Source: Escherichia coli (lineage in GTDB: Bacteria > Pseudomonadota > Gammaproteobacteria > Enterobacterales > Enterobacteriaceae). Taken from it: a stretch of 64,000 nt of DNA. The notes under the pieces were generated by a model. It searched no databases. It was not told where the DNA came from and was given only the letters and a program-made list of their open reading frames with translations. Positions 1 through 64,000 of the stretch are shown here, piece after piece; positions within the stretch are counted from its first letter, which is position 1; the number at the start of each line of letters is the position of its first letter. The stretch is from assembly GCF_003334315.1 (NCBI RefSeq), contig NZ_QOWR01000018.1; one strand, given 5' to 3'. The translations under genes and the position numbers were made by a program.

Positions 1-109
1 AGGCAGCACCTGGCACGGCTGGGACGGAAGTCGCTGTCGTTCTCAAAATCGGTGGAGCTGCATGACAAAGTCATCGGGCATTATCTGAACATAAAACACT
101 ATCAGTAAG

Positions 110-1308
<1,199 letters not shown>

Positions 1309-1350
1309 TTATAGCACAGTGGTGGTGACTTGACCATCGTGCGCGTAGTG

Positions 1351-2652
1351 TCAAGCAGAGGTAAATTGCGGGATGTTATGCCATAACGGCCAGCTAAACG
1401 AGAAGCGGGCACCACCCAGTTCGCTGGTGCCACAATTAACCGTACCGCCCATTGCCAGTGCTATAGAGTGGACAATTGCCAGTCCCAGCCCGCAGCCGCC
1501 GGTTGAGCGACCCCGGCTGGGATCGAGGCGAACAAAAGGTTCAAAGATATGTTCGCGGTTTTCTGGGGCAATCCCTGAGCCATCATCCTCAACAATTAAT
1601 GTCGCTTTATTCCCCGACAGTAGCAGGCTGGTTTCAACCGTTGAATGGCAGTAGCGCAGGGCGTTATTGAGCAAATTATCCAGCACGCGCTCCATTAAGC
1701 GCATATCCAACGCCGCATAATGGCCTTGCATGAGCGTTTTTATCCGTACCGTTTTATCGGGCGTTACTGCCTGAATATCTGCCAGATGCGTTGACAGCCA
1801 CAACGGCAGGTCTGGTTCGCTAAGATGAAGCTCGTTTTGTGGGCGATCGAGTCGGGCATAAGTCAGCAGCTCTTCAATTAAAGCTTCAAGTTGACTGATA
1901 TCACGATTCAACGCCTGGGATTCGGCGGCGCTCAGGTTATCGCTCATCTCCAGTCGATAACGCAGGCGCACTAACGGTGTTCGCAGTTCGTGAGCGATAC
2001 CGTCAATAAGCTGTTTTTTGCTGGCAATTAAGGCGTTGATATTGTCCGCCATCTGGTTAAATGCGACGCCAAGTCGTTCAAAGCTCGAACCCTCATCAAA
2101 GTGAATACGTTCATTGAGATGCCCATCGCCAAATCGTTGCGCCGCTGCTTCCAGTTTTAACATATCCTGCCAGTGCGGACGCATCCAGATAAACACCGGA
2201 AAGGCGAGGGAAATAGCAATAAAAGCGATCAGGGCGATATCCAGCAATCGCATCTGATGGAGATAATAAAGATAAGGAACAGGACCAACTGCCAGCACGT
2301 AGTGGCTGCGCGGGATACGCTGCAAAAACGTGTACTGATCGTCCAGGGCGACAATTTCGCCGCCACGCAGTCGGTGCATGGAAATATCATCAAGATGGTA
2401 TTTACTCAGTGGCTCGACACGCAGATCGAAAGAGAGATTTAAATCCATCTCTTTCAGCGTCTTACCCCAGTCGTGTGGGGGGATCTCACGCAATTCGCTG
2501 CGCATCAGATACAGCGAACTGTTCATCAAATCATCCAGCGACTGTTTGCCCGCGCGTTCGGCGGTAAATTTGTACACCAGCCCAACCAGCAGAGACATCA
2601 CAAGGAAGCAGACAAACAATAACAGGTAAAACTGGATAAACAATTTTTTCAT
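1351..2652 (-). CDS. rstB: sensor histidine kinase RstB
   Basis: 433 aa ORF with N-terminal transmembrane segments, HAMP region and HisKA/HATPase motifs; synteny with rstA. Confidence 0.92.
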   Translation of the reverse strand: MKKLFIQFYLLLFVCFLVMSLLVGLVYKFTAERAGKQSLDDLMNSSLYLMRSELREIPPHDWGKTLKEMDLNLSFDLRVEPLSKYHLDDISMHRLRGGEIVALDDQYTFLQRIPRSHYVLAVGPVPYLYYLHQMRLLDIALIAFIAISLAFPVFIWMRPHWQDMLKLEAAAQRFGDGHLNERIHFDEGSSFERLGVAFNQMADNINALIASKKQLIDGIAHELRTPLVRLRYRLEMSDNLSAAESQALNRDISQLEALIEELLTYARLDRPQNELHLSEPDLPLWLSTHLADIQAVTPDKTVRIKTLMQGHYAALDMRLMERVLDNLLNNALRYCHSTVETSLLLSGNKATLIVEDDGSGIAPENREHIFEPFVRLDPSRGRSTGGCGLGLAIVHSIALAMGGTVNCGTSELGGARFSFSWPLWHNIPQFTSA

Positions 2653-2655
2653 CGC

Positions 2656-3375
2656 TTATTCCCATGCATGAGGCGCAAAAAGATAGCCTTTGTTACGCAC
2701 GGTTTTAATGCGATAAGGTTCTGCGGCGTTATCGAGTAGTTTTTTTCTTAACCGCGAAATAGCCACGTCCACGCTACGATCCAGTCCGTCATAACTGACG
2801 CCGCGTAAATTTTTCAGCAATGCATCGCGGTCCATGATTTGCCCGGCATGGGTAGCTAATTCCCACAATAATTCGAAATCAGCTGTCGAGAGCGAGATTT
2901 CAGTGTTAGCCAGGGTGACTACGCGGTTGATGGGATCGATGGTCAACGTGCCGAAATGCAGGGCTTTGTAGGGAGTCAGAGACGTTTCCTGAAGACCTTT
3001 GGTCAGTGTGGCTTGCTCATTCTGACGCAAATGCAAACGTAAACGCGCTAGCAAAACAGCAGGGGGCGTCGTTTTGAGAATATAGTCGCAGGCACCCATT
3101 TCCAGTGCCAGGATGTGGTTCATATCGCTATCGAGAGAGGTTAGAAGAACAATCGGTCCAGACCACTTTGCGCGTAAATCACGACAAATGGTCATGCCGT
3201 CCTTGCCTGGTAGCATGATGTCGAGTAACACCAAATCCGGATTTTCTCGCAAAATGGTTTCTTCGGCCTGGTCGCCGCGCGGCTCTACGGTAACCTGCAT
3301 ATCATGTTTTGCCAGGTACGCGGCAATCAGTGAACCGACTTCCGCATCATCTTCCACAAATACGATAGTGTTCAT
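2656..3375 (-). CDS. rstA: response regulator RstA (OmpR family), start trimmed to MNTIVFVEDD
   Basis: Receiver domain plus winged-helix C-terminus; 239 aa from the internal ATG. Confidence 0.9.
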   Translation of the reverse strand: MNTIVFVEDDAEVGSLIAAYLAKHDMQVTVEPRGDQAEETILRENPDLVLLDIMLPGKDGMTICRDLRAKWSGPIVLLTSLDSDMNHILALEMGACDYILKTTPPAVLLARLRLHLRQNEQATLTKGLQETSLTPYKALHFGTLTIDPINRVVTLANTEISLSTADFELLWELATHAGQIMDRDALLKNLRGVSYDGLDRSVDVAISRLRKKLLDNAAEPYRIKTVRNKGYLFAPHAWE

Positions 3376-3503
3376 AACATTCACGGTAGATATAAAAACG
3401 TCACAATACACCGCGCTGTTTTTACTTACTATCAATCGTTTCTAAACAAGTTTTCATCAGGTATTCTACTGATGACTTGTTATGGAAGTGTTAAGGTAAA
3501 AAG

Positions 3504-3839
3504 ATGGGGCTGGTAATCAAAGCCGCGCTCGGTGCGCTGGTAGTGCTGTTGATTGGTGTTTTAGCAAAAACGAAAAATTATTATATCGCCGGGCTGATTC
3601 CACTTTTCCCGACCTTTGCGCTTATCGCGCATTATATTGTTGCCAGCGAACGCGGCATTGAAGCCTTACGCGCAACCATCATTTTTAGTATGTGGTCGAT
3701 TATTCCCTATTTTGTTTACCTGGTGTCGCTGTGGTATTTCACCGGAATGATGCGCTTGCCCGCCGCTTTTGTTGGTTCTGTTGCGTGTTGGGGGATAAGC
3801 GCATGGGTGTTGATTATATGCTGGATAAAGCTGCATTAA
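3504..3839 (+). CDS. ydgC: inner membrane protein YdgC (GlpM family)
   Basis: 111 aa hydrophobic ORF; K-12 synteny. Confidence 0.85.
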   Translation: MGLVIKAALGALVVLLIGVLAKTKNYYIAGLIPLFPTFALIAHYIVASERGIEALRATIIFSMWSIIPYFVYLVSLWYFTGMMRLPAAFVGSVACWGISAWVLIICWIKLH

Positions 3840-4558
3840 CGCAGATGACGACCGCCATCAAGTGGGAAACTGCGTCCGGTGACAAAGCAACTGGTAAGTA
3901 AGTAATCGACCAGGTCGATCACTTCTTTCTCGCCAGGCGCGGTTTTCATCAGTGATTTATTCAGCGCCTGTTGTCGATATTCGGCATCATCATGTTCATT
4001 AAACAGGATCAGCGATGGCGCAATAGAATTCACTTTCACTTCCGGTGCCAGCTTGCGGGCAAACGAGCGGGTCATATTATCCAGTGCCGCTTTGCTTGCA
4101 GCATACGCAATATGTTTGTCGCTACCGCGCTCCACCACATAATCGGTAAAGTGAATGATATCGCTGGCGGCGTGTCCGTGCCCACGCAGTAATCTTTCCA
4201 GCGCATGGTTGAGCAGGTATGGGGTATTAACGTGGATCTGCATCATGCAAGCCAGTACGTCGGCCAGTGGCGCACCCGGTTTTTCCGCCATCCACGCACT
4301 GGCGTTATGCAAAATAGCACGCAGACCATGGGTGCTTTTTAGTACTTCATCGGCAAACGCCATCACACCGTCGTTGGTCGAAAAATCAGCCTGAATACAC
4401 TGCGCACCTGCATTAATCAGTCCATCAATGGCTGGATAGTGTGTCCGATAGCTGACAATCACCGGTTGCTTTTGATTAATGAAATGCCATGCGAGGGCGA
4501 GGCCGATGCGACGACCTCCGCCAGTAATTAATATTGGCAAGGGCTGGGTTTTACCCAT
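3836..4558 (-). CDS. folM: dihydromonapterin/dihydrofolate reductase FolM (short-chain dehydrogenase)
   Basis: 240 aa, N-terminal TGGGRRIG Rossmann motif; synteny. Confidence 0.9.
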   Translation of the reverse strand: MGKTQPLPILITGGGRRIGLALAWHFINQKQPVIVSYRTHYPAIDGLINAGAQCIQADFSTNDGVMAFADEVLKSTHGLRAILHNASAWMAEKPGAPLADVLACMMQIHVNTPYLLNHALERLLRGHGHAASDIIHFTDYVVERGSDKHIAYAASKAALDNMTRSFARKLAPEVKVNSIAPSLILFNEHDDAEYRQQALNKSLMKTAPGEKEVIDLVDYLLTSCFVTGRSFPLDGGRHLR

Positions 4559-4594
4559 CGTTATCTCCTTTGCTATCCAACGATGGGATGAACG

Positions 4595-5977
4595 TTATCC
4601 CACCAGCATCCAGGTCGCCGGAACTGAGGCAATTAACAGCATGCCAATCAGCACCATTTCCTGACGGTTCAGTACATTATCATGGGTATGCGTTTTGCGC
4701 GCGTACAGGAAAACCAGCAGCCCCGGTGCATACAGAACAACGGATAACAGCAAGTGCATTGGACCAGAGGCGTACAATAACCATAAGCCATAAATGCAGG
4801 CACCGACACCTACCGCTTTATGCAGTGGACGGGTTGCGATTTTCAGCAAGAACGCGCCGACCAGGAAATAGGGCACCAGAATCATTTCTGAGGCGATGGT
4901 CAGCAACGTGTTGTAATCGGAACCGGTCAGCCAGATGAGTACCAGACAAATTTGCACGCAGATGTTGGTCAACCACAGTGAGGCGGATGGCGCAGCTTGT
5001 GCGTTCTGGCGCGCAAAAATGCGCGGGAATGCTTTATGAGTGGCGGCCAGGAACGGTACTTCTGCTGCCATGATGGTCCAGCTTAAGTACGCGCCGCAAA
5101 CGGAAACGATCAAACCGGCAGCGATGATGATTTCGCCCCATGGTCCCATCATTTCCACCATCAGACCGGCCATTGACGGGTTACGAATTTCAGCCAGTTC
5201 AGGACGTGCCACCACACCCAGCGAAAGCAGCGTTACCAGCAAGTAAACGCCCAGAGCGGAGAGAACCGCCAGCAGTGTCGCTTTGCCAACATCACGTTTA
5301 TTACGCGCACGCGCAGAAACAACCACGGCACCTTCCACACCAATGAAAACCCACAGGGTGATCAGCATGGTGTTTTTCACCTGTTCCCAAACGGGTACGC
5401 CAAGTGCAAGTCCGGTGAAGTCGAGCTTGAAGGTATCCAGTTTGAACATCATCATCGCCAGCACAACAAACAGACCCAGCGGCAACAATTTTGCCAGTGT
5501 CGCCACCAGGTTAATGCTGGCAGCGGTTTGCACCCCGCGCAGGATCAAAAAGTGAACAATCCACAATAAAGCCGATGCACCGACTATCGATTGCCAGGTA
5601 TTACCATCGCCAAACAGGCGCAATTCCGGCGTGTCCGTAAAAAAGCTTAACGCGGAAAAAACGATCACCAGATAGGAGACGTTGGCGATGACTGCGCACA
5701 GCCAGTATCCCCATGCGGAACAAAAGCCGATTAGCTCGCCAAACCCTTCGCGGGCATAGGTAAAGATACCGCCGTCAAGTTCGGGACGAATGCGCGTGAG
5801 GATCAGCATGGCAAAGGCCAGCAATAAAATGCCAGCGCCAGTAATACCCCAGCCGATGAGCAGTGCTGCCGGGCTGGCAACTGCCGCCATATTTTGCGGC
5901 AGACTGAAAACACCCGCGCCCAGCATTGAGCTTAATACCAGCGCGGTGAGTGCGCTCAGTCCCAGTTTCTTTTCCAT
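4595..5977 (-). CDS. ydgI: APC-family amino acid antiporter YdgI (arginine/ornithine antiporter-like)
   Basis: 460 aa polytopic membrane protein; synteny. Confidence 0.88.
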   Translation of the reverse strand: MEKKLGLSALTALVLSSMLGAGVFSLPQNMAAVASPAALLIGWGITGAGILLLAFAMLILTRIRPELDGGIFTYAREGFGELIGFCSAWGYWLCAVIANVSYLVIVFSALSFFTDTPELRLFGDGNTWQSIVGASALLWIVHFLILRGVQTAASINLVATLAKLLPLGLFVVLAMMMFKLDTFKLDFTGLALGVPVWEQVKNTMLITLWVFIGVEGAVVVSARARNKRDVGKATLLAVLSALGVYLLVTLLSLGVVARPELAEIRNPSMAGLMVEMMGPWGEIIIAAGLIVSVCGAYLSWTIMAAEVPFLAATHKAFPRIFARQNAQAAPSASLWLTNICVQICLVLIWLTGSDYNTLLTIASEMILVPYFLVGAFLLKIATRPLHKAVGVGACIYGLWLLYASGPMHLLLSVVLYAPGLLVFLYARKTHTHDNVLNRQEMVLIGMLLIASVPATWMLVG

Positions 5978-6162
5978 CGATATCCAGTGATTAAAACGTG
6001 ATAAGAAGAATAAATATTAGGGCAAAACGCATAAAAATGGAGTTTGCCACTGAAGCGCGGAATTTTACGAAGAGATGTGTCTGCATGCAATGGTCGCGGG
6101 GAAATTTGTGACTAAAAATGCGAAAGGCGGCATCAAGCCGCCTTATAGGAGTAACTGAATAG

Positions 6163-7107
6163 TTATTTATACAGATCTGCGCTGACGGTCAGGTTATTAC
6201 CACGTTCCTGCCACTGGCGGGTGATGTGGTAATACTTAGCACCTTTCTTCGCGGCACGTTTCGCAACCTGATAGGAGACTTCGGTCATGTTGCCGTAGTT
6301 GCCAGAGAATTTGATGCTGTCGAACGGGACCATCATCGCTGCGGTCGCTTTGTTCAGTTCTTCGACTTTAGTGCCATCCGGGAGCGTGACGGTGTAACGC
6401 CCACCTTTTGATGACTGGGTTTCAAAGAAGCGACCGACTTCAGAACTTGGTGATGCGGTAGTCGCAACACCCGGGATCTCAACTTTCTTCGCGGCTTCGC
6501 CACCGGCAGCCAGAGCTGCACGTCCTGCTTCGGAATCTGCCGGGATCACATCCGGGCTCTGGACGATACGTTTCTTAGCATCTTTTTTATAGATGAATGC
6601 AGTAATACGCTGGTTGCCGCCCTGGTTGGCATCGATTTGACGAACGATGTAGAAAGAGTAGGCACCTTTCGCTTTTGCCGCTTTGGTGATGGCATCATTG
6701 ACTTCTGGCTGGCTACGATAGAAGCCCTGGACGGTGACCGTGTCAAACGGTTCAATCAGAACAGCCTGATCTTTCGGCAGTTCGACAACACCGTTAATTA
6801 CGCGATTACTTGTTTCTTCTGCTTTTTCAGCATCGGCTTTATAGAGGTCAGCGACCACACGCCAGTTACCGCTGTTACCAAAATCAGAAGTGTCGACAAC
6901 ATAAAAAGAGGTGGCACCTTCTTTATCTGCGCGACGAGAAACGGCTTTCACCGCTTCGCCAATAGCATTAAAACGACCGGTAACCACTACACGGTCAAAA
7001 GGTTTAACCGCTGCCGCTTGCTCCGGTGTCAGTTCTGTTGCTGCGTTAACGGAGAATGCCGTAGCAGAAAGCAGTGCCGACGCCAGGAGGGTGTTCTTAA
7101 GCTTCAT
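6163..7107 (-). CDS. ydgH: periplasmic protein YdgH (tandem DUF1471 repeats)
   Basis: 314 aa with signal peptide and internally repeated segments; synteny. Confidence 0.85.
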   Translation of the reverse strand: MKLKNTLLASALLSATAFSVNAATELTPEQAAAVKPFDRVVVTGRFNAIGEAVKAVSRRADKEGATSFYVVDTSDFGNSGNWRVVADLYKADAEKAEETSNRVINGVVELPKDQAVLIEPFDTVTVQGFYRSQPEVNDAITKAAKAKGAYSFYIVRQIDANQGGNQRITAFIYKKDAKKRIVQSPDVIPADSEAGRAALAAGGEAAKKVEIPGVATTASPSSEVGRFFETQSSKGGRYTVTLPDGTKVEELNKATAAMMVPFDSIKFSGNYGNMTEVSYQVAKRAAKKGAKYYHITRQWQERGNNLTVSADLYK

Positions 7108-7567
7108 AAAAATAATCCTTCGCCTTGCGCAAACCAGGTACTGGTATTGTTATTAACGAGAAACGTGGCTGATTATTGCATTTAAACGGTGTAACTGTCT
7201 GCGTCATTTTTCATATCACATTCCTTAAGCCAATTTTAATCCTGCTCAAATGACCGTCTATGCTTAAAAAACAGCCGTATCAGCATCATTACTACTGAAG
7301 CAACTGAATTGTATAAGTTAATTTAATGTTAAGTAGTGATTCGTGCCGGGGCGATGTCTCGTTTTACCCGACCGTCGAAGACAATTATCAGTCTTTATCC
7401 GGCGTTCTAAGGTGTTTATCCCACTATCACGGCTGAATCGTTAATATTTTGCGAGTTCACGCCGAAATACTGATTTTTGGCGCTAGATCACAGGCATAAT
7501 TTTCAGTACGTTATAGGGCGTTTGTTACTAATTTATTTTAACGGAGTAACATTTAGCTCGTACATGA

Positions 7568-9163
<1,596 letters not shown>

Positions 9164-9170
9164 GGGGTAA

Positions 9171-10562
<1,392 letters not shown>

Positions 10563-10566
10563 CCCT

Positions 10567-10598
10567 GACGGCCTCTGCTGAGGCCGTCACTCTTTATT
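10567..10598. terminator. hairpin terminator between convergent pntB and tqsA
   Basis: GACGGCCTC-tgctg-AGGCCGTC stem-loop followed by T-rich tract. Confidence 0.5.
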
Positions 10599-11621
10599 GA
10601 GATCGCTTAACAGAACGGCGATGCTTTGACCTCCCGCTGTTTGTTCAAGCGCAATTTTGACAATAATTGTCAACGGCACGGAAAGCAGCATACCCACCGG
10701 TCCTAACAACCATCCCCAAAAAATCAACGACAAAAATACCACCAATGTGGAAAGCCCCAGCCCACGCCCCATGATACGCGGCTCCAGAATATTGCCGAAG
10801 ACCAGATTAATCAGCAGATATCCCGCCAGCACCAGCAACGCTTCGTAGAAGCCATTAAACACCAGTACCTGAGCGATAGGGGGGATTGCCGCGAGGACTG
10901 AACCAATATTCGGGATGTAATTAAGCGCAAAGGCCAGCAATCCCCAGACAAAAGCGAAGCGAACATCGAGTGCGGCGAGCATCGCCCAGGCGACCAGGCC
11001 GGTGATGATGCTGATGGCTGTTTTCAGCACCAGATAATGAGAAACACTGTCAATCGCACGTTGAATCGCCGCCATCCCTTCAACCGGACGCGCCATCATT
11101 TGCTGAAATTTTCCGGGCAATTGTGGCACTTCGAGCAGCATAAACAGCACCGTCAGCAGCAATAAAAATATTGATGACATGGCATTAGATAACTGCGTCA
11201 ATAAGTTGGTGAGCAACGTCATCGCCGCGTTCGGATCAATATAATGCGCCAGCTGGTCAACTGAGACGTCAATCCCTACGCGTTGCAACAACGGTTCAAG
11301 CGCTTGCAGCGGCGTCATAATAGAGTTGCGATATTGCGGTAACGTCCGCGTCAACTCGTTGAGCGCGGAACCCAGATAAGCTAATAGCAACACCATCGCC
11401 ATCACGATGATGGTCATCAAAATCGACACCGCCAGTACACGCGGCACACGCCAGCGGACCATGTGTTGCACCAGCGGGTTAAGAATAACAGCAATAAATA
11501 ATGCGAGAATAAACGGCACGATGATCTCGGCGGCAAAACGGATACCGCAGAGAATAATGACCAGCATTCCCAACATAATGACGATTTTTAGGCCATTGAG
11601 CGTGATGATCGGCTTTGCCAT
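10587..11621 (-). CDS. tqsA: AI-2 transport protein TqsA (YdgG), AI-2E family
   Basis: 344 aa polytopic membrane protein; synteny. Confidence 0.88.
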
Positions 11622-12032
11622 GCTTGTCCCCGTTTTTTCTTCCTTTGCTAATAATAATGTCTTTTTCGCTCCGTCATCATAACGAAAATCAAACCGCTCA
11701 GGTAAAGAAGTGAAAATATTTTGAGTTAATTCTTAAGCTATGATACAAATCAGGCGTGTTCAACTACCGAGGACAATTATCATCCGCGATGACGAGAAGC
11801 AACACTGCGGATAATTGTAATATTATGGACAATTTGTTCAGGACGTTATTTTCTACATTTACCCATCTTCGTACCTCATCCACTATCTTGCTCGTAGGTG
11901 AGCAGCACTGGCGCAACGCGCTTTAGTCCTTTCTTCTGCCAAAGCTTGCGCTATGCGCGGGGCTTGACCACTTTACTTTGGTTTCGCTGAATTAAGCGAA
12001 AATTAAAATAATTCTCTTGCAGGAGAAGGACA

Positions 12033-12398
12033 ATGTATATTTATTGGATTTTATTAGGTCTGGCTATTGCTACAGAAATTACCGGTACGCTGTCAATGAA
12101 ATGGGCGAGCGTCAGTGAGGGAAATGGCGGCTTTATTTTAATGCTGGTGATGATTTCTCTGTCGTATATATTTCTCTCTTTCGCCGTTAAAAAAATCGCC
12201 TTAGGCGTAGCTTATGCGCTGTGGGAAGGTATCGGTATTTTATTTATTACCTTGTTTAGCGTTTTGTTATTCGACGAAAGTTTATCGCTGATGAAAATTG
12301 CCGGGTTAACCACCCTGGTCGCCGGGATTGTGTTGATAAAATCAGGTACCCGTAAAGCGCGTAAACCTGAACTGGAGGTGAACCATGGCGCAGTTTGA
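12033..12398 (+). CDS. mdtJ: spermidine export protein MdtJ (SMR family)
   Basis: 121 aa 4-TM protein, overlapping the mdtI start. Confidence 0.9.
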
Positions 12399-12714
12399 AT
12401 GGGTTCACGCCGCCTGGCTGGCATTGGCAATCGTGCTGGAAATCGTTGCTAACGTCTTTTTGAAATTTTCTGACGGCTTTCGTCGCAAAATATTTGGCTT
12501 GCTCTCCCTGGCGGCGGTGCTGGCTGCCTTTAGTGCGCTTTCTCAAGCCGTTAAAGGGATCGACTTGTCTGTCGCTTATGCATTGTGGGGCGGGTTTGGT
12601 ATTGCCGCCACGTTAGCCGCAGGTTGGATCTTGTTTGGTCAACGGTTAAATCGTAAAGGCTGGATTGGCCTGGTCTTGCTGTTGGCTGGAATGATCATGG
12701 TGAAACTTGCCTGA
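12385..12714 (+). CDS. mdtI: spermidine export protein MdtI (SMR family)
   Basis: 109 aa 4-TM protein. Confidence 0.9.
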
Positions 12715-12720
12715 TGAAGA

Positions 12721-12760
12721 CGCTGCCCGCGCTGTCGGGCAGCGTTTGAACATTATTTTT
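12721..12760. terminator. hairpin terminator downstream of mdtI (convergent with ydgD)
   Basis: CGCTGCCCG-cgctgt-CGGGCAGCG stem-loop then T-rich sequence. Confidence 0.5.
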
Positions 12761-13574
12761 GCGACAGTTGATCCAGCTTGTCGCGAAAACCGGTAACAGA
12801 AATGGCCCGGTTATCGGCGCGCCAGCGATCTTTCGCGGCAGGAGCCGAACTTTGCACCCCAATTAATTGCCAGCCGTCATCGGTATGCAACATCAGAGGC
12901 GAACCGCTGTCACCCGGCAAGGTATCGCACTGATGTGACATCACCGACGTTTGCGCCCAGCCAGTCACTTCACAGTTTTGATGACTGTACAACGTATCGA
13001 GATGATCTTCAGGGTAGCCTGCCTGAGTCACTTTACGACCTGCCGCTTTTAATGCGGCGGTAAGCGCGGCTTTATCTCCCTCAAATAACGGCAACGGCGT
13101 AATGCCAGAAGGGGGATTACGTAGCACAATCAATCCGAAGTCCCACGGCGCGGCTGCGGGAGGTACAATCCAACCATCCCCATCTGCTTTTAACCGCTTT
13201 CCCAGTGTCGGATCAACGCGGCCTTCTATGTCGTGGATCTCATAGCGCCAAAGACCTTTATTTGACACAAAACGCAGCGCCACTGCTTTATCGGCTTTAC
13301 CCTTTGGAGGTGTCAATAAACAGTGTCCTGCCGTTAATGCCAGATTGGGTGCAATCAGCGTCGCCGTACATAAATTGCCGCTGGCCGTTTCCAGTTGCCC
13401 AACCGCATCCCACGGTGATTGGGTCGTGTCATTCACTGGCACACGATCATCATGACCAAAAAACAGGGTGCTGACCTCATCGTTTGCCGATCTGGCAACG
13501 TCTGGTTTATCTGCAAACACAAAAGCAGACGTCAAACTAATTGCACCCAACACTACAGCAATGGTTGTACGCAT
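12753..13574 (-). CDS. ydgD: trypsin-like serine peptidase YdgD
   Basis: 273 aa with signal peptide, TAGHC and GDSGSP active-site motifs. Confidence 0.88.
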
Positions 13575-13849
13575 ATCACACTCTGGTGGGTAATTATGAT
13601 TATTAAAAGCAAACCCTCATAAATACTATAGACGGGACGGGATGAAAGTGGGAGTAAAATCAGATAACTACAATCAGGAAAGATAAAAACGGGCGGCAAT
13701 CAGTGCGCATAAAATAAGGATGATCAGAATGAACTCAAAGCGATAACGGCCCACCATACTACCCTCCGCTAAAGGCGGTGCTAAACGTTACCCGCTTAGC
13801 ACCGTAATTTTCAGGCGCGAGGGGGCGCGCCAGCATTACTGTTGAAAAC

Positions 13850-14158
13850 TTACGCTGCGGGTTGTGCAGCAGGTTTTGCCGGTTGCTGATGGCTGTGTTT
13901 CTTGGCGTGTTTCTTCGCTGCCTGCGCTTTTTGTTCAGGGGCTTTCTGTTCAGCTTTCGTATTTTTATGATGCTTTTTAGCCGCCTGCGCTTTCTGGGCA
14001 GGTGCTGCTTTATGCTGTTTTTTATGATGTGTAGTTTTCGCCGGCGCTGCTTTGGTGGTCGTCGCAGTCGGAGCAGGTGTGGTCGTAGTCTCTGCAGCAA
14101 AGGCGGCAGAAGACAGACCCATAGCAGCGGCAACAACCAGAGCTAATACTTTTTTCAT
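13850..14158 (-). CDS. asr: acid shock protein Asr (102 aa, low-complexity Lys/His/Ala/Gln repeats)
   Basis: [21 protein letters not shown] signal peptide followed by repeated KKHHK / [10 protein letters not shown] motifs. Confidence 0.9.
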
Positions 14159-14581
14159 TGTCATACCCTCAATTTGTTTTTTCATTTAACCCCACTGCGG
14201 GGCCGTTGAAATAACTATATCCCTGGGAATGGCAGACTTCCGTGAGTGGTTGGTTTCAGCGTGTAACGATATGTACAAACGCTGAATAAATTACAGCGTT
14301 GATAATAACGTATTGTGACTTAAGGGAAATTTAGCTACCAATAATAGTAGTCTTGATCGGGTTAACTATTTTACTACTTACAAAGCAGTAGAATAACTGC
14401 GCATCAGTAATAAATGACACACAGCAAAATGAATCCGTTTATTTGGGTACTTATAATCCTGATGACGCTAGACGCGCTGCGGGAATTGGCTGGCGCTTCG
14501 TCTATTTTAGGATGGCTATTAACGTTGGTTTGAGCTGGCAATAAGTCCGGACGGGTATTTACCGCAGTCCGGACTTATTTT

Positions 14582-15835
14582 TCAGGCGTGCAGACGACGA
14601 TGCAAACGCGTCCCGACCAGCAGAGCAATGACCAGCATCAGAGCAATAAATGCGCCGACGCCGTTCCAGCCATAGTTATGCCAGAAAACACCACCCAGCG
14701 TCCCGGCAATACTCGACCCCAGATAGTAACTGAACAGATACAGCGAGGAGGCCTGGCCTTTAGCGCGTTTTGCGCGGGGGCCGATCCAGCTGCTGGCTAC
14801 TGAGTGGGCTGCGAAGAATCCTGCTGAGAAGAGTAACATTCCGGCAAAGATCAGCCACAGCGAGCTGAATAAGGTCATCAGTAAACCAAACAGCATAACC
14901 CCCGTCGAAAACAACATCACTGGACCACGCCCATAGCGGGTGGTCATGGTTCCGGCTTTGGGTGAGCTCCATGTACCGGTCAAATAAGCCAGCGATAATA
15001 AGCCAACCACGGCCTGACTGACGTGCCAGGGGGAGAGCATCAACCGATAGCCGATGTAATTAAACAGCGTGACGAACGACCCCATCAGCAAAAAGCCTTC
15101 TGCGAACAATAACGGTAATCCCCGGTCACGCCAGTGCAGACGAAAGTTGATAAACAACGTCTTAGGGCGCAGCGAAGTCGGGCGAAAATGGCGTGATTCA
15201 GGGAGGATTTTCCAGAACATCAACGCCGAGGCCAGCGCGAAACAACCGATTGCCGCCAGAGCAATTCGCCAGTTGAAAAAGTCCGTGAAGACACCGCTAA
15301 TTAAGCGTCCGCTCATGCCGCCAATTGAGTTGCCGCTGATATACAACCCCATTGAAAAGGCCACGAAACTGGGATGGATTTCCTCGCTAAGATAAGTCAT
15401 GCCAACAGCTGCCACGCCACTTAACGAAAGCCCAATCAAGGCGCGCATAATCAAAATGCCGTGCCAGCTGGTCATCATTGTCGAAAGTAACGTACAAATG
15501 GAGGCCAACAGTAGCGCCGTGACCATCACTGGTTTGCGACCAATGGCATCGGATAGCGGGCCAGTAAACAGCAAACCAATAGCCAACATCGCCGTGGAAA
15601 TGGACAGTGAAATACTACTGTTCGCGGGGGTTAAGCCAAACTCCTGCGAAAGCACCGGAAGGATAGGCTGCACACAATAGAGAAGTGCAAATGTTGCCAG
15701 TCCGGCAGAGAACAGCGCCAGGGTGACGCGCATAAATTGCGGCGTACCGCGTTTAATAAATTGATTTGGCTGAGAAATGCTTTGCTTGTCAGTGTCGCTT
15801 GCCGGAGCGCCATCAACAGTTGTAGTACGGCTCAC
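14582..15835 (-). CDS. ynfM: MFS transporter YnfM
   Basis: 417 aa, 12-TM-like profile; synteny. Confidence 0.88.
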   Translation of the reverse strand: MSRTTTVDGAPASDTDKQSISQPNQFIKRGTPQFMRVTLALFSAGLATFALLYCVQPILPVLSQEFGLTPANSSISLSISTAMLAIGLLFTGPLSDAIGRKPVMVTALLLASICTLLSTMMTSWHGILIMRALIGLSLSGVAAVGMTYLSEEIHPSFVAFSMGLYISGNSIGGMSGRLISGVFTDFFNWRIALAAIGCFALASALMFWKILPESRHFRPTSLRPKTLFINFRLHWRDRGLPLLFAEGFLLMGSFVTLFNYIGYRLMLSPWHVSQAVVGLLSLAYLTGTWSSPKAGTMTTRYGRGPVMLFSTGVMLFGLLMTLFSSLWLIFAGMLLFSAGFFAAHSVASSWIGPRAKRAKGQASSLYLFSYYLGSSIAGTLGGVFWHNYGWNGVGAFIALMLVIALLVGTRLHRRLHA

Positions 15836-15941
15836 TTGAAATCCTTGCTAAATATGCCTGTAGATCAGGCTTATACATAGGGTAGGAAAATCGAATTGTT
15901 CTGTCTAATATATTAATAATCTCAAATAAGATGTTTTAAAT

Positions 15942-16835
15942 ATGAATATTGAACTTCGTCATCTGCGTTACTTTGTTGCTGTTGCGGAAGAGCTGCATTT
16001 CGGGCGCGCCGCTGCCCGCCTGAATATTTCGCAACCGCCGCTAAGTCAGCAGATTCAGGCGCTGGAGCAACAAATTGGTGCCCGACTGCTGGCACGAACC
16101 AATCGCAGTGTATTGCTGACGGCAGCAGGAAAACAGTTTCTTGCAGATAGTCGGCAAATCCTGTCTATGGTGGATGACGCTGCCGCTCGCGCTGAAAGGC
16201 TGCATCAGGGTGAAGCGGGGGAGTTGCGCATTGGTTTTACTTCGTCGGCTCCTTTTATTCGGGCGGTGTCCGATACGTTATCGCTGTTTCGCCGTGATTA
16301 TCCTGATGTCCATTTACAAACCCGCGAAATGAACACTCGCGAGCAAATCGCTCCGCTCATTGAAGGAACGCTGGATATGGGATTGCTGCGTAACACAGCG
16401 TTACCGGAGTCGCTTGAACACGCAGTCATCGTCCATGAACCGCTTATGGCGATGATCCCGCACGATCATCCCCTGGCAAATAACCCGAATGTAACGCTGG
16501 CTGAACTGGCGAAAGAACCCTTTGTCTTTTTTGATCCGCACGTCGGGACAGGGCTGTATGACGATATTCTCGGGCTGATGCGACGTTACCATTTGACGCC
16601 CGTCATCACTCAGGAGGTGGGCGAGGCAATGACCATCATCGGTCTGGTTTCCGCCGGTCTGGGTGTTTCAATTTTGCCTGCGTCATTTAAACGTGTTCAG
16701 CTCAACGAAATGCGCTGGGTGCCGATTGCTGAAGAGGATGCGGTTTCTGAAATGTGGTTGGTCTGGCCGAAACATCATGAACAAAGTCCGGCTGCGCGTA
16801 ACTTTCGTATTCATCTGCTGAATGCTCTCAGGTGA
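15942..16835 (+). CDS. ynfL: LysR-family transcriptional regulator YnfL
   Basis: N-terminal HTH (LRHLRYFVAVAEELHFGRAA) and LysR substrate domain; divergent from ynfM. Confidence 0.9.
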   Translation: MNIELRHLRYFVAVAEELHFGRAAARLNISQPPLSQQIQALEQQIGARLLARTNRSVLLTAAGKQFLADSRQILSMVDDAAARAERLHQGEAGELRIGFTSSAPFIRAVSDTLSLFRRDYPDVHLQTREMNTREQIAPLIEGTLDMGLLRNTALPESLEHAVIVHEPLMAMIPHDHPLANNPNVTLAELAKEPFVFFDPHVGTGLYDDILGLMRRYHLTPVITQEVGEAMTIIGLVSAGLGVSILPASFKRVQLNEMRWVPIAEEDAVSEMWLVWPKHHEQSPAARNFRIHLLNALR

Positions 16836-16969
16836 GGGAAATTTCAGCGAAAAAGCCCGAAAAATGTGCTGTTAATCACATGCCTAAGTAAAAATTTGAC
16901 GACACGTATTGAAGTGCTTCACCATAGCCTACAGATTATTTCGGAGCGCGAAAATATAGGGAGTATGCG

Positions 16970-18190
16970 GTGGTTGCTGAAAACCAGCCTGGGCACATTG
17001 ATCAAATAAAGCAGACCAACGCGGGCGCGGTTTATCGCCTGATTGATCAGCTTGGTCCAGTCTCGCGTATCGATCTTTCCCGTCTGGCGCAACTGGCTCC
17101 TGCCAGTATCACTAAAATTGTCCGTGAGATGCTCGAAGCACACCTGGTGCAAGAGCTGGAAATCAAAGAAGCGGGGAACCGTGGCCGTCCGGCGGTGGGG
17201 CTGGTGGTTGAAACTGAAGCCTGGCACTATCTTTCTCTGCGCATTAGTCGCGGGGAGATTTTCCTTGCTCTGCGCGATCTGAGCAGCAAACTGGTGGTGG
17301 AAGAGTCGCAGGAACTGGCGTTAAAAGATGACTTGCCATTGCTGGATCGTATTATTTCCCATATCGATCAGTTTTTTATCCGCCACCAGAAAAAACTTGA
17401 GCGTCTAACTTCGATTGCCATAACCTTGCCGGGAATTATTGATACGGAAAATGGTATTGTACATCGCATGCCGTTCTACGAGGATGTAAAAGAGATGCCG
17501 CTCGGCGAGGCGCTGGAGCAGCATACCGGCGTTCCGGTTTATATTCAGCATGATATCAGCGCATGGACGATGGCAGAGGCCTTGTTTGGTGCCTCACGCG
17601 GGGCGCGCGATGTGATTCAGGTGGTTATCGATCACAACGTGGGGGCGGGCGTCATTACCGATGGTCATCTGCTACACGCAGGCAGCAGTAGTCTCGTGGA
17701 AATAGGCCACACACAGGTCGACCCGTATGGGAAACGCTGTTATTGCGGGAATCACGGCTGCCTCGAAACCATCGCCAGCGTGGACAGTATTCTTGAGCTG
17801 GCACAGCTGCGTCTTAATCAATCCATGAGCTCGATGTTACATGGACAACCGTTAACCGTGGACTCATTGTGTCAGGCGGCATTGCGCGGCGATCTACTGG
17901 CAAAAGACATCATTACCGGGGTGGGCGCGCATGTCGGGCGCATTCTTGCCATCATGGTGAATTTATTTAACCCACAAAAAATACTGATTGGCTCACCGTT
18001 AAGTAAAGCGGCAGATATCCTCTTCCCGGTCATCTCAGACAGCATCCGTCAGCAGGCCCTTCCTGCGTATAGTCAGCACATCAGCGTTGAGAGTACTCAG
18101 TTTTCTAACCAGGGCACGATGGCAGGCGCTGCACTGGTAAAAGACGCGATGTATAACGGTTCTTTGTTGATTCGTCTGTTGCAGGGTTAA
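16970..18190 (+). CDS. mlc: ROK-family global regulator Mlc (DgsA), GTG start
   Basis: 406 aa MVAENQPGHIDQIKQTNAGAVYRLIDQ...; ROK Zn motif CYCGNHGCLE. Confidence 0.92.
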   Translation: MVAENQPGHIDQIKQTNAGAVYRLIDQLGPVSRIDLSRLAQLAPASITKIVREMLEAHLVQELEIKEAGNRGRPAVGLVVETEAWHYLSLRISRGEIFLALRDLSSKLVVEESQELALKDDLPLLDRIISHIDQFFIRHQKKLERLTSIAITLPGIIDTENGIVHRMPFYEDVKEMPLGEALEQHTGVPVYIQHDISAWTMAEALFGASRGARDVIQVVIDHNVGAGVITDGHLLHAGSSSLVEIGHTQVDPYGKRCYCGNHGCLETIASVDSILELAQLRLNQSMSSMLHGQPLTVDSLCQAALRGDLLAKDIITGVGAHVGRILAIMVNLFNPQKILIGSPLSKAADILFPVISDSIRQQALPAYSQHISVESTQFSNQGTMAGAALVKDAMYNGSLLIRLLQG

Positions 18191-18314
18191 CATTTTTTAA
18201 CTGTTCTACCAAAATTTGCGCTATCTCAATTTGGGCCAGGAAAGCATAACTTAGACTTTCAAGGTTAATTATTTTCCTGGTTTATATTTGTGAAGCATAA
18301 CGGTGGAGTTAGTG

Positions 18315-19010
18315 ATGCTGAAGCGTTTCTTTATTACCGGTACAGACACTTCTGTAGGGAAAACGGTGGTTTCCCGCGCATTGCTACAAGCGTTAGCCTC
18401 CCAGGGAAAAACGGTTGCGGGATATAAACCCGTAGCGAAGGGGAGCAAAGAGACACCCGAAGGGCTGCGTAATAAAGATGCCCTGGTGTTGCAGAGTGTT
18501 TCAACCATCGAACTGCCTTATGAAGCAGTTAATCCTATCGCGTTAAGCGAAGAAGAAAGTAGCGTGGCGCACAGTTGCCCAATCAATTACACCCTCATTT
18601 CAAACGGCCTGGCAAACCTGACCGAAAAAGTCGATCATGTCGTGGTAGAAGGGACTGGCGGCTGGCGCAGTCTGATGAATGATTTGCGTCCACTCTCTGA
18701 ATGGGTAGTGCAGGAACAACTGCCGGTGTTGATGGTTGTCGGTATTCAGGAAGGTTGCATTAACCATGCACTGCTAACAGCTCAGGCGATCGCCAACGAC
18801 GGGCTGCCGCTCATTGGCTGGGTGGCTAACCGAATCAACCCAGGACTGGCGCATTATGCGGAAATCATTGATGTGCTGGGTAAAAAACTTCCGGCACCGC
18901 TCATTGGTGAACTGCCTTATCTGCCGCGCGCCGAACAGCGTGAACTGGGGCAATACATCCGCTTAGCTATGCTGCGCAGTGTGCTGGCGGTAGATAGAGT
19001 CACGGTGTAA
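18315..19010 (+). CDS. ynfK: dethiobiotin synthetase paralog YnfK
   Basis: 231 aa from [17 protein letters not shown] (P-loop). Confidence 0.9.
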
Positions 19011-20219
19011 CGTCCGCGAAATTACCGACGCAATTACGCAGGCAATCAATAAACCGGGGAGTAGCTGATACTCCCCGGTCATTTCACATATCATCAACGT
19101 CGACATAATCGGCGCGTGCGTGGTCGCCGCCAACAGTGTCGCCATCCCGGTCAATCCGAGTAAAAGTGTAATTTCTTCGCCATCAGGGAACCATAATCCC
19201 AGGCTACGACCATACAACATGCCAATGGCAAGACCGATAAATAGCGTCGGTGTAAAGACCCCACCGGGTGCGCCGGAACCGCTACTCGCCAGCACGGCAC
19301 ACAGTTTACAAAGGAAGATCCCGGCAATGATCATTAACAGTGGTGGGGCGGTTAAAAAGGATTGTACGGTGCTATAGCCGTTGCCCCACACTGCAGGTGT
19401 GAACAGGGAAAGCAGACCCACGATCAACCCGCCTAGTGCCAGTTGCCAGGGCGGCGCAAGTTTGAGACTCACAAATCCACGATGACAGGCGTTCATTAAC
19501 GTTAACAACAGTGGTCCGCACAGACCTGCCAGCACACCTGTACTGATAATCAGCGCATAGTCACGAGCCTGAACCGTCACTGAGAGTTGTACGTTGTAGA
19601 GTAACGCGTCGCTATGATTAATCAGATTGCTAACCAGCAATGCCACGACGGCGGAAATAATCACCGGGCCGAGAGAGGCCAACATCATAGTGCCAAACAG
19701 CACTTCGGCTATAAATAAACTGCCAGCAAGCGGGGCACGATAGGCCGCAGCCATTCCCGCCGCGGCCCCACAGGCGATCCATAATTTCCACTCCTGGCGT
19801 GGCGTAAAACGTTGGGCAAAACAGGAGGCGGCAAGGGCAGCTAAAAGAATCATCGCACCTTCGCGACCAATTGCACTGCCGCTGGTTACTACCAGCAGAG
19901 AGGCAAGCGATTTAACCAGGCTTGCTGCGTAATCGAACTGTCCATCGGTTTGCAACGCTTCCATGTAATCGGTCGGCGCATGAGGGCGTTGTTGGGTAAA
20001 TTTCTGCCAGCCCATCAGCAACAAACCCGCCGCCAGTCCGCCGAGCGCCGGAGTTAGCAACCGTCGCCAGGGGGAAAGGTTTGTCGCTGCATTGACCAGA
20101 CTGCCGGAGTCATTATTGAGGAACAACCACTCCAGTAGCAGCATCGCATGACGAAACCCGGCAACGGCAAAGGCCGCGAGAATACCGACGACTGTTGCGA
20201 TAAGCAGACGGCGGAACAT
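18963..20219 (-). CDS. clcB: voltage-gated ClC-type chloride channel ClcB
   Basis: 418 aa from [12 protein letters not shown]...; convergent overlap with ynfK. Confidence 0.9.
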
Positions 20220-20413
20220 AGTGCGCAGATCCGGATAGATGTGTAGATGATGCATGAGCAGAAATGGGCAATGAAACACGGGCGACTATTTTGCGGCAAA
20301 AGAGGCCAGCCGCAAAAGCAGTGCGTGCTTTAAGAGATAAAAAAACGTGACACTGTAACCTATTATTGCCGGATTGCGCGTAATCGTCACCATCCGGCAA
20401 TATTACGGTGATC

Positions 20414-21028
20414 CTATCGAAACAGCGGTTTAACCGCGACAGGAATTAACAGTTGTGATTGCCATTGCGCCAGCGTTAAGCGAGCCAGTTCACCCAGTGC
20501 ACGGTAGAAAGGGTGTTCTGCTTTTTCGATAAAAACATCAAGAAAACGTGTTGACCACGGAAAAAGGTGCCATGCCAGCAATTCTTCGCATTCTTTCTGG
20601 CGACCATTCTCCGCCAACCACGCAGCCATCAACAGCAGTGAACCAAAATGATCTTCCGGTTCGTTTTGCTTCATTTCAAACTGAATGCCTTTCTCGCGCA
20701 TCCACTGACGAAGTGCCAATGTTGAATCGCCAAACAGCACAGATTCGCGATCCAGCCAGACCGACCCCCACGGCGGAGACGGCAGTGCCCACGGGCCGAC
20801 AAACAAACGCTGCCAGGCCTGGGCGTGAGTCTCTTCACACTGTGTCTGAAAAGCCGTCACCAGCGGCGCTAATGACGCTTCTGGTAGAGGCCACTGAGTT
20901 TCCCAGCCGTCACTGGTGAGTACCGCAACCAGAGGTGCGGCTTCCGCACTCTCTGGAGCGTAATAAAACAGCGCGCCCAACACGCGCGCCGCGACAGAAA
21001 AATTATCTTGCTGTGAAAAATGGGTCAT
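20414..21028 (-). CDS. dmsD: Tat proofreading chaperone DmsD
   Basis: 204 aa from MTHFSQQDNFSVAARVLGALFYY. Confidence 0.9.
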   Translation of the reverse strand: MTHFSQQDNFSVAARVLGALFYYAPESAEAAPLVAVLTSDGWETQWPLPEASLAPLVTAFQTQCEETHAQAWQRLFVGPWALPSPPWGSVWLDRESVLFGDSTLALRQWMREKGIQFEMKQNEPEDHFGSLLLMAAWLAENGRQKECEELLAWHLFPWSTRFLDVFIEKAEHPFYRALGELARLTLAQWQSQLLIPVAVKPLFR

Positions 21029-21070
21029 TCCTAACATCCTGAAATGTGCGGGTTGCCCCGCACCAATTTG

Positions 21071-21925
21071 TTAACCTGCAATAGCCATTCCTACTGTCAT
21101 GTGCAGGCCATAAAAGAGCACACGCCCGATCATCTCACCGCCAAGAATGAGGATTAACCCCAGAATAAGTCCGGCAACGTGAGGTTCACGGCGACGAATG
21201 AGCGGACAAACCCAGCATCCTAGACCTGCGCATAACAATACCACACGCCAGACCTGTAAGGAGGCGTAATCTGGTACCAGTGCGCTGGCTTGTTGTACGG
21301 ATGAGTGAATACACGCCAGAGACAAACCTTGCAGCACAATCACCCCGGCACAAGCGATCAGCGCCAGAACGCTAATGATGGCAAATGGTGTGGTATTAAA
21401 TGTAACGCGAGCTGCCCGCAGAATTGCGGCAGCAAGTATTGGACCGCTCAACAATACCGTCAGGAAGAAAGCCAGCGTAGTGTAACCGTTATGCCAGGTT
21501 GGCACGGTGTCGATTTGATACAAGCAGGTCATCATCCAGACGAAAATGACGCCGAGCGCCATGCTGACAAGTAACCAGAGTTTCCCCAACGCTTGCGGCA
21601 TTTTACCGATGACCGCCACCAGCCACCATAGTCCGCCAACGGCAAAAAATATGGAACCGGCAGCAATCTCGTTACTCAGACCAGAAGCTCCGATTCGATT
21701 CAGCGAGTTAAACGCCCGCAGTGGCGATCCCAGGTGCATGACAGAGGCAATAAACCCGATGCCCATCAACAGCCAGAGGAAAAACATGCCACGAACAATG
21801 TGCTGACGGTCTGCGTCATTTTTGGCGGCGAACCAGCCAATTCCGCTAACAATCAGCGCGCCTACTACGCATTGACCCAATACGGTAAAGATAACCAGTG
21901 GCCACTCATGCAATCCATTTCCCAT
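21071..21925 (-). CDS. ynfH: DMSO reductase-type membrane anchor subunit YnfH
   Basis: 284 aa from MGNGLHEWPLVIFTV; the longer 364 aa ORF is an upstream extension overlapping ynfG. Confidence 0.88.
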   Translation of the reverse strand: MGNGLHEWPLVIFTVLGQCVVGALIVSGIGWFAAKNDADRQHIVRGMFFLWLLMGIGFIASVMHLGSPLRAFNSLNRIGASGLSNEIAAGSIFFAVGGLWWLVAVIGKMPQALGKLWLLVSMALGVIFVWMMTCLYQIDTVPTWHNGYTTLAFFLTVLLSGPILAAAILRAARVTFNTTPFAIISVLALIACAGVIVLQGLSLACIHSSVQQASALVPDYASLQVWRVVLLCAGLGCWVCPLIRRREPHVAGLILGLILILGGEMIGRVLFYGLHMTVGMAIAG

Positions 21926-21926
21926 T

Positions 21927-22544
21927 TTACACTTCCTCCGGATTAGCCAGATAACCAGTGGTATCGCCGGTCGGGCGGCTGTTGGCGTTAGGTTTGATAA
22001 CGATATTGGGTTTTGTGAAATGCGCGCGCGGCAGTGGCGCGACGGCAGCAAGAGTGCCGTGCTTCTGGCGCAGCTCTTCAATTGGACCGAACTCAAGTGC
22101 ACGCAGCGGGCAGGATTCGACGCATATGGGTTGTTTCCCCTCGGCGACGCGCGAATAACAACCATCGCACTTCGTCATGTGCCCTTTTTCAGCATTGTAC
22201 TGTGGTGCGCCGTACGGACAAGCCATGTGGCAGTAGCGACAGCCGATACAAACATCTTCATCAACCACCACAAAGCCATCTTCACGCTTATGCATTGCGC
22301 CGCTGGGGCAGACTTTTGTACATGCGGGGTCATCGCAATGGTTACAGGAGATGGAGAGATAATAAGCGAAAACGTTCTGGTGCCAGACGCCATTATCTTC
22401 CTGCCAGTCGCCGCCAGCATATTCATAAATACGGCGGAAACTGACTTCCGGGCCAAGATCTTTAAAATCTTTGCACGCCAGTTCGCAGGTTTTACAGCCA
22501 GTACAGCGGCTGGAATCGATAAAAAATCCATATTGTGTGGTCAT
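21927..22544 (-). CDS. ynfG: 4Fe-4S ferredoxin-type subunit YnfG
   Basis: 205 aa with four CxxCxxCxxxCP clusters. Confidence 0.92.
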   Translation of the reverse strand: MTTQYGFFIDSSRCTGCKTCELACKDFKDLGPEVSFRRIYEYAGGDWQEDNGVWHQNVFAYYLSISCNHCDDPACTKVCPSGAMHKREDGFVVVDEDVCIGCRYCHMACPYGAPQYNAEKGHMTKCDGCYSRVAEGKQPICVESCPLRALEFGPIEELRQKHGTLAAVAPLPRAHFTKPNIVIKPNANSRPTGDTTGYLANPEEV

Positions 22545-22554
22545 GGGCTACTCC

Positions 22555-24981
22555 TTAAACCTTTTCGATCTGGACAAGATTGCTGTGCGACGGGTTTCCC
22601 TTTGCCAGCGGTGAAGGGCGGTGCGAGGTCAGAATATTGATACTGCCGCCGTGATCGACCCGGTCACCAAACATATCCGCTTTAAGCCAAGCACCTTGCC
22701 CGATGGCGGTAACGCCAGGCAGAATACGCGGAGTCACTTTTGCGGCAATCAGCATTTCTCCATTATTGTTAAATACCCGCACGGTATCGCCATGACGGAT
22801 ACCGCGTGCCTGAGCATCAATGGGGTTGATCCACACCTCTTGTGGGCAGGCCTGCTGTAACACATCAATATTGCCGTAGCTGGAGTGGGTACGCGCTTTG
22901 TAATGGAAGCCCGTTAACTGCAGTGGATAGGTTTTCCGCAGGGGATCGTCCCAGCCATCAAAACCTGGCGTATAAGCTGGAAGGGGATGAATAACTTCAT
23001 CTTTTTTCAATTCCCAGGTATCTGCAATCTTCGCCAGTCGTTCAGAATAAATTTCGATTTTCCCCGAAGGTGTTTTCAACGGGTTTGCCTGTGGTTCTTC
23101 ACGGAATGCGCGGAAAGCGACGTAGTGTTCTTCCGGGCATTTTTTCTTAAAGATCCCGGTCGTTTTCATCTCCTCGTAGTCGGGCATCTCAGGGTTACGT
23201 TCCTTCGTTTTCGCATGGAGATATTTGATCCATTCATGCTGACTGCGACCTTCAGTAAAGGTTTGATAAACGTCTGGTCCTAAGCGTTTGGCGACTTCAC
23301 TCAGCATCCAGTAGATGGGTTTGCGTTCAAATTTTGCTGAGGTTGCGGGTTGGGCGAGGATCACATAGCCCATATTCCCGGCAGATTCATGAGAGATAAG
23401 GTCTTCTTGCTCTGTTGGCATCAGGTCGGGCAACAGGATATCGCAATACTTAGCCGAGGCAGTCATGAAGTGGTCAATGCCAACAATCATCTCGCACTTG
23501 CTGTCATCCTGAAGCACCTCATGGGTGTGATTGATGTCACCATGTTGATTGATCAATGTGTTACTGGCGTAGCACCATAAAAACTTGATGGGGACATCCA
23601 GTTTTTCTTTTCCACGAACACCATCACGGGTCGCGGTCATTTCCTTACCATGGTCGATGGCATCTGTCCATGTAAAGACGGAAATCTGCGTTTTAACAGG
23701 GTTCTCAAGCATCGGGAACCATTCTACCCCCAGATCCCAGCTACCTTCGCGTACACCTGAGTTGCCGCCGTTTATGCCGACGTTACCGGTGAGAACGGAA
23801 AGCATGGCAATAGCGCGGGATGTTTGCTCGCCGTTGGAATGTCGTTGTGGCCCCCAACCCTGACAAATATAAGCAGGTTTTGCTGAACCGATCTCTCGCG
23901 CCAACTGGATAATTTTTTCTGCCGGGATGCTGGTGATTTTTGCTGCCCATTCCGGCGTTTTAGCTATGCCGTCAGGCCCTTCGCCCAGAATATAGGCTTT
24001 ATAATGCGCGTTACGTGGTGCGTTGGCGGGCAGCGTTTTTTCATCGTAACCAACACAATATTTGTCGAGAAATGGCTGATCGACCATGTTTTCAGTAATC
24101 AGTACCCAGGCAATCGCACAGGCCAGTGCGCCATCGGTGCCAGGGCGAATGGGCAGCCATTCATCTTCACGCCCGGCAGCTGTGTCGTTATAACGTGGAT
24201 CGATGACGATCATGCGTGCGTTTGAACGTTCGCGGGCTTGCTCGACGTAGTAAGTGACACCACCGCCGCTCATCCGTGTTTCTGCCGGGTTATTTCCGAA
24301 CATAACGACCAGTTTCGTATTGGCGATATCATCCGGGCTGTTGCCATCATTGGCACCGAACATATAACTCATTGCGGCACTGATCTGTGCGGTACTGTAG
24401 CTGCCATAGCGACTGAGAAAACCACCACATGAGTTCATCAGACGGTACGGGACGTTTGAGTTGGTGATGTTTCCGCCATCTACGCCTGTTCCGTACAGGA
24501 CATGTACAGCCTCATTGCCGTAATCTTTCAGGATCCGCCGAAGATTATCACTGATGGTATCCAGGGCTTCGTCCCAACTTATCCGTTCAAATTTACCTTC
24601 ACCGCGCTTGCCGACGCGCTTCATGGGATATTTCAACCTATCAGGATGATTCATCCGTCGGCGGATAGAGCGCCCGCGTAAACACGCTCGAACCTGATGA
24701 TTACCGTAGACGTCGTCACCTGTCGTATCAGACTCCACCCAGTACACGGTGTCATCTTTCACATGCAAACGTAACAGACAGCGGCTCCCGCAGTTAACGG
24801 TGCAGGAACTCCAGACCGCTTTCTCTTCTACCGGAGCCTCTGCCGCCCGGACCATTTGGGAAAATGGCAGAGTGAAAGCACTGCTTGCCAGCGCAAGACT
24901 GCCAAGTGCGGAGGTTTTCATCAGACTTCTACGGCTGATTTCAGCCTTCATGAGCGCCTCTGTGGTATGGATTTTCATCAT
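22555..24981 (-). CDS. ynfF: molybdopterin oxidoreductase YnfF (DmsA paralog), Tat signal
   Basis: 808 aa; SRRSLMK twin-arginine motif; paralogous to the adjacent ynfE. Confidence 0.92.
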   Translation of the reverse strand: MMKIHTTEALMKAEISRRSLMKTSALGSLALASSAFTLPFSQMVRAAEAPVEEKAVWSSCTVNCGSRCLLRLHVKDDTVYWVESDTTGDDVYGNHQVRACLRGRSIRRRMNHPDRLKYPMKRVGKRGEGKFERISWDEALDTISDNLRRILKDYGNEAVHVLYGTGVDGGNITNSNVPYRLMNSCGGFLSRYGSYSTAQISAAMSYMFGANDGNSPDDIANTKLVVMFGNNPAETRMSGGGVTYYVEQARERSNARMIVIDPRYNDTAAGREDEWLPIRPGTDGALACAIAWVLITENMVDQPFLDKYCVGYDEKTLPANAPRNAHYKAYILGEGPDGIAKTPEWAAKITSIPAEKIIQLAREIGSAKPAYICQGWGPQRHSNGEQTSRAIAMLSVLTGNVGINGGNSGVREGSWDLGVEWFPMLENPVKTQISVFTWTDAIDHGKEMTATRDGVRGKEKLDVPIKFLWCYASNTLINQHGDINHTHEVLQDDSKCEMIVGIDHFMTASAKYCDILLPDLMPTEQEDLISHESAGNMGYVILAQPATSAKFERKPIYWMLSEVAKRLGPDVYQTFTEGRSQHEWIKYLHAKTKERNPEMPDYEEMKTTGIFKKKCPEEHYVAFRAFREEPQANPLKTPSGKIEIYSERLAKIADTWELKKDEVIHPLPAYTPGFDGWDDPLRKTYPLQLTGFHYKARTHSSYGNIDVLQQACPQEVWINPIDAQARGIRHGDTVRVFNNNGEMLIAAKVTPRILPGVTAIGQGAWLKADMFGDRVDHGGSINILTSHRPSPLAKGNPSHSNLVQIEKV

Positions 24982-25038
24982 TACTCACTTATTGCTTTTC
25001 AAACAAAATGTCATGCCAGAATTTATGGTTGTCGTGGG

Positions 25039-27465
25039 TTATATTTTTTCGATCTCGACCAGATTAGTGTGCTGCGGGTTTCCCTTCGCCAGTGGTGAAG
25101 GGCGCAGAGTGGTTAGCGTATTCACACAGCCGCCATGGTCGATTTTATCGCCAGACATATTGGCCTCGTGCCAGGCTCCCTGGCCCATAGCGCTAACTCC
25201 AGGGAGAATACGTGGTGTCACTTTGGCTGGTAGCCGAACTTCGCCACGATGGTTAAACACCCGAACCATATCGCCGTTGGCAATCCCTCGTTTCTGCGCA
25301 TCTATAGGGTTGATCCACACCTCCTGACGGCAGGCAGCCTTCAGGAGATCAATATTGCCGTAGGTCGAGTGAGTACGGGATTTGTAATGGAAACCAAACA
25401 GTTGCAGTGGGAAGGTTCTACGTTCAGGGGAGTCCCAGCCTTCAAAGGTTGAGGTATAAACTGGCAATGGGCTTATCACTTCATCTTTTTCCAGTTCCCA
25501 GGTACGGGCAATTTCCGCCAGCCTGCTGGAATAAATTTCAATCTTACCGGAAGGCGTTTTAAGTGGATTTGCCTCGGGGTCGTCACGAAATGCTTTGTAG
25601 GCGACAAAATGACCATTGGGATCTTTACGCTTATAGATACCCATTTTTTTCAGTTCGTCGTAAGACGGTAACGCCGGATCTTTGGCAAGCATTTTGGCGT
25701 ACAGATGTTGTAACCATTGTTCCTGCGTGCGACCTTCTGTGAACTTTTGATAGACGTCAGGTCCAAGACGTTTCGCGACTTCACTCAGGATCCAGTAAAT
25801 CGGTTTACGTTCGAATTTTTCGCTGGTGACTGGCTGGAGGAAAATGAGATAACCCATGTTACCGGCGTAGTCGTTAGGAATAATATCTTCCTGCTCAACG
25901 GTCATCAGGTCTGGCAGCAGAATGTCGGCATATTTTGCCGATGAGGTCATAAAGTTTTCGATGACCACAATCATTTCGCATTTCGATTCGTCTTGCAGAA
26001 TTTCATGCGTTTTGTTGATGTCAGAATGCTGATTAACCAGGGTATTTCCCGCGTAGTTCCAGATGAACTTAATGGGCACATCCAGTTTATCTTTGCCGCG
26101 GACGCCGTCGCGGATTGCCGTCATTTGCGGGCCATGATCGATAGCATCCGTCCAGCTGAAGCAGGAGATTGACGTTTTGACCGGATTATCCAGCACCGGT
26201 AGGCGTTCTATGGTAATGGTATAGGTCGATTCTCGCGCGCCACTATTTCCGCCGCTGATGCCGACATTGCCCGTCAAAATAGGCAACATAGCAATAGCGC
26301 GTGCGGTCAGCTCGCCGTTTGCCTGGCGTTGTGGCCCCCAGCCCTGGCAGATATAAGCGGGTTTTGCTGTGCCAATTTCACGCGCCAGTTTGATGATACG
26401 GTCCACCGGGATACCGGTAATTTGCGAAGCCCACTGCGGCGTTTTCGCTGTGTTATCGTCACCTTCACCAAGAATATAGGCTTTATAGTGACCATTTTTT
26501 GGTGCATCTGCGGGTAAGGTTTTTTCGTCATAGCCGACGCAGTATTTATCGAGAAAAGGTTGATCAACGAGATTTTCGTTAATCAATACCCAGGCAATCC
26601 CCGCAACCAGCGCGGCATCGGTGCCCGGGCGAATAGGAAGCCATTCATCTTCACGACCAGCAGCCGTATCGGTATATCGCGGATCGATAACAATCATTTT
26701 GGCGTTCGATTTCTCGCGCGCTTTTTCAAGAAGATAAGTGATGCCACCGCCGCTCATGCGGGTTTCTGCCGGGTTGTTACCAAACATCACGACCAGCTTG
26801 CTGTTTTCAATATCCGTGGTGCTGTTGCCATCATTACTGCCGTAGGTGTAGGGCATGGCACAGGAAATTTGCGCAGTGCTGTAGGAGCCATACTGGTTGA
26901 GTGAACCGCCGTAGCAGTTCATCAGGCGTTTGACCGCCGAGGCTGATGGCGAAGAGCGGGTCATATTGCCGCCAACGATCCCCGAAGAGTACTGAATATA
27001 TACAGCCTCATTGCCATATTGTTCGACGGTTTTCTTCAGGCTACTGGCGATAGTATCCAGGGCTTCATCCCAGCTAATCCGTTCGAATTTGCCTTCGCCG
27101 CGTTTGCCCACGCGTTTCATTGGGTAATTCAAGCGATCGGGATGATTACTACGCCGGCGGATGGAGCGACCGCGCAAACAGGCCCGTACCTGATGGTTGC
27201 CGTACTCATCGCTGCCGGTATTGTCAGTTTCCACCCAGGTCACTTCATTATCTTTAACATGTAGACGAAGTGCACAGCGGCTACCACAGTTGACGGAACA
27301 GGCACCCCAGACCACTTTTTCGCGGGCCCGTTGTACCGATGCTGCTGCATTGCGCAGGGTAAACGGCAAAGAAAAACCGCCTGCAGCCAGCGCCAGAGAA
27401 CCTATCGCGGTAGATTTAACGAGTGTTCTGCGGCTGATGCCCACCATTCGTTCATTTTTGGACAT
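25039..27465 (-). CDS. ynfE: molybdopterin oxidoreductase YnfE (selenate reductase/DmsA paralog), Tat signal
   Basis: 808 aa; SRRTLVK twin-arginine motif. Confidence 0.92.
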   Translation of the reverse strand: MSKNERMVGISRRTLVKSTAIGSLALAAGGFSLPFTLRNAAASVQRAREKVVWGACSVNCGSRCALRLHVKDNEVTWVETDNTGSDEYGNHQVRACLRGRSIRRRSNHPDRLNYPMKRVGKRGEGKFERISWDEALDTIASSLKKTVEQYGNEAVYIQYSSGIVGGNMTRSSPSASAVKRLMNCYGGSLNQYGSYSTAQISCAMPYTYGSNDGNSTTDIENSKLVVMFGNNPAETRMSGGGITYLLEKAREKSNAKMIVIDPRYTDTAAGREDEWLPIRPGTDAALVAGIAWVLINENLVDQPFLDKYCVGYDEKTLPADAPKNGHYKAYILGEGDDNTAKTPQWASQITGIPVDRIIKLAREIGTAKPAYICQGWGPQRQANGELTARAIAMLPILTGNVGISGGNSGARESTYTITIERLPVLDNPVKTSISCFSWTDAIDHGPQMTAIRDGVRGKDKLDVPIKFIWNYAGNTLVNQHSDINKTHEILQDESKCEMIVVIENFMTSSAKYADILLPDLMTVEQEDIIPNDYAGNMGYLIFLQPVTSEKFERKPIYWILSEVAKRLGPDVYQKFTEGRTQEQWLQHLYAKMLAKDPALPSYDELKKMGIYKRKDPNGHFVAYKAFRDDPEANPLKTPSGKIEIYSSRLAEIARTWELEKDEVISPLPVYTSTFEGWDSPERRTFPLQLFGFHYKSRTHSTYGNIDLLKAACRQEVWINPIDAQKRGIANGDMVRVFNHRGEVRLPAKVTPRILPGVSAMGQGAWHEANMSGDKIDHGGCVNTLTTLRPSPLAKGNPQHTNLVEIEKI

Positions 27466-27663
27466 AACTCACTCCCTGTTCTTTATCGTTATATAAAAGT
27501 TTATATATTGAATATTTAGCGCGCTAACAATAGAGGGAGTCTACCCATTTTGGGTTAAGAATTATTAATCCATATCAATAGAAGGGTATGAGTAATAAGG
27601 TGGGATTATGTTGTATGTTCAAATCGCCGGATTTGTCATATCCGGCGTTCAGTCGATAATGTG

Positions 27664-27969
27664 TTACTGCGGTTCGGCAGGCGCGCCATCCTGGCTAGAC
27701 TGCGCGGGAGCAGAGACGTTACCGCTGGTGGTGCGGGTATAGAGAATTTTATGCGTATCATTAGCGCAATGGCCGACGACCTGGGAATCAGGCTGATCAA
27801 CCTGGTCATTGGGTACAATACTTAACGTGAAGCTGCTTTCGGGTACGCCATTATTGATAATGCGCTGTGATATATCGCTCTGTATGCGCTCACAGGATCC
27901 CGGCGCGGCGAGTACCGCGGGTGAGGCGAGGGCGAGCAGAAGCGCGGCACAGCAGGTTGAGAGTTTCAT
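27664..27969 (-). CDS. ynfD: DUF1161 periplasmic protein YnfD
   Basis: 101 aa from MKLSTCCAALLLALASPAVLA signal peptide. Confidence 0.85.
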   Translation of the reverse strand: MKLSTCCAALLLALASPAVLAAPGSCERIQSDISQRIINNGVPESSFTLSIVPNDQVDQPDSQVVGHCANDTHKILYTRTTSGNVSAPAQSSQDGAPAEPQ

Positions 27970-28040
27970 CATAAGCTCCTTACGCGAAGATAACTTCTTT
28001 AAGCATAGCATTTAACGTGTAAAGTACTGTATTTGCTACT

Positions 28041-28757
28041 ATGATTGAGAATCATCTCTACTCTCTGGTGACTGTTGTGAAATACAAATTACTACCATGC
28101 TTACTCGCGATATTCCTCACAGGATGTGACCGCACAGAGGTAACACTTTCATTTACCCCTGAGATGGCCAGTTTCTCTAATGAATTCGATTTTGATCCGC
28201 TGCGTGGTCCGGTAAAAGATTTCACTCAGACATTAATGGATGAGCAAGGTGAAGTGACGAAACGTGTTTCTGGGACTTTGTCGGAAGAAGGCTGTTTTGA
28301 TTCACTCGAATTACTGGATCTGGAAAATAATACCGTGGTCGCTCTGGTACTGGACGCCAATTATTACCGTGATGCCGAGACGCTGGAGAAGAGAGTACGT
28401 TTACATGGAAAATGCCAGCTAGCAGAATTACCTTCTGCCGGGGTGAGTTGGGAAACCGATGATAATGGCTTCGTGATTAAAGCCAGCAGCAAACAAATGC
28501 AGATGGAATATCGCTATGATGATCAGGGTTATCCGCTGGGTAAAACCACGAAAAGTAACGACAAAACATTATCTGTCAGCGCCACGCCATCAACGGATCC
28601 GATCAAAAAATTAGATTACACAGCGGTTACTTTACTGAATAATCAACGGGTTGGTAATGTAAAACAGAGCTGTGAATATGACAGTCACGCTAATCCGGTG
28701 GACTGTCAGCTAATCATTGTTGATGAAGGAGTAAAACCCGCCGTCGAACGGGTTTAA
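28041..28757 (+). CDS. ynfC: UPF0257 lipoprotein YnfC; the true start may be the internal GTG at 28077 giving MKYKLLPCLLAIFLTGC
   Basis: Lipobox LTGC after a hydrophobic signal region; synteny. Confidence 0.82.
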   Translation: MIENHLYSLVTVVKYKLLPCLLAIFLTGCDRTEVTLSFTPEMASFSNEFDFDPLRGPVKDFTQTLMDEQGEVTKRVSGTLSEEGCFDSLELLDLENNTVVALVLDANYYRDAETLEKRVRLHGKCQLAELPSAGVSWETDDNGFVIKASSKQMQMEYRYDDQGYPLGKTTKSNDKTLSVSATPSTDPIKKLDYTAVTLLNNQRVGNVKQSCEYDSHANPVDCQLIIVDEGVKPAVERV

Positions 28758-28789
28758 ACCATCAAAAATACGATCGATTATTATTAATG

Positions 28790-29350
28790 CTATTGTGCGG
28801 TCGGCTTCAGGAGAGTCTGACCCGGTGTTTTGTGCTCTGCCAGATACTGATGCTGGAATATACACATGCGAATGGCATTACGATATTGACCATTAATAAA
28901 GAACTCGTGCATCAATTCACCTTCAACCGAAAAGCCAAGCTTGCGGTAAATGTGAATCGCTTTTTCATTCTCTTTATCAACGATCAGATACAGCTTATAG
29001 AGATTGAGAACGGTAAAGCCATAGTCCATTGCTAATTTGGCGGCACGGGTTGCCAGACCTTTCCCCTGATACTCCGGGGAGATAATTATCTGAAATTCTG
29101 CGCGGCGATGAACATGGTTAATTTCCACCAGCTCCACCAGACCGGCTTTTTCGCCGTCACATTCCACCACAAAGCGCCGTTCGCTCTGATCGTGAATATG
29201 CTTATCATACAGATCAGAGAGTTCAACAAAGGCTTCGTAGGGTTCCTCAAACCAGTAACGCATCACACTGGCGTTATTGTCGAGTTGATGTACATAGCGT
29301 AAATCTTCACGCTCCAGCGGGCGTAGCTTAACACTGTGGGCGCTTGGCAT
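28790..29350 (-). CDS. speG: spermidine N1-acetyltransferase SpeG
   Basis: 186 aa GNAT-family protein; synteny. Confidence 0.92.
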
Positions 29351-29384
29351 AACGTGTCCTTACATTCCTTAAATCAATAACAGG

Positions 29385-29726
29385 TTAGGGGGTAATAACG
29401 CGGCCAGTTCGACGGTCCAGGCAGCGCAAAGTATTGGGCTCCCAGTAGGCATTGATGTTGGCGCTTTGCTCACATTTATCGCGGTTATCAAAAGCGGCGT
29501 CGGCTTTATCCCACTCTTTTTCAGTGCGTTTATTCACTTTCTGGCGCAGATTGCGCGTGTCATTCCATTGCTCTTTTTCCATAGCGGCGTGCTGGCGGCT
29601 TTGTGCACTGTCGCCAGACTCAATCACCAGTTTGTTAGTTTCGGCATGAACAGTTGTGCTCAATGCCAGTGCGCAAGGCAGCAGAATAGCGAGCAGGCCG
29701 ATTCGTTTGCTGAGAGTGATTTTCAT
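29385..29726 (-). CDS. ynfB: UPF0482 secreted protein YnfB
   Basis: 113 aa with signal peptide. Confidence 0.85.
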
Positions 29727-29860
29727 AATTCATTCCCTGTATGAATGATTAAAGGTGATTCTACACCATCCACTGCGGACGCAAAACGTACCAGGAGGGT
29801 GTTTATATTGATGATATTATGTCGCCCTATAACTATACATGATGTCAATAAGAGACAAAG

Positions 29861-30187
29861 ATGATTAAAACAACGTTACTATTTTTTGCTACTGCGCTGT
29901 GTGAAATTATTGGATGCTTTCTGCCCTGGTTGTGGTTAAAACGAAACGCCAGTATCTGGCTGTTGCTTCCGGCGGGGATTTCACTGGCGCTGTTTGTCTG
30001 GTTGTTAACGTTGCATCCAGCGGCGAGTGGGCGTGTTTACGCGGCTTATGGTGGCGTTTATGTCTGCACGGCGTTGATGTGGCTGCGCGTTGTGGATGGC
30101 GTGAAACTGACTCTTTATGACTGGACGGGTGCGTTGATTGCGCTTTGCGGCATGTTGATCATTGTTGCGGGCTGGGGGCGCACGTAG
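29861..30187 (+). CDS. ynfA: UPF0060 small membrane protein YnfA
   Basis: 108 aa 4-TM protein. Confidence 0.85.
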
Positions 30188-30392
30188 GAACATAAATCCA
30201 TTTTATCAATAAGATAAGAGGAAGTGTCAGCTGACAAAAGGTATTCTATTTCATCTTTTGTCAACCATTCACAGCGCAAATATACGCCTTTTTTTGTGAT
30301 CACTCCGGCTTTTTTCGATCTTTATACTTGTATGGTAGTAGCTCAGTTGCGTAGATTTCATGCATCACGACAAGCGATGCAAGGAATCGAAC

Positions 30393-31607
30393 ATGAAGAT
30401 CGTAAAGGCTGAAGTTTTTGTTACCTGTCCGGGGCGTAATTTCGTCACATTAAAAATCACCACTGAGGACGGTATTACGGGCCTTGGGGATGCCACCCTC
30501 AATGGACGTGAGCTTTCCGTGGCCTCTTATTTGCAGGATCACCTTTGTCCGCAGCTTATTGGTCGCGATGCGCACCGTATCGAAGATATCTGGCAGTTTT
30601 TCTATAAAGGTGCTTACTGGCGTCGCGGTCCGGTTACGATGTCGGCCATTTCAGCGGTTGATATGGCGCTGTGGGATATTAAAGCCAAAGCTGCCAACAT
30701 GCCGCTTTACCAGTTACTCGGCGGCGCGTCTCGTGAAGGGGTGATGGTTTATTGCCATACCACCGGTCACAGTATTGATGAAGCTCTGGATGATTATGCC
30801 CGTCATCAAGAGCTTGGATTCAAAGCCATCCGCGTGCAGTGCGGAATCCCTGGTATGAAAACCACCTACGGCATGTCGAAAGGTAAAGGTCTGGCTTATG
30901 AACCCGCAACCAAAGGACAGTGGCCGGAAGAGCAGCTGTGGTCGACGGAGAAATACCTCGATTTCATGCCGAAATTGTTTGACGCGGTACGTAACAAGTT
31001 TGGTTTTAATGAACATTTGCTGCATGACATGCACCATCGCTTAACGCCTATTGAAGCGGCGCGCTTTGGTAAAAGCATTGAAGATTATCGCATGTTCTGG
31101 ATGGAAGACCCGACGCCTGCGGAAAACCAGGAATGCTTCCGTCTCATTCGCCAACATACCGTCACACCCATCGCAGTGGGTGAAGTCTTCAACAGCATCT
31201 GGGACTGCAAACAACTGATTGAAGAGCAACTTATCGATTATATCCGCACCACGCTGACCCATGCAGGCGGAATTACCGGTATGCGCCGGATTGCCGATTT
31301 TGCTTCGCTGTATCAGGTACGTACTGGCTCACACGGTCCTTCCGATTTGTCACCAGTCTGCATGGCTGCGGCGCTGCACTTTGATCTGTGGGTCCCCAAT
31401 TTCGGTGTCCAGGAATACATGGGTTATTCCGAACAAATGCTCGAAGTCTTCCCGCACAACTGGACTTTCGATAACGGCTATATGCATCCGGGAGACAAAC
31501 CGGGTCTTGGTATCGAATTCGATGAAAAGCTGGCGGCGAAATATCCCTATGAACCTGCTTATCTACCAGTCGCACGTCTGGAAGATGGCACGCTGTGGAA
31601 CTGGTAA
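30393..31607 (+). CDS. rspA: starvation-sensing protein RspA (enolase-superfamily dehydratase)
   Basis: 404 aa from [24 protein letters not shown]. Confidence 0.92.
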
Positions 31608-31618
31608 GGAGTAAGATA

Positions 31619-32638
31619 ATGAAAAGCATATTAATTGAAAAACCGAATCAACTGGCGATTGTCGAACGTGAAATACCCACCCCGTCAGCGGGTGAAGTAC
31701 GAGTAAAAGTGAAACTTGCCGGAATTTGTGGTTCAGATAGCCATATTTATCGTGGGCATAATCCTTTTGCGAAATATCCGCGCGTCATTGGTCATGAATT
31801 CTTTGGCGTCATTGATGCAGTGGGTGAAGGCGTGGAAAGCGCCAGAGTCGGTGAACGTGTTGCTGTCGATCCGGTGGTCAGCTGTGGGCATTGCTATCCG
31901 TGCTCTATAGGTAAACCGAACGTTTGTACGATACTGGCTGTATTAGGTGTGCACGCTGACGGTGGTTTCAGTGAATATGCCATGGTTCCGGCAAAAAATG
32001 CGTGGAAAATTCCTGAAGCAGTGGCCGATCAATATGCGGTAATGATCGAACCTTTTACCATTGCGGCTAACGTAACCGGACATGGTCAACCGACTGAAAA
32101 TGATACCGTTCTGGTTTATGGTGCCGGTCCAATCGGCCTGACGATCGTTCAGGTATTAAAAGGCGTCTATAACGTTAAAAATGTGATTGTTGCCGATCGC
32201 ATTGATGAACGACTGGAAAAAGCGAAAGAGAGCGGGGCTGACTGGGCGATTAATAACAGCCAGACACCGCTTGGCGAGATTTTCACTGAAAAAGGCATCA
32301 AGCCGACATTAATTATCGATGCGGCTTGTCATCCTTCTATCCTGAAAGAGGCCGTAACGCTGGCTTCTCCAGCGGCACGTATTGTATTGATGGGGTTCTC
32401 CAGTGAACCGTCTGAAGTGATTCAGCAAGGAATTACCGGAAAAGAACTCTCTATTTTCTCTTCACGCTTAAATGCAAATAAATTCCCGATCGTTATCGAC
32501 TGGTTAAGTAAAGGGTTAATTAAACCAGAAAAATTAATTACCCATACGTTTGATTTCCAGCATGTTGCTGATGCCATTAGTTTATTTGAACAGGATCAAA
32601 AACATTGCTGCAAAGTCTTACTCACTTTTTCTGAATAA
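31619..32638 (+). CDS. rspB: starvation-sensing protein RspB (Zn-dependent alcohol dehydrogenase family)
   Basis: 339 aa from MKSILIEKPNQ; GHEFFG and CGHCYPC Zn motifs. Confidence 0.92.
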   Translation: MKSILIEKPNQLAIVEREIPTPSAGEVRVKVKLAGICGSDSHIYRGHNPFAKYPRVIGHEFFGVIDAVGEGVESARVGERVAVDPVVSCGHCYPCSIGKPNVCTILAVLGVHADGGFSEYAMVPAKNAWKIPEAVADQYAVMIEPFTIAANVTGHGQPTENDTVLVYGAGPIGLTIVQVLKGVYNVKNVIVADRIDERLEKAKESGADWAINNSQTPLGEIFTEKGIKPTLIIDAACHPSILKEAVTLASPAARIVLMGFSSEPSEVIQQGITGKELSIFSSRLNANKFPIVIDWLSKGLIKPEKLITHTFDFQHVADAISLFEQDQKHCCKVLLTFSE

Positions 32639-32695
32639 TACCAATAACGGCGAGTAAGTAGTACGCATCTTACCTCTTTTTTAGAGATAACCATT

Positions 32696-32806
32696 ATGAC
32701 AATAGAAAAACACGAAAGAAGCACTAAGGATTTGGTGAAAGCAGCAGTATCGGGATGGCTGGGCACTGCGCTTGAATTTATGGATTTCAAGAGTCATGCG
32801 TGTTAA
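32696..32806 (+). pseudogene. ydfJ: 5' fragment of MFS (MHS-family) transporter gene ydfJ, truncated at the prophage junction
   Basis: MTIEKHERSTKDLVKAAVSGWLGTALEFMDF... then premature stop as the sequence becomes phage-like; in K-12 ydfJ is the Qin insertion target. Confidence 0.6.
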
Positions 32807-32825
32807 CTATTTGATAAATATTAAA

Positions 32826-34121
32826 TTAATTTTTCATTGCTTCGTTATGGGGCATGGTTGGGGCAAACTCGCTTAACTGTGTATTTAACAAAGCTACCTG
32901 TGCATTATTGTTTTCAGACATCCATTTTCCGTATACCTGAAATACCATTTGCGCATCTGCATGGCCCATCTGGTTTGCTATAAATGCCGGGTTAGCACCA
33001 GCTGTCAGCGACCAGCAGGCATAAGTATGTCTCGACTGATATGATTTTCGATGGCGGAGTCCGGCACGTTTTATCGCTGCGTCCCACATCTGCCTTATTG
33101 AGTCAACGGTAAAATGGTCACCATAATTTTTTACTCTCGCTGACACTTCAGGTTGAAAAACAAAGGTGCATTTTTGTTTTTCTGTTCTGCCATACTCTCT
33201 GAGGTGAACATCAATGATATGCTCTTTGCTCAGTCTCGTTAATGTCATCTGGCTCCGGAGAGCGTCGATTGCTGGCTTAATAAGATGAATGACCCGATTG
33301 GTTCCCGCCTGTGTTTTTGGTACCGTGAAACGGTCTTTTGCTAAATTTCTCCTGATCATCATTGTTCCATTTTTCAGATCTATGTCCTCCCATCCAAGTG
33401 CACACAGCTCACCAGGGCGAACGCCAGTATAAACAGAAACACACCATAAATTTTTTGCTTGCTGATTTCTGCACGCATCGATAAGACGGATAAATTCCTC
33501 CCGCGAAAGAGGATCCGGAATGGTTCTTGATTCCTTTAATGGCGAGATCCCCTTAAGCGGATTATCTGGCAGGTAACCGTTATCAACACCAAACTGGAAC
33601 ACGGCGTTAAGATTTGTCATGTAATTATTTACAGTTACAGCCGATCGCCCTGGTTGTGTAACAATATAGTTACTTTTGGGGATCTGGTATCCAGTCAGTA
33701 GCTCTTTACGAACCTCCAGTAATTTTTCTTTATTAATCGATGAGGCAAGATTTTTTTCACCGATTATGCTCAGGATATTTTTGATGACGGCACGGTATGT
33801 GTTGAGTGATGTTTTGGCGACTTCAGTTTCTTTCAGTGCCAGAAATTTTTCAGCCAGTTCTTTTATGGTTAAATCTTGTCGGGCCTCACCAAATTTTTCC
33901 AGATTGCGTGAGGAGGGAAACTGTTTTGCATAGTCGAAAACACCAGTTTTTATTGCGTAACAAACAGAGGAGCGTAGTTCACCTGCAACGCGCCTGTTTT
34001 TTGCTGTGTCAGGAACCCCCAGATTTTCCCTGACTCTTACGCCTTTATAAACAAACCAGATACGTAATTTCCCTCCATGGTTTTCCACGCCTGTCGGATA
34101 TTTCATTTCAACTTCTCTCAT
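32826..34121 (-). CDS. phage integrase, tyrosine recombinase (probable start at MKYPTGVENHGG)
   Basis: C-terminal catalytic motifs (R...HxxR...Y region: RHRKSYQSRHTYACW); sits at the prophage edge. Confidence 0.85.
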   Translation of the reverse strand: MREVEMKYPTGVENHGGKLRIWFVYKGVRVRENLGVPDTAKNRRVAGELRSSVCYAIKTGVFDYAKQFPSSRNLEKFGEARQDLTIKELAEKFLALKETEVAKTSLNTYRAVIKNILSIIGEKNLASSINKEKLLEVRKELLTGYQIPKSNYIVTQPGRSAVTVNNYMTNLNAVFQFGVDNGYLPDNPLKGISPLKESRTIPDPLSREEFIRLIDACRNQQAKNLWCVSVYTGVRPGELCALGWEDIDLKNGTMMIRRNLAKDRFTVPKTQAGTNRVIHLIKPAIDALRSQMTLTRLSKEHIIDVHLREYGRTEKQKCTFVFQPEVSARVKNYGDHFTVDSIRQMWDAAIKRAGLRHRKSYQSRHTYACWSLTAGANPAFIANQMGHADAQMVFQVYGKWMSENNNAQVALLNTQLSEFAPTMPHNEAMKN

Positions 34122-34140
34122 TAGTTAGTGTGGCTTTTAG

Positions 34141-34392
34141 TCAAGTAAGATGACGTCTTGGTCTCGCTGATGCCTGGCGCTCAATCCAGCGATCAATTTC
34201 TTCCAGGTTGTAAAAGCATGGACTGTTATCCCATGGCATACCGTCATGAGCGACATGCTTATATTCCCTTCCTTCCATAAACGATTTTTCCCGGGCCTTT
34301 TTTAACGTACCTTTTTTTATTCCTTTCAGCGCAATTAACTGCTCTTCGGATACCCATTTGCCGGGAGAGACAATCATGATTACTTCGCTCAT
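34141..34392 (-). CDS. putative excisionase-like protein
   Basis: 83 aa ORF immediately upstream of int in the same operon orientation. Confidence 0.45.
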   Translation of the reverse strand: MSEVIMIVSPGKWVSEEQLIALKGIKKGTLKKAREKSFMEGREYKHVAHDGMPWDNSPCFYNLEEIDRWIERQASARPRRHLT

Positions 34393-34464
34393 CGATTTCT
34401 TTATCTCTTACATCAGACGAGCGCCGGTTGCAGAATACCAGTCACAACCGGCGACAGTTGAACA

Positions 34465-36936
34465 TTAAGAATCAGCCTGACTCGGGATCAGTTTTTGCCA
34501 GATAACTGAAACGTATTTTGCCTGGTAACGGGCGTCATCAAGTGCATTATGGCGCTCACCTTCGAATGGAATAGCCGTTCTGGCATCGAAGTCTATGGCT
34601 TTCCCCAGCTCAACGATTGTGCGTACATCGCGATCGTTGTAGTAACGCCACGGGCAGGGGATCCCCTGCCGTTCGTATGAACGGCGCAAAATCGTGTTGT
34701 CGAAGTTGGCTCCATTTCCCCAAACCTGAACAAAAAATTCACCGGAGTTTTCGTCGATAAATTCCCGCAATTGTAACAGTGCATCATCTAACGGGATTTC
34801 ATCGGTCATAATGGCAGATTGCGCTTCGCGTGATTGCTTAAGCCACCATTTAATGGTGTTCCGATCAATGACTCCGCCAGCAGTTTCCAGATCGATAGTC
34901 TTACTAAATTCCGGTCCCATATCTCCGGTTTGCGGATCGAAAAATATTGCACCTATTGAGATGATCGGGGCATCAGGATTTTTTCCCATGGTTTCAAGGT
35001 CGATCATTAGATGGTCACACGTCCTGCTGGTGGATGTGATTTCGTGATGACCGTTCACCTTAATTGAGTGATCTGCCGTCTCGCCAGTTTCATTATCGCT
35101 ATTGTGATGCTGATTGCCGCCAGTGTTCTCCTTGTGTGGATGTTCAGCGCCTTCCATTTCCTCCGGATCATCTTCCTGAACTTCAACCTGATATTCTTCA
35201 TCGAATGTTTCTTGATATGTTGCGTCGCCCATCACCGCGCCACAATCAGGGCAGTTGCCGCCGCCGGTCTGACCGCAGGCGGTGCAGACTTTTTCCACTT
35301 CCTGTTGCGCCACTGGTTCAGGCTGTTTCGTTTCTGGCTCGTTTTGTAACGCATTTGTGCTGTTTTGTTCCGCTTTTTGGTAGTTCCGTTCCGATTTATG
35401 CTGGTTCTGGTTCACAGAATCGCGGGTCTGGATCCCCTTAACCCATTTCGGATCATTCGGGTCACTAATCCCTTCAACAAATTCACCACGTGATGCAGCA
35501 AGCAACTTATCGGCGTCAGGCTGGCTGATATTGGCTGCCTGCATAATTTTGTTTACTTCGTCAGCGGTAACTTTTATCGGCTCTGGTTGTTCTGAATCTT
35601 CAGCGGTATCTACATTTTGCGGTAAGCCCGTGTATGTGCCATTTTTTCGGGCAAAATATTCTTCTTTTGTGATTTCAGTGGCGCCAGCAGCCAGTGCCTT
35701 ATCCAGACCAGAAAGTTTGTTTGCGCGACCGTATTTTTCTCCGTCCTTATCTGCGAAGAGGAAATAGAACGGCCCCTCACGCTCTACAGATGGTTCAGCT
35801 TCCGGCGCGGTTTCATTTTTTGGGATATCAGATACCTCAGTTTCCACTGCATCAGTTTGTGTTTCTGATGACTGGAGAACATCAACAGTGCCCAGGTCTG
35901 TTTCTTCATTCTCAAACACGCCCTTTGTCGTCAGGTATTCGCAGATATATTTGTTCAGTGCTATGGGATCTTTGTGAATGTCGATCGGACGCTCACGGAC
36001 AAGGCCAAAAATAGTCTGGCGGTCGTAGCGAAGGGCATCAGGCTGTTTGCGCATTGATGCCGAGATACGCTTCCAGTCTTCGCGGTCGTTGTCGATAACT
36101 TCTTTTTTTGCCCAGCGATGGATGCTGCCGTCAATGTTTCCGGCATCCACATCACCAGGCCAGAGAGCGTAGGCCAGTTCGTCATCCAGTGTTTTCCATG
36201 TCTGCTTGTATTCGCGATGAATGGCAGCAATGACCGGGCTGATTTTTCCTGTTGAATTTTCAGTGTACTGTTGATTGGCTCTGGCGCGGGCGAGATCAAC
36301 AACAGACGTGTATTTTCCGGTTTCCTTGCGTTCACCTTCGCGACGTTTTTTCCAGATGCGCATCTCTGCCTGAATTTCGGGCCATTTAGCACCAGGAATA
36401 CATTTATGCTTAACCCACCCAATGGCGTGCAACTTAAGCTCCGGATACATGGCGTTAACTTCTGGCATTTTCATCAACGCTTCAACGATATGTCCGTCGA
36501 ATGTTGCCATGTCTTCCTGCAACAATTCCTGTGCGCTAATAACCATATCAACGGTGATGTTTTCACATGTGTCGAACTTAACCATGACAGCGTTCTGTAC
36601 TTCAGGGGCCAGCTTGTCAAAAGTGACGTTCATCGGATCGGATTCAGTCTCAACCGGGACAAAAGAAGCAGACTCCTCATCCCAGCGGTTTTCCTGCATA
36701 TATTCAGCATCCCATGAATCGAGGGCAGGGCGGGGTATGCCAGGTTTATCCTCGCAGACAATAAATTTATAAGCGCAGTCCTGAGCAGCCGGATAATGTT
36801 CCAGGAACTGCCAGTGAAATTTTGCTCGAGCACGGCGTTCGTCGCCAGCTTCAATGGCTGTGGCTACAGCCACAGCGCCTTCTTCCCTTGTTGCCAGTTC
36901 GTCAGGAATAGCGGCGCAAATAAAGACTTTACTCAT
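34465..36936 (-). CDS. RecE-family phage exonuclease with a C-terminal DnaQ-like (DEDDh) 3'-5' exonuclease domain
   Basis: C-terminus has Exo I (MIDLETMG), Exo II (GANFDNTIL) and Exo III (HNALDDARYQ) motifs; central DKLLAASRGEFVEGISDPNDPKWVKGIQTRD segment recalled from RecE. Confidence 0.7.
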   Translation of the reverse strand: MSKVFICAAIPDELATREEGAVAVATAIEAGDERRARAKFHWQFLEHYPAAQDCAYKFIVCEDKPGIPRPALDSWDAEYMQENRWDEESASFVPVETESDPMNVTFDKLAPEVQNAVMVKFDTCENITVDMVISAQELLQEDMATFDGHIVEALMKMPEVNAMYPELKLHAIGWVKHKCIPGAKWPEIQAEMRIWKKRREGERKETGKYTSVVDLARARANQQYTENSTGKISPVIAAIHREYKQTWKTLDDELAYALWPGDVDAGNIDGSIHRWAKKEVIDNDREDWKRISASMRKQPDALRYDRQTIFGLVRERPIDIHKDPIALNKYICEYLTTKGVFENEETDLGTVDVLQSSETQTDAVETEVSDIPKNETAPEAEPSVEREGPFYFLFADKDGEKYGRANKLSGLDKALAAGATEITKEEYFARKNGTYTGLPQNVDTAEDSEQPEPIKVTADEVNKIMQAANISQPDADKLLAASRGEFVEGISDPNDPKWVKGIQTRDSVNQNQHKSERNYQKAEQNSTNALQNEPETKQPEPVAQQEVEKVCTACGQTGGGNCPDCGAVMGDATYQETFDEEYQVEVQEDDPEEMEGAEHPHKENTGGNQHHNSDNETGETADHSIKVNGHHEITSTSRTCDHLMIDLETMGKNPDAPIISIGAIFFDPQTGDMGPEFSKTIDLETAGGVIDRNTIKWWLKQSREAQSAIMTDEIPLDDALLQLREFIDENSGEFFVQVWGNGANFDNTILRRSYERQGIPCPWRYYNDRDVRTIVELGKAIDFDARTAIPFEGERHNALDDARYQAKYVSVIWQKLIPSQADS

Positions 36937-37029
36937 TTTGTTTTAACCTCATGACAGATTTAAGGATGAACAAATCCCTGCCATTGCTGGCATATAAGAA
37001 TGAAACCGGATATTTATTACGGAACTGTT

Positions 37030-37221
37030 TTAAAGACCTGCCGGGATTTCGATATTATCCTGGTGAATAACTTTATCGACCGGGTAACAGTTACCGGGAA
37101 TTTTCTGTTCGGTTGCTGCAGTCATACACTCCTGCATTGTCCTGTGAACACTGACTGCAATATCAACTGGCTCTCCGGAAACAAGAAAAACTGTCAGAAC
37201 AAGCGCAAATGCTGAATTCAT
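37030..37221 (-). CDS. ydfD: YdfD-like small lysis-associated protein (63 aa)
   Basis: MNSAFALVLTVFLVSGEPVDIAVS...; 4-nt overlap with dicB stop. Confidence 0.7.
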   Translation of the reverse strand: MNSAFALVLTVFLVSGEPVDIAVSVHRTMQECMTAATEQKIPGNCYPVDKVIHQDNIEIPAGL

Positions 37222-37406
37222 TGTGCACATCCTTTTGGCATCAGACGTAAACGAGCCAGCATTGAAACAATGCATATTTTATTTAATAGCTCCCGTTCTT
37301 GTTTTCTCTTGTTAATGGCATCTTCAGTAAATACAGGGTTACTGATAGTGACACCAATTTCAAAACAACCTTCAGACGTATTAACGTTTGGTAATAACGT
37401 TTTCAT
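37218..37406 (-). CDS. dicB: cell division inhibitor DicB (62 aa)
   Basis: MKTLLPNVNTSEGCFEIGVTISNPVFTEDAINKRKQERELLNKICIVSMLARLRLMPKGCAQ matches DicB as recalled. Confidence 0.85.
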   Translation of the reverse strand: MKTLLPNVNTSEGCFEIGVTISNPVFTEDAINKRKQERELLNKICIVSMLARLRLMPKGCAQ

Positions 37407-37580
37407 TATCGCGTCCTCAACAATGAATTTTGTGATGCAGTGCCTGGTGCCTCCAGGTGACGTTAACCAGTTAACAATTAACGCCGGATACAGAGAATCC
37501 ACCCATAACACTGTTTTTGGTTTTAACTGTTCCGCGTGCGCTTAGCCGCATTCACCGCATCACAAAATTCACTTTAAAAA

Positions 37581-37633
37581 CGGCGGCAGAGCAGTCACGG
37601 AGTAAAACTGATACCGCCAAACGTCACCAGAAA
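37581..37633 (-). ncRNA. dicF: DicF small regulatory RNA (ftsZ-targeting) with its 3' T-run
   Basis: Reverse complement reads TTTCTGGTGACGTTTGGCGGTATCAGTTTTACTCCGTGACTGCTCTGCCGCCG followed by TTTTT, matching DicF as recalled; located upstream of dicB. Confidence 0.85.
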
Positions 37634-37908
37634 ATTGATAACAGAGGGCGTTGCAGCGGGGTTGTCACTTAAGCGTATGGTCAACCTGACAACTCGGTGT
37701 CCTCAACGGGGAAGGAATAACCCCGCCATACTTACCGCCGCGCCATTTCGCGGGTTGCCACAACCGGAAGCGCACGGTCGAATTAAATTTAACGACACCG
37801 TACAGTGAGACGAACTTCGCCGTGCGCTTTCGTGTTGTGTGCCTGCTTTTAACCACGTCAGGCGAGGTGGTATCCTTCTTATTCCGAATAACCAAGAAGG
37901 AAATCTAT

Positions 37909-38109
37909 ATGACTAAAGAAGAATTTGTCTCTTATATTTTTGATAAAACGGTTGAAATGTATGCCGCTACTTACGGGTCCTGTAATCCTCTGAATAAACC
38001 AGAGGGGAAAGATGATTTCGACAAAATTTACCGCTTCTTGGAGGACCGCTATATCAAAAGGTTAGAGGACGCAGGGATCAAATCCCCAGTGAAGTCACCA
38101 TTGTCCTGA
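37909..38109 (+). CDS. hypothetical 66 aa protein, antisense to the dicB operon
   Basis: ATG at 37909 preceded by AAGGAA RBS; MTKEEFVSYIFDKTVEMYAATYGSCNPLNKPEGKDDFDKIYRFLEDRYIKRLEDAGIKSPVKSPLS. Confidence 0.4.
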   Translation: MTKEEFVSYIFDKTVEMYAATYGSCNPLNKPEGKDDFDKIYRFLEDRYIKRLEDAGIKSPVKSPLS

Positions 38110-38455
38110 GAACTTGCAGGACGTCATGATCGTAACTTCCATCCAAACCGCGACGGCAAATTGCTTCTCGTATTACCGGAAGCAGTTCGCTGGAAATCTC
38201 GGTGCATATTTCACCTGCTAATACGCCTGGCTCAAGTGAGAATATTGGTGAACTTACGGTCTTGGTCTCGACAGTTTCAGAGTCAGTGCCAACATTATAA
38301 AGCTCAACGAAAGCGGTCTTGATTTTCCGGGCCAGATCTTTTGCTGGCTCGCTTGCAATATCTTTCCCGATTTCTCGCAGCACAGAATGCAATGTATGAG
38401 CTGCTGTTTTCTGTACATCAGACGGTAAATCTTTAAATTCCATCGTCAGCCTCAT
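38078..38455 (-). CDS. hypothetical 125 aa protein in the dicB operon (position of K-12 ydfB/ydfC)
   Basis: ORF between ydfA-like gene and DicF on the operon strand. Confidence 0.5.
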   Translation of the reverse strand: MRLTMEFKDLPSDVQKTAAHTLHSVLREIGKDIASEPAKDLARKIKTAFVELYNVGTDSETVETKTVSSPIFSLEPGVLAGEICTEISSELLPVIREAICRRGLDGSYDHDVLQVLRTMVTSLGI

Positions 38456-38607
38456 CAGTCAGTGTTTCTGGCTAACCAGCAACGCGCGCCAGATTCGGTT
38501 TTAAACGTTTTGCTTTTGGTATATGTCATCGCGGTGAACGTACCGTCCTGGTTGGGGAACACGCCACATACCAGAGATTCGCTGTTGCCAAGATCGATAG
38601 TATCCAT
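38455..38607 (-). CDS. YdfA-like small protein (50 aa)
   Basis: First small ORF downstream of the Ob-like operator; MDTIDLGNSESLVCGVFPNQDGTFTAMTYTKSKTFKTESGARCWLARNTD. Confidence 0.5.
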   Translation of the reverse strand: MDTIDLGNSESLVCGVFPNQDGTFTAMTYTKSKTFKTESGARCWLARNTD

Positions 38608-38721
38608 GCTGACCTCATTTCCCCTTAACGCCGGGGTAGCGGAACTGTTTGCTGAGAACACCGTGCGGTGTGTTGATGGAGGTAATTTAGTTTTCTCATT
38701 ATTTTTCGTCAAGGTTTTTTG

Positions 38722-38735
38722 ATGAGAAAACTCAA
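38722..38735. promoter_or_regulatory. operator-like palindrome (candidate DicA site Ob) upstream of the ydfA-dicB operon
   Basis: TGAGAAAACTCAAGTATTG, near-identical copy of the motif at 39258-39276. Confidence 0.55.
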
Positions 38736-38799
38736 GTATTGGCGCAAGATAAAGCCAATACATTGAAATGTAAGGCTTTAAAATTTTGTGAAGGGATGA

Positions 38800-39207
38800 T
38801 TATTGATGCTTGTTGCGTTTGCGAGCCTCTAATAGCTCGGTGAACAGGCGATTAAAATTCTCAACGCGGGCGCGGAGTTCGCTGAGTTGTGCTTGTTGCT
38901 CTGATTTAGGAAGTGCGCGATACAAACGCAGCATCTCTAACTCATCTTCCGATAAGTCTAAGGCACTATCGAGTGAAACAGGGGGAGCTGGTGTTTTGTC
39001 CTCGTCGCCAAACAGTATCCAGGTTGGTGAACATTGCAATACCTCGGCGAGGCGATGCAAATTTTGCCCACGCGGGGCTGTATGGTCACTTTCCCATAAT
39101 GAAATTGATGAGCCAGATACGCCAGCAGCTTTGCTTAAACCGTTTTGACTTAAGCCTACCTGCTTACGTCTTTCTCTAATGCGTTGACCTAAAGTTTTCT
39201 CGTTCAT
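38800..39207 (-). CDS. dicA: DicA repressor (XRE-family HTH, 135 aa from MNEKTLGQRIRERR)
   Basis: HTH motif and conserved LQCSPTWILFGDEDK segment recalled from DicA. Confidence 0.85.
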   Translation of the reverse strand: MNEKTLGQRIRERRKQVGLSQNGLSKAAGVSGSSISLWESDHTAPRGQNLHRLAEVLQCSPTWILFGDEDKTPAPPVSLDSALDLSEDELEMLRLYRALPKSEQQAQLSELRARVENFNRLFTELLEARKRNKHQ

Positions 39208-39257
39208 ATTTAGATATCTTAATAACCCTTGACTTGAGATTCCTTGAGTGATTAGCA

Positions 39258-39271
39258 TTGAGAAAACTCAA
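39258..39271. promoter_or_regulatory. operator-like palindrome (candidate DicA site Oc) in the dicA-dicC divergent region
   Basis: TTGAGAAAACTCAA inverted repeat between divergent dicA and dicC starts. Confidence 0.55.
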
Positions 39272-39284
39272 TATTGGAGGTGCG

Positions 39285-39512
39285 ATGTTTAAATCAGACG
39301 TAATTAATTTTTACGGTACGAAAGCCAAAGTAGCGAAAGCTGCTGGCGTTGACCCATCTGCTGTTTCTCAATGGCAAGAGCTGGTTCCTGAAGGTCGCGC
39401 GATGCGTCTACAGGAGGCATCTGGCGGGGAGCTTCTGTATGATCCCAAGGTTTATGACGAATATCGTAAGACGAAGCGGGCGGGGCGGTTGAACAATGAA
39501 AATCACTCCTGA
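39285..39512 (+). CDS. dicC: DicC (Cro-like regulator), ATG with GGAGGT RBS
   Basis: C-terminal LVPEGRAMRLQEASGGELLYDPKVYDEYRKTKRAGRLNNENHS as recalled for DicC; divergent from dicA. Confidence 0.75.
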   Translation: MFKSDVINFYGTKAKVAKAAGVDPSAVSQWQELVPEGRAMRLQEASGGELLYDPKVYDEYRKTKRAGRLNNENHS

Positions 39513-40017
39513 ACAGGCTCGTGAGGCTCTGGATGCCTGGATATGTCGACCAGGAATGACACAGGAGCAGGCGACGATATTAATCACTGAAGCATTCTGG
39601 GCTTTGAAAGAGCGCCCGAACATCGATGTTCAGCGTGTCACAGATGAAGGTGGCGCGGTTGATCAGCGAGCGCTTGGCGTTAATCGAGTGAAGATATTCG
39701 AACGCTGGAAGGCTATCGACACCAGGGATAAGCGTGAAAAGTTCACGGCGCTAGTGCCTGCAATTATGGAGGCTATCCGGATTAATGATTTCAGGTTGTA
39801 TCGTGAAATTAGTGACGGAAAAAGCATCACGTACATGATCGCCGGGTTAAACAAAGAATATGGCGATGTGGTGGAGTCCGGACTGCTTTTTGCTGATCCT
39901 GCCGTAGTGGATCGTGAAACTGACGAACTTATAGAAAAAGCAATTGCTTTCAAACTTGCGTATCGACAGCAATACCAACAAAAAGCTGGATGGAATTATG
40001 AGCCTTCTTTTTGCTGA
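39496..40017 (+). CDS. YdaT-like early-region protein (173 aa)
   Basis: Position immediately after the cro-like gene; weak resemblance to Rac YdaT. Confidence 0.45.
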   Translation: MKITPEQAREALDAWICRPGMTQEQATILITEAFWALKERPNIDVQRVTDEGGAVDQRALGVNRVKIFERWKAIDTRDKREKFTALVPAIMEAIRINDFRLYREISDGKSITYMIAGLNKEYGDVVESGLLFADPAVVDRETDELIEKAIAFKLAYRQQYQQKAGWNYEPSFC

Positions 40018-40963
40018 ACGCCCACTGGTTATAAACACACAGCTTGCGATGAAGATTGGCTTAAATGAAGCCATTGTGTTGCAGCAGTTGCATTACTGGT
40101 TGAGAGATACCAATTCCGGCATGGAATGTGATGGTGTTCGCTGGATTTACAACACAACGGAACAATGGCTGGAACAGTTCCCATTCTGGTCAGAGTCAAC
40201 GTTAAAGCGCGCGTTTGCAAGTCTGAAAACGCTGGGGCTTTTGCGTTGTGAAAAGCTCAATAAATCAAAGCGCGATATGACCAATTTCTACACGATCAAC
40301 TATGGGAGCGAGCTTTTAGATGGTGGCAAATTGAACGAATCCATCGGTTCAAAATGCGCCGCTCCATCAGGTCAAAATGACACGATGGAAGAGGTCAAAA
40401 TGAAACGCTCCATTGGTTCAAAACGACCCAATGTCATCGGGTCAAAATGGCCTGATGATCTTACAGAGAATACAACAGAGATTACTACAGAGAATAAAAA
40501 CACTTTTCGTCCGGAAGCTTCGCAACCGGACCCGCAGACCGCTGAACAGGATTTTTTAATCCGGAACCCCGACGCGGTTGTGTTTAGTGCGAAAAAACGC
40601 CAGTGGGGTAGCAGGGAGGATTTGGCGTGTGCGCAGTGGATTTGGGGGCGGATCGTGAACCTTTACGAACAGGCTGCCAGCGACGATGGAGAGATCATGC
40701 GACCAAAAGAGCCTAACTGGACAGCCTGGGCCAATGACGTGCGCACAATGCGGATGCTGGATGGCAGAAGCCACAGACAAATTTGCGAAATGTTTGGTCG
40801 GGTACAGCGAGATCCATTCTGGGTAAAAAACATCATGAGCCCGTCAAAACTCCGCGAAAAATGGGACGAACTGGTCATCCGCTTGGGACGTTCACCTGTA
40901 CAGCGTTGTGTGAATCATATTTCTGAACCGGATACAGAAATTCCGCCTGGTTTCAGGGGATAA
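39998..40963 (+). CDS. putative phage replication initiation protein (O/YdaU-like N-terminal domain)
   Basis: 321 aa from MSLLFAERPLVINTQLAMKIGLNEAIVLQQLHYWL; position in the replication module. Confidence 0.5.
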   Translation: MSLLFAERPLVINTQLAMKIGLNEAIVLQQLHYWLRDTNSGMECDGVRWIYNTTEQWLEQFPFWSESTLKRAFASLKTLGLLRCEKLNKSKRDMTNFYTINYGSELLDGGKLNESIGSKCAAPSGQNDTMEEVKMKRSIGSKRPNVIGSKWPDDLTENTTEITTENKNTFRPEASQPDPQTAEQDFLIRNPDAVVFSAKKRQWGSREDLACAQWIWGRIVNLYEQAASDDGEIMRPKEPNWTAWANDVRTMRMLDGRSHRQICEMFGRVQRDPFWVKNIMSPSKLREKWDELVIRLGRSPVQRCVNHISEPDTEIPPGFRG

Positions 40964-41003
40964 GTGTTGATTTCAGGTCATGAGGTAATTTTAAGGAGGA
41001 CTT

Positions 41004-41426
41004 GTGGCAAAAGTTTTTACACAGGAAGAGCGGGAAAAAATTAAAGAGCAGGTGGTCGAACTTGTGCGCCAGAGCGGTCGCGAGACATTACGACAGTTGG
41101 AAGCTAAAACAGGTGCGACAAGATATCTGATGAGCATTCTTGCCAGAGAGCTGGTTGCCAGTGGTTATGTATACAACTCCGGCTACGGGTTATTCCCGTC
41201 TGAACAGGCACGAAAGGACTGGCAAAATGCCCGCAAAAAACTCTCTAGGGCGAAGGTGAAGAAACCCGCTGTGGTTGATCCGGACCTTATCTGGTCACTA
41301 CCTGATGGAGAAATACGTCGCTACGACAGTCGTCTAAACATAATCTGTCGCGAGTGCCGGAAGAGTGAAGCTATGCAGCGTGTACTGGCTTTCTATCAGG
41401 GTAATTTTCAGGAGGCGGTACTGTGA
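41004..41426 (+). CDS. hypothetical protein (140 aa), early region
   Basis: ORF with upstream AGGAGG RBS; no recognizable family. Confidence 0.5.
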   Translation: MAKVFTQEEREKIKEQVVELVRQSGRETLRQLEAKTGATRYLMSILARELVASGYVYNSGYGLFPSEQARKDWQNARKKLSRAKVKKPAVVDPDLIWSLPDGEIRRYDSRLNIICRECRKSEAMQRVLAFYQGNFQEAVL

Positions 41427-42107
41427 GTGAAATTAGCTATCAGGCTTCAATTACCGCTGGCATTCGCATCAAAGGAGAGGAGCATGGAAATAAAACCAGA
41501 GGATTAGTTAAGCAATATCGTTTTATTTCCGATAAAAGAGGATGACCCTCGTAATCAGGTTAATTTTCTTTATGAGCCATCGGAAAGACCATATTGCCAT
41601 CACGCTTCTGTCCGGGTTGACGAAAAAGAGCGTCAGGTCCGCTGTAAAATCTGAGGTGCAGTTGTGGAGCCATTTGACTGGATGCTCTCTGTGGCGAAAA
41701 GAGAAACCAGACTGGCAGATGATGTAAGGCTCTTGCGCCAGGAGGAACGGGAAAGACGAAAAAATATAGAAAAGCTAATTCAGATTGAGCGTAACGGGAA
41801 AGCGCGGATACGCAGGGTGACAAAATCCAGAACTGAATAATTAAATTTAGCACTGTTAAAAATTTAATCCTTAACCGGAGGGATTTCTGCACCCTCAGAA
41901 CATCAGGAGGCCGCCCGAAAGGGCGGTAGTTAAATGCGAAAGTTTAAAATAATTATTGAAACGGGAATAGCCGGTGGAGATTTCGAGGATGAATTCGAAG
42001 TGGATAATGATGCGACGCCTGATGAAATACATGACGAAGCAAAAGATATTTTCTTTAACTACTGCAATTAATCATATCACGAAATAAAAGACGAAGAGGA
42101 AGAACAA

Positions 42108-42284
42108 AATGGCTGATTTTGGTTCAACTAAATACAACGTCGGTTTTGAAGAATGGCATGAACTGTTAATGGACTATGCAGAGTTACGTGGTGGCAGTGC
42201 TGCTGATGCTGAAGCATGGCGTGATGATTATGAAGCAGGAAAAACTCCGGTCGAAGCATATTGTGATGAGTGGGGCGATGAATG
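42108..42284 (+). CDS. hypothetical small acidic protein (58 aa)
   Basis: ATG with AGGAAG RBS; stop overlaps the start of a further small ORF (ATGA coupling). Confidence 0.35.
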
Positions 42285-42767
42285 AGCGAGGTTAATTATC
42301 AGGAAGGGCATGAAACGGCGGGGCAAGCAAAAACAGTGGCATGGCGATATCGCTACGTGAAAAAAAGGCGTTACGGACTTTCAGGGGAAGTAGTGGTCTG
42401 GTGACTGGAAATATGTACCGAAAAAAGAGGATTGTAACGATAGGCCGAACTATGAAATTCAGGCCTTATTCACTGCCCCGCCAGTCCCGGTTACATCAGA
42501 AGAACTGGTTAAAGCTGTGCACTTTTATGAACAACTAAAACGCGAAAATCCACCAGCATCCGGAAACCTGATTACAGGTTCCCAGATAAGGCAATGAGCT
42601 ACCTGGCGCAGAACGGGCTGATAAGTATGGGGAATGTTTTACGATGAATATTTAGACTAAAGAGTTTGTAACGCTATGTAAGTGATTTTTTCTGGTTTAG
42701 ATATTTATATGTCCGGCTAAATTGAGGTGTGTTTAAATGTTATTGCACATTGATTGTAGGGGGAATA

Positions 42768-42947
42768 ATGAAAAACGCATTGCAGTTTTTGTTTGTTGCG
42801 TTCTGGTTGTTCGCATCATGTATGCCCATCATCTTCACAGCAAGGTATATGGAAAAAGTTGATGTTTTGATATTAATATTTGGATATATAAATGCCCTTT
42901 TTTTAGGGGTGTTCATGGCGGTCATGTGCATTGAATACTGGCGGTAA
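42768..42947 (+). CDS. hypothetical small membrane protein (59 aa, two hydrophobic helices)
   Basis: GGGGGAATAATG RBS/start; MKNALQFLFVAFWLFASCMPIIFTARYMEKVDVLILIFGYINALFLGVFMAVMCIEYWR. Confidence 0.45.
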   Translation: MKNALQFLFVAFWLFASCMPIIFTARYMEKVDVLILIFGYINALFLGVFMAVMCIEYWR

Positions 42948-43204
42948 ATACAGCGAACTCCATTGGTTTAGTTGGATATTTACTGTGCTGGACAAAACGG
43001 TTTGCGGGGAAATCTTAGTTAAGTAGAATGACTGCGGGTACTTGAGGCTATCTGCCTCGGGCACGAACACCAACGGCAGGTAGAGAAAAGCCCCAGTTAA
43101 CATTACGCGTCCTGCAAGACGCTTAACATTAATCTGAGGCCAATTTCATGCTAGACACATGTAGGTTAGCCTCTTACGTGCCGAAAGGCAAGGAGAAGCA
43201 GGCT

Positions 43205-43360
43205 ATGAAGCAGCAAAAGGCGATGTTAATCGCCCTGATCGTCATCTGTTTAACCGTCATAGTGACGGCACTGGTAACGAGGAAAGACCTCTGCGAGGTA
43301 CGAATCCGAACCGGCCAGACGGAGGTCGCTGTCTTCACAGCTTACGAACCTGAGGAGTAA
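43205..43360 (+). CDS. hokD: Hok-family type I toxin (HokD/RelF-like, 51 aa)
   Basis: MKQQKAMLIALIVICLTVIVTALVTRKDLCEVRIRTGQTEVAVFTAYEPEE; upstream in-frame leader ORF from 43148 (mok-like). Confidence 0.85.
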   Translation: MKQQKAMLIALIVICLTVIVTALVTRKDLCEVRIRTGQTEVAVFTAYEPEE

Positions 43361-43428
43361 GAGACCCGGCGAGGGAGAAATCCCTCGCCACCTCTGATGT
43401 GGCAGGCATCCTCAACGCACCCGCACTT

Positions 43429-43455
43429 AACCCGCTTCGGCGGGTTTTTGTTTTT
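43429..43455 (+). terminator. rho-independent terminator downstream of hok
   Basis: CCCGC-ttcg-GCGGG hairpin followed by TTTTTGTTTTT. Confidence 0.65.
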
Positions 43456-43576
43456 ATTTTCAACGCGTTTGAAGTTCTGGACGGTGCCGGAATAGAATCA
43501 AAAATACTTAAGTAGCGCGCAGGGATAAGAGGGATGGTCCCTTAAAGGGGAGAGCTAATTATCCGGAAGGATTCTG

Positions 43577-43828
43577 ATGATGAACATCGAAGAACTGCGT
43601 AAAATTTTTTGTGAAGATGGCCTCTATGCTGTGTGCGTTGAAAATGGAAATCTTGTTAGTCATTACCGCATTATGTGTTTGCGAAAGAATGGGGCTGCGT
43701 TAATTAATTTTGTGGATGGTCGAGTGACAGACGGATTTATCTTGCGCGAAGGTGAGTTTGTCACTTCATTACAGGCACTGAAAGAGATCGGAATAAAAGC
43801 AGGCTTTTCAGCTTTTGCAGAAGAATAA
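43577..43828 (+). CDS. rem: Rem-like prophage protein (83 aa)
   Basis: Size and position between hokD and ydfU as in K-12 Qin. Confidence 0.55.
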   Translation: MMNIEELRKIFCEDGLYAVCVENGNLVSHYRIMCLRKNGAALINFVDGRVTDGFILREGEFVTSLQALKEIGIKAGFSAFAEE

Positions 43829-43894
43829 ACTCATCTACAATCTTGCGCGGGGCTGAACTCCCGCTGAGTAACACCGTGCCACCGGAGAAAACCG

Positions 43895-44173
43895 ATGGCA
43901 CGCAACGTAAAATATTACAATTCTGATAATTCGCCCGTTCTTGCCTGCACGCACGAGCGGTATTCTCACGCATTCAAGTCTGAATGGTTCCAGCACCCTC
44001 CATGCACTGAAGAGCAGGCTGAATGGATAATTCAGTGTTACCGCAGGCGCGGATACGAGGTTAAGAAAGCTCTTAGTCTCGACTACCGTCACTGGATAAT
44101 CTCAGTCAGATTGCCTTACTCCGAACGCCCACCGCGTCCGTCCCGTACATTCCAGCAACGCATCTGGAGGTAA
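43895..44173 (+). CDS. hypothetical protein (92 aa)
   Basis: ORF between rem and ydfU-like gene; its stop lies just before the GGAGG-GTG start of the next gene. Confidence 0.45.
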   Translation: MARNVKYYNSDNSPVLACTHERYSHAFKSEWFQHPPCTEEQAEWIIQCYRRRGYEVKKALSLDYRHWIISVRLPYSERPPRPSRTFQQRIWR

Positions 44174-44174
44174 C

Positions 44175-45224
44175 GTGCGGGTATTACTTCGACCTGTTCT
44201 GGTACCGGAACTCGGGCTGGTGGTCGTTAAGCCGGGCCGTGAATCCATGCCGGTATTCCACAATACCCGGGTACTGGTGGAGCCGGAACCGAAAAGCATG
44301 CGTAATCTGCCGTCCGGGGTCGTTCCTGCCGTTCGCCAGCCGCTGGTGGAAGACAAAACATTGCTGCCGTTTTTCAGTAACGCACGGGTAATTCGTGCTG
44401 CTGGTGGTGCTGGTGCATTGTCTGACTGGCTGTTGCGCCATATTAAATCCTGCCAGTGGCCACACGGCGATTATCATCACAGCGAAACCGTTATTCACCG
44501 TTATGGTACCGGCGCAATGGTGTTGTGCTGGCACTGCGACAACCAGCTGCGTGACCAGACATCCGAATCACTCGAGCAACTTGCTCATCAAAACCTGTCA
44601 GCATGGATGATTGACGTCATCGGTCACGCAATAAGCGGTACGCAGGAGCGTGAATTATCTCTGGCTGAATTATCCTGGTGGGCGGTCCGCAATCAGGTGG
44701 CGGACGCGCTACCGTAAGTGGTATTACGTCGCTCGCTGGGATTACCAGCGGAAAAAAACTGCTCGGTGTACCGCGAAAGCGACATCGTACCGGGAGAGCA
44801 GACCGCCACCAGCATATTGAAACAGCGCACAAAAAATCTTGCACCGTTGCCTCACGCCCACCAGCAACAAAACCCATCACAGGAAAAGACGGTGGTAAGC
44901 ATCACCGTTGATCCAGAGTCTCCGGAATCTTTCATGAAGCTGCCTAAACGTCACCGTTGGGTTAAGGAGAAATACACACGCTGGGTTAAGACACAGCCGT
45001 GTGCTTGCTGCGGTATGCCAGCCGACGATCCGCATCATCTGATTGGTCACGGGCAGGGCGGAATGGGAACCAAAGCACATGATCTCTTTGTGTTGCCTTT
45101 GTGCAGAAAGCATCACGACGAGTTGCATACGGATACCGTGGCATTTGAAGAGAAGTATGGCTCCCAACTGGAGCTGATTTTTCGATTTATCGATCGCGCG
45201 CTGGCAATTGGTGTGCTGGCCTAA
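44175..45224 (+). pseudogene. YdfU-like (DUF968-type, Cys/His-rich) gene interrupted by an in-frame TAA at 44715-44717
   Basis: ORFs 44175-44717 and 44718-45224 are in the same frame separated by one stop codon; combined length 349 codons. Confidence 0.55.
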
Positions 45225-45241
45225 TTTTGTGGAGTAAGTTG

Positions 45242-45619
45242 ATGCGTGATATTCAGATGGTTCTTGAGCGTTGGGGGGCATGGGCGGCTAATAATCATGA
45301 AGATGTGACCTGGTCGTCCATTGCCGCCGGTTTTAAGGGATTAATTCCTTCAAAAGTAAGATCTCGTCCGCAATGCTGTGACGATGACGCGATGATCATT
45401 TGTGAATGTATGGCTCGCCTGAAAAAAAACAACAGCGATTTACATGATTTATTGGTGGACTATTATGTCGGCGGCATGACTTTTATGGCGCTTGCACGTA
45501 AGCATGGGCGATCTGATTGTTGGGTTGGCAGGATGCTCCAGAAAGCTGAGGGCGTAGTGGAGGGCATGCTGATGGTGTTGGATCTCCGATTGGAGATGGA
45601 TGCTGATTGTTCGAAATAA
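45242..45619 (+). CDS. late-gene antitermination protein Q (QuuD-like, 125 aa)
   Basis: [24 protein letters not shown]...; position immediately upstream of the lysis region; GGAG RBS. Confidence 0.7.
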
Positions 45620-45718
45620 TTAAAGGAAAAGTTGCTGTCTGATTTTCATTAGTCTAACATTTTAAATGTTGGAATCGCAACGTAGTTATTATCATATAAC
45701 AGCTTGTTTCCTGATTTA

Positions 45719-45747
45719 GCCAGCCTCCCCAAAGGCTGGTTTTTTTC
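45719..45747 (+). terminator. rho-independent terminator downstream of Q (tR'-like)
   Basis: CCAGCC-tccccaaa-GGCTGG hairpin followed by TTTTTTT. Confidence 0.7.
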
Positions 45748-45774
45748 TAATAAGTATCATTTCGGGTGGGGATT

Positions 45775-46299
45775 TTATTGTTTAACCCATAATAGTTCAT
45801 TGACATTGAATCCCAACTTTTGAGCGGTACGCACATAGTCTGCTTTTACATTATCTGGAATAGTTTGGGTCCTTGCCAGAATCCATAGGTATTCTCTGTT
45901 CGGACCACTGACAAGAGCATACTTATACTCATCATCCAGCTTGATTACATTATAGCCACCATAGAAGGGGCCAAAAAACGAAACTTTCAACGCTGCAGTT
46001 TTAGTATCTCCAGTAAAGTATGCTTTACCTTCGCTCTCGCTCCATTTGTTTTTCGTTGGATCGTATCCACGGTTAAGTACGCGAATCCCTCCGTCGTTCC
46101 GTTTTTCATAAGTAGCGCTGACCTGTTCCAGACCACGTTCGAACCAGTTCTCGAGGCGAGCTATTTCATACCATTTTCCGAGGTAGCGGTTGGCGTCAAA
46201 ATTTGTAATCGGCTGCACACCTTTAGGTGGTGTCGGGGCCTTACATGCTATAAGAGTGAAAGAGAGTGCAATGCCAGTCAACACAGGCCATAACTTCAT
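45775..46299 (-). CDS. Blc-like outer membrane lipocalin lipoprotein (174 aa)
   Basis: Signal peptide with lipobox LIAC; lipocalin motifs (GKWYEIARL, YALVSGPNREYLWILAR). Confidence 0.75.
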   Translation of the reverse strand: MKLWPVLTGIALSFTLIACKAPTPPKGVQPITNFDANRYLGKWYEIARLENWFERGLEQVSATYEKRNDGGIRVLNRGYDPTKNKWSESEGKAYFTGDTKTAALKVSFFGPFYGGYNVIKLDDEYKYALVSGPNREYLWILARTQTIPDNVKADYVRTAQKLGFNVNELLWVKQ

Positions 46300-46491
46300 A
46301 ATAAATCCTGTACTTTTGATAGTTGAGAGTAAGTATGAAAGATAGATGAGTACGACCGATCACTTAAAGAACTTTCCTACTATATTAGGAATAGTCAATA
46401 ACAGAAAAATTGTCAGTGATGAAGCCAGAAAGGCAATTTAGTCCGTGCACTACAAAGTTTATGTGTTAATGAATTAGTCAAGGGGGAGGAA

Positions 46492-47451
46492 ATGATAAAA
46501 AAACCTGTGATTGGGATCAGCGGTTGTTTGGGCGGTTCTGCTGTTCGTTTTGATGGTGGTCACAAAAGAGATGACTTTTTAATGGACAAATTAGTGGAAT
46601 GGGTAACATTCAGACCAGTATGTCCGGAAATGGCTATAGGGCTGCCAGTTCCGCGTCCTGCTCTACGACTTGTGCGCTCGAAGCAAGGAAATATACGGAT
46701 GTGTTTCAGCCACGACCAGAATGAGGATGTGACAGAGAGAATGACAGAGTTTAGTCGTTCTTATATGGACAAATTAAAGGATGTATCGGGGTTTGTGGTT
46801 TGTGCTAAATCTCCCAGCTGTGGCATGGAGCGCGTGCGTGTCTATGATGAAAATGGTAATCGAGGTCGTAAAGATGGAGTGGGACTATTTACGAGCACTT
46901 TGATGGAAAAGTTTTCCTGGCTACCGGTTGAAGAGGATGGGCGATTACATGATCCAGTGCTTCGTGAGAATTTTATTGAAAGAGTTTTTGCTTTGCATGA
47001 GCTCAATCACCTTTACAAGGAGAAATTATCAAGAAGAGAGTTATTAGCTTTTCATAGTCGTTATAAGCTTCAGTTGTTGGCGCATAGCCAGGCAGGCTAT
47101 AAAGATATGGGACCATTTGTGGCTGCAATACACGAGTGGGCGGACCTTGAATCATACTTTGAGGTGTATCGTGATAATCTGATGGCGATTCTCAGAAAAC
47201 CAGCATCACGTAAAAATCACACGAATGTGCTGATGCATATACAGGGGTATTTTAGTAATTACTTAAGTACACGCCAGCGTAAAGAGTTGAGCGAGGTTAT
47301 ACTTAACTATCGCTTTGGCACATTGCCTCTTCTTGCGCCGTTGACTCTGCTGAAGCATTATCTGGGTGAGTATCCTAATGATTACTTGCTTACACAGAAT
47401 TACTTCGATCCCTATCCGGAAGAACTGGCTCTAAGACTGATGGTGAATTAA
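46492..47451 (+). CDS. DUF523/DUF1722-family protein (YbgA/TudS-like, 319 aa)
   Basis: N-terminal IGISGCLGGSAVRFDGGHKRD ... VCPEMAIGLPVPRPALRLV typical of DUF523 as recalled; AGGGGGAGGA RBS. Confidence 0.55.
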   Translation: MIKKPVIGISGCLGGSAVRFDGGHKRDDFLMDKLVEWVTFRPVCPEMAIGLPVPRPALRLVRSKQGNIRMCFSHDQNEDVTERMTEFSRSYMDKLKDVSGFVVCAKSPSCGMERVRVYDENGNRGRKDGVGLFTSTLMEKFSWLPVEEDGRLHDPVLRENFIERVFALHELNHLYKEKLSRRELLAFHSRYKLQLLAHSQAGYKDMGPFVAAIHEWADLESYFEVYRDNLMAILRKPASRKNHTNVLMHIQGYFSNYLSTRQRKELSEVILNYRFGTLPLLAPLTLLKHYLGEYPNDYLLTQNYFDPYPEELALRLMVN

Positions 47452-47848
47452 CTGTATGCGATATCATCTGAAAGTGATGAGTTCCTGTATGCAGGATATT
47501 TACAATCGTAAAAACTACGCTATGATGCTCATAGTGTCAGTTTTTATAAAAATCCTGTTCACGCTAAAGAAAACATTGAGATGCAATTTAATGTTGGTAA
47601 ACATACCAGCCCCAAACGATTTTATTCAATCTGTTTTTATATGAAGATATTTCAAGTGAATATTAAGAGTATATAATATTATTATTGCACGCAGCTATTA
47701 TAATATAACAGATTAGTTTAATGATTTGTTTTTTGTGAGTTAAACACATGGTTTTATAGTTGTGATGCAATGAGATTTTCCTTATTGTTGAACTGGCGAA
47801 TATTGATTTTCCACCTATACTTACCTGGTGTAACCCCAATGATATCAG

Positions 47849-48571
47849 GTGGATAATATGCCATACATATGTTCTATCATTTTGGTGTTGAACTCGTTTG
47901 GTGTCCGAATTGGTAAAGAAGATATTTTGTTTAAAAAAGGAAATGCTGTCCTCATTGAATACAATTTAAAAGATCTTTTTTCGTCAAATACAGATCATCT
48001 AATGATCGTAGATGTTGAGGAGAAAACAGTTAATGATTTCTTTAAAAACTACACACTCTCACCTTTTTCTGTAAGAAGGTTTTATCCGTCATACTTGATA
48101 GTAGAATGTGAAGATTTTTCATTGTTAAAGAACTTGGTTGCATGCTTGAATTGTGATAGCAAAACCGTGGATGTAGTTAGAAATCAAATATCACTTGCAT
48201 GTCTTGCTGTCTTATCTTCAGAGAAAATAGTGCAAAGTTTTTTGTTCGGAAGTCTTAATAGCTTAGGTTGTAAAGTTAAGGCTATTATTCACTCGGATAT
48301 CTCAGCGTCATGGAGACTTTGTGATATATCTTCAAGATTATATATGAGCGAGAGTTTGTTAAAAAGAAAATTAAAAGACGAAGGATTATCGTTTAGTAAA
48401 TTAATTCTTGAAGAACGAATGATGATGGCGCAAAGATTATTGATCTACAGTAACCATACTGTCGGCAAGGTGGCGGGAATATGCGGGTATGACAATGCAT
48501 CATATTTTGTAAGTGTTTTTAGAAGATATTTTGGTGTGCCTCCGCACCAATATTTATCAAGATTTTCTTAG
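47849..48571 (+). CDS. AraC-family transcriptional regulator (240 aa), AT-rich gene
   Basis: C-terminal AraC HTH signature (...GICGYDNASYFVSVFRRYFGVPPHQY). Confidence 0.75.
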   Translation: MDNMPYICSIILVLNSFGVRIGKEDILFKKGNAVLIEYNLKDLFSSNTDHLMIVDVEEKTVNDFFKNYTLSPFSVRRFYPSYLIVECEDFSLLKNLVACLNCDSKTVDVVRNQISLACLAVLSSEKIVQSFLFGSLNSLGCKVKAIIHSDISASWRLCDISSRLYMSESLLKRKLKDEGLSFSKLILEERMMMAQRLLIYSNHTVGKVAGICGYDNASYFVSVFRRYFGVPPHQYLSRFS

Positions 48572-48761
48572 AAGATATGATGTGATGGCATTTTATAAAG
48601 TTATTTTTTGAAGTGTAAGATTATACGATATTTTTAGCTACGCCAGAATAATTGCTGGCGTTTTTCTTTTTGAATAGATGTTCGGGCCTTACGCTAATGT
48701 AACTTCTTTCCTTCTTCGAACCAAACCGTGTACACCATCCGTTATCTGCGGAGGTGAGGCT

Positions 48762-48977
48762 ATGAAATCCATGGATAAGTTAACAACGGGCATCGCCTAC
48801 AGCACCTCTGCAGGCAGTGCTGGCTACTGGTTTTTACAGTTGCTCGATAAAGTCACACCCTCACAGTGGGCGGCAATAGGTGTATTGGGTAGTCTGGTAT
48901 TTGGCATGCTGACGTATCTGACAAACCTTTATTTCAAGATTAAAGAAGACAGGCGTAAGGCTGCGAGAGGAGAGTAA
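48762..48977 (+). CDS. phage holin (EssD/EssQ-like class II, 71 aa, possible dual start MKSM)
   Basis: [71 protein letters not shown]; GGAGGTGAGG RBS. Confidence 0.85.
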
Positions 48978-48981
48978 GACA

Positions 48982-49200
48982 ATGACTAAAAACTATGAAC
49001 TGATTGTGAAAGGGACCCGCAATTTTGAGAATAAAGTTACGGTAATCTTAACGTTACAGGACAAAGAACGTTTTGCCGGTGAAATTTTTGATCTGAACAT
49101 CAACCTTGAGCGACTTGAAGGAGCTGGTTTGGATTATTATGAAGTTACTGCGGTAAAACATGCCAAACAGTTCTTGAGAGATTTGGCTGAAAAAATATAA
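48982..49200 (+). CDS. hypothetical protein (72 aa) inserted between holin and endolysin
   Basis: ATG with AGAGGAGAG RBS, 4 nt after the holin stop. Confidence 0.5.
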   Translation: MTKNYELIVKGTRNFENKVTVILTLQDKERFAGEIFDLNINLERLEGAGLDYYEVTAVKHAKQFLRDLAEKI

Positions 49201-49224
49201 AGCGGCATTACTGCCGCTTAGAAA
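49201..49224. terminator. bidirectional hairpin between convergent small genes
   Basis: AGCGGCA-tta-CTGCCGCT stem-loop. Confidence 0.45.
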
Positions 49225-49521
49225 TTATTCAATGTCTGGTAGCTTATCAAAGATTTCGGATACTCTTATATTTGTCATATAAGCAAATTGAGATTCTGCC
49301 AGCTCTTTGGGTGATTTTCCCGCTTTTTCTGAGCCAAAAATTGTTTCTAAAGCCAGCATGTTATATTTGAGAACCTCTTCTCGAGTTTTACCTGATAATT
49401 TTGCGGTAACAGCAATATAAAAAGGCAACACTTTATCCAGAAGGTCGTTGTGTTTTGTCAGTTGTGGTAATACCACATCAAGTTGCTTACTGATTGGTTT
49501 GAATGGATCTATACCGTTCAT
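49225..49521 (-). CDS. hypothetical protein (98 aa), opposite strand within the lysis cassette
   Basis: ORF convergent with the 72 aa gene; no recognizable family. Confidence 0.5.
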   Translation of the reverse strand: MNGIDPFKPISKQLDVVLPQLTKHNDLLDKVLPFYIAVTAKLSGKTREEVLKYNMLALETIFGSEKAGKSPKELAESQFAYMTNIRVSEIFDKLPDIE

Positions 49522-49648
49522 AGTTACATTCCCTTATCAGAGGTAATCAGCCATCCCCCCTTTATTACACACGCCAGTATCCACCACTGACGGGCTGAGT
49601 GCTTAACATATCTAGAGATTAGAAACTGATAAATCCTGATAAATATCC

Positions 49649-50676
<1,028 letters not shown>

Positions 50677-51039
50677 ATTAATATTAAATCGGATTATTTT
50701 TAGCGCTGAATGTGAAATTTAAATAAAAAGGACTCTTCCATGAGTCAAAATCCTTGAAATCTTAAGGGTAAGATAAAAGGTCATTAGACAGAATGACACG
50801 TTTTATTAATAAATAAAGCTATTGTTTCATTCGTGTGTTTTTCTTTACAAAAGTAATCCTTGCTATGGTTGGTTAATCATGCGTTAATGGTGTTCTGGTT
50901 TGTTACAAAATTATCTGAAGCAGTCATTGTTATAATTTTATTATTTGTACCTCTTGAGATTTCCTTGTTGGTTTTTCTCTCTGATATTTTTTTTCGGACC
51001 ATTCTGCCCAAGGGCTAACTTCTTCAAAAGGTAATAATG

Positions 51040-51252
51040 ATGTCTAACAAAATGACTGGTTTAGTGAAATGGTTTAACCCTGAAAAAGGTTTTGGTTTCA
51101 TCACGCCGAAAGATGGTAGCAAAGATGTGTTTGTCCATTTCTCAGCTATTCAGAGCAACGATTTCAAAACGTTAACTGAGAATCAGGAAGTCGAATTTGG
51201 TATTGAGAACGGACCTAAAGGCCCCGCGGCTGTTCATGTTGTGGCACTTTGA
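51040..51252 (+). CDS. cold shock protein (CspA family; CspB/CspI-like)
   Basis: [38 protein letters not shown]... RNP1/RNP2 motifs. Confidence 0.9.
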
Positions 51253-51561
51253 GGTAGAAAATATTACAAACCATATTCACTTTAGATGCCCGTGTTGCCA
51301 TGGTTCTCAGTATAGAACATCATCTTTTGATGTTTCTGACAGGAATCCTTTCGGGGCAAAATGTATCTTTTGTAAATCAATGATGATTACATTTGATAAT
51401 ATTTCACAATACTTAAATGTTAGCCGTCTGTCGTTAGATTTAAGAAAGTGAAAATGAAGGCTCCTTCGGGAGCTTTTTTGCTTAGTGTCTAGTCGATGGA
51501 TACTCACATATTACGGTAACATTATGAAAAAAATAATAGTTTTTTTAACTCTGAACCAGCA

Positions 51562-51753
51562 ATGGTAGTGCCAGTGATGACCGGAGTTAACACCATCATG
51601 CGTGAATATCCAAATGGCGAAACAACACACCTCACTGTAATGGCTGCAGGGTTTCCATCTCTGACCGGAGATCATAAAGTCATTTATGTAGCAGCGGATC
51701 GGCATGTAACTTCAGAAGAAATTCTGGAAGCAGCAATGAGACTCTTGAATTGA
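51562..51753 (+). CDS. hypothetical protein (63 aa)
   Basis: ORF only; no RBS check; position of ynfN in K-12 Qin. Confidence 0.3.
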   Translation: MVVPVMTGVNTIMREYPNGETTHLTVMAAGFPSLTGDHKVIYVAADRHVTSEEILEAAMRLLN

Positions 51754-51925
51754 TTTGATTCTAATGCATTGATAATAAATGATAATCATCTTTATCTGTT
51801 TGTGTGAAATTTAGACCGTCGTATGTTGATTATTGCGATGTTTCATCTTATCTTTTATACGCTTGCTCCATATAATTGACACTACTGTGTACCAGGAAAG
51901 TCATAACAGACTAAAAGAGGAAATG

Positions 51926-52099
51926 ATGAACATTGAAGAGTTAAAAACAAAAACAGAAGCAGATATTTCTGAATATATAACAAAAAAAATCATTGAGCTT
52001 AAGAAAAAGACCGGGAAAGAAGTTACCAGTATCCAGTTTACTGCACGGGAAAAAATGACTGGTCTTGAAAGCTATGATATCAAGATTGATTTAATCTAG
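51926..52099 (+). CDS. gnsB: GnsA/GnsB-family protein (57 aa)
   Basis: MNIEELKTKTEADISEYITKKIIELKKKTGKEVTSIQFTAREKMTGLESYDIKIDLI; AAAGAGGAA RBS. Confidence 0.8.
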   Translation: MNIEELKTKTEADISEYITKKIIELKKKTGKEVTSIQFTAREKMTGLESYDIKIDLI

Positions 52100-52164
52100 T
52101 CTGTTTATAGCATTAGCATCAATTTCTCATCAGATGCTATTCAACAATACAAATTACCCATAAA

Positions 52165-52186
52165 CCTCGTTTTTACGGGGTTTTGT
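52165..52186 (+). terminator. rho-independent terminator after gnsB
   Basis: CCTCGT-tttt-ACGGGG hairpin followed by TTTT. Confidence 0.55.
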
Positions 52187-52394
52187 TATATTTAAACATT
52201 ACCGAATAGGTATAAATCTCGATTGTCGATGGTATTGGTTGTGTGACAATACCTAGTCTTTTCGGTATGCCTGAAGAGAATACAAACGACAGATTATGTA
52301 AGGGAAACGCGCTGAATCTTTCACTCTTTCATGCTGAGTGATTTGACGTTATATTTTTAGCCGTAAGTGAAGAGCAAACGCATGGAGCGACAAA

Positions 52395-52601
52395 ATGCAT
52401 AAAGATCAATACACTGATGCCCCCTCCCAGGAGCAGGTTCGTGTAAAAACTATGCTTAATAGCACCATTTCGATGGGTTACCCGGATGTTGTAATTGCAT
52501 GTATAGAACATCAAGTGTCTCTGGAAGCATTCAGGGCAATTGAGGCCGCGTTAGTAAAGCACGATAAGAATACGAAGGATTATTCCCTGGTGGTTGACTG
52601 A
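52395..52601 (+). CDS. hypothetical protein (68 aa)
   Basis: ATG with GGAG RBS about 10 nt upstream. Confidence 0.4.
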
Positions 52602-52966
52602 TCACCATAACTGCTAACCATTCTGACCATTTCACAAGTGACAGAGTCAATATCGTATTCTGTCACTGTCAGGCTAATACAGCAATGCAATTCAACTACA
52701 GCAATGCCTCGTATTTAGGTGAATTTACAATATCGTCCAGTTCGGATGCCGGCTGCATTTCTGAAGATAAGGCATTTCGGTTCTCGTATTTTCCCCTCAT
52801 GCTCGTCAGTCCTGCGCGTAGTAAGAGACAGGACACTCACACTAATTTGTGTGGGCATGCTGTGATGTCCTTCTGAATTATCCCCATGCCATTATGTAAA
52901 GCTCTGTTACAGATGCTCGTCACGGTTGTCAGGCTGTCGGGTCCTCCCAGTGGGGGGCCCTGCCAC

Positions 52967-52984
52967 GGGGCGGGAGCGTCGCGG
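52967..52984. other. candidate cos site (cosN-like) upstream of terminase
   Basis: ACG-GGGCGGGAGCGT-CGCGG resembles lambda ACG-GGGCGGCGACCT-CGCGG; lies about 170 bp before the terminase small subunit start. Confidence 0.5.
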
Positions 52985-53151
52985 AAAAAGGCTAGTTTTT
53001 GCATTTCCATGGTGGCGGCAGCATGTTTGGTAATTTATTGATAATTAAAAGTTATTTCTCTTTTCAGCTGTACAATATTTTTTTCTCCCTGTCATTAGAC
53101 TAGTTTGCAATTAATTGAAATATATAAATAAACCTGATTTTCACCTGCCAG

Positions 53152-53691
53152 ATGGAGTTGCTTATGTCAAATGTGAGCGGGATCGGTGATGCTTATTACT
53201 GGAGTGTTTTTAAAATCGCCGAGGCCTTTGGGCTTCACCGGGACACAGTAAAAAAACGGCTCCTCGCGGCCAACACTCCTGTGGCTGCGACTGTCAGGGG
53301 GAACCCCGTTTACGCCCTGCAGCATGTCGGGCCTGCCCTGTTTAGTGTGAAGCATGAGGCAGCAGACTCTGTTCATGATCCATCCCGTATGGAGCCGAAA
53401 GAGAGAAAGGACTGGTACCAGTCGGAAAATGAAAGGATCAAGTTGGAAAAGGAGCAGCGAAAACTCATCCCCGTTGATGAAGTAGTCATCGTCTATTCGT
53501 CCATGAGAAAGGCTGTCGTCCAGGTTCTGGAGACAATTCCGGATGTTCTTGAACGCGATTGCGCCCTGACTCCTCAGGCCGTTGGCGTTGTACAGCAGGC
53601 CATTGATGACCTGCGATACACTCTTCAGGAAAAATCCTACGAGGCTTGTGCTGCTGAATTAATTCCTGATGAGGAAGGAGAGAGTCTCTAG
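53152..53691 (+). CDS. terminase small subunit (Nu1-like)
   Basis: Position and size; N-terminal HTH-like region; followed immediately by the large subunit. Confidence 0.7.
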   Translation: MELLMSNVSGIGDAYYWSVFKIAEAFGLHRDTVKKRLLAANTPVAATVRGNPVYALQHVGPALFSVKHEAADSVHDPSRMEPKERKDWYQSENERIKLEKEQRKLIPVDEVVIVYSSMRKAVVQVLETIPDVLERDCALTPQAVGVVQQAIDDLRYTLQEKSYEACAAELIPDEEGESL

Positions 53692-53699
53692 GAGGAATA

Positions 53700-55799
53700 A
53701 TGGGTTTTTCATCAGCCCGAAATTTGGGAAGGGACATATCGGCAGGATTTTCCCCACCACGTCGCATGCCGATTTCGGAGGCTGTTAAAAAATTCATGCG
53801 TGTTCCCAAGGGGGCTGGTAACTCGGTGCCATGGGATCCTGAACTGACACCCTACATCATTGAGCCCATGAACTGCCTGGCATCGCGTGAATACGATGCG
53901 GTGATTTTTGTTGGTCCTGCGCGAACAGGGAAGACCATTGGTCTGATCGATGGATGGATTGTCTATACCATCGTTTGCGATCCTTCGGACATGCTCGTTG
54001 TGCAGATGACCGAAGATAAGGCCCGCGAGCATTCAAAAAAGCGCCTCGACAGAACGTTCAGAAGCAGTGCGGCGGTAAAGAAAAGAATGAGTCCACGTCG
54101 TAATGACAATAATGTCCATGATAAGACGTTCAGGGATGGCTCGTTCCTTAAAATTGGTTGGCCCTCGGTCAACATTATGTCGTCGTCGGATTACCGGTTT
54201 GTCGCCTTAACCGATTACGACCGTTTTCCGGAGAATATCGACAGCGAGGGTGATGGTTTCTCCCTGGCCTCAAAACGTACCACCACATTTATGTCCGCCG
54301 GGATGACTCTGGTGGAGAGCTCGCCGGGACGTGACATCTGCGACAGCAAATGGCGACGTAAGTCGCCTCATGAAGCGCCACCGACGACTGGTATTCTTTC
54401 CCTTTACAATCGTGGTGACCGCCGCCGCTGGTACTGGCCATGTCCGCACTGCGGTGAATATTTTCAGCCAGCCATGGATGCCATGACCGGCTACCGTAAT
54501 GAACCGGATCCCTTTAAAGCCAGTGAGGCGGCGTATCTACTTTGCCCGCACTGCAGCGGCATTATCACTGCGGAGAAAAAGCGTGAGCTCAATAGTGCAG
54601 GAGTCTGGTTGCGTGAAGGTCAGGTCATTGATTGTAACGGCAACGTTTCCGGTGAACCGCGCCGCTCCCGTATCGCCAGTTTCTGGATGGAAGGGCCAGC
54701 TGCTGCGTATCAGACCTGGGCGCAACTGGTTTACAAATTACTGACTGCAGAACAGGAGTATGAAGCGACAGGAAGTGAAGAAACACTCAGGGCGGTTATC
54801 AACACCGACTGGGGATTACCTTATCTTCCCCGCGCCAGCATGGAGCAACGAAAAAGTGAACTGCTTGAGCAGCGGGCAGAGCCAGTTCCTTCCCGCAGTG
54901 TGCCAGATGGCGTTAATTTTCTTGTGGCGACAGTGGATGTGCAGGCGGGACGTCATCGCCGTTTTGTGGTTCAGGTAACGGGCTATGGCAGCCGTGGCGA
55001 ACGCTGGATTATTGATCGTTACAACATCACGCAGTCATTGCGCGGTGACAGCGACGGGGAGAGCCAGCGAATTGATCCGGCCAGCTATCCGGAAGACTGG
55101 GATGTCCTGCTGACGGATGTTTTTCATAAAAGCTGGCCGCTGGCCTCCGATCCTTCTCAACAAATGCGACTGATGGCAATGGCGGTGGACTCCGGCGGTG
55201 AAGACGGGGTCACTGATAATGCCTATAAATTCTGGCGTCGTTGCCGTCGTGATGGCCTTGGTAAACGTATTTACCTGTTTAAGGGCGACAGCATCCGGCG
55301 CGCAAAACTGATCACCCGTACATTCCCTGATAACACCGGACGAACGGGCCGACGGGCGCAGGCCGCAGGTGATGTGCCGCTCTGGCTTCTTCAGACGGAT
55401 GCACTGAAAGACCGGGTGAATAACGCGTTATGGCGTGACTCGCCAGGTCCCGGCTATGTGCATTTCCCTGACTGGCTGGGGAGCTGGTTTTACGACGAAC
55501 TGACGTATGAAGAGCGGAGCAGTGACGGGAAATGGAGTAAGCCGGGTCGCGGTGCCAACGAAGCTTTTGACCTGATGGTGTATGCCGAGGCTCTGGTCAT
55601 TCTGCATGGATACGAAAAGATCCGCTGGCCGGATGCACCGGAGTGGGCGAGCCGGGAAACCTGGCTGGAGTGTGTCCCGGACAGTACCGAACCGTCATCC
55701 TCACCGGAACCGGTATCCACGCCTGTTAAAAAACAAAAACGGAAGAAAACAGTAACTGACGATGTTAACCCCTGGCTGACTTCCGGAGGATGGTTATGA
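53700..55799 (+). CDS. terminase large subunit (gpA-like)
   Basis: 699 aa; Walker A-like GPARTGKT; GGAGGA RBS. Confidence 0.85.
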   Translation: MGFSSARNLGRDISAGFSPPRRMPISEAVKKFMRVPKGAGNSVPWDPELTPYIIEPMNCLASREYDAVIFVGPARTGKTIGLIDGWIVYTIVCDPSDMLVVQMTEDKAREHSKKRLDRTFRSSAAVKKRMSPRRNDNNVHDKTFRDGSFLKIGWPSVNIMSSSDYRFVALTDYDRFPENIDSEGDGFSLASKRTTTFMSAGMTLVESSPGRDICDSKWRRKSPHEAPPTTGILSLYNRGDRRRWYWPCPHCGEYFQPAMDAMTGYRNEPDPFKASEAAYLLCPHCSGIITAEKKRELNSAGVWLREGQVIDCNGNVSGEPRRSRIASFWMEGPAAAYQTWAQLVYKLLTAEQEYEATGSEETLRAVINTDWGLPYLPRASMEQRKSELLEQRAEPVPSRSVPDGVNFLVATVDVQAGRHRRFVVQVTGYGSRGERWIIDRYNITQSLRGDSDGESQRIDPASYPEDWDVLLTDVFHKSWPLASDPSQQMRLMAMAVDSGGEDGVTDNAYKFWRRCRRDGLGKRIYLFKGDSIRRAKLITRTFPDNTGRTGRRAQAAGDVPLWLLQTDALKDRVNNALWRDSPGPGYVHFPDWLGSWFYDELTYEERSSDGKWSKPGRGANEAFDLMVYAEALVILHGYEKIRWPDAPEWASRETWLECVPDSTEPSSSPEPVSTPVKKQKRKKTVTDDVNPWLTSGGWL

Positions 55800-56008
55800 A
55801 CCAGAATGATATCGAAGCCATGATTCAGCGTTATACGGAAGCTGAAATGGCGGTGCTGGACGGAAAATCCGTCACCTTTAATGGTCAGCAGATGACCATG
55901 GAAAACTTATCTGAGATCAGGCAGGGACGGCAGGAGTGGGAGCGCCGCCTTGCGGCTCTGATTACACGACGACGGGGGCATCCCGGGTATCGGCTGGCGA
56001 GGTTCTGA
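55796..56008 (+). CDS. head-tail joining protein gpW-like
   Basis: About 70 aa ending ...RRRGHPGYRLARF, similar to the lambda W C-terminus; ATGA overlap with terminase. Confidence 0.65.
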   Translation: MNQNDIEAMIQRYTEAEMAVLDGKSVTFNGQQMTMENLSEIRQGRQEWERRLAALITRRRGHPGYRLARF

Positions 56009-57483
56009 TGGCAATTCTTGATGATGTGATTGGCGTTTTTTCACCAGGATGGAAAGCGGCAAGGCTGCGTTCCCGTGCGGTGATCCAGGCTTATGAGGCC
56101 GTAAAAACGACGCGGACACACAAAGCCCGACGGGAGAACCGAACTGCCGACCAGTTAAGCCAGTACGGGGCCGTGTCGTTACGTGAGCAGGCCCGTTACC
56201 TTGATAACAACCACGATCTGGTTATTGGTGTATTTGACAAGCTGGAAGAACGGGTGGTGGGGAAAAACGGGATTATTGTCGAGCCACATCCGGTATTACG
56301 CAATGGGGCCATTGCCCGTGACCTGGCTGCGGAGATTCGCACCCGATGGAGTGAATGGTCTGTCAGCCCGGAAGTCACCGGGCAGTTTACCCGTCCGATG
56401 CTGGAACGTCTGATGCTTCGTACCTGGCTGCGCGATGGTGAGGTGTTTGCCCAGATGGTTTCCGGGCGCATAAACAGCCTGACGCCTTCTGCCGGTGTTC
56501 ATTTCTGGCTGGAGGCGCTCGAGCCGGACTTTATTCCCATGACCAGTGATGAGAGCAACAGGCTGAATCAGGGCGTGTTTGTTGATGACTGGGGGCGTCC
56601 CGAAAAATATCTGGTGTATAAAAGTCGTCCTGTATCCGGACGGCAGATGGAAACCAAAGAAGTGGATGCAGAGCGAATGCTGCATCTTAAATTTGTTCGC
56701 CGTCTGCACCAGATGCGCGGGACGTCTTTATTGTCCGGTGTGCTGATCCGCCTCAGCGCCCTGAAAGAGTATGAAGATTCTGAGCTGACTGCAGCAAGGG
56801 TCGCCGCTGCTCTGGGGATGTACATCCGCAAAGGCGACGGACAGAGCTATGAAACGGATGGTAATGACAGCAAGGAGAATGAACGCGAGCTTACCATTCA
56901 GCCAGGCATTATTTACGACGATCTGAAACCCGGCGAAGAAATCGGAATGGTGAAGTCGGATCGCCCAAATCCTAACCTTGAAACTTTTCGTAATGCTCAG
57001 TTGCGTGCCGTGGCGGCGGGCAGTCGTCTGAGTTTTTCCAGTACAGCGCGCAACTATAACGGCACTTACAGCGCCCAGCGTCAGGAGCTGGTTGAATCCA
57101 CTGATGGCTACCTGATCCTGCAGGACTGGTTTATTGGTGCCGTCACCCGCCCGATGTATCGTGCCTGGCTGAAACAGGCTGTGGCATCCGGTGTTATCAG
57201 GCTACCCCGCGATCTTGACCGTTCTTCACTGTATACCGCGGTGTATTCCGGACCGGTGATGCCGTGGATTGACCCTGTTAAGGAGGCTGAGGCCTGGAAA
57301 ATCCAGATTCGTGGTGGAGCGGCGACAGAATCAGACTGGGTACGTGCAGGTGGTCGTAATCCGGATGATGTCAAACGTCGGCGCAAGGCCGAAATTGATG
57401 AAAACCGCAAGCTGGACCTGGTATTTGATACCGATCCGGCCAGTGATAAAGGAGGCAGCAGTGCCGCAACGAAACGACAGTAG
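56008..57483 (+). CDS. portal protein
   Basis: 491 aa ORF between W and the protease/capsid gene; TGATG overlap with W. Confidence 0.75.
   Translation: MAILDDVIGVFSPGWKAARLRSRAVIQAYEAVKTTRTHKARRENRTADQLSQYGAVSLREQARYLDNNHDLVIGVFDKLEERVVGKNGIIVEPHPVLRNGAIARDLAAEIRTRWSEWSVSPEVTGQFTRPMLERLMLRTWLRDGEVFAQMVSGRINSLTPSAGVHFWLEALEPDFIPMTSDESNRLNQGVFVDDWGRPEKYLVYKSRPVSGRQMETKEVDAERMLHLKFVRRLHQMRGTSLLSGVLIRLSALKEYEDSELTAARVAAALGMYIRKGDGQSYETDGNDSKENERELTIQPGIIYDDLKPGEEIGMVKSDRPNPNLETFRNAQLRAVAAGSRLSFSSTARNYNGTYSAQRQELVESTDGYLILQDWFIGAVTRPMYRAWLKQAVASGVIRLPRDLDRSSLYTAVYSGPVMPWIDPVKEAEAWKIQIRGGAATESDWVRAGGRNPDDVKRRRKAEIDENRKLDLVFDTDPASDKGGSSAATKRQ

Positions 57484-64000: not shown

Follow-up and report, generated by a model that had tools for sequence, protein, structure and literature searches.

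The insertion sequence IS1 occurs as IS1A-type copies in E. coli and Shigella, where they are both chromosomal and plasmid-borne. Its transposase, InsAB', results from a programmed -1 frameshift that fuses insA to insB, and the open reading frame ends inside the right terminal inverted repeat (IRR) of the element. Upon insertion, IS1 typically generates a target-site duplication of 9 bp (range 8-11), and the element also promotes adjacent deletions and inversions. The outcome of an IS landing within a gene is well illustrated by two E. coli examples, an integrase gene split by IS1 in strain 4/4 and a uidC gene split by ISKpn26 in strain ES6. In both, a complete IS with exact ends leaves the coding sequence as 5' and 3' partial pseudogenes. 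Here we describe a junction with the same anatomy at fumC, located at the very start of a 64-kb stretch of E. coli DNA (referred to throughout as the window), where the target gene is a different one and only one of the two junctions is visible. The splitting of a housekeeping gene by an IS is routine in E. coli and an already known kind of event; the site alone is new to the collections searched.

The IS1 right end at the window start

As a reference for this analysis we used the complete copy of IS1 in strain 4/4 (L002), which is 768 bp long, starts with GGTGATGCTGCC..., finishes with ...GGAGTCATTACC and carries the 9-bp duplication GAAGCATTG on both sides. Because the duplication is present on both flanks, and lies directly 3' of the right terminus, it defines the true ends of the element. 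Window bases 1-123 align with IS1 positions 646-768 at 100% identity (123/123 nt, zero mismatches). When these bases were used alone as a megablast query, 100% matches were found in 4,960 of 5,426 complete E. coli genomes, chromosomes and plasmids included, where they are annotated as "IS1 family transposase" or "IS1-like element IS1A family transposase". A preliminary description of this DNA had allowed that positions 1-120 might prove on alignment to be ordinary fumC sequence; they do not, and match IS1 at 100% instead. The IS1 features of the window are as follows.

1..123, + strand: IS1 right-hand end (IS1 positions 646-768), from 100% identity to annotated IS1 copies and alignment to the complete L002 copy
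1..108, + strand: IS1 transposase (insB / InsAB' fusion frame), last 35 codons and stop (TAA 106-108), from the end of the CDS in L002
101..123, + strand: IS1 right terminal inverted repeat (IRR), reverse strand GGTAATGACTCCAACTTACTGAT, identical to the L002 right terminus

The IRR, for which we assume an extent of 23 bp based on established knowledge of IS1, corresponds to the right terminus of the complete element bounded by its 9-bp duplication, and ends in ...CATTACC (GGTAATG... on the reverse strand). The transposase CDS of L002 (IS1A family, with a programmed frameshift) ends at L002 1308, which is equivalent to window 108, with L002 1201 being equivalent to window 1. It follows that the "different ORF" reported in the preliminary description, which does run in frame 1 to a TAA at 106-108, consists of the last 35 codons of the transposase gene of IS1, although it had not been recognised as such. 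Its stop codon sits within the IRR. Taken by itself, the 35-residue peptide has no NCBIfam match, only the last 35 codons of the gene falling within the window.

The frameshift site and insA, like the left inverted repeat, belong to the part of the element upstream of window position 1. The features of IS1 that are visible here (IRR, transposase C-terminus and stop) agree with IS1: the IS1A-type copies of E. coli and Shigella have the same transposase C-terminus, the same stop within the IRR and the same terminal ...GGAGTCATTACC, and the visible 123 bases are identical to theirs. While this part of the element is without any difference, its insertion site, fumC nt 1179, has not been seen in the 5,426 complete E. 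coli genomes. No second IS1 sequence and no internal repeats were found in the 64-kb window.

The junction and the fumC remnant

The exact canonical right terminus of IS1, ending at window 123, is joined to fumC nt 1179 at window 124. This upholds an earlier suggestion that an insertion or rearrangement junction truncates fumC at the start of the window. The features on this side of the junction, together with those that span it, are listed here.

121..123, + strand: ACC common to the IS1 terminus and fumC nt 1176-1178 (the fumC match starts at 121 and the IS1 match ends at 123)
124..349, + strand: fumC 3' remnant, nt 1179-1404, residues 394-467 and stop (347-349), from 100% identity and TIGR00979, with most of the FumaraseC_C domain kept
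124..132, + strand: GAATCGTGA, predicted right-hand copy of the 9-bp target-site duplication in the case of a simple insertion, from the habit of IS1 and the example of L002
110..349, + strand: chimeric 79-aa ORF with a TTG start at 110 inside the IS1 IRR, in the fumC frame, from a mechanical ORF listing
346..1275, - strand: tus (DNA replication terminus site-binding protein), an ORF with the same layout in annotated genomes

When window bases 90-180 were aligned to the intact fumC gene of strain ATCC 8739, identity was found to be complete from base 121, with scattered matches at chance level before it. This 100% DNA identity, shared with ATCC 8739 and many other strains, continues through the fumC stop at 347-349, and window bases 121-400 are likewise 100% identical to the fumC/tus region of many complete E. 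coli genomes (megablast). Since ACC at 121-123 belongs to both partners, the breakpoint is formally ambiguous by 3 nt. We place it at 123/124, within codon 393, as the more parsimonious position, given that the terminus of the IS is then complete.

At the protein level, window 122-349 matches positions 390-458 of the 458 in the class II fumarase model TIGR00979 (E = 3.7e-31), in keeping with the earlier observation that a FumC-like translation becomes recognisable at about position 120. This match scores 108 bits, where the cut-off is 665, and of the 467 codons of the full-length gene just 74-75 are left in the window, so that what we see is a remnant and not a functional fumC. Upstream of the junction the fumC frame (starting at positions that leave a remainder of 2 on division by 3) is closed by the TGA at 86-88 and the TAA at 92-94, so that the discontinuity of the frame reported previously is borne out by the sequence; with IS1 matched at 100% on one side and no resemblance to fumC there, it does not arise by chance. 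In precomputed Pfam annotations of split fumC products from other contigs, PF00206 (Lyase_1) covers the 5' part of the protein and PF10415 (FumaraseC_C) the last 61 residues. Given this placement, IS1 parts the catalytic core of FumC from most of its C-terminal domain.

A comparison with close relatives, in which the intact gene encodes WP_001099115.1, shows both what is kept and what is lost at this locus. Window 121-349 is identical to the 3' end of that gene. The convergent tus gene overlaps the fumC stop by 4 nt, exactly as it does in intact genomes, and its product is a 309-aa protein whose exact sequence is common in E. coli. Whereas intact fumC is unbroken, and is preceded at the equivalent of the breakpoint by ...AGTGGGTATTGA, the gene is interrupted here at codon 393/394, and the remnant is not joined to the 1,178 nt that open the intact gene. 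The adjacency of tus shows that the remnant is at its native locus, within the native gene order fumC-tus-rstB-rstA.

We also considered an outward promoter, and with it expression of the chimeric ORF that begins within the IRR. A search of window bases 1-1400 found neither promoter-like nor terminator-like sites, and an exact-product look-up returned no gene on record for the 79-aa chimeric product. This ORF is probably not expressed.

Origin of the junction

In our view this junction is likely to have arisen by a simple transposition of IS1 into fumC, with element and gene pointing the same way. The breakpoint coincides with the terminal base of the IS, as expected from transposition, and the chance overlap is only 3 nt, which argues against both homologous recombination and misassembly. 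In addition, the closest relatives, S171-1 and ES6, have an intact fumC encoding the same protein, WP_001099115.1, and no IS1 is annotated within 30 kb upstream of fumC in either strain. The IS1 at the start of the window has thus arrived recently and is lineage-specific.

Under simple insertion, the remaining 645 bp of IS1 would lie directly upstream of the window, with the left end of the element closing in an IRL that reads GGTGATGCTGCCAACTTACTGAT (inward). Beyond this left end we would expect to find fumC nt 1-1187, closing in ...GTGGGTATTGAACCGAATCGTGA, with GAATCGTGA (nt 1179-1187) being duplicated, such that the fumC sequence at the left end of IS1 would read ...GAACCGAATCGTGA. The product of the interrupted gene would then be FumC(1-396)+VMLPTY, which would be without most of the C-terminal domain. 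For the case of a 9-bp duplication, this predicted fusion is not on record according to an exact-product look-up. In class II fumarases the C-terminal domain is needed for a stable tetramer, and the predicted product is probably inactive.

The left junction lies outside the window, and an exact IS end at the target is also left by IS1-mediated adjacent deletions or inversions. The most serious alternative is therefore that the DNA bordering the left side of the element is not the 5' part of fumC, as the result of an adjacent deletion, an inversion or recombination between IS1 copies, in which case part of fumC, possibly together with fumA, manA and more, would have been deleted or moved. The visible right junction, with its exact IS end, is equally compatible with such a rearrangement, and with a median of ~10 matching places (IS1 ends) per E. 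coli genome, there are other sites with which recombination could occur. Nevertheless, we regard this as unlikely. In the closest relatives the 30 kb upstream contain no IS1 from which such an event could have started, and hence no nearby pre-existing element for an adjacent deletion; the 64-kb window is fully collinear with relatives downstream of the junction; and a rearrangement needs two events where a simple insertion needs one. It is similarly improbable that this IS1 marks one end of a larger deletion or inversion extending from fumC, beside tus and the Ter site in the replication terminus region, with the 5' part of fumC, fumA, manA and further genes having been removed or relocated.

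Two further readings are far less probable. One is that the contig ends in a collapsed IS1 repeat that was wrongly joined to fumC, or that it starts just before the gene. IS1 is a multicopy repeat of the sort at which short-read assemblies break, and the junction is in no other public assembly searched. However, the break coincides to the base with the end of the IS1 inverted repeat and lies well inside a conserved gene. A chimera would need shared sequence, of which there are only 3 nt, and even if the contig simply began within IS1, the reads would still point to a genuine join between IS1 and fumC. We consider this explanation very unlikely. The other, a duplicated fumC 3' end in which a partial extra copy lies beside IS1 and an intact gene is found elsewhere, had been raised in the preliminary description and receives no support here: nothing positive speaks for it beyond the compatibility of a single window with a second fumC elsewhere, the remnant is in its native position with the 4-nt tus overlap of intact genomes, so that it is any intact copy that must have moved, and neither repeats nor a second fumC or IS1 occur in the window, all of which makes it equally hard to credit.

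The strain is most likely a natural fumC knockout, having lost the oxidative-stress-induced, iron-independent fumarase while FumA and FumB remain. As FumA and FumB are class I fumarases of E. coli, the cell is expected to manage without fumC unless it meets oxidative stress or is limited for iron. The gene is also one of the seven Achtman MLST loci, and an extra 768 bp within it can disturb PCR-based typing or gene-presence calls. Beyond annotation the significance of the finding is very small, the proper label for these bases being "IS1 right end / fumC pseudogene junction" and not that of an unknown ORF.

Distribution of the junction and its genomic setting

To determine how widespread the junction is, we searched for places covering at least 80% of window 1-400. 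There are 0 such places in the 5,426 complete E. coli genomes (megablast), and the junction is likewise absent from GTDB species representatives and JGI metagenome contigs. Judged by these sequence collections, the insertion of IS1 in fumC is private to this strain. A literature search combining fumC with IS1 returned only papers on MLST and antimicrobial-resistance genomics, and nothing specific to such an insertion.

A 61-aa C-terminal fumC product with an ATG start (PF10415) is on record from many contigs, and these contigs were examined as candidates for the same junction. They were rejected: they contain no IS1, and represent either contiguous fumC genes split by the gene caller or scaffolds with 100-N gaps, which in these metagenome scaffolds span fumC nt ~857-1186. 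A 100-N gap inside fumC recurs across several E. coli metagenome scaffolds from ENA (L003, L006, L008, L010 and L012; locus ~9853-9968), and in L003 takes the form of a short duplicated overlap. The gaps probably reflect the assembly breaking in the strain-variable part of an MLST gene, with no IS sequence being involved.

Beyond the fumC remnant, the window consists of ordinary chromosomal E. coli DNA (tus, rstBA, pntAB and a lambdoid prophage) that is collinear with close relatives. Across bases 124-24000 the sequence is essentially that of several E. coli strains isolated from humans, poultry, frogs, fish and pangolin, with 2-4 mismatched bases per 24 kb to the closest relatives, a figure estimated from bit scores. 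Collinearity with this cluster of strains extends through bases 24001-64000, prophage included. The nine proteins encoded in 346-10562 are all common variants, each being found on at least 1000 contigs. Shigella, with its many IS1 copies, was considered as the host and rejected, given ~100.0% identity over 24 kb to several E. coli strains and no other IS in 64 kb; by these sequence comparisons the host is an ordinary E. coli and not an IS-laden Shigella.

The lambdoid prophage occupies ~38000-64000 and includes genes for an integrase, an exonuclease, ydfU, terminase, portal, a ClpP-like prohead protease/capsid fusion and tape measure. It is found at ~100% identity in the same small cluster of close relatives, and bases 44001-64000 are covered to at least 80% in only 135 of the 5,426 genomes. 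Over bases 24001-64000, several of the relatives H53, H54, H55, H57, H65 and H66 match in 2-6 pieces, with IS3-family transposases or other insertions that are absent from the window. The IS1 in fumC, conversely, is missing from these relatives, so that strains that are almost identical differ in the IS elements they carry. The uidC gene of ES6, which encodes a glucuronide porin and lies 5 kb upstream of fumC, is split by the IS5-like ISKpn26 (L014 21376-23841), a further and independent case of a gene near this locus being knocked out by an IS.

The 64-kb window has just one Ter-type core motif, at 1286-1309 on the - strand, with its core, GTTGTAACTAA, at 1289-1299, ~15 bp 5' of the tus start codon (1275). 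Its position identifies it as TerB, the site of Tus autoregulation. The whole region is 100% conserved, and the motif is thus identical to that of other E. coli.

Lastly, among the protein clusters built at 90% identity, cluster 5, which holds the 111-aa YdgC (GlpM family), has as its representative an 811-aa TonB-dependent receptor from Stenotrophomonas, and clusters 5 and 7 (the latter placing PntA with PntB) mix unrelated proteins. This seems to be a peculiarity of the protein collection rather than a matter of biology.

Follow-up and report, generated by a model that had tools for sequence, protein, structure and literature searches.

The tandem ynfE and ynfF genes of Escherichia coli: ancient paralogs at the head of the ynfEFGH-dmsD operon

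Two adjacent genes of nearly identical layout, both encoding molybdopterin oxidoreductases, occupy part of a 64,000-nucleotide stretch of the E. coli chromosome (hereafter the window). Such an arrangement raises the question of whether the copies form a large repeat, liable to misassembly or recombination as the original prediction had supposed, or a pair of paralogs that have long since diverged. Our findings leave us with very little doubt that the interval comprises ynfE and ynfF, ancient tandem paralogs that are the first two genes of ynfEFGH-dmsD, encode selenate/tellurate reductase isoenzymes and do not recombine with one another. The tandem pair is itself an ordinary, well-known feature, already described as a pair of paralogs (PMC5203670; PMC12724226).

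Gene identity and operon layout

The annotation of identical DNA in RefSeq, curated NCBIfam models and the literature all agree with the predicted assignment of the two minus-strand reading frames of 808 residues to ynfE and ynfF of ynfEFGH-dmsD (Table 1). For ynfF, the open reading frame from the first ATG covers 22555-24981 (-) and encodes 808 residues, while RefSeq places the start at the ATG immediately following (window position 24978), which gives 807. Since the Shine-Dalgarno sequence GTGAG lies 5 nt ahead of the second ATG and 2 nt ahead of the first, the second is the better-fitting start. The catalytic genes are followed by those for the iron-sulfur subunit, the membrane anchor and DmsD, all on the same strand and separated by short gaps of 60, 10, 1 and 42 nt (ynfG begins 10 nt past ynfF), the layout of the ynfEFGH-dmsD operon. 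With regard to the downstream genes, YnfG scores 264.8 bits against TIGR02951 (cutoff 214.1) and DmsD 347 bits against NF008632 (cutoff 162); no NCBIfam match was found for YnfH at E <= 1e-10. Relative to K-12 (C600), ynfE of the window has 30 nucleotide differences, amounting to 7 amino acids, and ynfF has 20, amounting to 3.

Table 1. Features of the ynfEFGH-dmsD locus in window coordinates.
Feature	Coordinates	Strand	Description and basis
ynfE	25039..27465	(-)	808-aa ORF, upstream paralog; RefSeq annotation of identical DNA, NCBIfam NF041885, three Pfam domains
ynfF	22555..24978	(-)	807 aa per RefSeq, downstream paralog; NCBIfam NF041884, three Pfam domains
ynfG	21927..22544	(-)	205 aa, four-cluster iron-sulfur electron-transfer subunit; RefSeq, NCBIfam TIGR02951
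ynfH	21071..21925	(-)	284 aa, membrane anchor / quinol-oxidising subunit; RefSeq, 57% identity to K-12 DmsC
dmsD	20414..21028	(-)	Tat proofreading chaperone, last gene of the operon; RefSeq, NCBIfam NF008632
YnfE Tat signal peptide region	27340..27465	(-)	about residues 1-42; SRRTLVK at 11-17, hydrophobic core, AAA at 40-42; motif search
YnfF Tat signal peptide region	24844..24978	(-)	about residues 1-45; SRRSLMK at 15-21, VRA at 43-45; motif search
ynfE-ynfF spacer	24979..25038	(-)	60 nt; ynfF Shine-Dalgarno GTGAG and RyhB-complementary stretch
FNR-like site TTGATATGGATTAA	27565..27578	(-)	1 mismatch to TTGAT-N4-ATCAA; pattern scan

The names YnfE and YnfF are supported because each protein passes its own curated NCBIfam model and not that of its paralog. 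Against NF041885 (selenate/tellurate reductase subunit YnfE, curated cutoff 1675 bits), YnfE (the protein of 25042-27465(-)) scores 1789.3 and YnfF 1482.2; against NF041884 (selenate/tellurate reductase subunit YnfF, curated cutoff 1650 bits), YnfF (the protein of 22558-24978(-)) scores 1771.3 and YnfE 1472.8. Both fail the DmsA model NF011566 (1342.8 for YnfE and 1319.8 for YnfF, cutoff 1600) and, judging from these scores, the two proteins are paralogs of DmsA and not DmsA itself. The broader model TIGR02166 (DMSO/selenate family reductase complex A subunit, cutoff 777.7) is passed by both, at 1397.3 and 1285.5 and over its positions 1-794 of 794, and the type II model TIGR03479 was rejected, with scores of just 232-234 against a cutoff of 985.

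The near-identical architecture that had been noticed is borne out by the Pfam domains Molybdop_Fe4S4, Molybdopterin and Molydop_binding, which occur in this order in both proteins (E-values from 1e-12 to 1e-69), and by shared identical peptides that reach 26 residues, such as YPMKRVGKRGEGKFERISWDEALDTI. A four-Cys motif, C-x3-C-x3-C-x(n)-C, at residues 56-96 of YnfE and 59-99 of YnfF is the predicted site of the N-terminal FS0 [4Fe-4S] cluster. The segment YGSYSTAQIS is also identical in both, at residue 192 in YnfE and 191 in YnfF, and presumably contains the serine ligand of Mo, as in DmsA. By sequence, the closest PDB entries are 1eu1 (E = 2e-76), 7l5i and 9h4t; the search yielded no structure for YnfE, YnfF or DmsA themselves.

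Predicted enzyme, export and control

As predicted, both proteins carry Tat signals, with the twin-arginine consensus S/T-R-R-x-F/L-L/V/M-K and a hydrophobic core. The Pfam TAT_signal model gives a weak match for YnfF (E = 0.14) and none for YnfE, and the Tat assignment therefore leans on the motif and the literature. Cleavage would take place at AAA in YnfE and at VRA in YnfF, the latter aligning where the DmsA leader ends. The n-regions of the two signal peptides are unlike, the N-terminus of YnfF resembling that of DmsA and that of YnfE not, as also noted in PMC5203670. In this regard, binding of DmsD to the YnfE and YnfF signal peptides has been demonstrated in Salmonella (PMC5203670), and PMC3316669 likewise reports DmsD binding of these Tat substrates.

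These features are consistent with a model in which YnfE and YnfF would each be a catalytic subunit of about 90 kDa of the DMSO-reductase family, with Mo-bis-MGD and an N-terminal [4Fe-4S] cluster as its cofactors. While these are being inserted, DmsD would grip the catalytic subunit through its twin-arginine signal peptide, and Tat would then export it. The exported YnfE or YnfF would dock on the common YnfG (FeS) and YnfH (quinol-oxidising anchor), and the product would be a periplasm-facing selenate/tellurate reductase in two isoenzyme forms. For the enzymatic activity, the DmsD dependence and the regulation by FNR, NarL and RyhB we draw on the literature, and we infer the subunit stoichiometry of the Ynf reductase. 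YnfE and YnfF have been termed isoenzymes (PMC12724226); in Salmonella, however, YnfF adds little to selenate reduction (PMC5203670), and the term may therefore overstate the equivalence of the copies.

Concerning transcription, the ynfEFGH-dmsD operon is reported to be activated by FNR and repressed by NarL (PMC6561318, which cites Xu et al. 2009). Transcription would start upstream of ynfE under this control, and the FNR-like site in Table 1, which is centred 106 nt ahead of the ynfE start codon, is a candidate for the site through which the operon promoter is activated; this assignment is inferred because it derives from a consensus match. In the interval 20000-28100, a promoter consensus scan gave fewer matches than shuffle expectation and a terminator scan modestly more, all of the latter inside coding regions; Rfam at gathering thresholds returned nothing within 20-28 kb.

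An additional layer of control applies to ynfF, where RyhB pairs with the ribosome-binding site within the 60-nt spacer. The RyhB-complementary stretch consists of 7 bp, a 2-nt bulge and 10 bp, and spans the ynfF Shine-Dalgarno sequence and first AUG. The duplex of the spacer with K-12 RyhB has a dG of -35.6 vs -25.3 +/- 4.2 for shuffles, 3 of 300 of which were as good, and the same test on the ynfE and ynfG leaders gave no signal. Consistently, RyhB represses a ynfF(-60..+24)-lacZ fusion (PMC4666370), and Table 1 of that paper names ynfF and dmsA, but not ynfE, as genes on which RyhB acts.

Among known systems, YnfEFGH-DmsD of E. coli and Salmonella enterica is the same system as that in the window: gene order is equal, DNA identity to annotated E. 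coli loci is about 100% and there is no difference of substance. E. coli DmsABC shares the plan of a catalytic (A), an FeS (B) and an anchor (C) subunit, all paralogous, as well as the Tat leader and the dependence on DmsD (94% identity for DmsB/YnfG and 57% for DmsC/YnfH in K-12), but has one catalytic gene, lies at a locus of its own some 0.7 Mb distant in K-12 and has another assigned substrate according to the literature. Soluble S-/N-oxide reductases of the Rhodobacter DorA and E. coli TorA type belong to the same Mo-bisMGD fold family and provide the nearest solved structures, although they lack the N-terminal FS0 cluster region and FeS and anchor partners; the PDB matches, which are of this type, cover mainly residues ~120-807. 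SrnABCD of Enterobacter cloacae is a homologous operon with FeS, anchor and Tat-chaperone genes, but its catalytic gene is single, with no second copy of the ynfF type (PMC12724226). SerABC of Thauera selenatis shares the selenate to selenite chemistry and the DMSO-reductase superfamily, but belongs to the type II (NarG-like) enzymes and arose separately, and multiple origins have been argued for selenate reductases (PMC12724226).

Divergence of the copies and the repeat question

The pairwise alignment that had been proposed as a check spans nearly the whole of both proteins in BLASTP, at 1229 bits and E = 0; 569 of 801 positions are identical (71%) and 85% score as positives, a resemblance far beyond chance. 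At the DNA level identity is 0.70, falling to 0.48 at third codon positions, with dN 0.21, dS about 2 (saturated) and omega about 0.1. A repeat search places the copies in register with a period of 2484 nt, which a 4-codon indel lengthens to 2496 nt in the 5' part. Identity to K-12 DmsA is 67.5% for YnfE and 66.7% for YnfF, with branch lengths of 0.140 and 0.148; by this measure, the divergence of the two from DmsA is symmetric. Purifying selection acts on both genes within E. coli, with omega at 0.04-0.12 in ynfE and 0.04-0.07 in ynfF. As for other genera, E. cloacae SrnA and E. coli YnfE are 86% identical (PMC12724226), and the Salmonella pair of YnfE and YnfF is also 71% identical (PMC5203670). 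The duplication would thus predate the split of Escherichia, Salmonella and Enterobacter, and both copies would have been kept by purifying selection since then. What had been called a large tandem duplication is aptly named in the evolutionary sense and in no other, because the duplication is ancient.

For a population survey, the whole pair, the E-F junction and internal segments served as queries against 5426 complete E. coli genomes, and representatives of each aberrant class were inspected. The tandem pair was found over at least 80% of its length in at least 5127 genomes; the other 299 lack a contiguous match of this extent, and at most 34 keep part of the locus without the E-F junction. 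Of the two of these 34 or fewer that were examined, one carries an IS1-associated deletion and the other an illegitimate deletion of 1.27 kb with 5-nt microhomology. In ST131, ynfF has lost 274 and 580 bp through two internal deletions, both out of frame, and it is annotated as a frameshifted pseudogene in EC958 and MNCRE44. About 10% of complete genomes, ST131 included, lack an internal segment of ynfF while part of the locus is kept; in losses of the ST131 type, ynfE stays intact and constrained. In about 160 genomes it is ynfE that is disrupted: a 6.5-kb element carrying an integrase splits it at a 17-nt core, and ynfF is intact. Expression of ynfF has been studied in EC958, although the gene is a pseudogene in that strain.

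The idea that the tandem pair is an assembly artefact, that is, a mis-expanded repeat, or else a recent duplication with near-identical, collapse-prone copies, draws on the equal ORF lengths and the in-register 2484-nt period, a superficial likeness. The longest exact run between the genes is 17 nt and they share no k-mers of 18 nt or longer, which together with 70% DNA identity means that neither reads nor de Bruijn k-mers >=21 can confuse the copies. Saturated dS, the Salmonella pair with its equal divergence and the presence of the arrangement throughout the complete genomes, more than 12 of them, independently assembled, with ~100% identity over 8.1 kb of the locus, likewise speak against it; it is effectively refuted, and we give it practically no credence. 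Slightly less remote, though still highly improbable, is that ynfE and ynfF are an active substrate for homologous recombination or conversion, with hybrids, deletions or concerted evolution as the outcome. Direct repeats spaced 2.5 kb apart would allow this, and the genomes with incomplete or junction-less loci could be read in its favour. Nevertheless, the best 150-nt sliding window reaches 0.79 identity and the longest perfect identity is the 17-nt run. The minimal efficient processing segment for RecBCD/RecA recombination is roughly 23-27 bp, so that 17 nt falls short, and 30% divergence strongly suppresses homologous exchange. Sliding identity and variant patterns revealed no conversion tracts between the genes: the variants that match the paralog's base (23-35% of variants) are scattered, not clustered. 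The lesions examined are all illegitimate deletions, IS1 deletions or site-specific insertions, and none is a one-period crossover; judged from the lesions inspected, no one-period (2484/2496 bp) E/F fusion was found among the 5426 complete genomes.

The paralogs thus lack the properties of a recombinogenic or assembly-confounding repeat, and the predicted hazard of misassembly or recombination is not supported at this locus. DNA divergence is so great that the pair no longer acts as a repeat for assemblers or RecA-type recombination. Gene conversion between ynfG and dmsB, whose proteins are 94% identical and whose DNA shares an exact run of 38 nt, was also considered and rejected (third-position identity 0.50, dS saturated, dN 0.039): their likeness is due to strong purifying selection, not to recent exchange, and probably accounts for the second location that megablast reported in each genome.

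Natural loss and the roles of the two copies

Given two retained paralogs, it may be asked whether both matter. One reading holds that one copy, likeliest ynfF, is redundant and becoming a pseudogene, so that only ynfE matters in the window. The small YnfF share of selenate reduction in Salmonella (PMC5203670), the single catalytic gene of the E. cloacae operon (PMC12724226) and the ~10% of complete genomes that lack an internal ynfF segment, EC958 and MNCRE44 among them, would fit. We consider it quite improbable, however: ynfF is intact in the window and passes its curated model, intact ynfF is constrained at least as strongly as ynfE, the divergence of both from DmsA is symmetric, ynfF has a dedicated RyhB control site with experimental support, and ynfE too is knocked out naturally, in ~160 genomes. 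As both genes are lost naturally, each copy is individually dispensable in some lineages. Subfunctionalisation, with unlike substrate ranges or expression niches, would refine the interpretation of the genes as long-retained isoenzymes rather than replace it, and is a possibility to be taken seriously, albeit on balance an unlikely one. It would agree with the long retention of the paralogs under purifying selection, the dissimilar n-regions (PMC5203670), RyhB control reported for ynfF and dmsA and not ynfE (PMC4666370), and the different responses of ynfE and ynfF to HOCl in EC958 (PMC12096835), where ynfF is a pseudogene. On the other hand, the literature terms both isoenzymes (PMC12724226), and sequence analysis identified no specificity-changing residues.

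A further proposal, that YnfE and YnfF are non-equivalent and that ynfF loss and ynfE insertion amount to a knock-out experiment carried out by natural populations, appears doubtful to us. Should the losses prove adaptive or tied to a niche instead of neutral, they would point toward distinct physiological roles of YnfE and YnfF.

Returning to ynfE and ynfF as ancient, non-recombining isoenzyme genes, the pair are textbook paralogs for which routine annotation suffices, with no concern over misassembly or repeat instability. They represent a clean case of long-retained duplicate catalytic subunits sharing one electron-transfer module, and natural single knock-outs, namely ynfF in ST131 and the element-bearing ynfE, could be of use in telling the functions of the two isoenzymes apart.

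Identity of the ynfE/ynfF pair and its surroundings

The two tandem 808-aa reading frames read from the sequence are recovered in a mechanical ORF list (table) and by BLASTP, in which YnfE and YnfF align over 801 residues with only 9 gap positions at 71% identity and 85% positives (1229 bits, E = 0), a similarity far above chance. In a repeat search the two genes line up in register with a period of 2484 nt; an indel of four codons lengthens it to 2496 nt across the 5' fifth. The near-identical architecture, the many identical peptide stretches and the Tat signals of the original prediction are likewise confirmed: Molybdop_Fe4S4, Molybdopterin and Molydop_binding occur in the same order in both proteins, identical peptide runs reach 26 residues, a four-Cys FS0 motif is present in each, and the twin-arginine motif reads SRRTLVK in YnfE and SRRSLMK in YnfF. 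The length of 808 aa holds for both longest ORFs; for ynfF, RefSeq gives 807 aa. Two adjacent ATGs open this gene (window 24976-24981), and RefSeq starts at the second, at 24978. The Shine-Dalgarno sequence GTGAG lies 5 nt ahead of the second ATG and merely 2 nt ahead of the first, which gives the second the better spacing; it is also the start used in K-12.

That the pair is a known feature of the ynfEFGH-dmsD operon was borne out. The surrounding 8.1 kb match many complete E. coli chromosomes at ~100% identity, and the annotation there reads ynfE, ynfF, ynfG, ynfH and dmsD. YnfE scores 1789 on the NCBIfam YnfE model (cutoff 1675) and only 1473 on the YnfF model (cutoff 1650), and YnfF scores 1771 on its own model and 1482 on that of YnfE, so that the curated models tell the paralogs apart cleanly. 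Both score above the cutoff of the DMSO/selenate A-subunit subfamily model and below that of the NCBIfam DmsA model, and YnfG and DmsD each clear the cutoff of their own equivalog model. The window thus holds the YnfEFGH-DmsD system itself, with intergenic gaps of 60, 10, 1 and 42 nt in operon order, and not the paralogous DmsABC; the E. cloacae SrnABCD system, orthologous in part, differs in having a single catalytic gene. The copy of the PDB searched holds no solved structure of YnfE, YnfF or DmsA, the nearest being Rhodobacter DorA and Tor-type enzymes. The pair is already known and ordinary, and nothing about it in the window is new.

Window 121-32788 is collinear with strain HS30-1, with 9 mismatches. 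Within it, bioD (ynfK, a second dethiobiotin synthase paralog) and clcB are convergent, their 3' ends overlapping by 48 nt (18963-19010, from the RefSeq annotation of near-identical DNA). Positions 1-124 lie within the end of an IS1 copy, 99% identical to an annotated IS1B end in comparison DNA from another E. coli genome (L004); genomes hold a median of 10 copies of this sequence. The IS1 sits in the 3' part of fumC (breakpoint ~120-124), which is presumably disrupted; the junction is found in none of 5426 complete genomes and looks strain-specific. At the other end, a Qin-type lambdoid prophage occupies 32789-64000, starting ~90 nt into ydfJ (intact in HS30-1) and continuing past the window end; 32700-57000 is 100% identical to a prophage of strain IBS28.

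Locations of features in the window and, where a handle is given, in comparison DNA from other E. coli genomes
Feature	Location	Strand	Description
ynfE ORF	25039-27465	-	808 aa; mechanical ORF list
ynfF ORF	22555-24981	-	808 aa; mechanical ORF list
Downstream ORF (ynfG)	21927-22544	-	205 aa; mechanical ORF list
Downstream ORF (ynfH)	end at 21071	-	~284 aa; mechanical ORF list
Downstream ORF (dmsD)	20414-21028	-	~204 aa; mechanical ORF list
DicF RNA	37581-37632		in prophage
hokD with sok	43036-43210		in prophage
cspI with cspA-type 5' thermoregulator	50882-51298		in prophage
Prophage cargo			integrase, excisionase, exonuclease, dicB, lysis genes, terminase, portal, capsid, tail genes
ST131 ynfF pseudogene	L002 (MNCRE44) 1501-3070; L011 (EC958) 7264-8833		1570 nt, frameshifted; ynfE intact there
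Element inserted in ynfE	L008 (LCP22S3_I2) 1106-7601		540-aa site-specific integrase and several hypothetical proteins

The repeat question and natural lesions

The sole speculative element of the original prediction, that the duplication is a potential source of misassembly or recombination, is refuted on quantitative grounds. At the DNA level, ynfE and ynfF match exactly over 17 nt at most and have no 18-mer in common, and identity is at most 79% in every sliding 150-nt window. Efficient RecA/RecBCD exchange in E. coli requires ~23-27 bp of perfectly matching sequence and drops sharply as sequences diverge, and short-read assemblers use k of at least 21; by either measure, the pair does not qualify as a functional repeat. 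The locus is present in 5323 of the 5426 complete E. coli genomes (at least 80% contiguous in 5127) and the ynfE-ynfF junction in 5289, which leaves no more than 34 genomes that retain some of the locus and might be missing the junction. Neither an in-register event of 2484/2496 bp nor a crossover between the genes is found among the aberrant classes inspected, namely ST131, XJ5.2, MB07152 and an integrase element. In the strains compared with the window, 23-35% of variants match the paralog's base, and their scattered distribution argues against conversion tracts.

In ST131 strains MNCRE44 and EC958, ynfF has two out-of-frame internal deletions, corresponding to window 22637-22910 (274 bp) and 23685-24264 (580 bp); the window copy is intact. 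A 2025 paper measured ynfF expression in EC958 and counted YnfF among its S-/N-oxide reductases (PMC12096835). An internal ynfF segment is absent from 664 of the 5426 genomes, 103 of them without the whole locus; thus, in ~10% of complete genomes some of the locus remains but ynfF is decayed. In XJ5.2, 1.27 kb (window 24977-26244) are deleted, with microhomology of 5 nt, and in MB07152 an IS1-associated deletion begins at window 22881. A ~6.5-kb element interrupts ynfE at a 17-nt core, GTAGTTCCAGATGAACT, corresponding to window 26053-26069 (ynfE is intact here); copies of the core flank the element as a direct repeat with one mismatch, and the core is absent at the paralogous ynfF position. 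The ynfE segment around 26069 is split in two in ~162 complete genomes. These ynfF losses and ynfE splits indicate that either paralog on its own can be dispensed with in some lineages, in line with partial redundancy.

Age, selection and regulation of the two copies

Pairwise alignment of the two genes gives 71% identity for protein and 70% for DNA, with only 48% at third codon positions (dN 0.21, dS ~2 and saturated, omega ~0.1). YnfE and YnfF are 67.5% and 66.7% identical to DmsA, with branch lengths of 0.140 and 0.148; therefore, neither copy is the faster-evolving. The Salmonella pair is likewise 71% identical (PMC5203670) and E. coli YnfE shares 86% identity with SrnA of E. cloacae (PMC12724226), which makes the duplication older than the split of these genera. 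Comparison of the window with K-12 C600, O157:H7, an avian strain and ST131 EC958 gives omega of 0.04-0.12 for ynfE and 0.04-0.07 for ynfF; purifying selection on both genes is strong.

YnfG is 94% identical to K-12 DmsB (comparison DNA L009, 4415-5032), other Ynf/Dms subunit pairs reaching 57-71% (YnfH and DmsC, 57%), and the two genes have a 38-nt exact run in common. Gene conversion between these distant loci was ruled out by a third-position identity of 0.50 and saturated dS; with dN at 0.039, the likeness is due to extremely tight constraint on the FeS subunit, not to recent exchange.

The operon product is a membrane-bound, periplasm-facing selenate reductase, with YnfE as main catalytic subunit and YnfF as a 71%-identical second, and DmsD binds the signal peptides of YnfE, YnfF and DmsA ahead of Tat export (PMC5203670). 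Quinol is oxidised by YnfH, and YnfG serves in electron transfer. E. coli deleted for ynfEF no longer reduces selenate, and the authors of that study regard the two as paralogous isoenzymes (PMC12724226). As described in a passage of PMC6561318 that cites Xu et al. (2009), FNR activates the operon promoter and phospho-NarL represses it. In this regard, a pattern scan found an FNR-like sequence, TTGATATGGATTAA, 106 nt upstream of the ynfE ATG, a candidate for the site used by FNR.

Translation of ynfF is repressed by RyhB through the region from -60 to +24 (PMC4666370). In the window, the 60-nt ynfE-ynfF spacer (24979-25038) is complementary to K-12 RyhB over 7 + 10 bp, a stretch that takes in the Shine-Dalgarno sequence and the first AUG, with a duplex dG of -35.6 against -25.3 +/- 4.2 for shuffled sequences (3 of 300 as good); the same duplex test found no such signal in the ynfE or ynfG leaders. 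This pairing matches the published repression, and the downstream copy, ynfF, is under its own post-transcriptional control.

Follow-up and report, generated by a model that had tools for sequence, protein, structure and literature searches.

A probable left attachment site of a Qin-type prophage within ydfJ of Escherichia coli, with intact integrase and excisionase genes

Prophage insertion at ydfJ is textbook biology of E. coli K-12, in which the prophage Qin is integrated at the 5' end of ydfJ and leaves YdfJ with a 28-codon N-terminal truncation (PMC6379469). It has been documented across E. coli, including STEC, and many strains besides K-12 have phages at this gene (PMC8112680). The PPydfJ prophages of STEC (Nakamura et al. 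2021, PMC8112680) often occur as clusters of 2–4 prophages with T3SS effector or stx cargo, and the attP of one of them has been sequenced from a PCR amplicon (PMC8112680). Free or active phage genomes with related sequences are also available, namely Tritos (LF82 prophage 3, OV696610) and mEp460_ev081 (LR597641). Tritos is spontaneously induced in AIEC LF82 (2.8x10^6 genomes/mL), has been imaged as a siphovirus, and gave a plaque on MG1655, while Ev081 is an infant-gut phage (PMC9928086).

Here, we analyzed the junction between ydfJ and a prophage in a 64,000-nt stretch of E. coli DNA (hereafter "the window"). We consider, with a probability of about 0.9, that this segment is the attL of a lambda-like Qin/PPydfJ prophage inserted by a phage tyrosine integrase at codons ~26–32 of ydfJ. 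The junction is already known and includes nothing novel, as it belongs to a lambda-type Int/Xis member of the Qin/PPydfJ family, and since insertion of prophages at this site is so well documented its discovery value is low. The window does, on the other hand, present what seems to be an undecayed, probably mobile, and ancestor-like Qin that is close to human-gut phages, and its analysis yields one mildly new by-product, i.e., a candidate arm-site motif that extends across three att specificities.

The prophage–chromosome junction within ydfJ

The chromosomal left flank of the insertion includes rspA (30360-31607) and, to its right, rspB (31619..32638, plus strand), the latter annotated as such in the collinear genomes S171-1, 2018-06-4CC, and IBS28, as well as in K-12. 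After a 57-nt spacer, rspB is followed on the plus strand by a 36-codon open reading frame (ORF; 32696..32806, product MTIEKHERSTKDLVKAAVSGWLGTALEFMDFKSHAC), a chimera in which codons 1–31 (32696-32788) correspond to the YdfJ N-terminus, and codons 32–36 (KSHAC) along with the stop codon are phage DNA. To the right of this ORF, the integrase (int), excisionase (xis), and exonuclease genes follow in this order on the minus strand. With the ORF stop ending at 32806 and the stop of int, on the other strand, starting at 32826, the two genes are 19 nt apart. The original prediction, made from the sequence of the window, had described a 36-codon ORF with an MFS N-terminus ending ~20 nt before an opposite-strand integrase, and both elements of this description were recovered at the positions given, with the 31 codons running in frame into ydfJ.

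The window aligns to K-12 at 99.78% identity from 28534 to 33985, and the K-12 record annotates the end of the "cryptic prophage Qin" there, with a gene order of intQ (pseudogene), ynfP, and rspB. The insertion point in ydfJ and the attL and attR sequences are the same in K-12 Qin and in the prophages studied here. This match to the end of K-12 Qin, along with the detection in 2007 genomes of the attB reconstructed below, bears out the proposal that the window includes the left junction of a Qin-type prophage in ydfJ beside rspB.

To delineate the attachment sites, three genomes were compared directly to the window (S171-1, 2018-06-4CC, and IBS28). Their prophages are 99.87–99.95% identical to the one in the window (99.87% for IBS28, and 99.95% for S171-1, which includes IS5 and IS1), and none of these three genomes is identical to the window. 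A repeat finder applied to the whole S171-1 prophage with a minimum length of 14 nt missed the att repeat, the exact core being only 11 nt, and the core was instead identified by comparing the junctions directly. While attL reads …GCGCTTGAATTTATGGATTTCAAGAGTCATG…, attR reads …ATCTGTGAATTATGGATTTCCAGTTATATTCG… in S171-1, 2018-06-4CC, IBS28, and K-12, and the exact identity between the two is limited to the 11-nt core TTATGGATTTC (32778-32788), within which the crossover is placed by this comparison. When one T indel is allowed, the att similarity widens to TGAATT(T)ATGGATTTC(A/C)AG, i.e., 18/19 nt. The corresponding 19-nt att sequence at attL (TGAATTTATGGATTTCAAG, 32773..32791) was delineated by comparing attL with attR from the same four genomes and with attP from mEp460_ev081 and Tritos. 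Both the locus and the length of this sequence fit the PPydfJ prophages, for which an 18- or 19-bp att sequence was reported (PMC8112680 S7 Fig).

The same 11-bp core is found in the phage attP (…TGTGAATTATGGATTTCAAGAGTCAT…) and in the chromosomal attB (…CTTGAATTTATGGATTTCCAGTTA…), and the sequences of attP, attB, attL, and attR agree with one another. The predicted attP is present exactly in the mEp460_ev081 genome, and with one core mismatch (GCATTTC) in Tritos. When the left flank from the window and the right flank from IBS28 are joined, the reconstructed attB lies in an open frame reading MTIEKHERSTKDLVKAAVSGWLGTALEFMDFQLYSLGAALVF…. Of 5426 complete E. coli genomes, 2007 have this joined 1011-nt sequence without interruption, annotated as "MHS family MFS transporter YdfJ" and adjoining rspB, and the engineered K-12 variants BLK9 and BLK16 match it at 100%. 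Because codons 1–31 read on into ydfJ in the same frame once the flanks are joined, the 36-codon ORF is, as judged from this reconstruction, not a chance ORF.

The original prediction also implied that a matching repeat and the remainder of ydfJ should exist at the distal end of the prophage. Both were found in the three near-identical prophages, in which a ydfJ pseudogene "missing N-terminus" is located 44.7–46.8 kb to the right. For the window copy, attR is thus known by proxy from these relatives, and would be located ~13.8 kb past the end of the window, with an expected sequence of …CTGTGAATTATGGATTTCCAGTTATATTCGC… followed by the rest of ydfJ. The distal end of the window copy, seen by proxy only, could be deleted, disrupted by an IS, or part of a tandem prophage cluster. 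We also considered whether the phage may supply a replacement ydfJ N-terminus, and rejected this possibility as the ORF that enters attR from the phage side (ATGAGAAAAAAC…) does not share the ydfJ frame.

Taken together, these observations show a simple path to the present arrangement. Recombination between attP and attB within the core TTATGGATTTC fused the ydfJ promoter and 31 codons to 5 phage codons, with the 36-aa peptide YnfP of K-12 as the fusion product, and displaced the rest of ydfJ to the far end of a ~45-kb element, as seen in the near-identical relatives. The resulting attL would be lambda-like, i.e., composed of a core, an IHF bend site, and two phased arm repeats bound by the N-terminal domain of Int. 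For excision, Int, the adjacent Xis, and host IHF would then synapse attL with attR.

This arrangement is widespread in E. coli. In a megablast search with positions 31600-34500, the junction was covered at ≥80% in 2638 of the 5426 complete genomes, with rspB, tyrosine-type recombinase/integrase, excisionase, and exonuclease annotated at these matches. A stricter query restricted to ydfJ'-int-xis, which leaves out K-12-like truncations, was covered at ≥80% in 2357 genomes (~43%), with full-length int and xis.

Integrase, excisionase, and the condition of this prophage copy

The int gene (32826..34106, minus strand) encodes a 426-aa tyrosine integrase when using a PGAP-style start, or 431 aa from the first ATG at 34121. 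The predicted protein includes an N-terminal arm-binding domain (Pfam Arm-DNA-bind_2, PF12167, E=3.7e-23) and a catalytic domain at residues 201-392 (Phage_integrase, PF00589, E=8.4e-18), and matches the PHROG_1 integrase family (E=3.3e-76) and, among PDB sequences, XerA and Tn1549 Int. Alignment with solved recombinases, Rac IntR, and VT1-Sakai Int indicated that catalytic positions R230, K264, R359, H382, and Y392 are all present, while the first catalytic His position is occupied by a Tyr (Y356). We evaluated Y356 as a potential inactivating change and rejected it: all six residues, Y356 included, are invariant across the window Int, K-12 Rac IntR, and VT1-Sakai Int, hence this Tyr represents a subfamily trait and not a lesion. 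Overall, no inactivating change was found in the window integrase based on its domains and catalytic alignment. In a tblastn search of a phage collection, the same Int was 99.3% identical in phages Tritos, HannyBb, and PhiR42_1, and 98.8% identical in mEp460_ev081. The adjacent xis gene (34141..34392, minus strand) encodes an 83-aa excisionase (PHROG 539 excisionase, E=1.4e-35) that matches the IBS28 "excisionase family protein" at 100%, and is followed by an 823-aa exonuclease gene (34465..36936, minus strand) with a full-length match to PHROG 2082 exonuclease.

The corresponding region of K-12 Qin has been lost. There, intQ is truncated by IS2E at the equivalent of window position 33985 and similarity resumes only at 36170, so that, with an IS2E remnant in place of 33985-36170, K-12 lacks xis and the N-terminal part of int, and keeps only a fragment (ydfE) of the exonuclease gene. 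This confirms that the integrase is full length unlike the one of K-12, as originally proposed, with both domains present and the catalytic positions conserved. Beyond this gap, K-12 Qin and the window are 98.3% identical at 36170-37850 (ydfD, dicB, and DicF region), and have hokD, rem, ydfU, rrrQ, rzpQ, cspI, and gnsB in common at 93–94%. Gene content is collinear with Qin across int, ydfE/exo, ydfD, dicB, DicF, hokD, rem, ydfU, the lysis genes, cspI, and gnsB. Unlike the window prophage, K-12 Qin is only 20.5 kb, has another immunity region and another Q gene, includes relBE, and is without head or tail-shaft genes. The window copy is, in light of these comparisons, best described as an undecayed form of the K-12 cryptic Qin.

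The prophage body (32789..64000) continues past the window, with the tape measure, tip, J, and fibre genes located beyond its end, and is collinear at 99.87% with the 45.0-kb IBS28 prophage. Its early genes (dicB, DicF, repressor/cro, O) are followed by hok/sok, ydfU, Q, and a moron cluster, and then by a lysis cassette, terminase, portal, head, and tail genes, with Rfam matches among the supporting data, while alignment to the ends of the Tritos genome places cos at about 52967/52968. Since positions 29100-64000 are collinear with the IS-free IBS28 prophage, no IS element is present in the prophage part of the window, as the original prediction had stated. Similarly, no T3SS effector or stx cargo was found within the part of the prophage seen in the window. 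The status of individual genes was assessed by transferring the annotation of IBS28 to the window for all genes from int through tail gene T. The mapped genes are intact, and nearly all identical to those of IBS28, with the exception of ydfU, ynfN, and two small pseudogenes between DUF977 and hokD.

Large blocks of the window are 91–99% identical to mEp460_ev081 and Tritos. These include the int-xis-exo-dicB block for Tritos (98.8%), positions 32790-41408 for mEp460_ev081 (int through the immunity region, O, and DUF977; 96.5%), and the cos end, terminase, head, and tail genes for both phages (96–98%). The window prophage and these two phages differ in Q, in the genes located between Q and the holin, and in the segment from DUF977 to hokD, and Tritos also differs in its immunity region and by the att core mismatch mentioned above.

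Besides host factors, excision of a lambda-like prophage requires nothing but Int, Xis, attL, and attR. Of these, the first three are intact in the window copy, which is probably able to excise because these three elements are practically the same as in the live phages Tritos and mEp460_ev081. The suggestion in the original prediction that the element may still be excision-competent is reasonable in this light. Full phage viability is somewhat less probable than excision competence for this copy.

The main alternative is that the window copy is instead a "grounded" prophage like K-12 Qin, i.e., defective and either non-excising or non-productive, with an intact left end and lesions located elsewhere. 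We consider this scenario somewhat unlikely. The window copy has a private nonsense codon in ydfU (44175-45224, plus strand), where E181 is replaced by a stop (TAA at 44715..44717 vs GAA in IBS28 and S171-1, the closest relatives, for which this codon was compared). It also has a frameshift of 1 nt in ynfN (T8 to T7), to which can be added the two pseudogenes between DUF977 and hokD, common to the window copy and its relatives. Members of this lineage do decay, as illustrated by the 2018-06-4CC sister prophage, in which terminase and gpJ are interrupted by internal stops and the O gene is truncated (O deletion), and IS5, IS1, or IS3 insertions are found in sister copies, including IS5 and IS1 in S171-1. 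The distal 13.8 kb of the element, located beyond the window, could also include lesions, and intQ mutations are frequent among Qin-locus prophages according to a review (PMC6379469). Against this, the window includes int, xis, attL, repressor/cro, O, Q, and the lysis, terminase, portal, head, and proximal tail genes in intact form, and these genes are 91–99% identical to those of viable phages. Moreover, ydfU is located just upstream of Q, at the position of the dispensable nin region of lambda, and may be dispensable as well. Finally, int, xis, attL, and attR are all that excision itself requires. An excision-competent prophage remains our preferred reading for this copy.

The 36-codon reading frame and YnfP

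The product of the window ORF is identical to K-12 YnfP (b4534, 36 aa), encoded at the same locus. The original prediction was silent on this identity, and on the published status of the arrangement. YnfP, as a tagged protein, figures in a table of small proteins that have been detected in K-12 (PMC6001520 Table 1). This raises the possibility that ynfP is an independent small-protein gene under selection, with a function of its own beyond being a by-product of the insertion. The annotation of a YnfP protein in the K-12 record, its detection as a tagged protein, and the identical arrangement in >2300 genomes would all be consistent with such a gene. However, the first 31 codons are the start of an ydfJ gene that is intact in 2007 prophage-free genomes, the remaining 5 codons and the stop come from whatever phage bases happen to follow in frame, and the ORF is found only where the prophage is inserted and has no PHROG match. 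Detection of the protein would only indicate that the ydfJ promoter and ribosome-binding site are still active, and we thus regard an independent ynfP gene as very unlikely. A consensus scan for promoters and terminators around the junction yielded no excess over shuffled controls, and none between rspB and ynfP. From an annotation standpoint, the 36-aa "YnfP" and the 427-aa "YdfJ" of K-12 would be best described as two halves of one transporter gene split by a phage.

A chance juxtaposition of the ORF and integrase without site-specific integration, through a homologous-recombination rearrangement or an assembly artefact, is effectively refuted by a junction that is base-for-base the same in thousands of complete genomes and by mutually consistent attP, attB, attL, and attR sequences, and no support was found for it, even if inter-prophage inversions between ydfJ and ompW, reported in some STEC strains, could in principle move the far end (PMC8112680).

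Candidate IHF site and arm-type repeats

Returning to attL as the preferred reading of the junction, several of its features are reminiscent of lambda. Int has a core-binding region and a catalytic domain in addition to its N-terminal arm-binding domain, its gene is next to xis, and attL combines a core, an IHF consensus match, and phased candidate arm repeats beside int, the resemblance of attL being one of position. Unlike in lambda, the first catalytic His position is a Tyr, and the coding sequence of int extends into the candidate P' arm. The two systems also have different cores and attB sites, with an attB located within a protein-coding gene here and in the gal-bio intergenic region for lambda. 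The candidate arm motif described below, TGGGRCA, presumably also differs from the lambda arm consensus.

The IHF consensus match (TATCAAATAGTTA, 32804..32816, minus strand) begins sixteen nt to the right of the core, overlaps the ynfP stop, and is located between the core and the arm repeats. Matches to this consensus (WATCAANNNNTTR) are infrequent, with only 9 across both strands of the 64-kb window, and its position would be consistent with a role as an H'-like bend site. In the P arm of the IBS28 attR, a search for the exact IHF consensus gave no match.

Further into the prophage, two TGGGGCA repeats (32848-32854 and 32859-32865, plus strand) are located 11 bp apart inside the last int codons, and represent candidate P' arm-type Int sites. 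Only 8 copies of the more general motif TGGGRCA are present in the window, both strands included. Phased pairs or triplets of TGGGRCA flank the att cores of mEp460, Tritos, the IBS28 attR, and VT1-Sakai, and are found on both arms for Qin-type elements and for VT1-Sakai (att in yehV). These (A/T)TGGGRCA repeats occur as 2–3 copies with an 11-bp spacing, ~60–85 bp from the core on the int side and ~115–145 bp on the far side. For K-12 Rac (att in ttcA), the attL side includes one exact copy and a near-copy with an extra G, and a single copy is found near attR. Arm copies are oriented antisense to int, and a further Rac copy, located inside intR, has the opposite orientation.

The N-terminal arm-binding domain is well conserved among Qin-type Int, Rac IntR, and VT1-Sakai Int. 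Based on this conservation and on the position and recurrence of the repeats, we tentatively propose that Arm-DNA-bind_2 may use the phased (A/T)TGGGRCA repeats as its arm-type sites, common to integrases targeting ydfJ, yehV/mlrA, and ttcA, although we consider this generalization unlikely at present. A single literature search on arm sites of this integrase family yielded no description of these repeats. If these sites are real and undescribed, they would be a small addition to the knowledge of lambdoid att-site architecture, and the motif could assist in delimiting att sites of such integrases, a minor by-product of the present analysis. It would also mean that the C-terminal tail of Int (…PTMPH…) is constrained by the overlapped DNA sites in Qin and VT1-Sakai types. 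Lastly, a scan of viral contigs identified the exact attP 26-mer in two IMG/VR contigs, a number that says little about prevalence, and for both contigs the similarity to mEp460_ev081 stops at position 24624, i.e., the start of the first P-arm repeat.

The ydfJ junction and the int-attP cassette

The ATG contained in the att core (TT ATG GAT TTC) corresponds to codon 29 of intact YdfJ (K-12 record L003, 3003-4286; IBS28 prophage record L004, 48701), and is also where the 427-aa 'YdfJ' of K-12 is annotated to begin. Each half of the divided gene thus has a protein annotation of its own in K-12, one as ynfP and the other as ydfJ. On the other side of the element, the phage-side ORF that enters attR is shifted from the ydfJ frame by a single T.

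The exact 26-mer attP predicted from attL and attR was also identified in two IMG/VR contigs (L009, 6629-6654; L010, 2531-2556). In both contigs, similarity to mEp460_ev081, a phage with a near-identical Int, ends at the first candidate P-arm repeat, a TGGGRCA motif (position 24624 of the mEp460_ev081 genome), so the conserved int-attP cassette seems, from these sequence comparisons, to be bounded by the candidate arm sites.

Effectors, RNA elements, and cos

On the minus strand, the prophage carries the DicF sRNA (37581-37632; Rfam, 72.5 bits), dicB (37218-37406), and ydfD (37030-37221), which are cell-division or lysis effectors known from the cryptic Qin prophage. Here, they are held by what looks like a complete phage, and all three are likewise present in the active phage Tritos, whose Int is also near-identical. 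A match to the Rfam sok family (43036-43360; 99.9 bits) lies upstream of hokD and overlaps the hokD start; the relBE pair that adjoins hokD in K-12 Qin is missing at this position in the window prophage. Further along, the cspA thermoregulator RNA family is matched over its full length at 50882-51298 (109.8 bits), a stretch that spans both the leader and the coding sequence of cspI (51040-51252), the cold-shock gene of the prophage.

Based on the ends of the Tritos genome, cos cleavage would be expected at window position 52968, between …CCTGCCACG and GGGCGGGAGCGT…. An exact IHF consensus is found 63 nt downstream of this putative site (53031-53043), and lambda cosB has a similar arrangement.

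Cargo genes and lesions in the window copy

A three-gene cargo block (45775-48571) separates the antiterminator Q gene from the holin gene, the position at which Stx phages carry stx. The block encodes a lipocalin/Blc-like lipoprotein (minus strand), a YbgA-family protein, and an HTH regulator, with G+C content dropping to 36-37% just downstream in this region (47-49 kb), and is absent from both mEp460_ev081 and Tritos.

Several genes of the window copy are disrupted. Just upstream of Q, the DUF968 gene ydfU (44175-45224) is split by a nonsense codon at 44715-44717, which reads TAA in the window but GAA in the related prophages of strains IBS28 and S171-1. Similarly, the long form of ynfN (51524-51753) is frameshifted at a homopolymer around 51540-51547, with T7 in the window against T8 in IBS28; the K-12 ynfN is annotated as a shorter gene of 156 nt. 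Two small pseudogenes are located between the DUF977 gene and hokD (41517-41840 and 42282-42647), one with an internal stop and the other frameshifted; the same pair is identical base for base in the IBS28 prophage, and both are also marked as pseudogenes in the prophages of S171-1 and 2018-06-4CC.

Chromosomal flank

In the chromosomal part of the window, two adjacent minus-strand ORFs are of equal length, 808 aa each (22555-24981 and 25039-27465), and are presumably the ynfE/ynfF paralogues, given the K-12 gene order.

Follow-up and report, generated by a model that had tools for sequence, protein, structure and literature searches.

The window analysed here, 64,000 nucleotides of Escherichia coli DNA, encodes an 823-residue prophage protein in which a RecE-family scaffold carries a C-terminal domain identified, from sequence comparison and a structural model, as a DnaQ-type DEDDh exonuclease that replaces the RecE nuclease. 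We tentatively propose, with a probability of about 0.4, that this protein is made early by lambdoid phages that have Chi sites but no Rec module, and that it works there as a 3'-5' exonuclease without an annealase.

The intact ydfE-type gene and its locus

The gene is recognisable from its sequence as an uninterrupted version of ydfE, a pseudogene in the Qin prophage of K-12, to which its first 767 nt are 99.87% identical. The K-12 copy comprises the first 256 codons only and is followed by IS2, and the reference strain therefore has no DEDDh domain. The order dicB-ydfD-ydfE is the same in K-12 and at the present locus (Table 1). The RefSeq CDS WP_032216168.1 ('exonuclease') has the same coordinates as our ORF and a 100% identical sequence, and the PHROG profile phrog_2082 covers the protein end to end. 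Both Pfam domains of the YdfE family, PF27430 (YdfE_N) and PF27432 (YdfE_C), are present in the precomputed annotation of a 94%-identical cluster representative, P0001. Many copies bear the NCBI name '3'-5' exoribonuclease domain-containing protein', and phage records call some of them 'exodeoxyribonuclease VIII'. With the Pfam entries (YdfE_N, YdfE_C and Rv2179c-like) and the NCBI naming, the fused architecture is already catalogued and is less novel than the preliminary description took it to be. The literature that we searched on ydfE-type proteins and on PF16473 in prophages contained no biochemistry or genetics of the 823-residue protein or of its fused relatives, and that on ydfE together with dicB held passing mentions only. 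The protein is thus a catalogued but uncharacterised variant.

Table 1. Features of the exonuclease gene and its neighbourhood (window positions)
Feature	Position	Strand	Basis
Tyrosine integrase; prophage end adjoins rspB	32826..34121	-	ORF and RefSeq
Excisionase gene, directly downstream of the exonuclease gene	34141..34392	-	RefSeq annotation of identical locus
Intact ydfE-type gene	34465..36936	-	ORF, 823 aa, ATG start
DEDDh (DnaQ-like) exonuclease domain, aa 641-820	34477..35016	-	Pfam PF16473; phmmer to DexA; Foldseek; alignment to DexA
Segment most RecE-like, aa 472-625 (RecE 457-591): conserved motif, zinc ribbon, acidic tail	35062..35523	-	BLASTP
Zinc ribbon C551-x2-C554-x7-C562-x2-C565	35242..35286	-	Motif positions
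Small alpha/beta domain, aa 385-440	35617..35784	-	pLDDT 90-96; dN/dS 0.06 (strong constraint)
Helical core domain, aa 246-345, common to all YdfE and RecE scaffold proteins	35902..36201	-	
YdfE_N region, aa 1-245	36202..36936	-	PF27430 on 94%-identical cluster representative; phrog_5943; AF2 models
ydfD (lysis protein), directly upstream, same operon	37030..37221	-	RefSeq annotation of identical locus; same order in K-12
dicB (cell-division inhibitor)	37218..37406	-	RefSeq annotation; K-12 order
DicF sRNA, marker of the dicBF early-left operon	37581..37632	-	Rfam RF00039, 72.5 bits against a gathering score of 48
DicA/CI-type repressor gene, head of the leftward region	38800..39258	-	ORF and RefSeq

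The gene lies in the early operon dicF-dicB-ydfD-ydfE-xis-int, and would be the last gene before xis/int on the leftward early transcript that includes dicF, dicB and ydfD. A promoter and terminator scan around it returned fewer sites than shuffled sequence, and a private promoter is thus unsupported. The dicB operon of K-12 Qin is repressed by DicA. Given this and the gene order, the place of the exonuclease gene in the leftward early operon leads us to expect synthesis of the protein in lytic growth or upon induction, and its repression in the lysogenic state. Elsewhere in the window prophage, a ydfU-like gene carries a nonsense mutation.

The gene is among the commonest E. coli prophage genes, being carried by 3537 of 5426 complete E. 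coli genomes. Its carriers include prophages and records of Stx2a-converting phages of Shiga-toxin-producing strains, as well as isolated, viable phages that form plaques, among them HannyBb, Tritos, PhiR42_1 and mEp460_ev081. An intact ORF of exactly 823 aa was found in 64 of the 79 relatives retrieved, and the dN/dS across relatives is 0.26, which denotes purifying selection. Such conservation bears on whether the gene is a decaying, non-functional remnant of a defective prophage. The truncation of the K-12 copy by IS2 and the nonsense mutation in the ydfU-like gene would fit decay; on the other hand, the intact reading frames, the invariant catalytic residues described below, the purifying selection and the presence of the gene in plaque-forming phages make it very improbable.

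A DEDDh exonuclease domain on a RecE-family scaffold

The preliminary description had noted a RecE-like central segment followed by a DEDDh C-terminus in place of the PD-(D/E)XK nuclease, and both observations are borne out by our analysis. Pfam PF16473 (Rv2179c-like) matches aa 642-813 with an E-value of 9.1e-67, spanning model positions 2-177 of 177; the RNase_T match is weak (E 9e-4). The Exo I (DxE), Exo II (D) and Exo III (Hx4D) motifs are represented by D646, E648, D746, H796 and D801. Each of these residues is kept by 78-80 of the 80 relatives, and the two that deviate are copies that end before the motif. The AF2 model of aa 641-820 has pLDDT values mostly of 80-95, and its top Foldseek matches are T4 DexA, RNase T, Cap18 and Orn/REXO2, all with probability 1.00, with ERI3 as a further structural neighbour. 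The PD-(D/E)XK fold was absent from these matches, and DUF3799, the RecE nuclease (RecE 564/606-866), has no Pfam match in the 823-residue protein. Thus neither the domain search nor the structural model placed the C-terminal region in the fold of the RecE nuclease.

T4 DexA (PDB 8KEL) was the only significant PDB sequence match (22-24% identity; phmmer E 4.5e-8), and it is a DNA 3'-5' exonuclease (PMC12153337). The two belong to the same DEDDh subfamily, with DexA D7, E9, D119, H186 and D191 aligned to the five catalytic residues named above. By homology, the domain would remove nucleotides from 3' ends by two-metal catalysis. It differs from DexA in its setting and in detail: DexA is a standalone enzyme (~190-230 aa, as EcD probably is too), whereas the present domain forms the C-terminal quarter of the 823-residue protein, and the DexA-specific loops are missing from aa 641-820. 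Closer relatives are the standalone DnaQ-like exonucleases of lambdoid phages, mEpX2 gp32, epsilon34 gp34 and those of mEp460 and PhiR47_1, which are 53-59% identical to the C-terminal domain. These genes also lie in the early-left operon, but they encode unfused proteins of ~180-190 aa. The mEpX2 gene sits inside an annealase-SSB-Abc2 Rec module, and other standalone DnaQ-like genes lie near int in phages without a Rec module. Standalone DnaQ-like exonucleases of lambdoid phages, including the epsilon34 copy in an annealase-SSB-Abc2 module, are noted by Zheng et al. 2025 (PMC12315714). The location of standalone relatives in such modules ties the DEDDh domain to DNA-end metabolism.

The preceding 640 residues are probably organised as several small folded domains, including the zinc ribbon, on long acidic and disordered linkers. 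BLASTP aligned K-12 RecE 278-591 with aa 262-625 (39% identity, E 3e-61); the identity is much higher from about aa 475 onward, and no similarity was found beyond RecE residue 591. At the nucleotide level, the identity to recE is 77.7% over 443 nt. The zinc-ribbon cysteines are kept in 79-80 of 80 relatives and also in RecE, so that all the elements of the RecE non-catalytic scaffold, namely the central helical domain, the zinc ribbon and the acidic tail, were found. The NCBIfam RecE equivalog NF007259 scored 280.4 bits against a cut-off of 1269, the match being limited to aa 246-625, or model positions 271-602 of 877. Upstream of this portion, aa 1-245 are unlike the RecE N-terminus (Exonuc_VIII). 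Within them, AF2 models a confident helical domain at aa 137-205, while aa 1-135 are conserved (dN/dS 0.08) but poorly modelled.

Rac RecE and the 823-residue protein therefore have in common a homologous non-catalytic scaffold, with the helical core and the CxxC-x7-CxxC zinc ribbon in both, and a beads-on-a-string arrangement with the nuclease at the C-terminus. RecE carries a ring-forming PD-(D/E)XK 5'-3' nuclease, an Exonuc_VIII N-terminus and an adjacent recT, whereas the present protein carries YdfE_N in its first 245 residues, has no recT, and ends in a DEDDh domain that, by homology, would act 3'-5' with two metals and a His general base. Presumably the scaffold recruits the nuclease to whichever partner or substrate is recognised by the N-terminal region of RecE. 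Against this targeting idea, the scaffold domains matched no known fold in our comparison.

The missing annealase and a probable module exchange

The reported lack of an adjacent RecT was confirmed: the ORFs and the RefSeq annotation leave no gene, hence no recT, between the exonuclease gene and xis/int, and PHROG scans detected no annealase among the other early genes of the window prophage. A tblastn search with seven annealase seeds (RecT and six others) gave no match in the whole window, although the positive controls worked. The window, 80 viral loci related to it (IMG/VR; 0/80 with an annealase) and the complete phages HannyBb and Evi yielded no homologue of RecT, Bet, Erf, Sak4 or Rad52-like proteins, nor one of Exo, Gam, Abc2 or SSB. 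The annealase of a two-component viral recombinase of the SynExo/EATR type was thus not found. An O-like gene was the only replication gene found in the window prophage. Chi sites number 8 in the 31-kb prophage part of the window, 7 in HannyBb and 15 in Evi. Without an annealase, Exo, SSB or anti-RecBCD gene, the carrying phages fit the Chi-containing class with no Rec module (LLS functional type), as that class is described by Zheng et al. 2025 (PMC12315714), where DnaQ-type genes near int are not counted as Rec-module members.

Among the relatives of the scaffold, the type of nuclease co-varies with recT. Every scaffold protein with a PD-(D/E)XK domain (6/6) has a RecT-family gene directly downstream, and none of the five cluster representatives with a DEDDh domain has an annealase (0/5). 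The gene downstream of P0131 is a RecT-like annealase by PHROGs (E 3.5e-101), where plain BLASTP to K-12 RecT gave no match. P0128 is a natural chimera, in which RecE 1-592 (88% identity) is joined to the DEDDh domain described here. Other modules found on the scaffold are a fused RecT and a third, unclassified 'exonuclease' (phrog_7838). We considered whether phrog_7838 is a divergent RecE-type PD-(D/E)XK domain and rejected this (hhalign probability 0.1%).

These combinations suggest two forms, a RecE type with PD-(D/E)XK and a downstream recT, and a ydfE type with DEDDh and no downstream annealase. Recombination within the conserved zinc-ribbon and acidic segment may have exchanged the nuclease domain together with the annealase gene, as a unit; aa 472-625 are the likely crossover zone. 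Since the DEDDh form swaps in without an annealase, it would not be one half of a two-component recombinase. The preliminary description had placed the gene in a 'recombination slot' and surmised a recombination enzyme of new mechanism. The slot holds as far as synteny goes (kilR/dicB, the scaffold gene and xis-int are arranged as in Rac) and as far as the nuclease type follows recT, but not beyond; the recombination enzyme finds no support in carriers that have Chi sites and are devoid of any recognisable Rec-module gene.

Candidate roles and their meaning

If the protein is an early exonuclease acting without an annealase, it would work alone on DNA 3' ends, the candidate substrates being 3' tails, flaps, non-homologous ends at breaks, and replication or recombination intermediates. 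The carrying phages, with Chi and without a Rec module, would presumably depend on the host RecBCD and RecA. Poxviruses offer a precedent for viral recombination driven by 3'-5' resection, with no need of a 5'-3' exonuclease. There, the 3'-5' exonuclease of the DNA polymerase drives single-strand annealing, albeit as a proofreading domain in an unrelated protein context. The view cited in PMC12315714 is that 3'-5' exonucleases generally antagonise rather than promote recombination.

Expression of dicB, the neighbouring gene, protects against some phages. It is conceivable, though unlikely, that the exonuclease likewise serves in superinfection defence of the HREX/EcD type, in which the DexA-like enzyme of a lysogen destroys the 5hmC-modified DNA of T-even phages that enter the cell. 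The C-terminal domain is homologous to DexA, and Kang et al. 2025 (PMC12153337) report that EcD (HAK9828821.1), a homologue of DexA from E. coli, degrades T4 genomic DNA and confers protection on its host. However, the proposed 5hmC-reading residues of DexA are not kept (W152 corresponds to Y766 and D169 to A780, the alignment being uncertain near 780, with D782 and D784 nearby), and the tetramer-forming D90 of DexA, which is Ala in EcD (PMC12153337), is retained in the aligned position as D718. On neither count does the domain resemble a member of the HREX/EcD type. Moreover, the gene belongs to a repressor-controlled early-left operon and has no promoter signal of its own, PADLOC defence models gave only a 23-residue match that was not significant (E 0.024), and defence would leave the 640-residue RecE scaffold unexplained.

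RNA is a conceivable substrate as well, since the Pfam family is named after the exoribonuclease Rv2179c. Like Rv2179c, Orn or RNase T, the enzyme might, in the course of phage development, trim RNAs or break down short (oligo)nucleotides, among which immune signalling nucleotides are a possibility. The Rv2179c-like family is the best Pfam match, RNase T, Orn/REXO2 and ERI3 are structural neighbours, and the NCBI name of many copies points the same way. The closest solved homologue, however, is the DNase DexA, with no other significant PDB sequence match, the scaffold is elsewhere coupled with RecT or with an exonuclease that acts on DNA, and standalone relatives lie inside DNA recombination modules, all of which renders an RNA-directed role doubtful.

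Less probable still is the scavenging of host DNA, the first role of T4 DexA, by which host DNA fragments would be converted to mononucleotides for phage replication. Homology to DexA and the early expression expected from the operon position would suit it; yet no temperate lambdoid phage is known to degrade the host chromosome, an endonuclease partner is not evident, and the scaffold is that of RecE, a recombination enzyme. A canonical RecE (exodeoxyribonuclease VIII) orthologue with 5'-3' dsDNA exonuclease activity, as the phage-record names and the partial NCBIfam match would have it, is refuted by that low score confined to the non-catalytic region, the missing PD-(D/E)XK/DUF3799 domain, the DEDDh fold and the lack of RecT.

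An annealase-independent early exonuclease accordingly stays our preferred, if tentative, reading. A broader proposal, which we regard as speculative and improbable as a whole, is that the scaffold is a general delivery platform by which exchangeable modules for DNA processing reach a shared target. The DEDDh form would then be a single-protein, annealase-independent end-processing pathway through which Chi-containing, Rec-module-less lambdoid phages cooperate with the RecBCD/RecA-dependent replication of the host or steer it.

For decades no function has been assigned to the first ~590 residues of RecE, yet they improve linear-linear recombineering (review PMC11611040). Our analysis indicates that the same scaffold recurs in nature with a nuclease whose predicted polarity is the opposite, and that recT is dropped exactly then; the scaffold would therefore need neither the RecE nuclease nor RecT in order to work, and the natural chimeras are material for dissecting it. 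If the protein is merely an accessory exonuclease, the outcome is an annotation correction, in that it is not exonuclease VIII. It could also become a compact 3'-5' resection tool. To learn its role, whether in RecBCD/Chi-dependent growth, phage blocking or otherwise, would add a missing piece to the biology of lambdoid phages and, if the platform proposal is true, the N-terminal 590 residues of RecE, long without an explanation, would gain a function open to test.

An intact ydfE carrying a DEDDh domain

The 823-aa reading frame of the preliminary description exists as described, and is identical to a RefSeq CDS, WP_032216168.1 ('exonuclease'), which numerous complete E. coli chromosomes carry. 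Of 5426 complete E. coli genomes, 3537 contain a match over at least 80% of the gene. In the Qin prophage of K-12, ydfE is a pseudogene; the window carries its intact form, with 99.87% nucleotide identity across the first 767 nt, beyond which IS2 interrupts the K-12 copy. In newer Pfam releases, YdfE_N (PF27430) and YdfE_C (PF27432) both cover a near-identical cluster representative. The protein belongs both to the DEDDh superfamily and to the YdfE family, which is already catalogued, and its fusion architecture is implicit in the Pfam and NCBI annotation. The literature searched yielded no account of the fusion, none of its cassette-like co-variation with recT, and no experimental work.

The sole strong Pfam match of the C-terminus is PF16473, the 'Rv2179c-like 3'-5' exoribonuclease domain' (aa 642–813, E 9.1e-67), accompanied by a weak match to RNase_T. 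The catalytic residues are D646 and E648 (Exo I), D746 (Exo II), and H796 and D801 (Exo III), which align with D7, E9, D119, H186 and D191 of the T4 exonuclease DexA, as assigned in PMC12153337. DexA (8KEL) is also the only significant PDB sequence match (E 4.5e-8 using the domain alone). Foldseek matched the AlphaFold2 model to DexA, RNase T, Cap18, a DnaQ domain and Orn/REXO2 in the PDB, each with probability 1.00, and to no PD-(D/E)XK protein. Homology therefore shows a two-metal DEDDh exonuclease, which should remove nucleotides at 3' ends. Assignment to the RecE nuclease fold, named beforehand as the outcome that would speak against a DEDDh C-terminus, was given by neither the domain search nor Foldseek.

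The remainder resembles RecE in part. The NCBIfam RecE equivalog model covers only aa 246–625 (model positions 271–602 of 877), and its score of 280 bits lies below the cut-off of 1269. In BLASTP, aa 262–625 align with residues 278–591 of K-12 RecE (39% identity, E 3e-61); the RecE nuclease domain (residues ~600–866) finds no match anywhere in the protein. The similarity is much stronger from about aa 475, in a stretch with a CxxC-x7-CxxC zinc ribbon as well as an acidic tail; its DNA matches recE at 77.7% identity over 443 nt. The AlphaFold2 model has a mean pLDDT of 64.8. Strong purifying selection acts on the first 135 residues, which nonetheless lack a confident fold and may therefore be a binding region.

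Features of the gene, its product and the surrounding prophage (nt, window; aa, 823-aa protein; structural descriptions from AlphaFold2)
Feature	Position	Strand	Details
823-aa ORF	34465..36936	-	ATG start
N-terminal region	aa 1-135 (36532-36936)	-	dN/dS 0.08; pLDDT 28-55
Segment	aa 1-55		poorly modelled, pLDDT 40-55
Segment	aa 56-136		low confidence, likely disordered
Helical region	aa 140-220		confident
Helical domain	aa 246-345		pLDDT 95-98
Linker	aa 346-384		dN/dS 0.82
Segment	aa 347-383		low confidence, likely disordered
Small alpha/beta domain	aa 385-440		dN/dS 0.06
Helical segment	aa 457-500		moderate confidence, pLDDT 55-76
Segment	aa 500-636		low confidence, likely disordered
DEDDh domain	aa 641-820		confident; dN/dS 0.31, with little divergence there
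DicF sRNA	37581-37632	-	Rfam 72.5 bits, above gathering score; upstream of dicB
Replication module	39944-41426	+	O-like initiator, then Ren-like gene only
sok antitoxin RNA	43036-43210	+	hok/sok-type locus; above Rfam gathering score
ydfU-like gene	44175-45224	+	HNH/DUF968 (phrog_96)
In-frame TAA	44715-44717		splits ydfU-like gene
Chi cluster	44216-44865		three +, two -

Operon context and selection

The prophage integration site adjoins rspB. On the minus strand, a DicA/CI-type repressor, two small genes, DicF, dicB, ydfD, the 823-aa gene, xis and int follow one another, and this row is the leftward early operon; the promoter scan around the 823-aa gene gave no sign of a private promoter. In Rac, the counterpart position is occupied by recE-recT.

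An ORF bearing the Exo I motif was recovered from 79 of 80 related viral loci; 64 of these ORFs match the 823-aa length exactly, and contig ends cut several of the others. Overall dN/dS is 0.26 (window gene versus 53 partners with <93% identity), and no relative departs from the catalytic residues or the zinc-ribbon cysteines apart from truncated copies and one C562Y. The gene also occurs in phages that form plaques, namely HannyBb, PhiR42_1, Tritos, mEp460_ev081, Evi and the PPompW phages. A decaying remnant is thus rejected for the intact gene; the K-12 copy is decayed.

Elsewhere in the prophage, the TAA in the ydfU-like gene replaces a Glu present in HannyBb and K-12 YdfU, and looks like a nonsense mutation; the window prophage would therefore be at least slightly degraded. 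The same gene holds five Chi octamers (GCTGGTGG) within 650 bp. A sok RNA lies in the early-right region. In the replication module, the analysis recognised neither a P/helicase-loader gene nor one of DnaB type, an unstudied arrangement described for LLS-type lambdoids (Zheng et al. 2025, PMC12315714).

Exchange of C-terminal modules

An exhaustive HMMER search with aa 1–640 returned only 247 clusters among 1.84 billion representatives, and the scaffold family is narrow and, apparently, one of enterobacterial prophages. Segment-wise phmmer and Pfam comparisons revealed modular shuffling: either YdfE_N or the RecE N-terminus (Exonuc_VIII) precedes a common central domain and zinc-ribbon/acidic segment, followed by a DEDDh domain, a RecE-type PD-(D/E)XK domain (DUF3799), a phrog_7838 'exonuclease', an unnamed fourth module or, in one case, a RecT domain. 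The last, one of 29 aligned scaffold proteins (Pfam, E 2e-42), is a scaffold–annealase fusion in a single polypeptide.

In the cluster representative P0128 (locus L009, 6001–8418), RecE residues 1–592 (88% identity to K-12 RecE) are followed by a DEDDh domain almost the same as that of the window, and the join coincides exactly with the border between scaffold and nuclease. Its context is a Rac-like kilR-ydaE, with xis/int directly downstream and no recT. A RecT-family gene lies directly downstream of all six PD-(D/E)XK representatives examined (K-12 RecE, P0131, P0225, P0200, P0198 and P0251) and of none of the five DEDDh representatives (window, P0128, P0141, P0122 and P0245; exact test p ~0.002, the representatives being 50%-identity clusters and only roughly independent). 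Where DEDDh loci have enough downstream sequence, xis and/or int come next. The simplest reading is that the PD-(D/E)XK domain with recT, and the DEDDh domain, are alternative cassettes swapped by recombination in the zinc-ribbon/acidic segment.

The phrog_7838 module (~240 aa) occurs on the YdfE scaffold in P0129, P0135, P0169, P0185, P0211 and locus L107 (5001–7702), where a Sipho_Gp157 gene and then xis/int follow. Pfam has no match for it, and no relationship with the RecE nuclease could be detected. These proteins may correspond to 'RecE-2', said to lack a nuclease domain (Zheng et al. 2025, PMC12315714).

Absence of an annealase and possible role

PHROG scans of the other early genes identified a CII-like activator, an O-like initiator, a Ren-like protein, the split HNH gene and a Q-like antiterminator, and no annealase. 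Tblastn seeds comprising RecT, two RecT-like proteins, lambda Bet, P22 Erf, HK620 Sak4, the mEpX2 Rad52-like protein, lambda Exo, Gam, P22 Abc2 and a phage SSB found no match anywhere in the window, in 80 IMG/VR loci with close relatives (0.91 Mb), in the other DEDDh-fusion loci, or in the complete genomes of HannyBb and Evi (homologues 99.4% and 84% identical); all positive controls matched. Chi sites number 7 in HannyBb, 15 in Evi and 8 in the prophage part of the window, compared with zero in control early-left segments of lambda (2.5 kb) and mEpX2 (12.5 kb); the whole window holds 13, against 1.9 expected from shuffles. With Chi present and no Rec-module match, the carriers fall into the lambdoid class termed 'no Rec module, Chi-containing' (PMC12315714). 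DnaQ-like nucleases of lambdoid phages are described inside Rec modules and also sporadically near int (Zheng et al. 2025, PMC12315714).

We tentatively propose, with a probability of roughly 0.4, that the likeliest role of the protein is to trim 3' tails, flaps or non-homologous ends for phages dependent on host RecBCD and RecA. In lytic growth, the leftward early promoter would drive the gene together with dicB and ydfD, and the protein would act without an annealase. Defence against modified phages, as by the DexA homologue HREX/EcD (PMC12153337), is a rival; DexA D90 is kept, the proposed 5hmC-reading positions of DexA align to Y766 and A780, and the place of the gene in the operon speaks for repression in the lysogen, all of which weigh against it. 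A second rival is an RNA or oligonucleotide substrate, to which the Pfam family name points. DNA is the most likely substrate, because the nearest characterised homologue is the DNase DexA, because the scaffold elsewhere carries a DNA exonuclease or RecT, and because standalone DEDDh relatives (53–59% identical) lie within annealase-SSB-Abc2 modules (mEpX2; epsilon34, PMC12315714). Scavenging of host DNA is a further alternative. Canonical RecE function, the name given in many records, is refuted, and orthology with RecE is rejected, as none of its three defining features (NCBIfam score, nuclease fold and RecT partner) was found.

The main value of the protein is twofold: it offers a natural experiment on the unexplained N-terminal region of RecE, and it provides the only recognisable DNA-end enzyme of lambdoid phages that have no Rec module.

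Follow-up and report, generated by a model that had tools for sequence, protein, structure and literature searches.

The closest described relatives of the locus studied here are the dicA-dicB region of the Qin prophage of Escherichia coli K-12 and the corresponding regions of related phages. In K-12, the repressor DicA binds Oc (TTGTTAGTCATAACTAACAA), a 20-bp inverted repeat, and one substitution within it can eliminate binding in vivo; the in vivo assay of Yun et al. found K-12 DicA not bound to the equivalent Om and Oa sites (PMC3441716). The antirepressor Rem derepresses dicBp in K-12, and dicB, dicF, dicAC, and rem have been noted in the functional phage mEp460_ev081 (PMC10448788). Earlier publications already cover the DicA/DicC-dicBF module, how it follows lambdoid logic, and the fact that a functional phage carries it; the system described below is of this known kind.

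We analyzed a 64-kb stretch of E. coli DNA (the window) and conclude with good confidence that, in the interval 37580-39290, a lambdoid prophage of the same type as mEp460_ev081 and HannyBb carries its immunity switch together with its early-left (PL-type) operon. Judged by sequence comparison, the module is a mosaic relative to that of K-12 Qin. The DicF-dicB-ydfD backbone and the ydfA leader are shared, the immunity cassette (operators, DicA, and the HTH of DicC) appears to be a different specificity allele, and the slot of ydfB-ydfC is filled by an unrelated two-gene cassette, ORF121 with the convergent ORF66.

Results

In blastn comparison with the K-12 locus, positions 36900-37850 match at 97% and positions 38464-38678 at 91%, flanking a stretch with no match (37851-38463). 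Similarity is essentially absent over 38679-39383, except at 38977-39042 (82%), and is found again over 39384-39600 (98%). Read leftward, K-12 homology restarts at 38678, at about the predicted start point of the dicB-operon transcript. We found the immunity cassette (38679-39383) in 797 of the 5426 complete E. coli genomes (~15%), and the same allele occurs in phages mEp460_ev081 and HannyBb. Features of the locus are listed in Table 1.

TABLE 1 Genes, RNAs, predicted promoters, and putative operator sites of the module (window coordinates)
Feature	Position	Strand	Evidence or remark
ydfD (lysis protein YdfD, DUF1482), 63 aa	37030..37221	-	62/63 identical to K-12; phrog_1092, E=1e-36
dicB, cell-division inhibitor, 62 aa	37218..37406	-	62/62 identical to K-12 DicB
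DicF sRNA with terminator hairpin and U-run	37581..37632	-	RF00039
Long RNA hairpin, untranslated, upstream of DicF	37757..37842	-	Conserved backbone common with K-12
Accessory cassette ORF66 + ORF121, in place of K-12 ydfB-ydfC	37851..38463		No blastn match to K-12
ORF66, 66 aa, opposite strand	37909..38109	+	phrog_34441, full length, E=1.5e-50
ORF121 (earlier "125-aa ORF," open to 38455)	38078..38443	-	phrog_33007; PGAP, 121 aa
ydfA-like gene (DUF1391), 50 aa, first in dicB operon	38455..38607	-	phrog_751, E=5e-35
Immunity cassette: OL, dicA, OR, HTH-coding half of dicC	38679..39383		K-12 homology lost there
Predicted dicB-operon promoter (PL analogue)	38684..38712	-	Consensus scan, 9/12 matches
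Putative operator OL1, TTTAGTTTTCTCAT	38686..38699		1 mismatch to 13-mer; inverted orientation; over -10 and spacer of dicB-operon promoter
Putative operator OL2, ATGAGAAAACTCAA	38722..38735		10 bp upstream of -35; 36 bp from OL1, center to center
Hairpin AAAGCC...GGCTTT just past dicA stop codon	38751..38779	-	100% conserved in L016, L017
DicA-family repressor, 135 aa, without S24 peptidase domain	38800..39207	-	NF007257
Putative weak site OR3, TTTAGATATCTTAA	39209..39222		Adjoins dicA start codon; 2 mismatches to TTGAG-N4-CTCAA
Predicted dicC promoter (PR analogue)	39229..39258	+	-35 TTGACT, -10 TAGCAT; consensus scan
Putative site OR2, TTGAGATTCCTTGA, one good half-site	39234..39247		2 mismatches; in dicC promoter spacer
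Putative operator OR1, perfect palindrome TTGAGAAAACTCAA	39258..39271		Begins at last base of dicC -10
DicC-family Cro-like regulator, 75 aa	39285..39512	+	NF007282
Rem homologue	43577..43828	+	96% identical to K-12 Rem

DicA, DicC, DicF, DicB, and YdfD had been called recognizable in a first-pass annotation, and all are present and complete, based on RF00039, NCBIfam, and identity to K-12, as is the ydfA-like gene. DicF aligns to model positions 1-52 of 52 (72.5 bits; gathering score, 48; E=3.8e-15), differs from K-12 DicF by 1 nt, and is placed 175 nt upstream of the dicB start (37406), in an untranslated stretch of the prophage PL-type operon. DicB is a full-length match to NF049927 (132.8 bits; cut-off, 100), and the DNA of the ydfA-like gene has 91% identity with K-12 ydfA. 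The DicA-family repressor is covered by its NCBIfam model over positions 1-135 of 135 (239.4 bits; cut-off, 101), matches HTH-type families only in NCBIfam and PHROGs, and is 57% identical to K-12 DicA. The DicC-family protein, also a full-length match (165.3 bits; cut-off, 130), is encoded divergently from dicA (the two starts, at 39285 and 39207, are 78 bp apart) and is 70% identical to K-12 DicC, with differences mostly in the N-terminal HTH.

Two hairpins lie outside the coding sequences. The long hairpin upstream of DicF (MFE fold, z=-2.8) retains pairing as G-U where K-12 differs in the 5' arm, and one compensatory change (C-G to U-A) occurs in locus L005; the K-12 literature suggests processing as a candidate role (PMC5069750). 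The hairpin past dicA, kept in L016/L017 while neighboring intergenic bases vary, is likely the dicA terminator, although a strict terminator scan made no call there. Because that scan called no terminator over 37400-39400, we do not regard either hairpin as a classical one.

Five 14-bp sites of the form TTGAG-N4-CTCAA occur at the locus, three between dicA and dicC (OR1 to OR3) and two flanking the -35 of the predicted ydfA/dicB promoter (OL1 and OL2). It had been noted earlier that a near-identical motif occurs twice, at 38722-38741 and 39258-39276, consistent with repressor operators. The coordinates were right and both copies stand, with the 13-mer TGAGAAAACTCAA exact at 38723-38735 and 39259-39271, but a third strong copy lies inverted at OL1, and weaker copies lie in register at OR3 and OR2. 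Only the 14-bp palindrome is conserved; the (g)TATTG tail originally included in the motif is not conserved in related copies. With at most 1 mismatch allowed, the 13-mer is found 3 times in the 64 kb, where 0.13 occurrences would be expected, and none of 100 shuffles reached 3. The degenerate form TTGAGN4CTCAA with at most 2 mismatches is not enriched across the window (23 found, 30 expected), and 5 of the 23 matches fall in the two short intergenic regions. The significance of the array rests on clustering and the strong sites only: OR2 and OR3, as 2-mismatch matches, are each at chance level across the window, and OR2 is the weakest of the five assignments.

The arrangement of the sites is that of a lambdoid region, in that repeated dyad sites, the putative operators, overlap both the divergent (OR) and the leftward (OL) promoter. 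Both promoters are predicted from consensus matches, that of dicC with the layout seen in K-12 and that of the dicB operon with -35 TTGACG at 38712-38707 and -10 TAAATT at 38689-38684. The center of OR2 is 25 bp from that of OR3 and 24 bp from that of OR1. K-12, PPompW_132418 (PPompW), and ZY22049 each carry 5-4-5 palindromes at the same five positions. Relative to the dicC -10, OR1 takes the position of K-12 Oc. The position of OL1 is that of TTAGCCATGACTAA in K-12, and OR3 corresponds to K-12 Oa (TTAGCTAATGCTAA), a position at which PPompW and ZY22049 carry a perfect site (TTAGGTAATTCTAA). There is a good site at the OR2 position in PPompW, and the equivalent of the OL pair is spaced by 36 bp in PPompW and ZY22049 and by 35 bp in K-12.

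The sites also stand out by conservation. Among same-allele copies that are ~90% identical, 2 of 70 operator columns are variable, compared with 30 of 79 other intergenic columns (a hand count on three related sequences, with a rough binomial p of ~1e-5). OR1 is invariant in L016 and L017, whereas the -10 and the bases past the site vary. OR3 and OL1 are likewise invariant there, the 8 bp adjacent to OL1 being nearly all changed, and OL2 keeps 13 of its 14 columns, the sole change falling in the spacer. These patterns bear on the possibility that the motif is a by-product of sequence history (duplication of OR/OL promoter DNA), or a promoter or UP-like element, with no role in repressor binding. 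OR1 and OL2 do have common bases past the palindrome (TATTGG), like a duplicated stretch, and the lack of enrichment of the degenerate pattern across the window would fit. The common tail, however, is not conserved in related copies while the palindromes are, OL1 is inverted and lacks flank similarity, and different palindromes of the same format occupy corresponding positions in four alleles. We consider such an origin highly improbable.

In the four alleles compared, operator sequence covaries with the repressor allele, with cassette boundaries at 38679 and 39383. The helix HVSVSQWER goes with half-sites TTAGT/TTAGC, HVTISQWER with TTAGA/TTAGG (in two otherwise divergent alleles), and GSSISLWES with TTGAG. 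The first is the recognition helix of K-12 DicA and the last that of the repressor studied here, and the TTGAG half-site differs from the K-12 Oc core, TTAGT-N4-ACTAA (K-12 sites, TTAGT/TTAGC). No TTGAG-type motif was found at the K-12 locus and no Oc-type motif in the present immunity region; a literature search for the operator motif string gave no match. Because the region has no Oc-type site, another helix, and TTGAG half-sites, the repressor is a DicA-family member predicted to lack the Oc specificity of K-12 DicA and would represent another, heteroimmune allele. The interpretation of the sites as repressor operators is supported by their position, dyad symmetry, clustering, conservation footprint, and covariation with the repressor allele, and their immunity specificity is predicted to be unlike that of K-12 DicA.

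It might be argued that the sites serve mainly DicC or a host factor and that DicA of this allele reads something else. The HTH half of DicC also lies within the swapped cassette, dicA and dicC of this allele have an identical in-frame 14-nt stretch that encodes KAAGV in helix 2, and in lambda-type switches both proteins act on the same sites. Common site use is, however, the rule in lambdoid switches and not an alternative to repressor binding; the strongest site, OR1, is placed where K-12 DicA binds Oc (PMC3441716); and a search of the two intergenic regions showed no further repeated palindrome. We think it very improbable that DicA is not the main ligand, and we retain the assignment of the sites as putative DicA operators. 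Since K-12 DicA did not bind Om or Oa (PMC3441716), the weak sites may be used by DicC or have no function at all.

We propose a switch built from two divergently transcribed genes, one for a short, noncleavable cI-type repressor of the DicA family and one for a Cro-type regulator of the DicC family. The repressor would most likely bind as a dimer to the 14-bp sites, each made up of two 5-bp arms around a 4-bp spacer. OR1 to OR3 would cover the dicC promoter and the dicA start, and OL1 and OL2 would bracket the leftward-operon promoter, such that bound repressor would keep dicC off together with the operon of the ydfA-like gene, ORF121, DicF, dicB, ydfD, exonuclease, xis, and int. Release of the repressor, for which the Rem antirepressor (gene 4 kb to the right) is probably responsible, would allow transcription of the operon, after which DicF would be cut out of the transcript and block ftsZ translation and DicB would inhibit division via MinC. 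The Rem homologue is likely an antirepressor of the DicA-family repressor and may act on the present allele, with the qualification that Rem assays in the literature concern K-12 DicA only, to which the repressor here is 57% identical. The combination of a repressor with no S24 domain and a rem gene on the same element is that of the short-repressor-plus-antirepressor class (DicA-Rem, Gifsy).

Between the ydfA-like gene and DicF, a single 125-aa ORF had been reported, of which, it was suggested, K-12 ydfB and ydfC may be a split form. The ORF exists (open over 38078-38455, minus strand), but the 66-aa gene on the opposite strand had been missed. The protein is probably 121 aa long, and residues 5-125 align to positions 1-121 of 121 in its PHROG family. 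The proposed split is refuted by alignment with the K-12 dicA-dicB region, in which the ORF does not correspond to ydfB/ydfC. No DNA homology to ydfB-ydfC was found over 37851-38463 (blastn, word size 7), BLASTP of ORF121 against concatenated YdfB and YdfC gave no alignment at E<=100, and tblastn in all frames reached a best E value of 0.39. The PHROG families also differ (33007 for ORF121; 2061 and 1744 for YdfB and YdfC). In a Salmonella prophage (L007), a ydfB homologue (73% identical) lies directly upstream of an ORF121 homologue, and ydfC co-occurs with another member of the ORF121 family in O157-type prophages.

These results can be set against a K-12-like interpretation of the locus, namely the same DicA system as that of K-12, in which the motif marks K-12-type operators and ydfB plus ydfC arose by splitting of an ancestral gene preserved as the 125-aa ORF. 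The gene order is that of K-12, the DicF-dicB-ydfD part is 97% identical, and the ORF fills the ydfB-ydfC slot. Yet DicA is just 57% identical and has another recognition helix, each locus lacks the motif type of the other, the ORF resembles ydfB/ydfC in no frame and belongs to another PHROG family, and in Salmonella the two supposed versions are separate neighbors. It is extremely unlikely that the locus is of this type.

ORF121 has a conserved N-terminal domain of ~50 aa (MEFKDLP...AFVELY) and a variable C-terminal domain, and its full-length homologues (74-92% identity) occur in Salmonella and Enterobacter. A HMMER search with the N-domain against 1.84 billion representatives returned no more than 29 proteins, each of them short and lacking any known domain. 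The 3' end of ORF66 converges on ORF121 with a 32-nt overlap. ORF66 is annotated by PGAP in strain CP53 and in phage mEp460_ev081, and its homologues reach down to 54% identity with an invariant N terminus. Its variable columns, ~14 synonymous and ~14 nonsynonymous by hand count on the alignment, give a dN/dS of roughly 0.3. Pfam gave no match below 0.1 for ORF121 or 12 family members, PADLOC no match at E<=1 for either protein, and PHROGs only families of unknown function; an NCBIfam histone-like match (14 bits) was dismissed. AF2 models ORF66 as a helical hairpin (pLDDT 81), for which Foldseek gave no match at E<1 in PDB or BFVD; its model of ORF121 is poor (pLDDT 57) and for this reason not usable for structure search. 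A consensus scan called no ORF66 promoter, and we do not propose as one the weak candidate for an extended -10 at 37868-37876 (TGgTATCCT). The geometry of the two genes recurs in Enterobacter, Salmonella, and another metagenomic prophage, and 392 of the 5426 complete E. coli genomes contain at least 80% of the cassette.

Tentatively, ORF121 and ORF66 could form a self-contained two-protein accessory system (exclusion/abortive infection, toxin-antitoxin-like, or anti-defense), in which the lysogen would express ORF66 from a separate promoter and ORF121 would require derepression. The geometry is constant in at least 4 different repressor contexts and genera, ORF66 accompanies the ORF121 C-terminal domain even when the N-domain is different or missing, other N-domain family members have other C termini (with another convergent partner in O157-type prophages), and HannyBb carries a reverse-oriented membrane ORF in the corresponding slot. 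Weighing on the other side are the lack of matches in PADLOC and Pfam, the structure results for both proteins, and the lack of a predicted ORF66 promoter, and constant adjacency may just mean that the two genes travel together as one small cassette. At least 2 C-terminal types of the family each have their own small, convergent, 3'-overlapping gene (ORF66 here, ORF77 in O157-type prophages). A further and rather doubtful step would be to regard ORF121 as a member of a small enterobacterial prophage family, conserved in the N-domain and hypervariable in the C termini, that makes up an undescribed polymorphic two-component accessory system in the repressor-proximal PL-operon slot, one partner being produced in the lysogen and the other only after induction; exclusion, toxin-immunity-like, and anti-defense roles could be candidates.

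Discussion

The locus is of little importance for the field overall. What it does offer is an explicit model of the operators of an immunity allele that differs from that of K-12 and is common, being carried by ~15% of complete E. coli genomes. We predict that results obtained with K-12 DicA (Oc binding, titration) would fail to transfer to such strains at the level of DNA recognition, whereas Rem-mediated induction may transfer. For annotation, ydfB and ydfC should not be described as fragments of the 121-aa gene, and ORF121/ORF66 can be treated as a defined, widespread, uncharacterized cassette.

Compared with K-12 Qin, the gene order and orientation are the same (ydfA-ydfB-ydfC-dicF-dicB-ydfD in K-12), the ydfA leader is common to both, the repressors are short and noncleavable, the putative operators take corresponding OR and OL positions, and a Rem antirepressor gene lies a few kilobases rightward. 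In contrast to K-12 Qin, the locus has a full-length exonuclease gene (823 aa) as well as int/xis, and the module therefore lies in an apparently complete phage early region and not in a decayed remnant. The whole arrangement recurs in Escherichia phage mEp460_ev081 (LR597641), with a matching int-xis-exo-ydfD-dicB layout and the ORF121/ORF66 cassette at 99.7% identity. The repressor of Escherichia phage HannyBb (PP925841) is 100% identical to the DicA described here, but its ydfB/ydfC slot holds a ydfB-like gene and a reverse-oriented 106-aa membrane ORF. Unlike these isolated phages, the window carries a chromosomal prophage copy.

The likeness to the immC regions of lambda and P22 extends to the divergent repressor and cro genes, a tripartite OR with even spacing (24-25 bp) that overlaps the rightward promoter, sites at the leftward promoter, and a specificity that is swapped as a cassette including the operators and both HTHs. 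The present repressor differs in being 135 aa long and without an S24 self-cleavage domain. In addition, no more than two OL sites could be detected, one on each side of the -35 and separated by 36 bp, and the leftward operon has no recognizable N gene and carries DicF and DicB. By description, the switch can also be likened to the repressor/antirepressor pairs of the Salmonella Gifsy prophages (GfoR/GfoA class; PMC10448788), in which a short repressor without an Ala-Gly cleavage site is paired with a small antirepressor encoded elsewhere on the prophage.

Gene content and relation to K-12

The dic module lies in a prophage whose left end, near 32773, carries an integrase, an excisionase, and a full-length exonuclease; K-12 differs in having an IS2-truncated ydfE remnant in the place of the latter. 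The phages that resemble this prophage most are HannyBb (98%) and mEp460_ev081 (96%). The first-pass annotation had named DicA, DicC, DicF, DicB, and YdfD, and these identities are correct by Rfam, NCBIfam, and identity to K-12, with DicF differing from its K-12 counterpart by one base. An STnc100 match below the Rfam threshold extends across the spacer between DicF and dicB into the first part of dicB.

Alignment of the annotated K-12 dic locus to the window by short-word blastn indicates a clear mosaic of near-identical and unmatched segments (see table). DicA and DicC are 57% and 70% identical to the K-12 proteins, respectively, and they differ mainly in the helix-turn-helix (HTH) regions. 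The two genes share a 14-nt perfect inverted repeat (chance expectation, ~1e-3 per 800 bp), which represents the same in-frame K-A-A-G-V codons in the two HTHs (DicA residues 26-30 and DicC residues 18-22). The K-12 dicA/dicC pair has no such shared stretch. Gene conversion is one possible source of the shared codons, and common ancestry of two HTHs reading the same operators is another.

Features of the dic module and its prophage, with segments of the K-12 alignment (window coordinates)
Feature	Position	Strand	Evidence or remarks
Integrase	32826-34121	-	prophage left end
Exonuclease, 823 aa	34465-36936	-	full length
Segment: exonuclease start, ydfD, dicB, DicF and ~220 nt upstream	36900-37850		97% to K-12
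ydfD	37030-37221	-	62/63 identical to K-12 YdfD
dicB	37218-37406	-	protein identical to K-12; NCBIfam 133 bits vs cut-off 100
STnc100 match	37374-37583	-	34.5 bits vs gathering 47
DicF	37581-37632	-	Rfam 72.5 bits vs gathering score 48, full model
Long hairpin	37757-37842	-	z=-2.8
Segment: slot of ydfC and ydfB in K-12	37851-38463		no K-12 match
ORF66, 66 aa	37909-38109	+	good Shine-Dalgarno; phrog_34441 full length
125-aa ORF (ORF121)	38078-38455	-	ORF listing
ydfA-like gene	38455-38607	-	ORF listing
Segment: ydfA and leader	38464-38678		91% to K-12
Leader palindrome	38658-38671		14 bp
Segment: OL, dicA, OR, dicC HTH half	38679-39383		no K-12 match except 66 bp at 82%
OL1	38686-38699		TTGAGN4CTCAA search, <=2 mismatches
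Leftward promoter, predicted	38712-38684	-	consensus promoter scan
OL2	38722-38735		TTGAGN4CTCAA search, <=2 mismatches
Hairpin AAAGCC...GGCTTT	38751-38779		directly past dicA stop codon
dicA-family HTH repressor, 135 aa	38800-39207	-	NCBIfam 239 bits vs cut-off 101
14-nt inverted repeat	39119-39132 / 39336-39349		perfect
OR3	39209-39222		weak; same search
Rightward (dicC) promoter, predicted	39229-39258	+	consensus promoter scan
OR2	39234-39247		weak; same search
OR1	39258-39271		same search
dicC-family Cro-like gene, 75 aa	39285-39512	+	NCBIfam 165 bits vs cut-off 130
Segment: remainder of dicC onward	39384-39600		98% to K-12
Hok/Mok-like ORF	43148-43360	+	just upstream of rem
Rem homologue, 83 aa	43577-43828	+	96% identical to K-12 Rem

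Putative operators of a heteroimmune DicA allele

The motif TGAGAAAACTCAA, proposed at first reading as a repressor operator occurring twice, is exact at 38723-38735 and 39259-39271, where it had been placed, and a third copy at one mismatch lies inverted at 38686-38698. Three matches with at most one mismatch compare with 0.13 expected in 64 kb, a number reached in 0 of 100 shuffles. The core of the motif is a perfect palindrome, TTGAG-AAAA-CTCAA. Matches to TTGAGN4CTCAA with at most two mismatches are not enriched across the 64 kb (23 found versus 30 expected), and 5 of the 23 sit in the two short intergenic regions: OL1 and OL2 at the leftward (PL-type) promoter of the ydfA-dicB operon, and OR1 to OR3 between dicA and dicC. 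The two weak sites, OR2 and OR3, are each individually at chance level. From center to center, the OR sites are spaced 25 and 24 bp and the OL pair 36 bp. From the predicted promoter positions, OL1 would overlap the leftward -10 element and spacer, with OL2 10 bp upstream of the -35 element. OR1 begins at the final base of the dicC -10 element, OR2 falls within the spacer of the same promoter, and OR3 directly adjoins the dicA start codon.

Of 5426 complete E. coli genomes, 797 carry the immunity cassette (OL, dicA, OR, and the HTH half of dicC), in 204 cases as a copy that is 90 to 95% identical. We aligned two of the latter (L016 and L017), with 96% identity in DicA and no difference in the HTH. 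By hand count, variation affects 2 of 70 operator columns (a spacer position of OL2 and the final base of the weak arm of OR2) versus 30 of 79 other intergenic columns, including the dicC -10 element and the bases right after OR1 and OL2 (p ~1e-5 by a rough binomial). The same columns place the '(g)TATTG' extension of the originally described motif outside the conserved element. The operator reading is supported, in an amended form: there are five putative sites rather than two, the unit is a 14-bp palindrome, and the allele is heteroimmune rather than of the K-12 type.

The hairpin just past dicA was not called by a strict terminator scan. It is 100% conserved in the ~90%-identical copies, in which neighboring bases vary, and probably serves as a terminator, insulating dicA from the OL region.

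In K-12, DicA binds the operator Oc, TTGTTAGTCATAACTAACAA, a 20-bp inverted repeat in which one base change abolishes binding in vivo; Om and Oa, the counterparts of the weak sites described here, are not bound by DicA in vivo (Yun et al., PMC3441716). Each of the dicA-dicC and dicA-dicBp intergenic regions is reported to contain three operator-like sequences (summarized by Ragunathan et al., PMC10448788). The Oc core, TTAGTTATGACTAA, occurs in K-12 at exactly the OR1 position and Oa, TTAGCTAATGCTAA, at the OR3 position, and two Oc-like sites 35 bp apart flank the dicBp -35 element. The motif of the window is absent from the K-12 locus, and that of K-12 is absent from the immunity region of the window. 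Two further alleles, from phage PPompW_132418 and strain ZY22049, have 5-4-5 palindromes in the same positions; their half-sites read TTAGG/TTAGA, and the OL sites lie 36 bp apart. The two alleles share the recognition helix HVTISQWER in otherwise divergent repressors. The K-12 allele combines helix HVSVSQWER with half-sites TTAGT/TTAGC, and that of the window GSSISLWES with TTGAG. Across alleles, the format and position of the sites are constant, and the inner half-site bases change along with the recognition helix.

All four immunity alleles examined have an identical 14-bp palindrome, ACACCGTGCGGTGT, around positions +7 to +20 of the predicted transcript, where the leader of the ydfA-like gene is conserved. 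This palindrome could form a hairpin in the RNA or bind a factor that the alleles have in common.

The accessory slot and a convergent gene pair

Between the ydfA-like gene and DicF, the first-pass annotation had placed a single 125-aa ORF, of which K-12 ydfB and ydfC might be a split version. This homology is refuted. A tblastn search of the ORF against all frames of the K-12 locus gave a best E value of 0.39, and BLASTP against concatenated YdfB and YdfC gave nothing at E<=100. ORF residues 5 to 125 align to the 121-residue family phrog_33007, whereas YdfB and YdfC belong to phrog_2061 and phrog_1744. The genes also coexist: in Salmonella prophage L007, an ORF121 homologue has a YdfB homologue (73% identical) as its immediate upstream neighbor, and O157-type prophages combine ydfC with a different member of the ORF121 family. 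Based on the PHROG alignment, the true start of ORF121 is probably at 38443, where an ATG lies 7 nt downstream of a GAGG; PGAP calls this start too.

A second gene in this interval, ORF66, had been missed on the plus strand. ORF66 and ORF121 overlap by 32 nt at their 3' ends; ORF66 is annotated by PGAP in strain CP53 and also in phage mEp460_ev081. Homologues extend down to 54% identity, with the first 16 residues almost invariant. A four-way DNA alignment of the frame has ~14 synonymous and ~14 nonsynonymous variable columns (hand count), and the resulting dN/dS of roughly 0.3 is consistent with a real gene. The convergent geometry is kept in two Enterobacter loci (L005 and L006), behind S24-type repressors and without ydfA, and in two Salmonella loci (L007 and L008), upstream of kilR. 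The partner in locus L010 has a different N-terminal domain and a related C-terminal domain, and in Cedecea the ORF66 homologue is accompanied by a C-terminal domain remnant only.

The N-terminal ~50 residues of ORF121 recur at the start of proteins with mutually unrelated C termini, and one 204-aa family member (P0053) has two tandem MEFKDLP-type N-terminal domains. Pfam finds no domain in any family member, and PADLOC has no match for ORF121 or ORF66. The AlphaFold model of ORF121 is poor (pLDDT 57); that of ORF66 is a simple helical hairpin (pLDDT 81) with no match in PDB or BFVD.

Judged by the contents of related loci, cassettes have clearly been exchanged in the slot that separates the first PL gene from the DicF precursor hairpin. 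This slot holds ydfB and ydfC in K-12, ORF121/ORF66 in the window, a 99-aa gene, ydfC, and ORF135/ORF77 in O157-type prophages, and ydfB plus a reverse-oriented membrane ORF in HannyBb. The O157-type pair, upstream of dicF (L015 1367-1985, equal to L009 2786-3404), is likewise convergent, with a 23-nt overlap, and consists of a 135-aa protein with a MEFKDLP-type N-domain and an unrelated 77-aa partner. The repressors of HannyBb and the window are the same. At HannyBb 5120-5737, the deposited annotation, which is probably in error, joins a ydfB-like start into a 205-aa call; the opposite strand carries a membrane-type ORF of 106 aa (5138-5458).

The long hairpin that separates the accessory cassette from DicF probably serves as a processing element of the PL transcript or marks a boundary in it. 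Differences in its 5' arm in K-12 keep pairing as G-U, and in Enterobacter L005, where the same hairpin adjoins the ORF66 cassette, there is a compensatory change from C-G to U-A.

Discussion

We propose that the DicA-family repressor, bound to OR and OL, would silence dicC and the leftward operon until released by Rem or another signal. The leftward transcript would then give the YdfA-like protein, ORF121, processed DicF, DicB, YdfD, exonuclease, Xis, and Int, with processed DicF predicted to repress ftsZ and DicB to block division via MinC. For the steps after transcription, we rely on the K-12 literature (PMC5069750 and PMC10448788) and on sequence identity; none of these steps is new. Because the repressor lacks an S24 domain, induction would most likely proceed through Rem. 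In K-12, Rem is an antirepressor shown to derepress dicBp (PMC10448788). The high identity of Rem to its K-12 counterpart, compared with that of DicA, suggests that the target of Rem lies where DicA is conserved. A Hok/Mok-like ORF precedes rem, as in K-12 Qin.

The ORF121/ORF66 pair, with its polymorphic family, is the only element here with some potential. What is new, besides correction of the mistaken ydfB/ydfC homology, is a common, so far unstudied immunity allele of a published system. The functional phage mEp460_ev081, in which dicB, dicF, dicAC, and rem were already noted (PMC10448788), carries an identical module, including the ORF121/ORF66 cassette.

Follow-up and report, generated by a model that had tools for sequence, protein, structure and literature searches.

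Within the 64,000 nucleotides of Escherichia coli DNA analysed here (contig NZ_QOWR01000018.1 of assembly GCF_003334315.1; hereafter the window), the 66-codon reading frame at 37909..38109 (+), which we call ORF66, is, as judged by comparison with its homologues, a genuine protein-coding gene under purifying selection. The account that we favour on balance is that ORF66 is a small-protein accessory gene of the moron type, lying antisense in the early-left operon of a lambdoid prophage, in the slot of sieB, and that it would be expressed in the lysogen phase and switched in a sas-like way. Our best guess at its function, made by analogy, is a lysogen-phase role, be it exclusion, host modulation or control of its partner, and not the control of a small RNA. 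The gene is already known in the sense that it has been annotated (RefSeq WP_000159335.1, hypothetical protein), but it is uncharacterised, and a literature search found no mention of WP_000159335. What is new here is the evidence for selection, the independence from DicF, the placement in the sieB slot and the tail-to-tail partnership with a mobile C-terminal domain. Taken with the partner domain, selection on the protein and the sieB slot make of what was possibly antisense noise near DicF a candidate factor in lysogeny or exclusion.

ORF66 and the selection on its product

The region 37000-39600 belongs to a Qin/mEp460-like lambdoid prophage, of which it forms the immunity and early-left part. 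Read outwards from an HTH repressor (38800..39207, -), the order is a DUF1391/ydfA-like gene (38455..38607, -), the partner gene described below, ORF66 on the opposite strand, the DicF small RNA (37581..37632, -; Rfam RF00039, 72.5 bits, E 6e-15), which is a neighbour lying outside the cassette formed by ORF66 and its partner, and dicB (37218..37406, -), followed by ydfD (37030..37221, -) and the gene of an 823-aa exonuclease (34465..36936, -); a cro-like gene (39285..39512, +) lies on the far side of the repressor. A preliminary description of this DNA had placed a 66-codon ORF, starting at ATG 37909 behind an AAGGAA ribosome-binding site, inside 37822..38109 (+), and both the coordinates and the site proved correct. 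The frame runs from ATG 37909 to TGA 38107-38109 and encodes a 66-aa protein (MTKEEFVSYIFDKTVE...PVKSPLS), the Shine-Dalgarno AAGGAA occupies 37897..37902 (+), six bases ahead of the ATG, and the maximal ORF around it (37822..38109, +) has a GTG start and would yield 95 aa. The ATG is favoured over the GTG because homologues such as that of locus L013 are unable to extend upstream, and because the N-terminus MT(K/N)E(E/Q)FV is invariant. The Shine-Dalgarno sequence GAAGGAAAT is kept in the E. coli-type, Salmonella, Enterobacter and L005/6 homologues, with the variants GGGAGG in Cedecea and TGGAGGA in L011; its distance from the start is the same across homologues, whose products are 65-66 aa long (73 aa in the most distant). 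The GC content of ORF66 is 40.8%, against 48.7% for the window.

The product of ORF66 matches phrog_34441 over residues 1-66 of 66 (E 1.5e-50), and the identical protein is annotated in strain CP53, whose sequence is the same as that of the window, in E. coli B REL606 (ECB_RS08150) and in phage mEp460_ev081 (VUF53565.1), the last of which is a functional temperate phage with dicB, dicF, dicAC and rem (PMC10448788); derivatives of BL21 carry ORF66 as well. With 398 of the 5,426 complete E. coli genomes positive, the gene is found in about 7% of them, including the workhorse B strains REL606 and the BL21 derivatives, and also in a functional gut phage. All but two of the E. coli copies (396 of 398) are at least 99% identical, so that they say little on selection when taken alone. 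Protein searches, on the other hand, recovered relatives at 88-94% identity in Salmonella Braenderup, Enterobacter asburiae and unassigned contigs and, further out, at 73% in Cedecea, at 54-57% in two unassigned contigs and at 42% in the 73-aa relative. A profile search against 1.84 billion representative proteins gave only 10 ORF66 matches below 1e-10, which makes this a small family; where the host genus is recorded, its members are found only in enterobacterial prophages (Escherichia, Shigella, Salmonella, Enterobacter and Cedecea). Nine independent contexts were compared, namely the window, L013, L014, L016 (Enterobacter), L017/18 (a Salmonella Rac-like prophage, adjoining kilR/ydaE), L005, L006, L003/4 (Cedecea) and L011, and a further 18 IMG/VR contigs were surveyed beside them.

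Between these lineages, the ORF66 frame shows dN/dS values of 0.11-0.28 (Nei-Gojobori), which are approximate, given synonymous sites near saturation and alignments of 5-9 sequences, while the other two sense frames give values mostly above 1 (range 0.25-4.7, some pairs undefined). The differences are biased to third codon positions, with counts such as 12/14/28 and 20/13/34 over the three positions, and the same bias is seen in the first 17 codons, where no minus-strand gene overlaps the frame; dN/dS there is 0.04-0.11, with values again mostly above 1 for the other two sense frames. Selection at the level of the protein contradicts both the reading of ORF66 as a spurious ORF and its reading as a non-coding antisense RNA. 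Since ATG-to-stop ORFs of 66 codons or more number 154 in the window, length alone is no evidence for a gene; ORF66 stands above chance because it is conserved, in nine contexts and with the low dN/dS just given. The earlier suggestion of a real convergent gene is thus borne out by purifying selection, by the kept start and Shine-Dalgarno sequence and by the existing RefSeq, PHROG and phage annotation, and the frame is retained among related prophages in all nine independent contexts together with its start, its length and its Shine-Dalgarno sequence.

The protein itself is hydrophilic (GRAVY -0.68) and mildly acidic (pI 5.3), and is predicted to be a soluble two-helix hairpin: the AlphaFold2 model, built from a 7-row alignment, has helices at residues 3-22 and 31-54 and a disordered tail (pLDDT 76.5). 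Its invariant residues group into two motifs, MT.E.FV.Y.FDKTV and FD..Y.FL. Comparison of ORF66 with Pfam gave only noise (E 0.07 or worse), NCBIfam and PADLOC gave no match, and the best of the PDB sequence profiles was COQ9, at E 0.07. A Foldseek search with the model found nothing with E below 1 in the PDB or among the viral models of BFVD; a fold as generic as a two-helix hairpin does not lend itself to such matching.

The tail-to-tail partner gene

The gene that ORF66 meets at its 3' end (phrog_33007) occupies 38078..38443 (-) in RefSeq, which gives it 121 aa beginning MEFKDLP; a start at ATG 38455 would make it 125 aa, the length in the preliminary description. The overlap of about 30 nt claimed there holds, at a measured 32 nt. 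Searches with the partner against Pfam, NCBIfam and PADLOC gave no match. In every context examined, the ORF66 gene lies antisense in an early operon, adjoins the repressor/cro pair and overlaps an early-operon gene tail-to-tail, and the overlapped gene carries at its end, in 27 of the 28 loci where the family member is full-length, a homologous domain of some 40 residues, with the consensus E.AGE.LP.I.EAI...G..G.Y......V...M..SLG. This C-terminal domain, which co-occurs with ORF66, corresponds in the window to 38084..38203 (-; TEISSELLPVIREAICRRGLDGSYDHDVLQVLRTMVTSLG). Its homology is supported by comparisons of the window with L005 (BLASTP E 5e-7) and of Cedecea with L005 (E 5e-11), and the Cedecea domain also matches positions 71-121 of phrog_33007 (E 1.1e-15). 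The domain occurs behind three kinds of N-terminus or by itself: in the window it follows an MEFK(D/E)LP head that bears unrelated tails in other proteins, in L005/6 the head is different, and in Cedecea it forms a stand-alone ORF missed by the gene callers. Outside the overlap, pN is 0.18-0.50 against saturated pS, and the partner domain is therefore selected as a protein too. One search needs a remark: a word-indexed search with a 58-aa fragment of the partner returned one partial match, which is a limitation of the index, and the full-length query succeeded.

Such a constant pairing could mean that ORF66 and the partner domain form a two-protein module, an inhibitor/target, toxin-antitoxin-like or abortive-infection pair, rather than that ORF66 is a lysogen-phase moron; the tail-to-tail overlap would then set mutually exclusive or ratio-controlled expression. 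We consider this rather unlikely, even though the 27 of 28 co-occurrences are achieved by way of at least three N-terminal heads and a stand-alone ORF, both members are under purifying selection outside the overlap, and in L011 a 63-aa gene occupies the same tail-to-tail position. That gene, which by eye looked like a plausible homologue of the partner domain, is unsupported as such (hhalign E 0.28) and is counted as a positional analogue only. An AlphaFold model in which a 30-residue linker fuses ORF66 to the partner domain did not give a confident complex (pLDDT 47, pTM 0.28); with 5 paired rows, this outcome is uninformative and not a negative. The toxin, antitoxin and defence models of PADLOC, Pfam and NCBIfam matched neither ORF66 nor its partner. 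Moreover, an overlap of 32-56 nt by itself hinders separation by recombination, and the linkage could in part reflect physical overlap. The two genes are small and tightly linked, yet they converge, whereas the genes of typical type II systems are co-directional.

We are more doubtful still about a proposal in which ORF66 and its partner make up an undescribed convergent cassette, placed in the sieB slot of lambdoid prophages, whose members are mutually antagonistic, acting as a new exclusion, abortive-infection or induction-checkpoint module. ORF66 would here be expressed in the lysogen and the partner domain from the early operon, and the switch between them would be set by sense/antisense pairing, by sequestration of the Shine-Dalgarno sequence and by the adjacent conserved RNase III stem described below. 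If true, this would be a two-gene switch or exclusion module of a genuinely new kind.

Several individual loci deserve mention beside the general pattern. In Cedecea, the stand-alone partner ORF (L003, 3568-3897, -) has no stop after ...SLG and runs on to 109 aa, antisense across all of ORF66. Among the database copies of ORF66 or its partner, P0021, P0015 and P0031 are cut short or have foreign sequence fused to them, P0021 with a transposase-like N-terminal extension, and in L039 and L040 only the first 15 codons of ORF66 are left; the slot appears to be prone to insertions and rearrangement. A homology of ORF66 with its own partner was also considered and was rejected on comparison.

The sieB slot and the probable expression of ORF66

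The position of ORF66 is best appreciated by comparison with sieB. In the Rac prophage of K-12, the order is racR, ydaG, ydaF (DUF1391), sieB on the opposite strand, the kilS small RNA and kilR, with an overlap of 4 nt between sieB and ydaF; the sieB gene of lambda (34482-35036, +) lies directly against the 3' end of N. The order in the window is repressor, ydfA (DUF1391), partner, opposite-strand ORF66, DicF and dicB, and the Salmonella locus L017 has the cassette flanked by the repressor on one side and kilR/ydaE on the other. A SieB-like layout, that is, a gene antisense in a PL-type operon, convergent on an early gene and near the immunity region, was found in nine of the nine contexts. 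Judged by this gene order, ORF66 occupies the genomic position of sieB without belonging to the SieB family. As with sieB of lambda, P22 and Rac, the early-operon RNA is necessarily antisense to ORF66, just as sas is to sieB (PMC7067206, PMC12197685). Unlike SieB (162-184 aa), however, the product of ORF66 is a 66-aa hydrophilic protein, predicted to be a helical hairpin, with no sequence similarity to it, and whereas SieB has no known partner, ORF66 has a conserved partner domain; exclusion is only a candidate function for ORF66. Homology with SieB was tried and rejected, the lambda and Rac proteins giving hhalign probabilities below 1% (E 0.49 and 0.14).

Antisense orientation to lytic genes is characteristic of accessory (moron) loci (PMC7067206). 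Like such loci, for example STMMW_20121 of ST64B (PMC7067206), ORF66 is antisense to lytic genes, patchy in its distribution and lower in GC, and it needs an independent promoter; unlike them, it has no visible terminator, and we infer its transcription in the lysogen. In the window, no intrinsic terminator was seen on the plus strand after 38109, either in the terminator scan or as a strong terminal hairpin in the fold. Another likeness is to the oop/cII arrangement of lambda, in which a convergent element also lies over the 3' end of an early gene; in Cedecea, the cassette even sits beside a cII-like gene, on the opposite strand. The oop RNA is a 77-nt non-coding RNA, and ORF66, in contrast, is protein-coding and under purifying selection. 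Accessory genes antisense in the PL operon have been known since sieB, so that ORF66 is no surprise in kind.

The genes to the left of ORF66 are all on the minus strand for more than 3 kb, and ORF66 must therefore have a promoter of its own. The candidate is an extended -10 element, TGGTATCCT (37868..37876, +), with a possible -35 hexamer TTTAAC at 37848-37853, both inferred. An extended -10 of the form TGnTATCCT (TGtTATTCT in L011) ends 31-33 nt before the ATG in eight of the nine contexts, and in eight of nine, the otherwise unalignable L011 among them, no other sigma-70-like candidate in the 160 nt upstream ranks higher by a rough and approximate home-made sigma-70 matrix. It is weak, with 7-8 of 12 consensus positions plus the TG, and a separate consensus scan did not flag it. 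The same hexamer is also part of an inverted repeat, TCCTTCTT / AAGAAGGA (37873..37901, +), with perfect 8-nt arms at 37873-37880 and 37894-37901, which pairs the -10-like TATCCT with the Shine-Dalgarno sequence of ORF66. This repeat is kept in homologues with some compensatory changes, and the same hairpin appears as a perfect 10-bp stem before an unrelated 82-aa cargo ORF in L009. For such a hairpin to form in the mRNA, transcription would have to start further upstream, where no promoter is visible; the double use of the -10-like hexamer as a hairpin arm thus argues against the promoter reading.

If ORF66 is the lysogen-phase accessory gene that we favour, it would be transcribed from the weak extended -10, its mRNA would have a leader of about 25 nt that includes a good Shine-Dalgarno sequence, and this transcription would occur mainly while the repressor silences the early operon. 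Upon derepression, convergent early transcription would produce RNA fully complementary to the ORF66 mRNA, and polymerase collision together with duplex RNA would shift expression away from ORF66 and towards the partner domain. By analogy, such a switch would follow the logic of sieB and sas in P22, where sas RNA illustrates that an opposing transcript can switch the translation of a gene of this kind (PMC7067206, PMC12197685). In K-12, the early polycistronic transcript has been documented from dicBp through dicF (PMC10448788). An early transcript of this kind must contain the full complement of ORF66, so that collision or duplex formation should silence ORF66 while the partner is made.

Other genes are found in the same slot. 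The ORFs of O157:H7 and of E. coli 503025 have the same position and strand, just past the junction ...TATCCTT that ends the segment upstream of DicF, but, unlike ORF66, they are each paired with a different minus-strand gene, and they are not homologues of ORF66. The former (L002, 2972-3181, +; O157:H7 493/89) is a 69-aa basic antisense ORF (WP_001133035.1, phrog_4274) that abuts a 212-aa gene sharing only the MEFKDLP head with the partner in the window; its homology with ORF66 was rejected at an hhalign E of 0.25. The latter (L009, 2912-3160, +) is an unannotated 82-aa hydrophobic antisense ORF placed right after the ...GGTGGTATCCTT junction; it has no match in PHROG and may be another exchangeable antisense cargo gene. 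The junction of dicBF-type operons is thus a hot spot that exchanges different antisense cargo genes, which matters when the regulation of dicBF is interpreted outside K-12. A further parallel is offered by the Rac locus of K-12 (L019, 3906-4660), which mirrors the window with its DUF1391 gene, antisense sieB, kilS small RNA and division inhibitor kilR, and suggests a common architecture with a small RNA and a division inhibitor downstream of the antisense slot.

DicF and the operon RNA

The preliminary description had raised antisense modulation of DicF and dicB as a possible purpose of this ORF, which it correctly located upstream of the DicF precursor. RNase III processing of that precursor has been described for K-12 (PMC10448788), and the calculated 5' end of the 190-nt form falls at about 37770, so that the ATG of ORF66 is some 140 nt upstream of the precursor in the sense of the operon. 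The operon-sense RNA can form a long stem at 37759..37838 (-) of 21 pairs, five of them with compensatory double changes, along with U-G wobbles in the minus orientation, which lies directly downstream (operon sense) of the ORF66 cassette. Since the calculated precursor end lies in the 3' arm of this stem, the stem is probably the RNase III site that yields the 190-nt DicF precursor. The same stem adjoins ORF66 in the DicF-less loci L014, L016 and L017.

ORF66 points away from dicF, and it has no overlap with the 53-nt DicF or with the 190-nt precursor of that RNA (37581-37770). In addition, DicF is absent from L003-6, L011, L013, L014, L016 and L017, and from about 16 of the 28 ORF66 loci surveyed, and in Cedecea the cassette is found between cro and a cII-like (Phage_CP76) gene. 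The flank on the DicF side (37500-37877) is common to 4,590 of the 5,426 E. coli genomes; similarity breaks at 37877, just 5' of the Shine-Dalgarno sequence of ORF66, and only 386-398 genomes run on into ORF66 and its partner. Transcription of ORF66 runs away from dicF, and the gene occurs in loci that lack DicF, so that a role specific to DicF is unsupported; nor is antisense modulation supported as the purpose of ORF66, given the wrong direction, the missing overlap, the DicF-less loci and the selection on amino acids. A head-on collision with early-operon transcription is possible as a by-product.

For the same reasons we find it very unlikely that the element acts as an RNA, with an antisense transcript modulating the dicBF operon, the processing of DicF or dicB, and with the ORF being incidental. 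It is true that ORF66 runs head-on to the operon, some 110 nt upstream (operon sense) of the conserved stem where RNase III probably cuts, and comparable antisense control is found with sieB/sas in P22 and with oop in lambda (PMC7067206, PMC12197685); against this stand the strong constraint on the ORF66 protein, the absence of overlap with DicF or its precursor, the presence of the family in many DicF-less prophages and the location of the Cedecea gene between cro and the cII-like gene. That ORF66 should be spurious, its conservation stemming from constraint that the partner gene or the structure of the operon RNA imposes on the opposite strand, or from recent spread of one prophage, is hardly credible: the near-identity of the E. 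coli copies, the overlap of the last 10 or so codons with the partner gene and the minus-strand ORF that spans the whole region in Cedecea would fit, but homologues at 42-73% identity keep the full-length ORF, the third-position bias extends to the first 17 codons outside any minus-strand gene, and the Cedecea extension is not conserved elsewhere.

Some minor RNA features were noted in the course of the analysis. An STnc100-like match at 37374-37583 (-), which extends over the spacer between dicF and dicB into the first part of dicB, scored 34.5 bits and is below the gathering score of 47. Further along the prophage, Rfam identified a sok antitoxin RNA at 43036-43210 (+; 99.9 bits) and a cspA-type thermoregulator at 50882-51298 (+; 109.8 bits), both typical cargo of Qin-like prophages. 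Finally, L005 and L006, the two most diverged of the full-length contexts, carry a tRNA gene in the early-left operon (4257-4329, -, and 3968-4040, -, respectively), about 0.7 kb downstream of the cassette in the sense of the operon.
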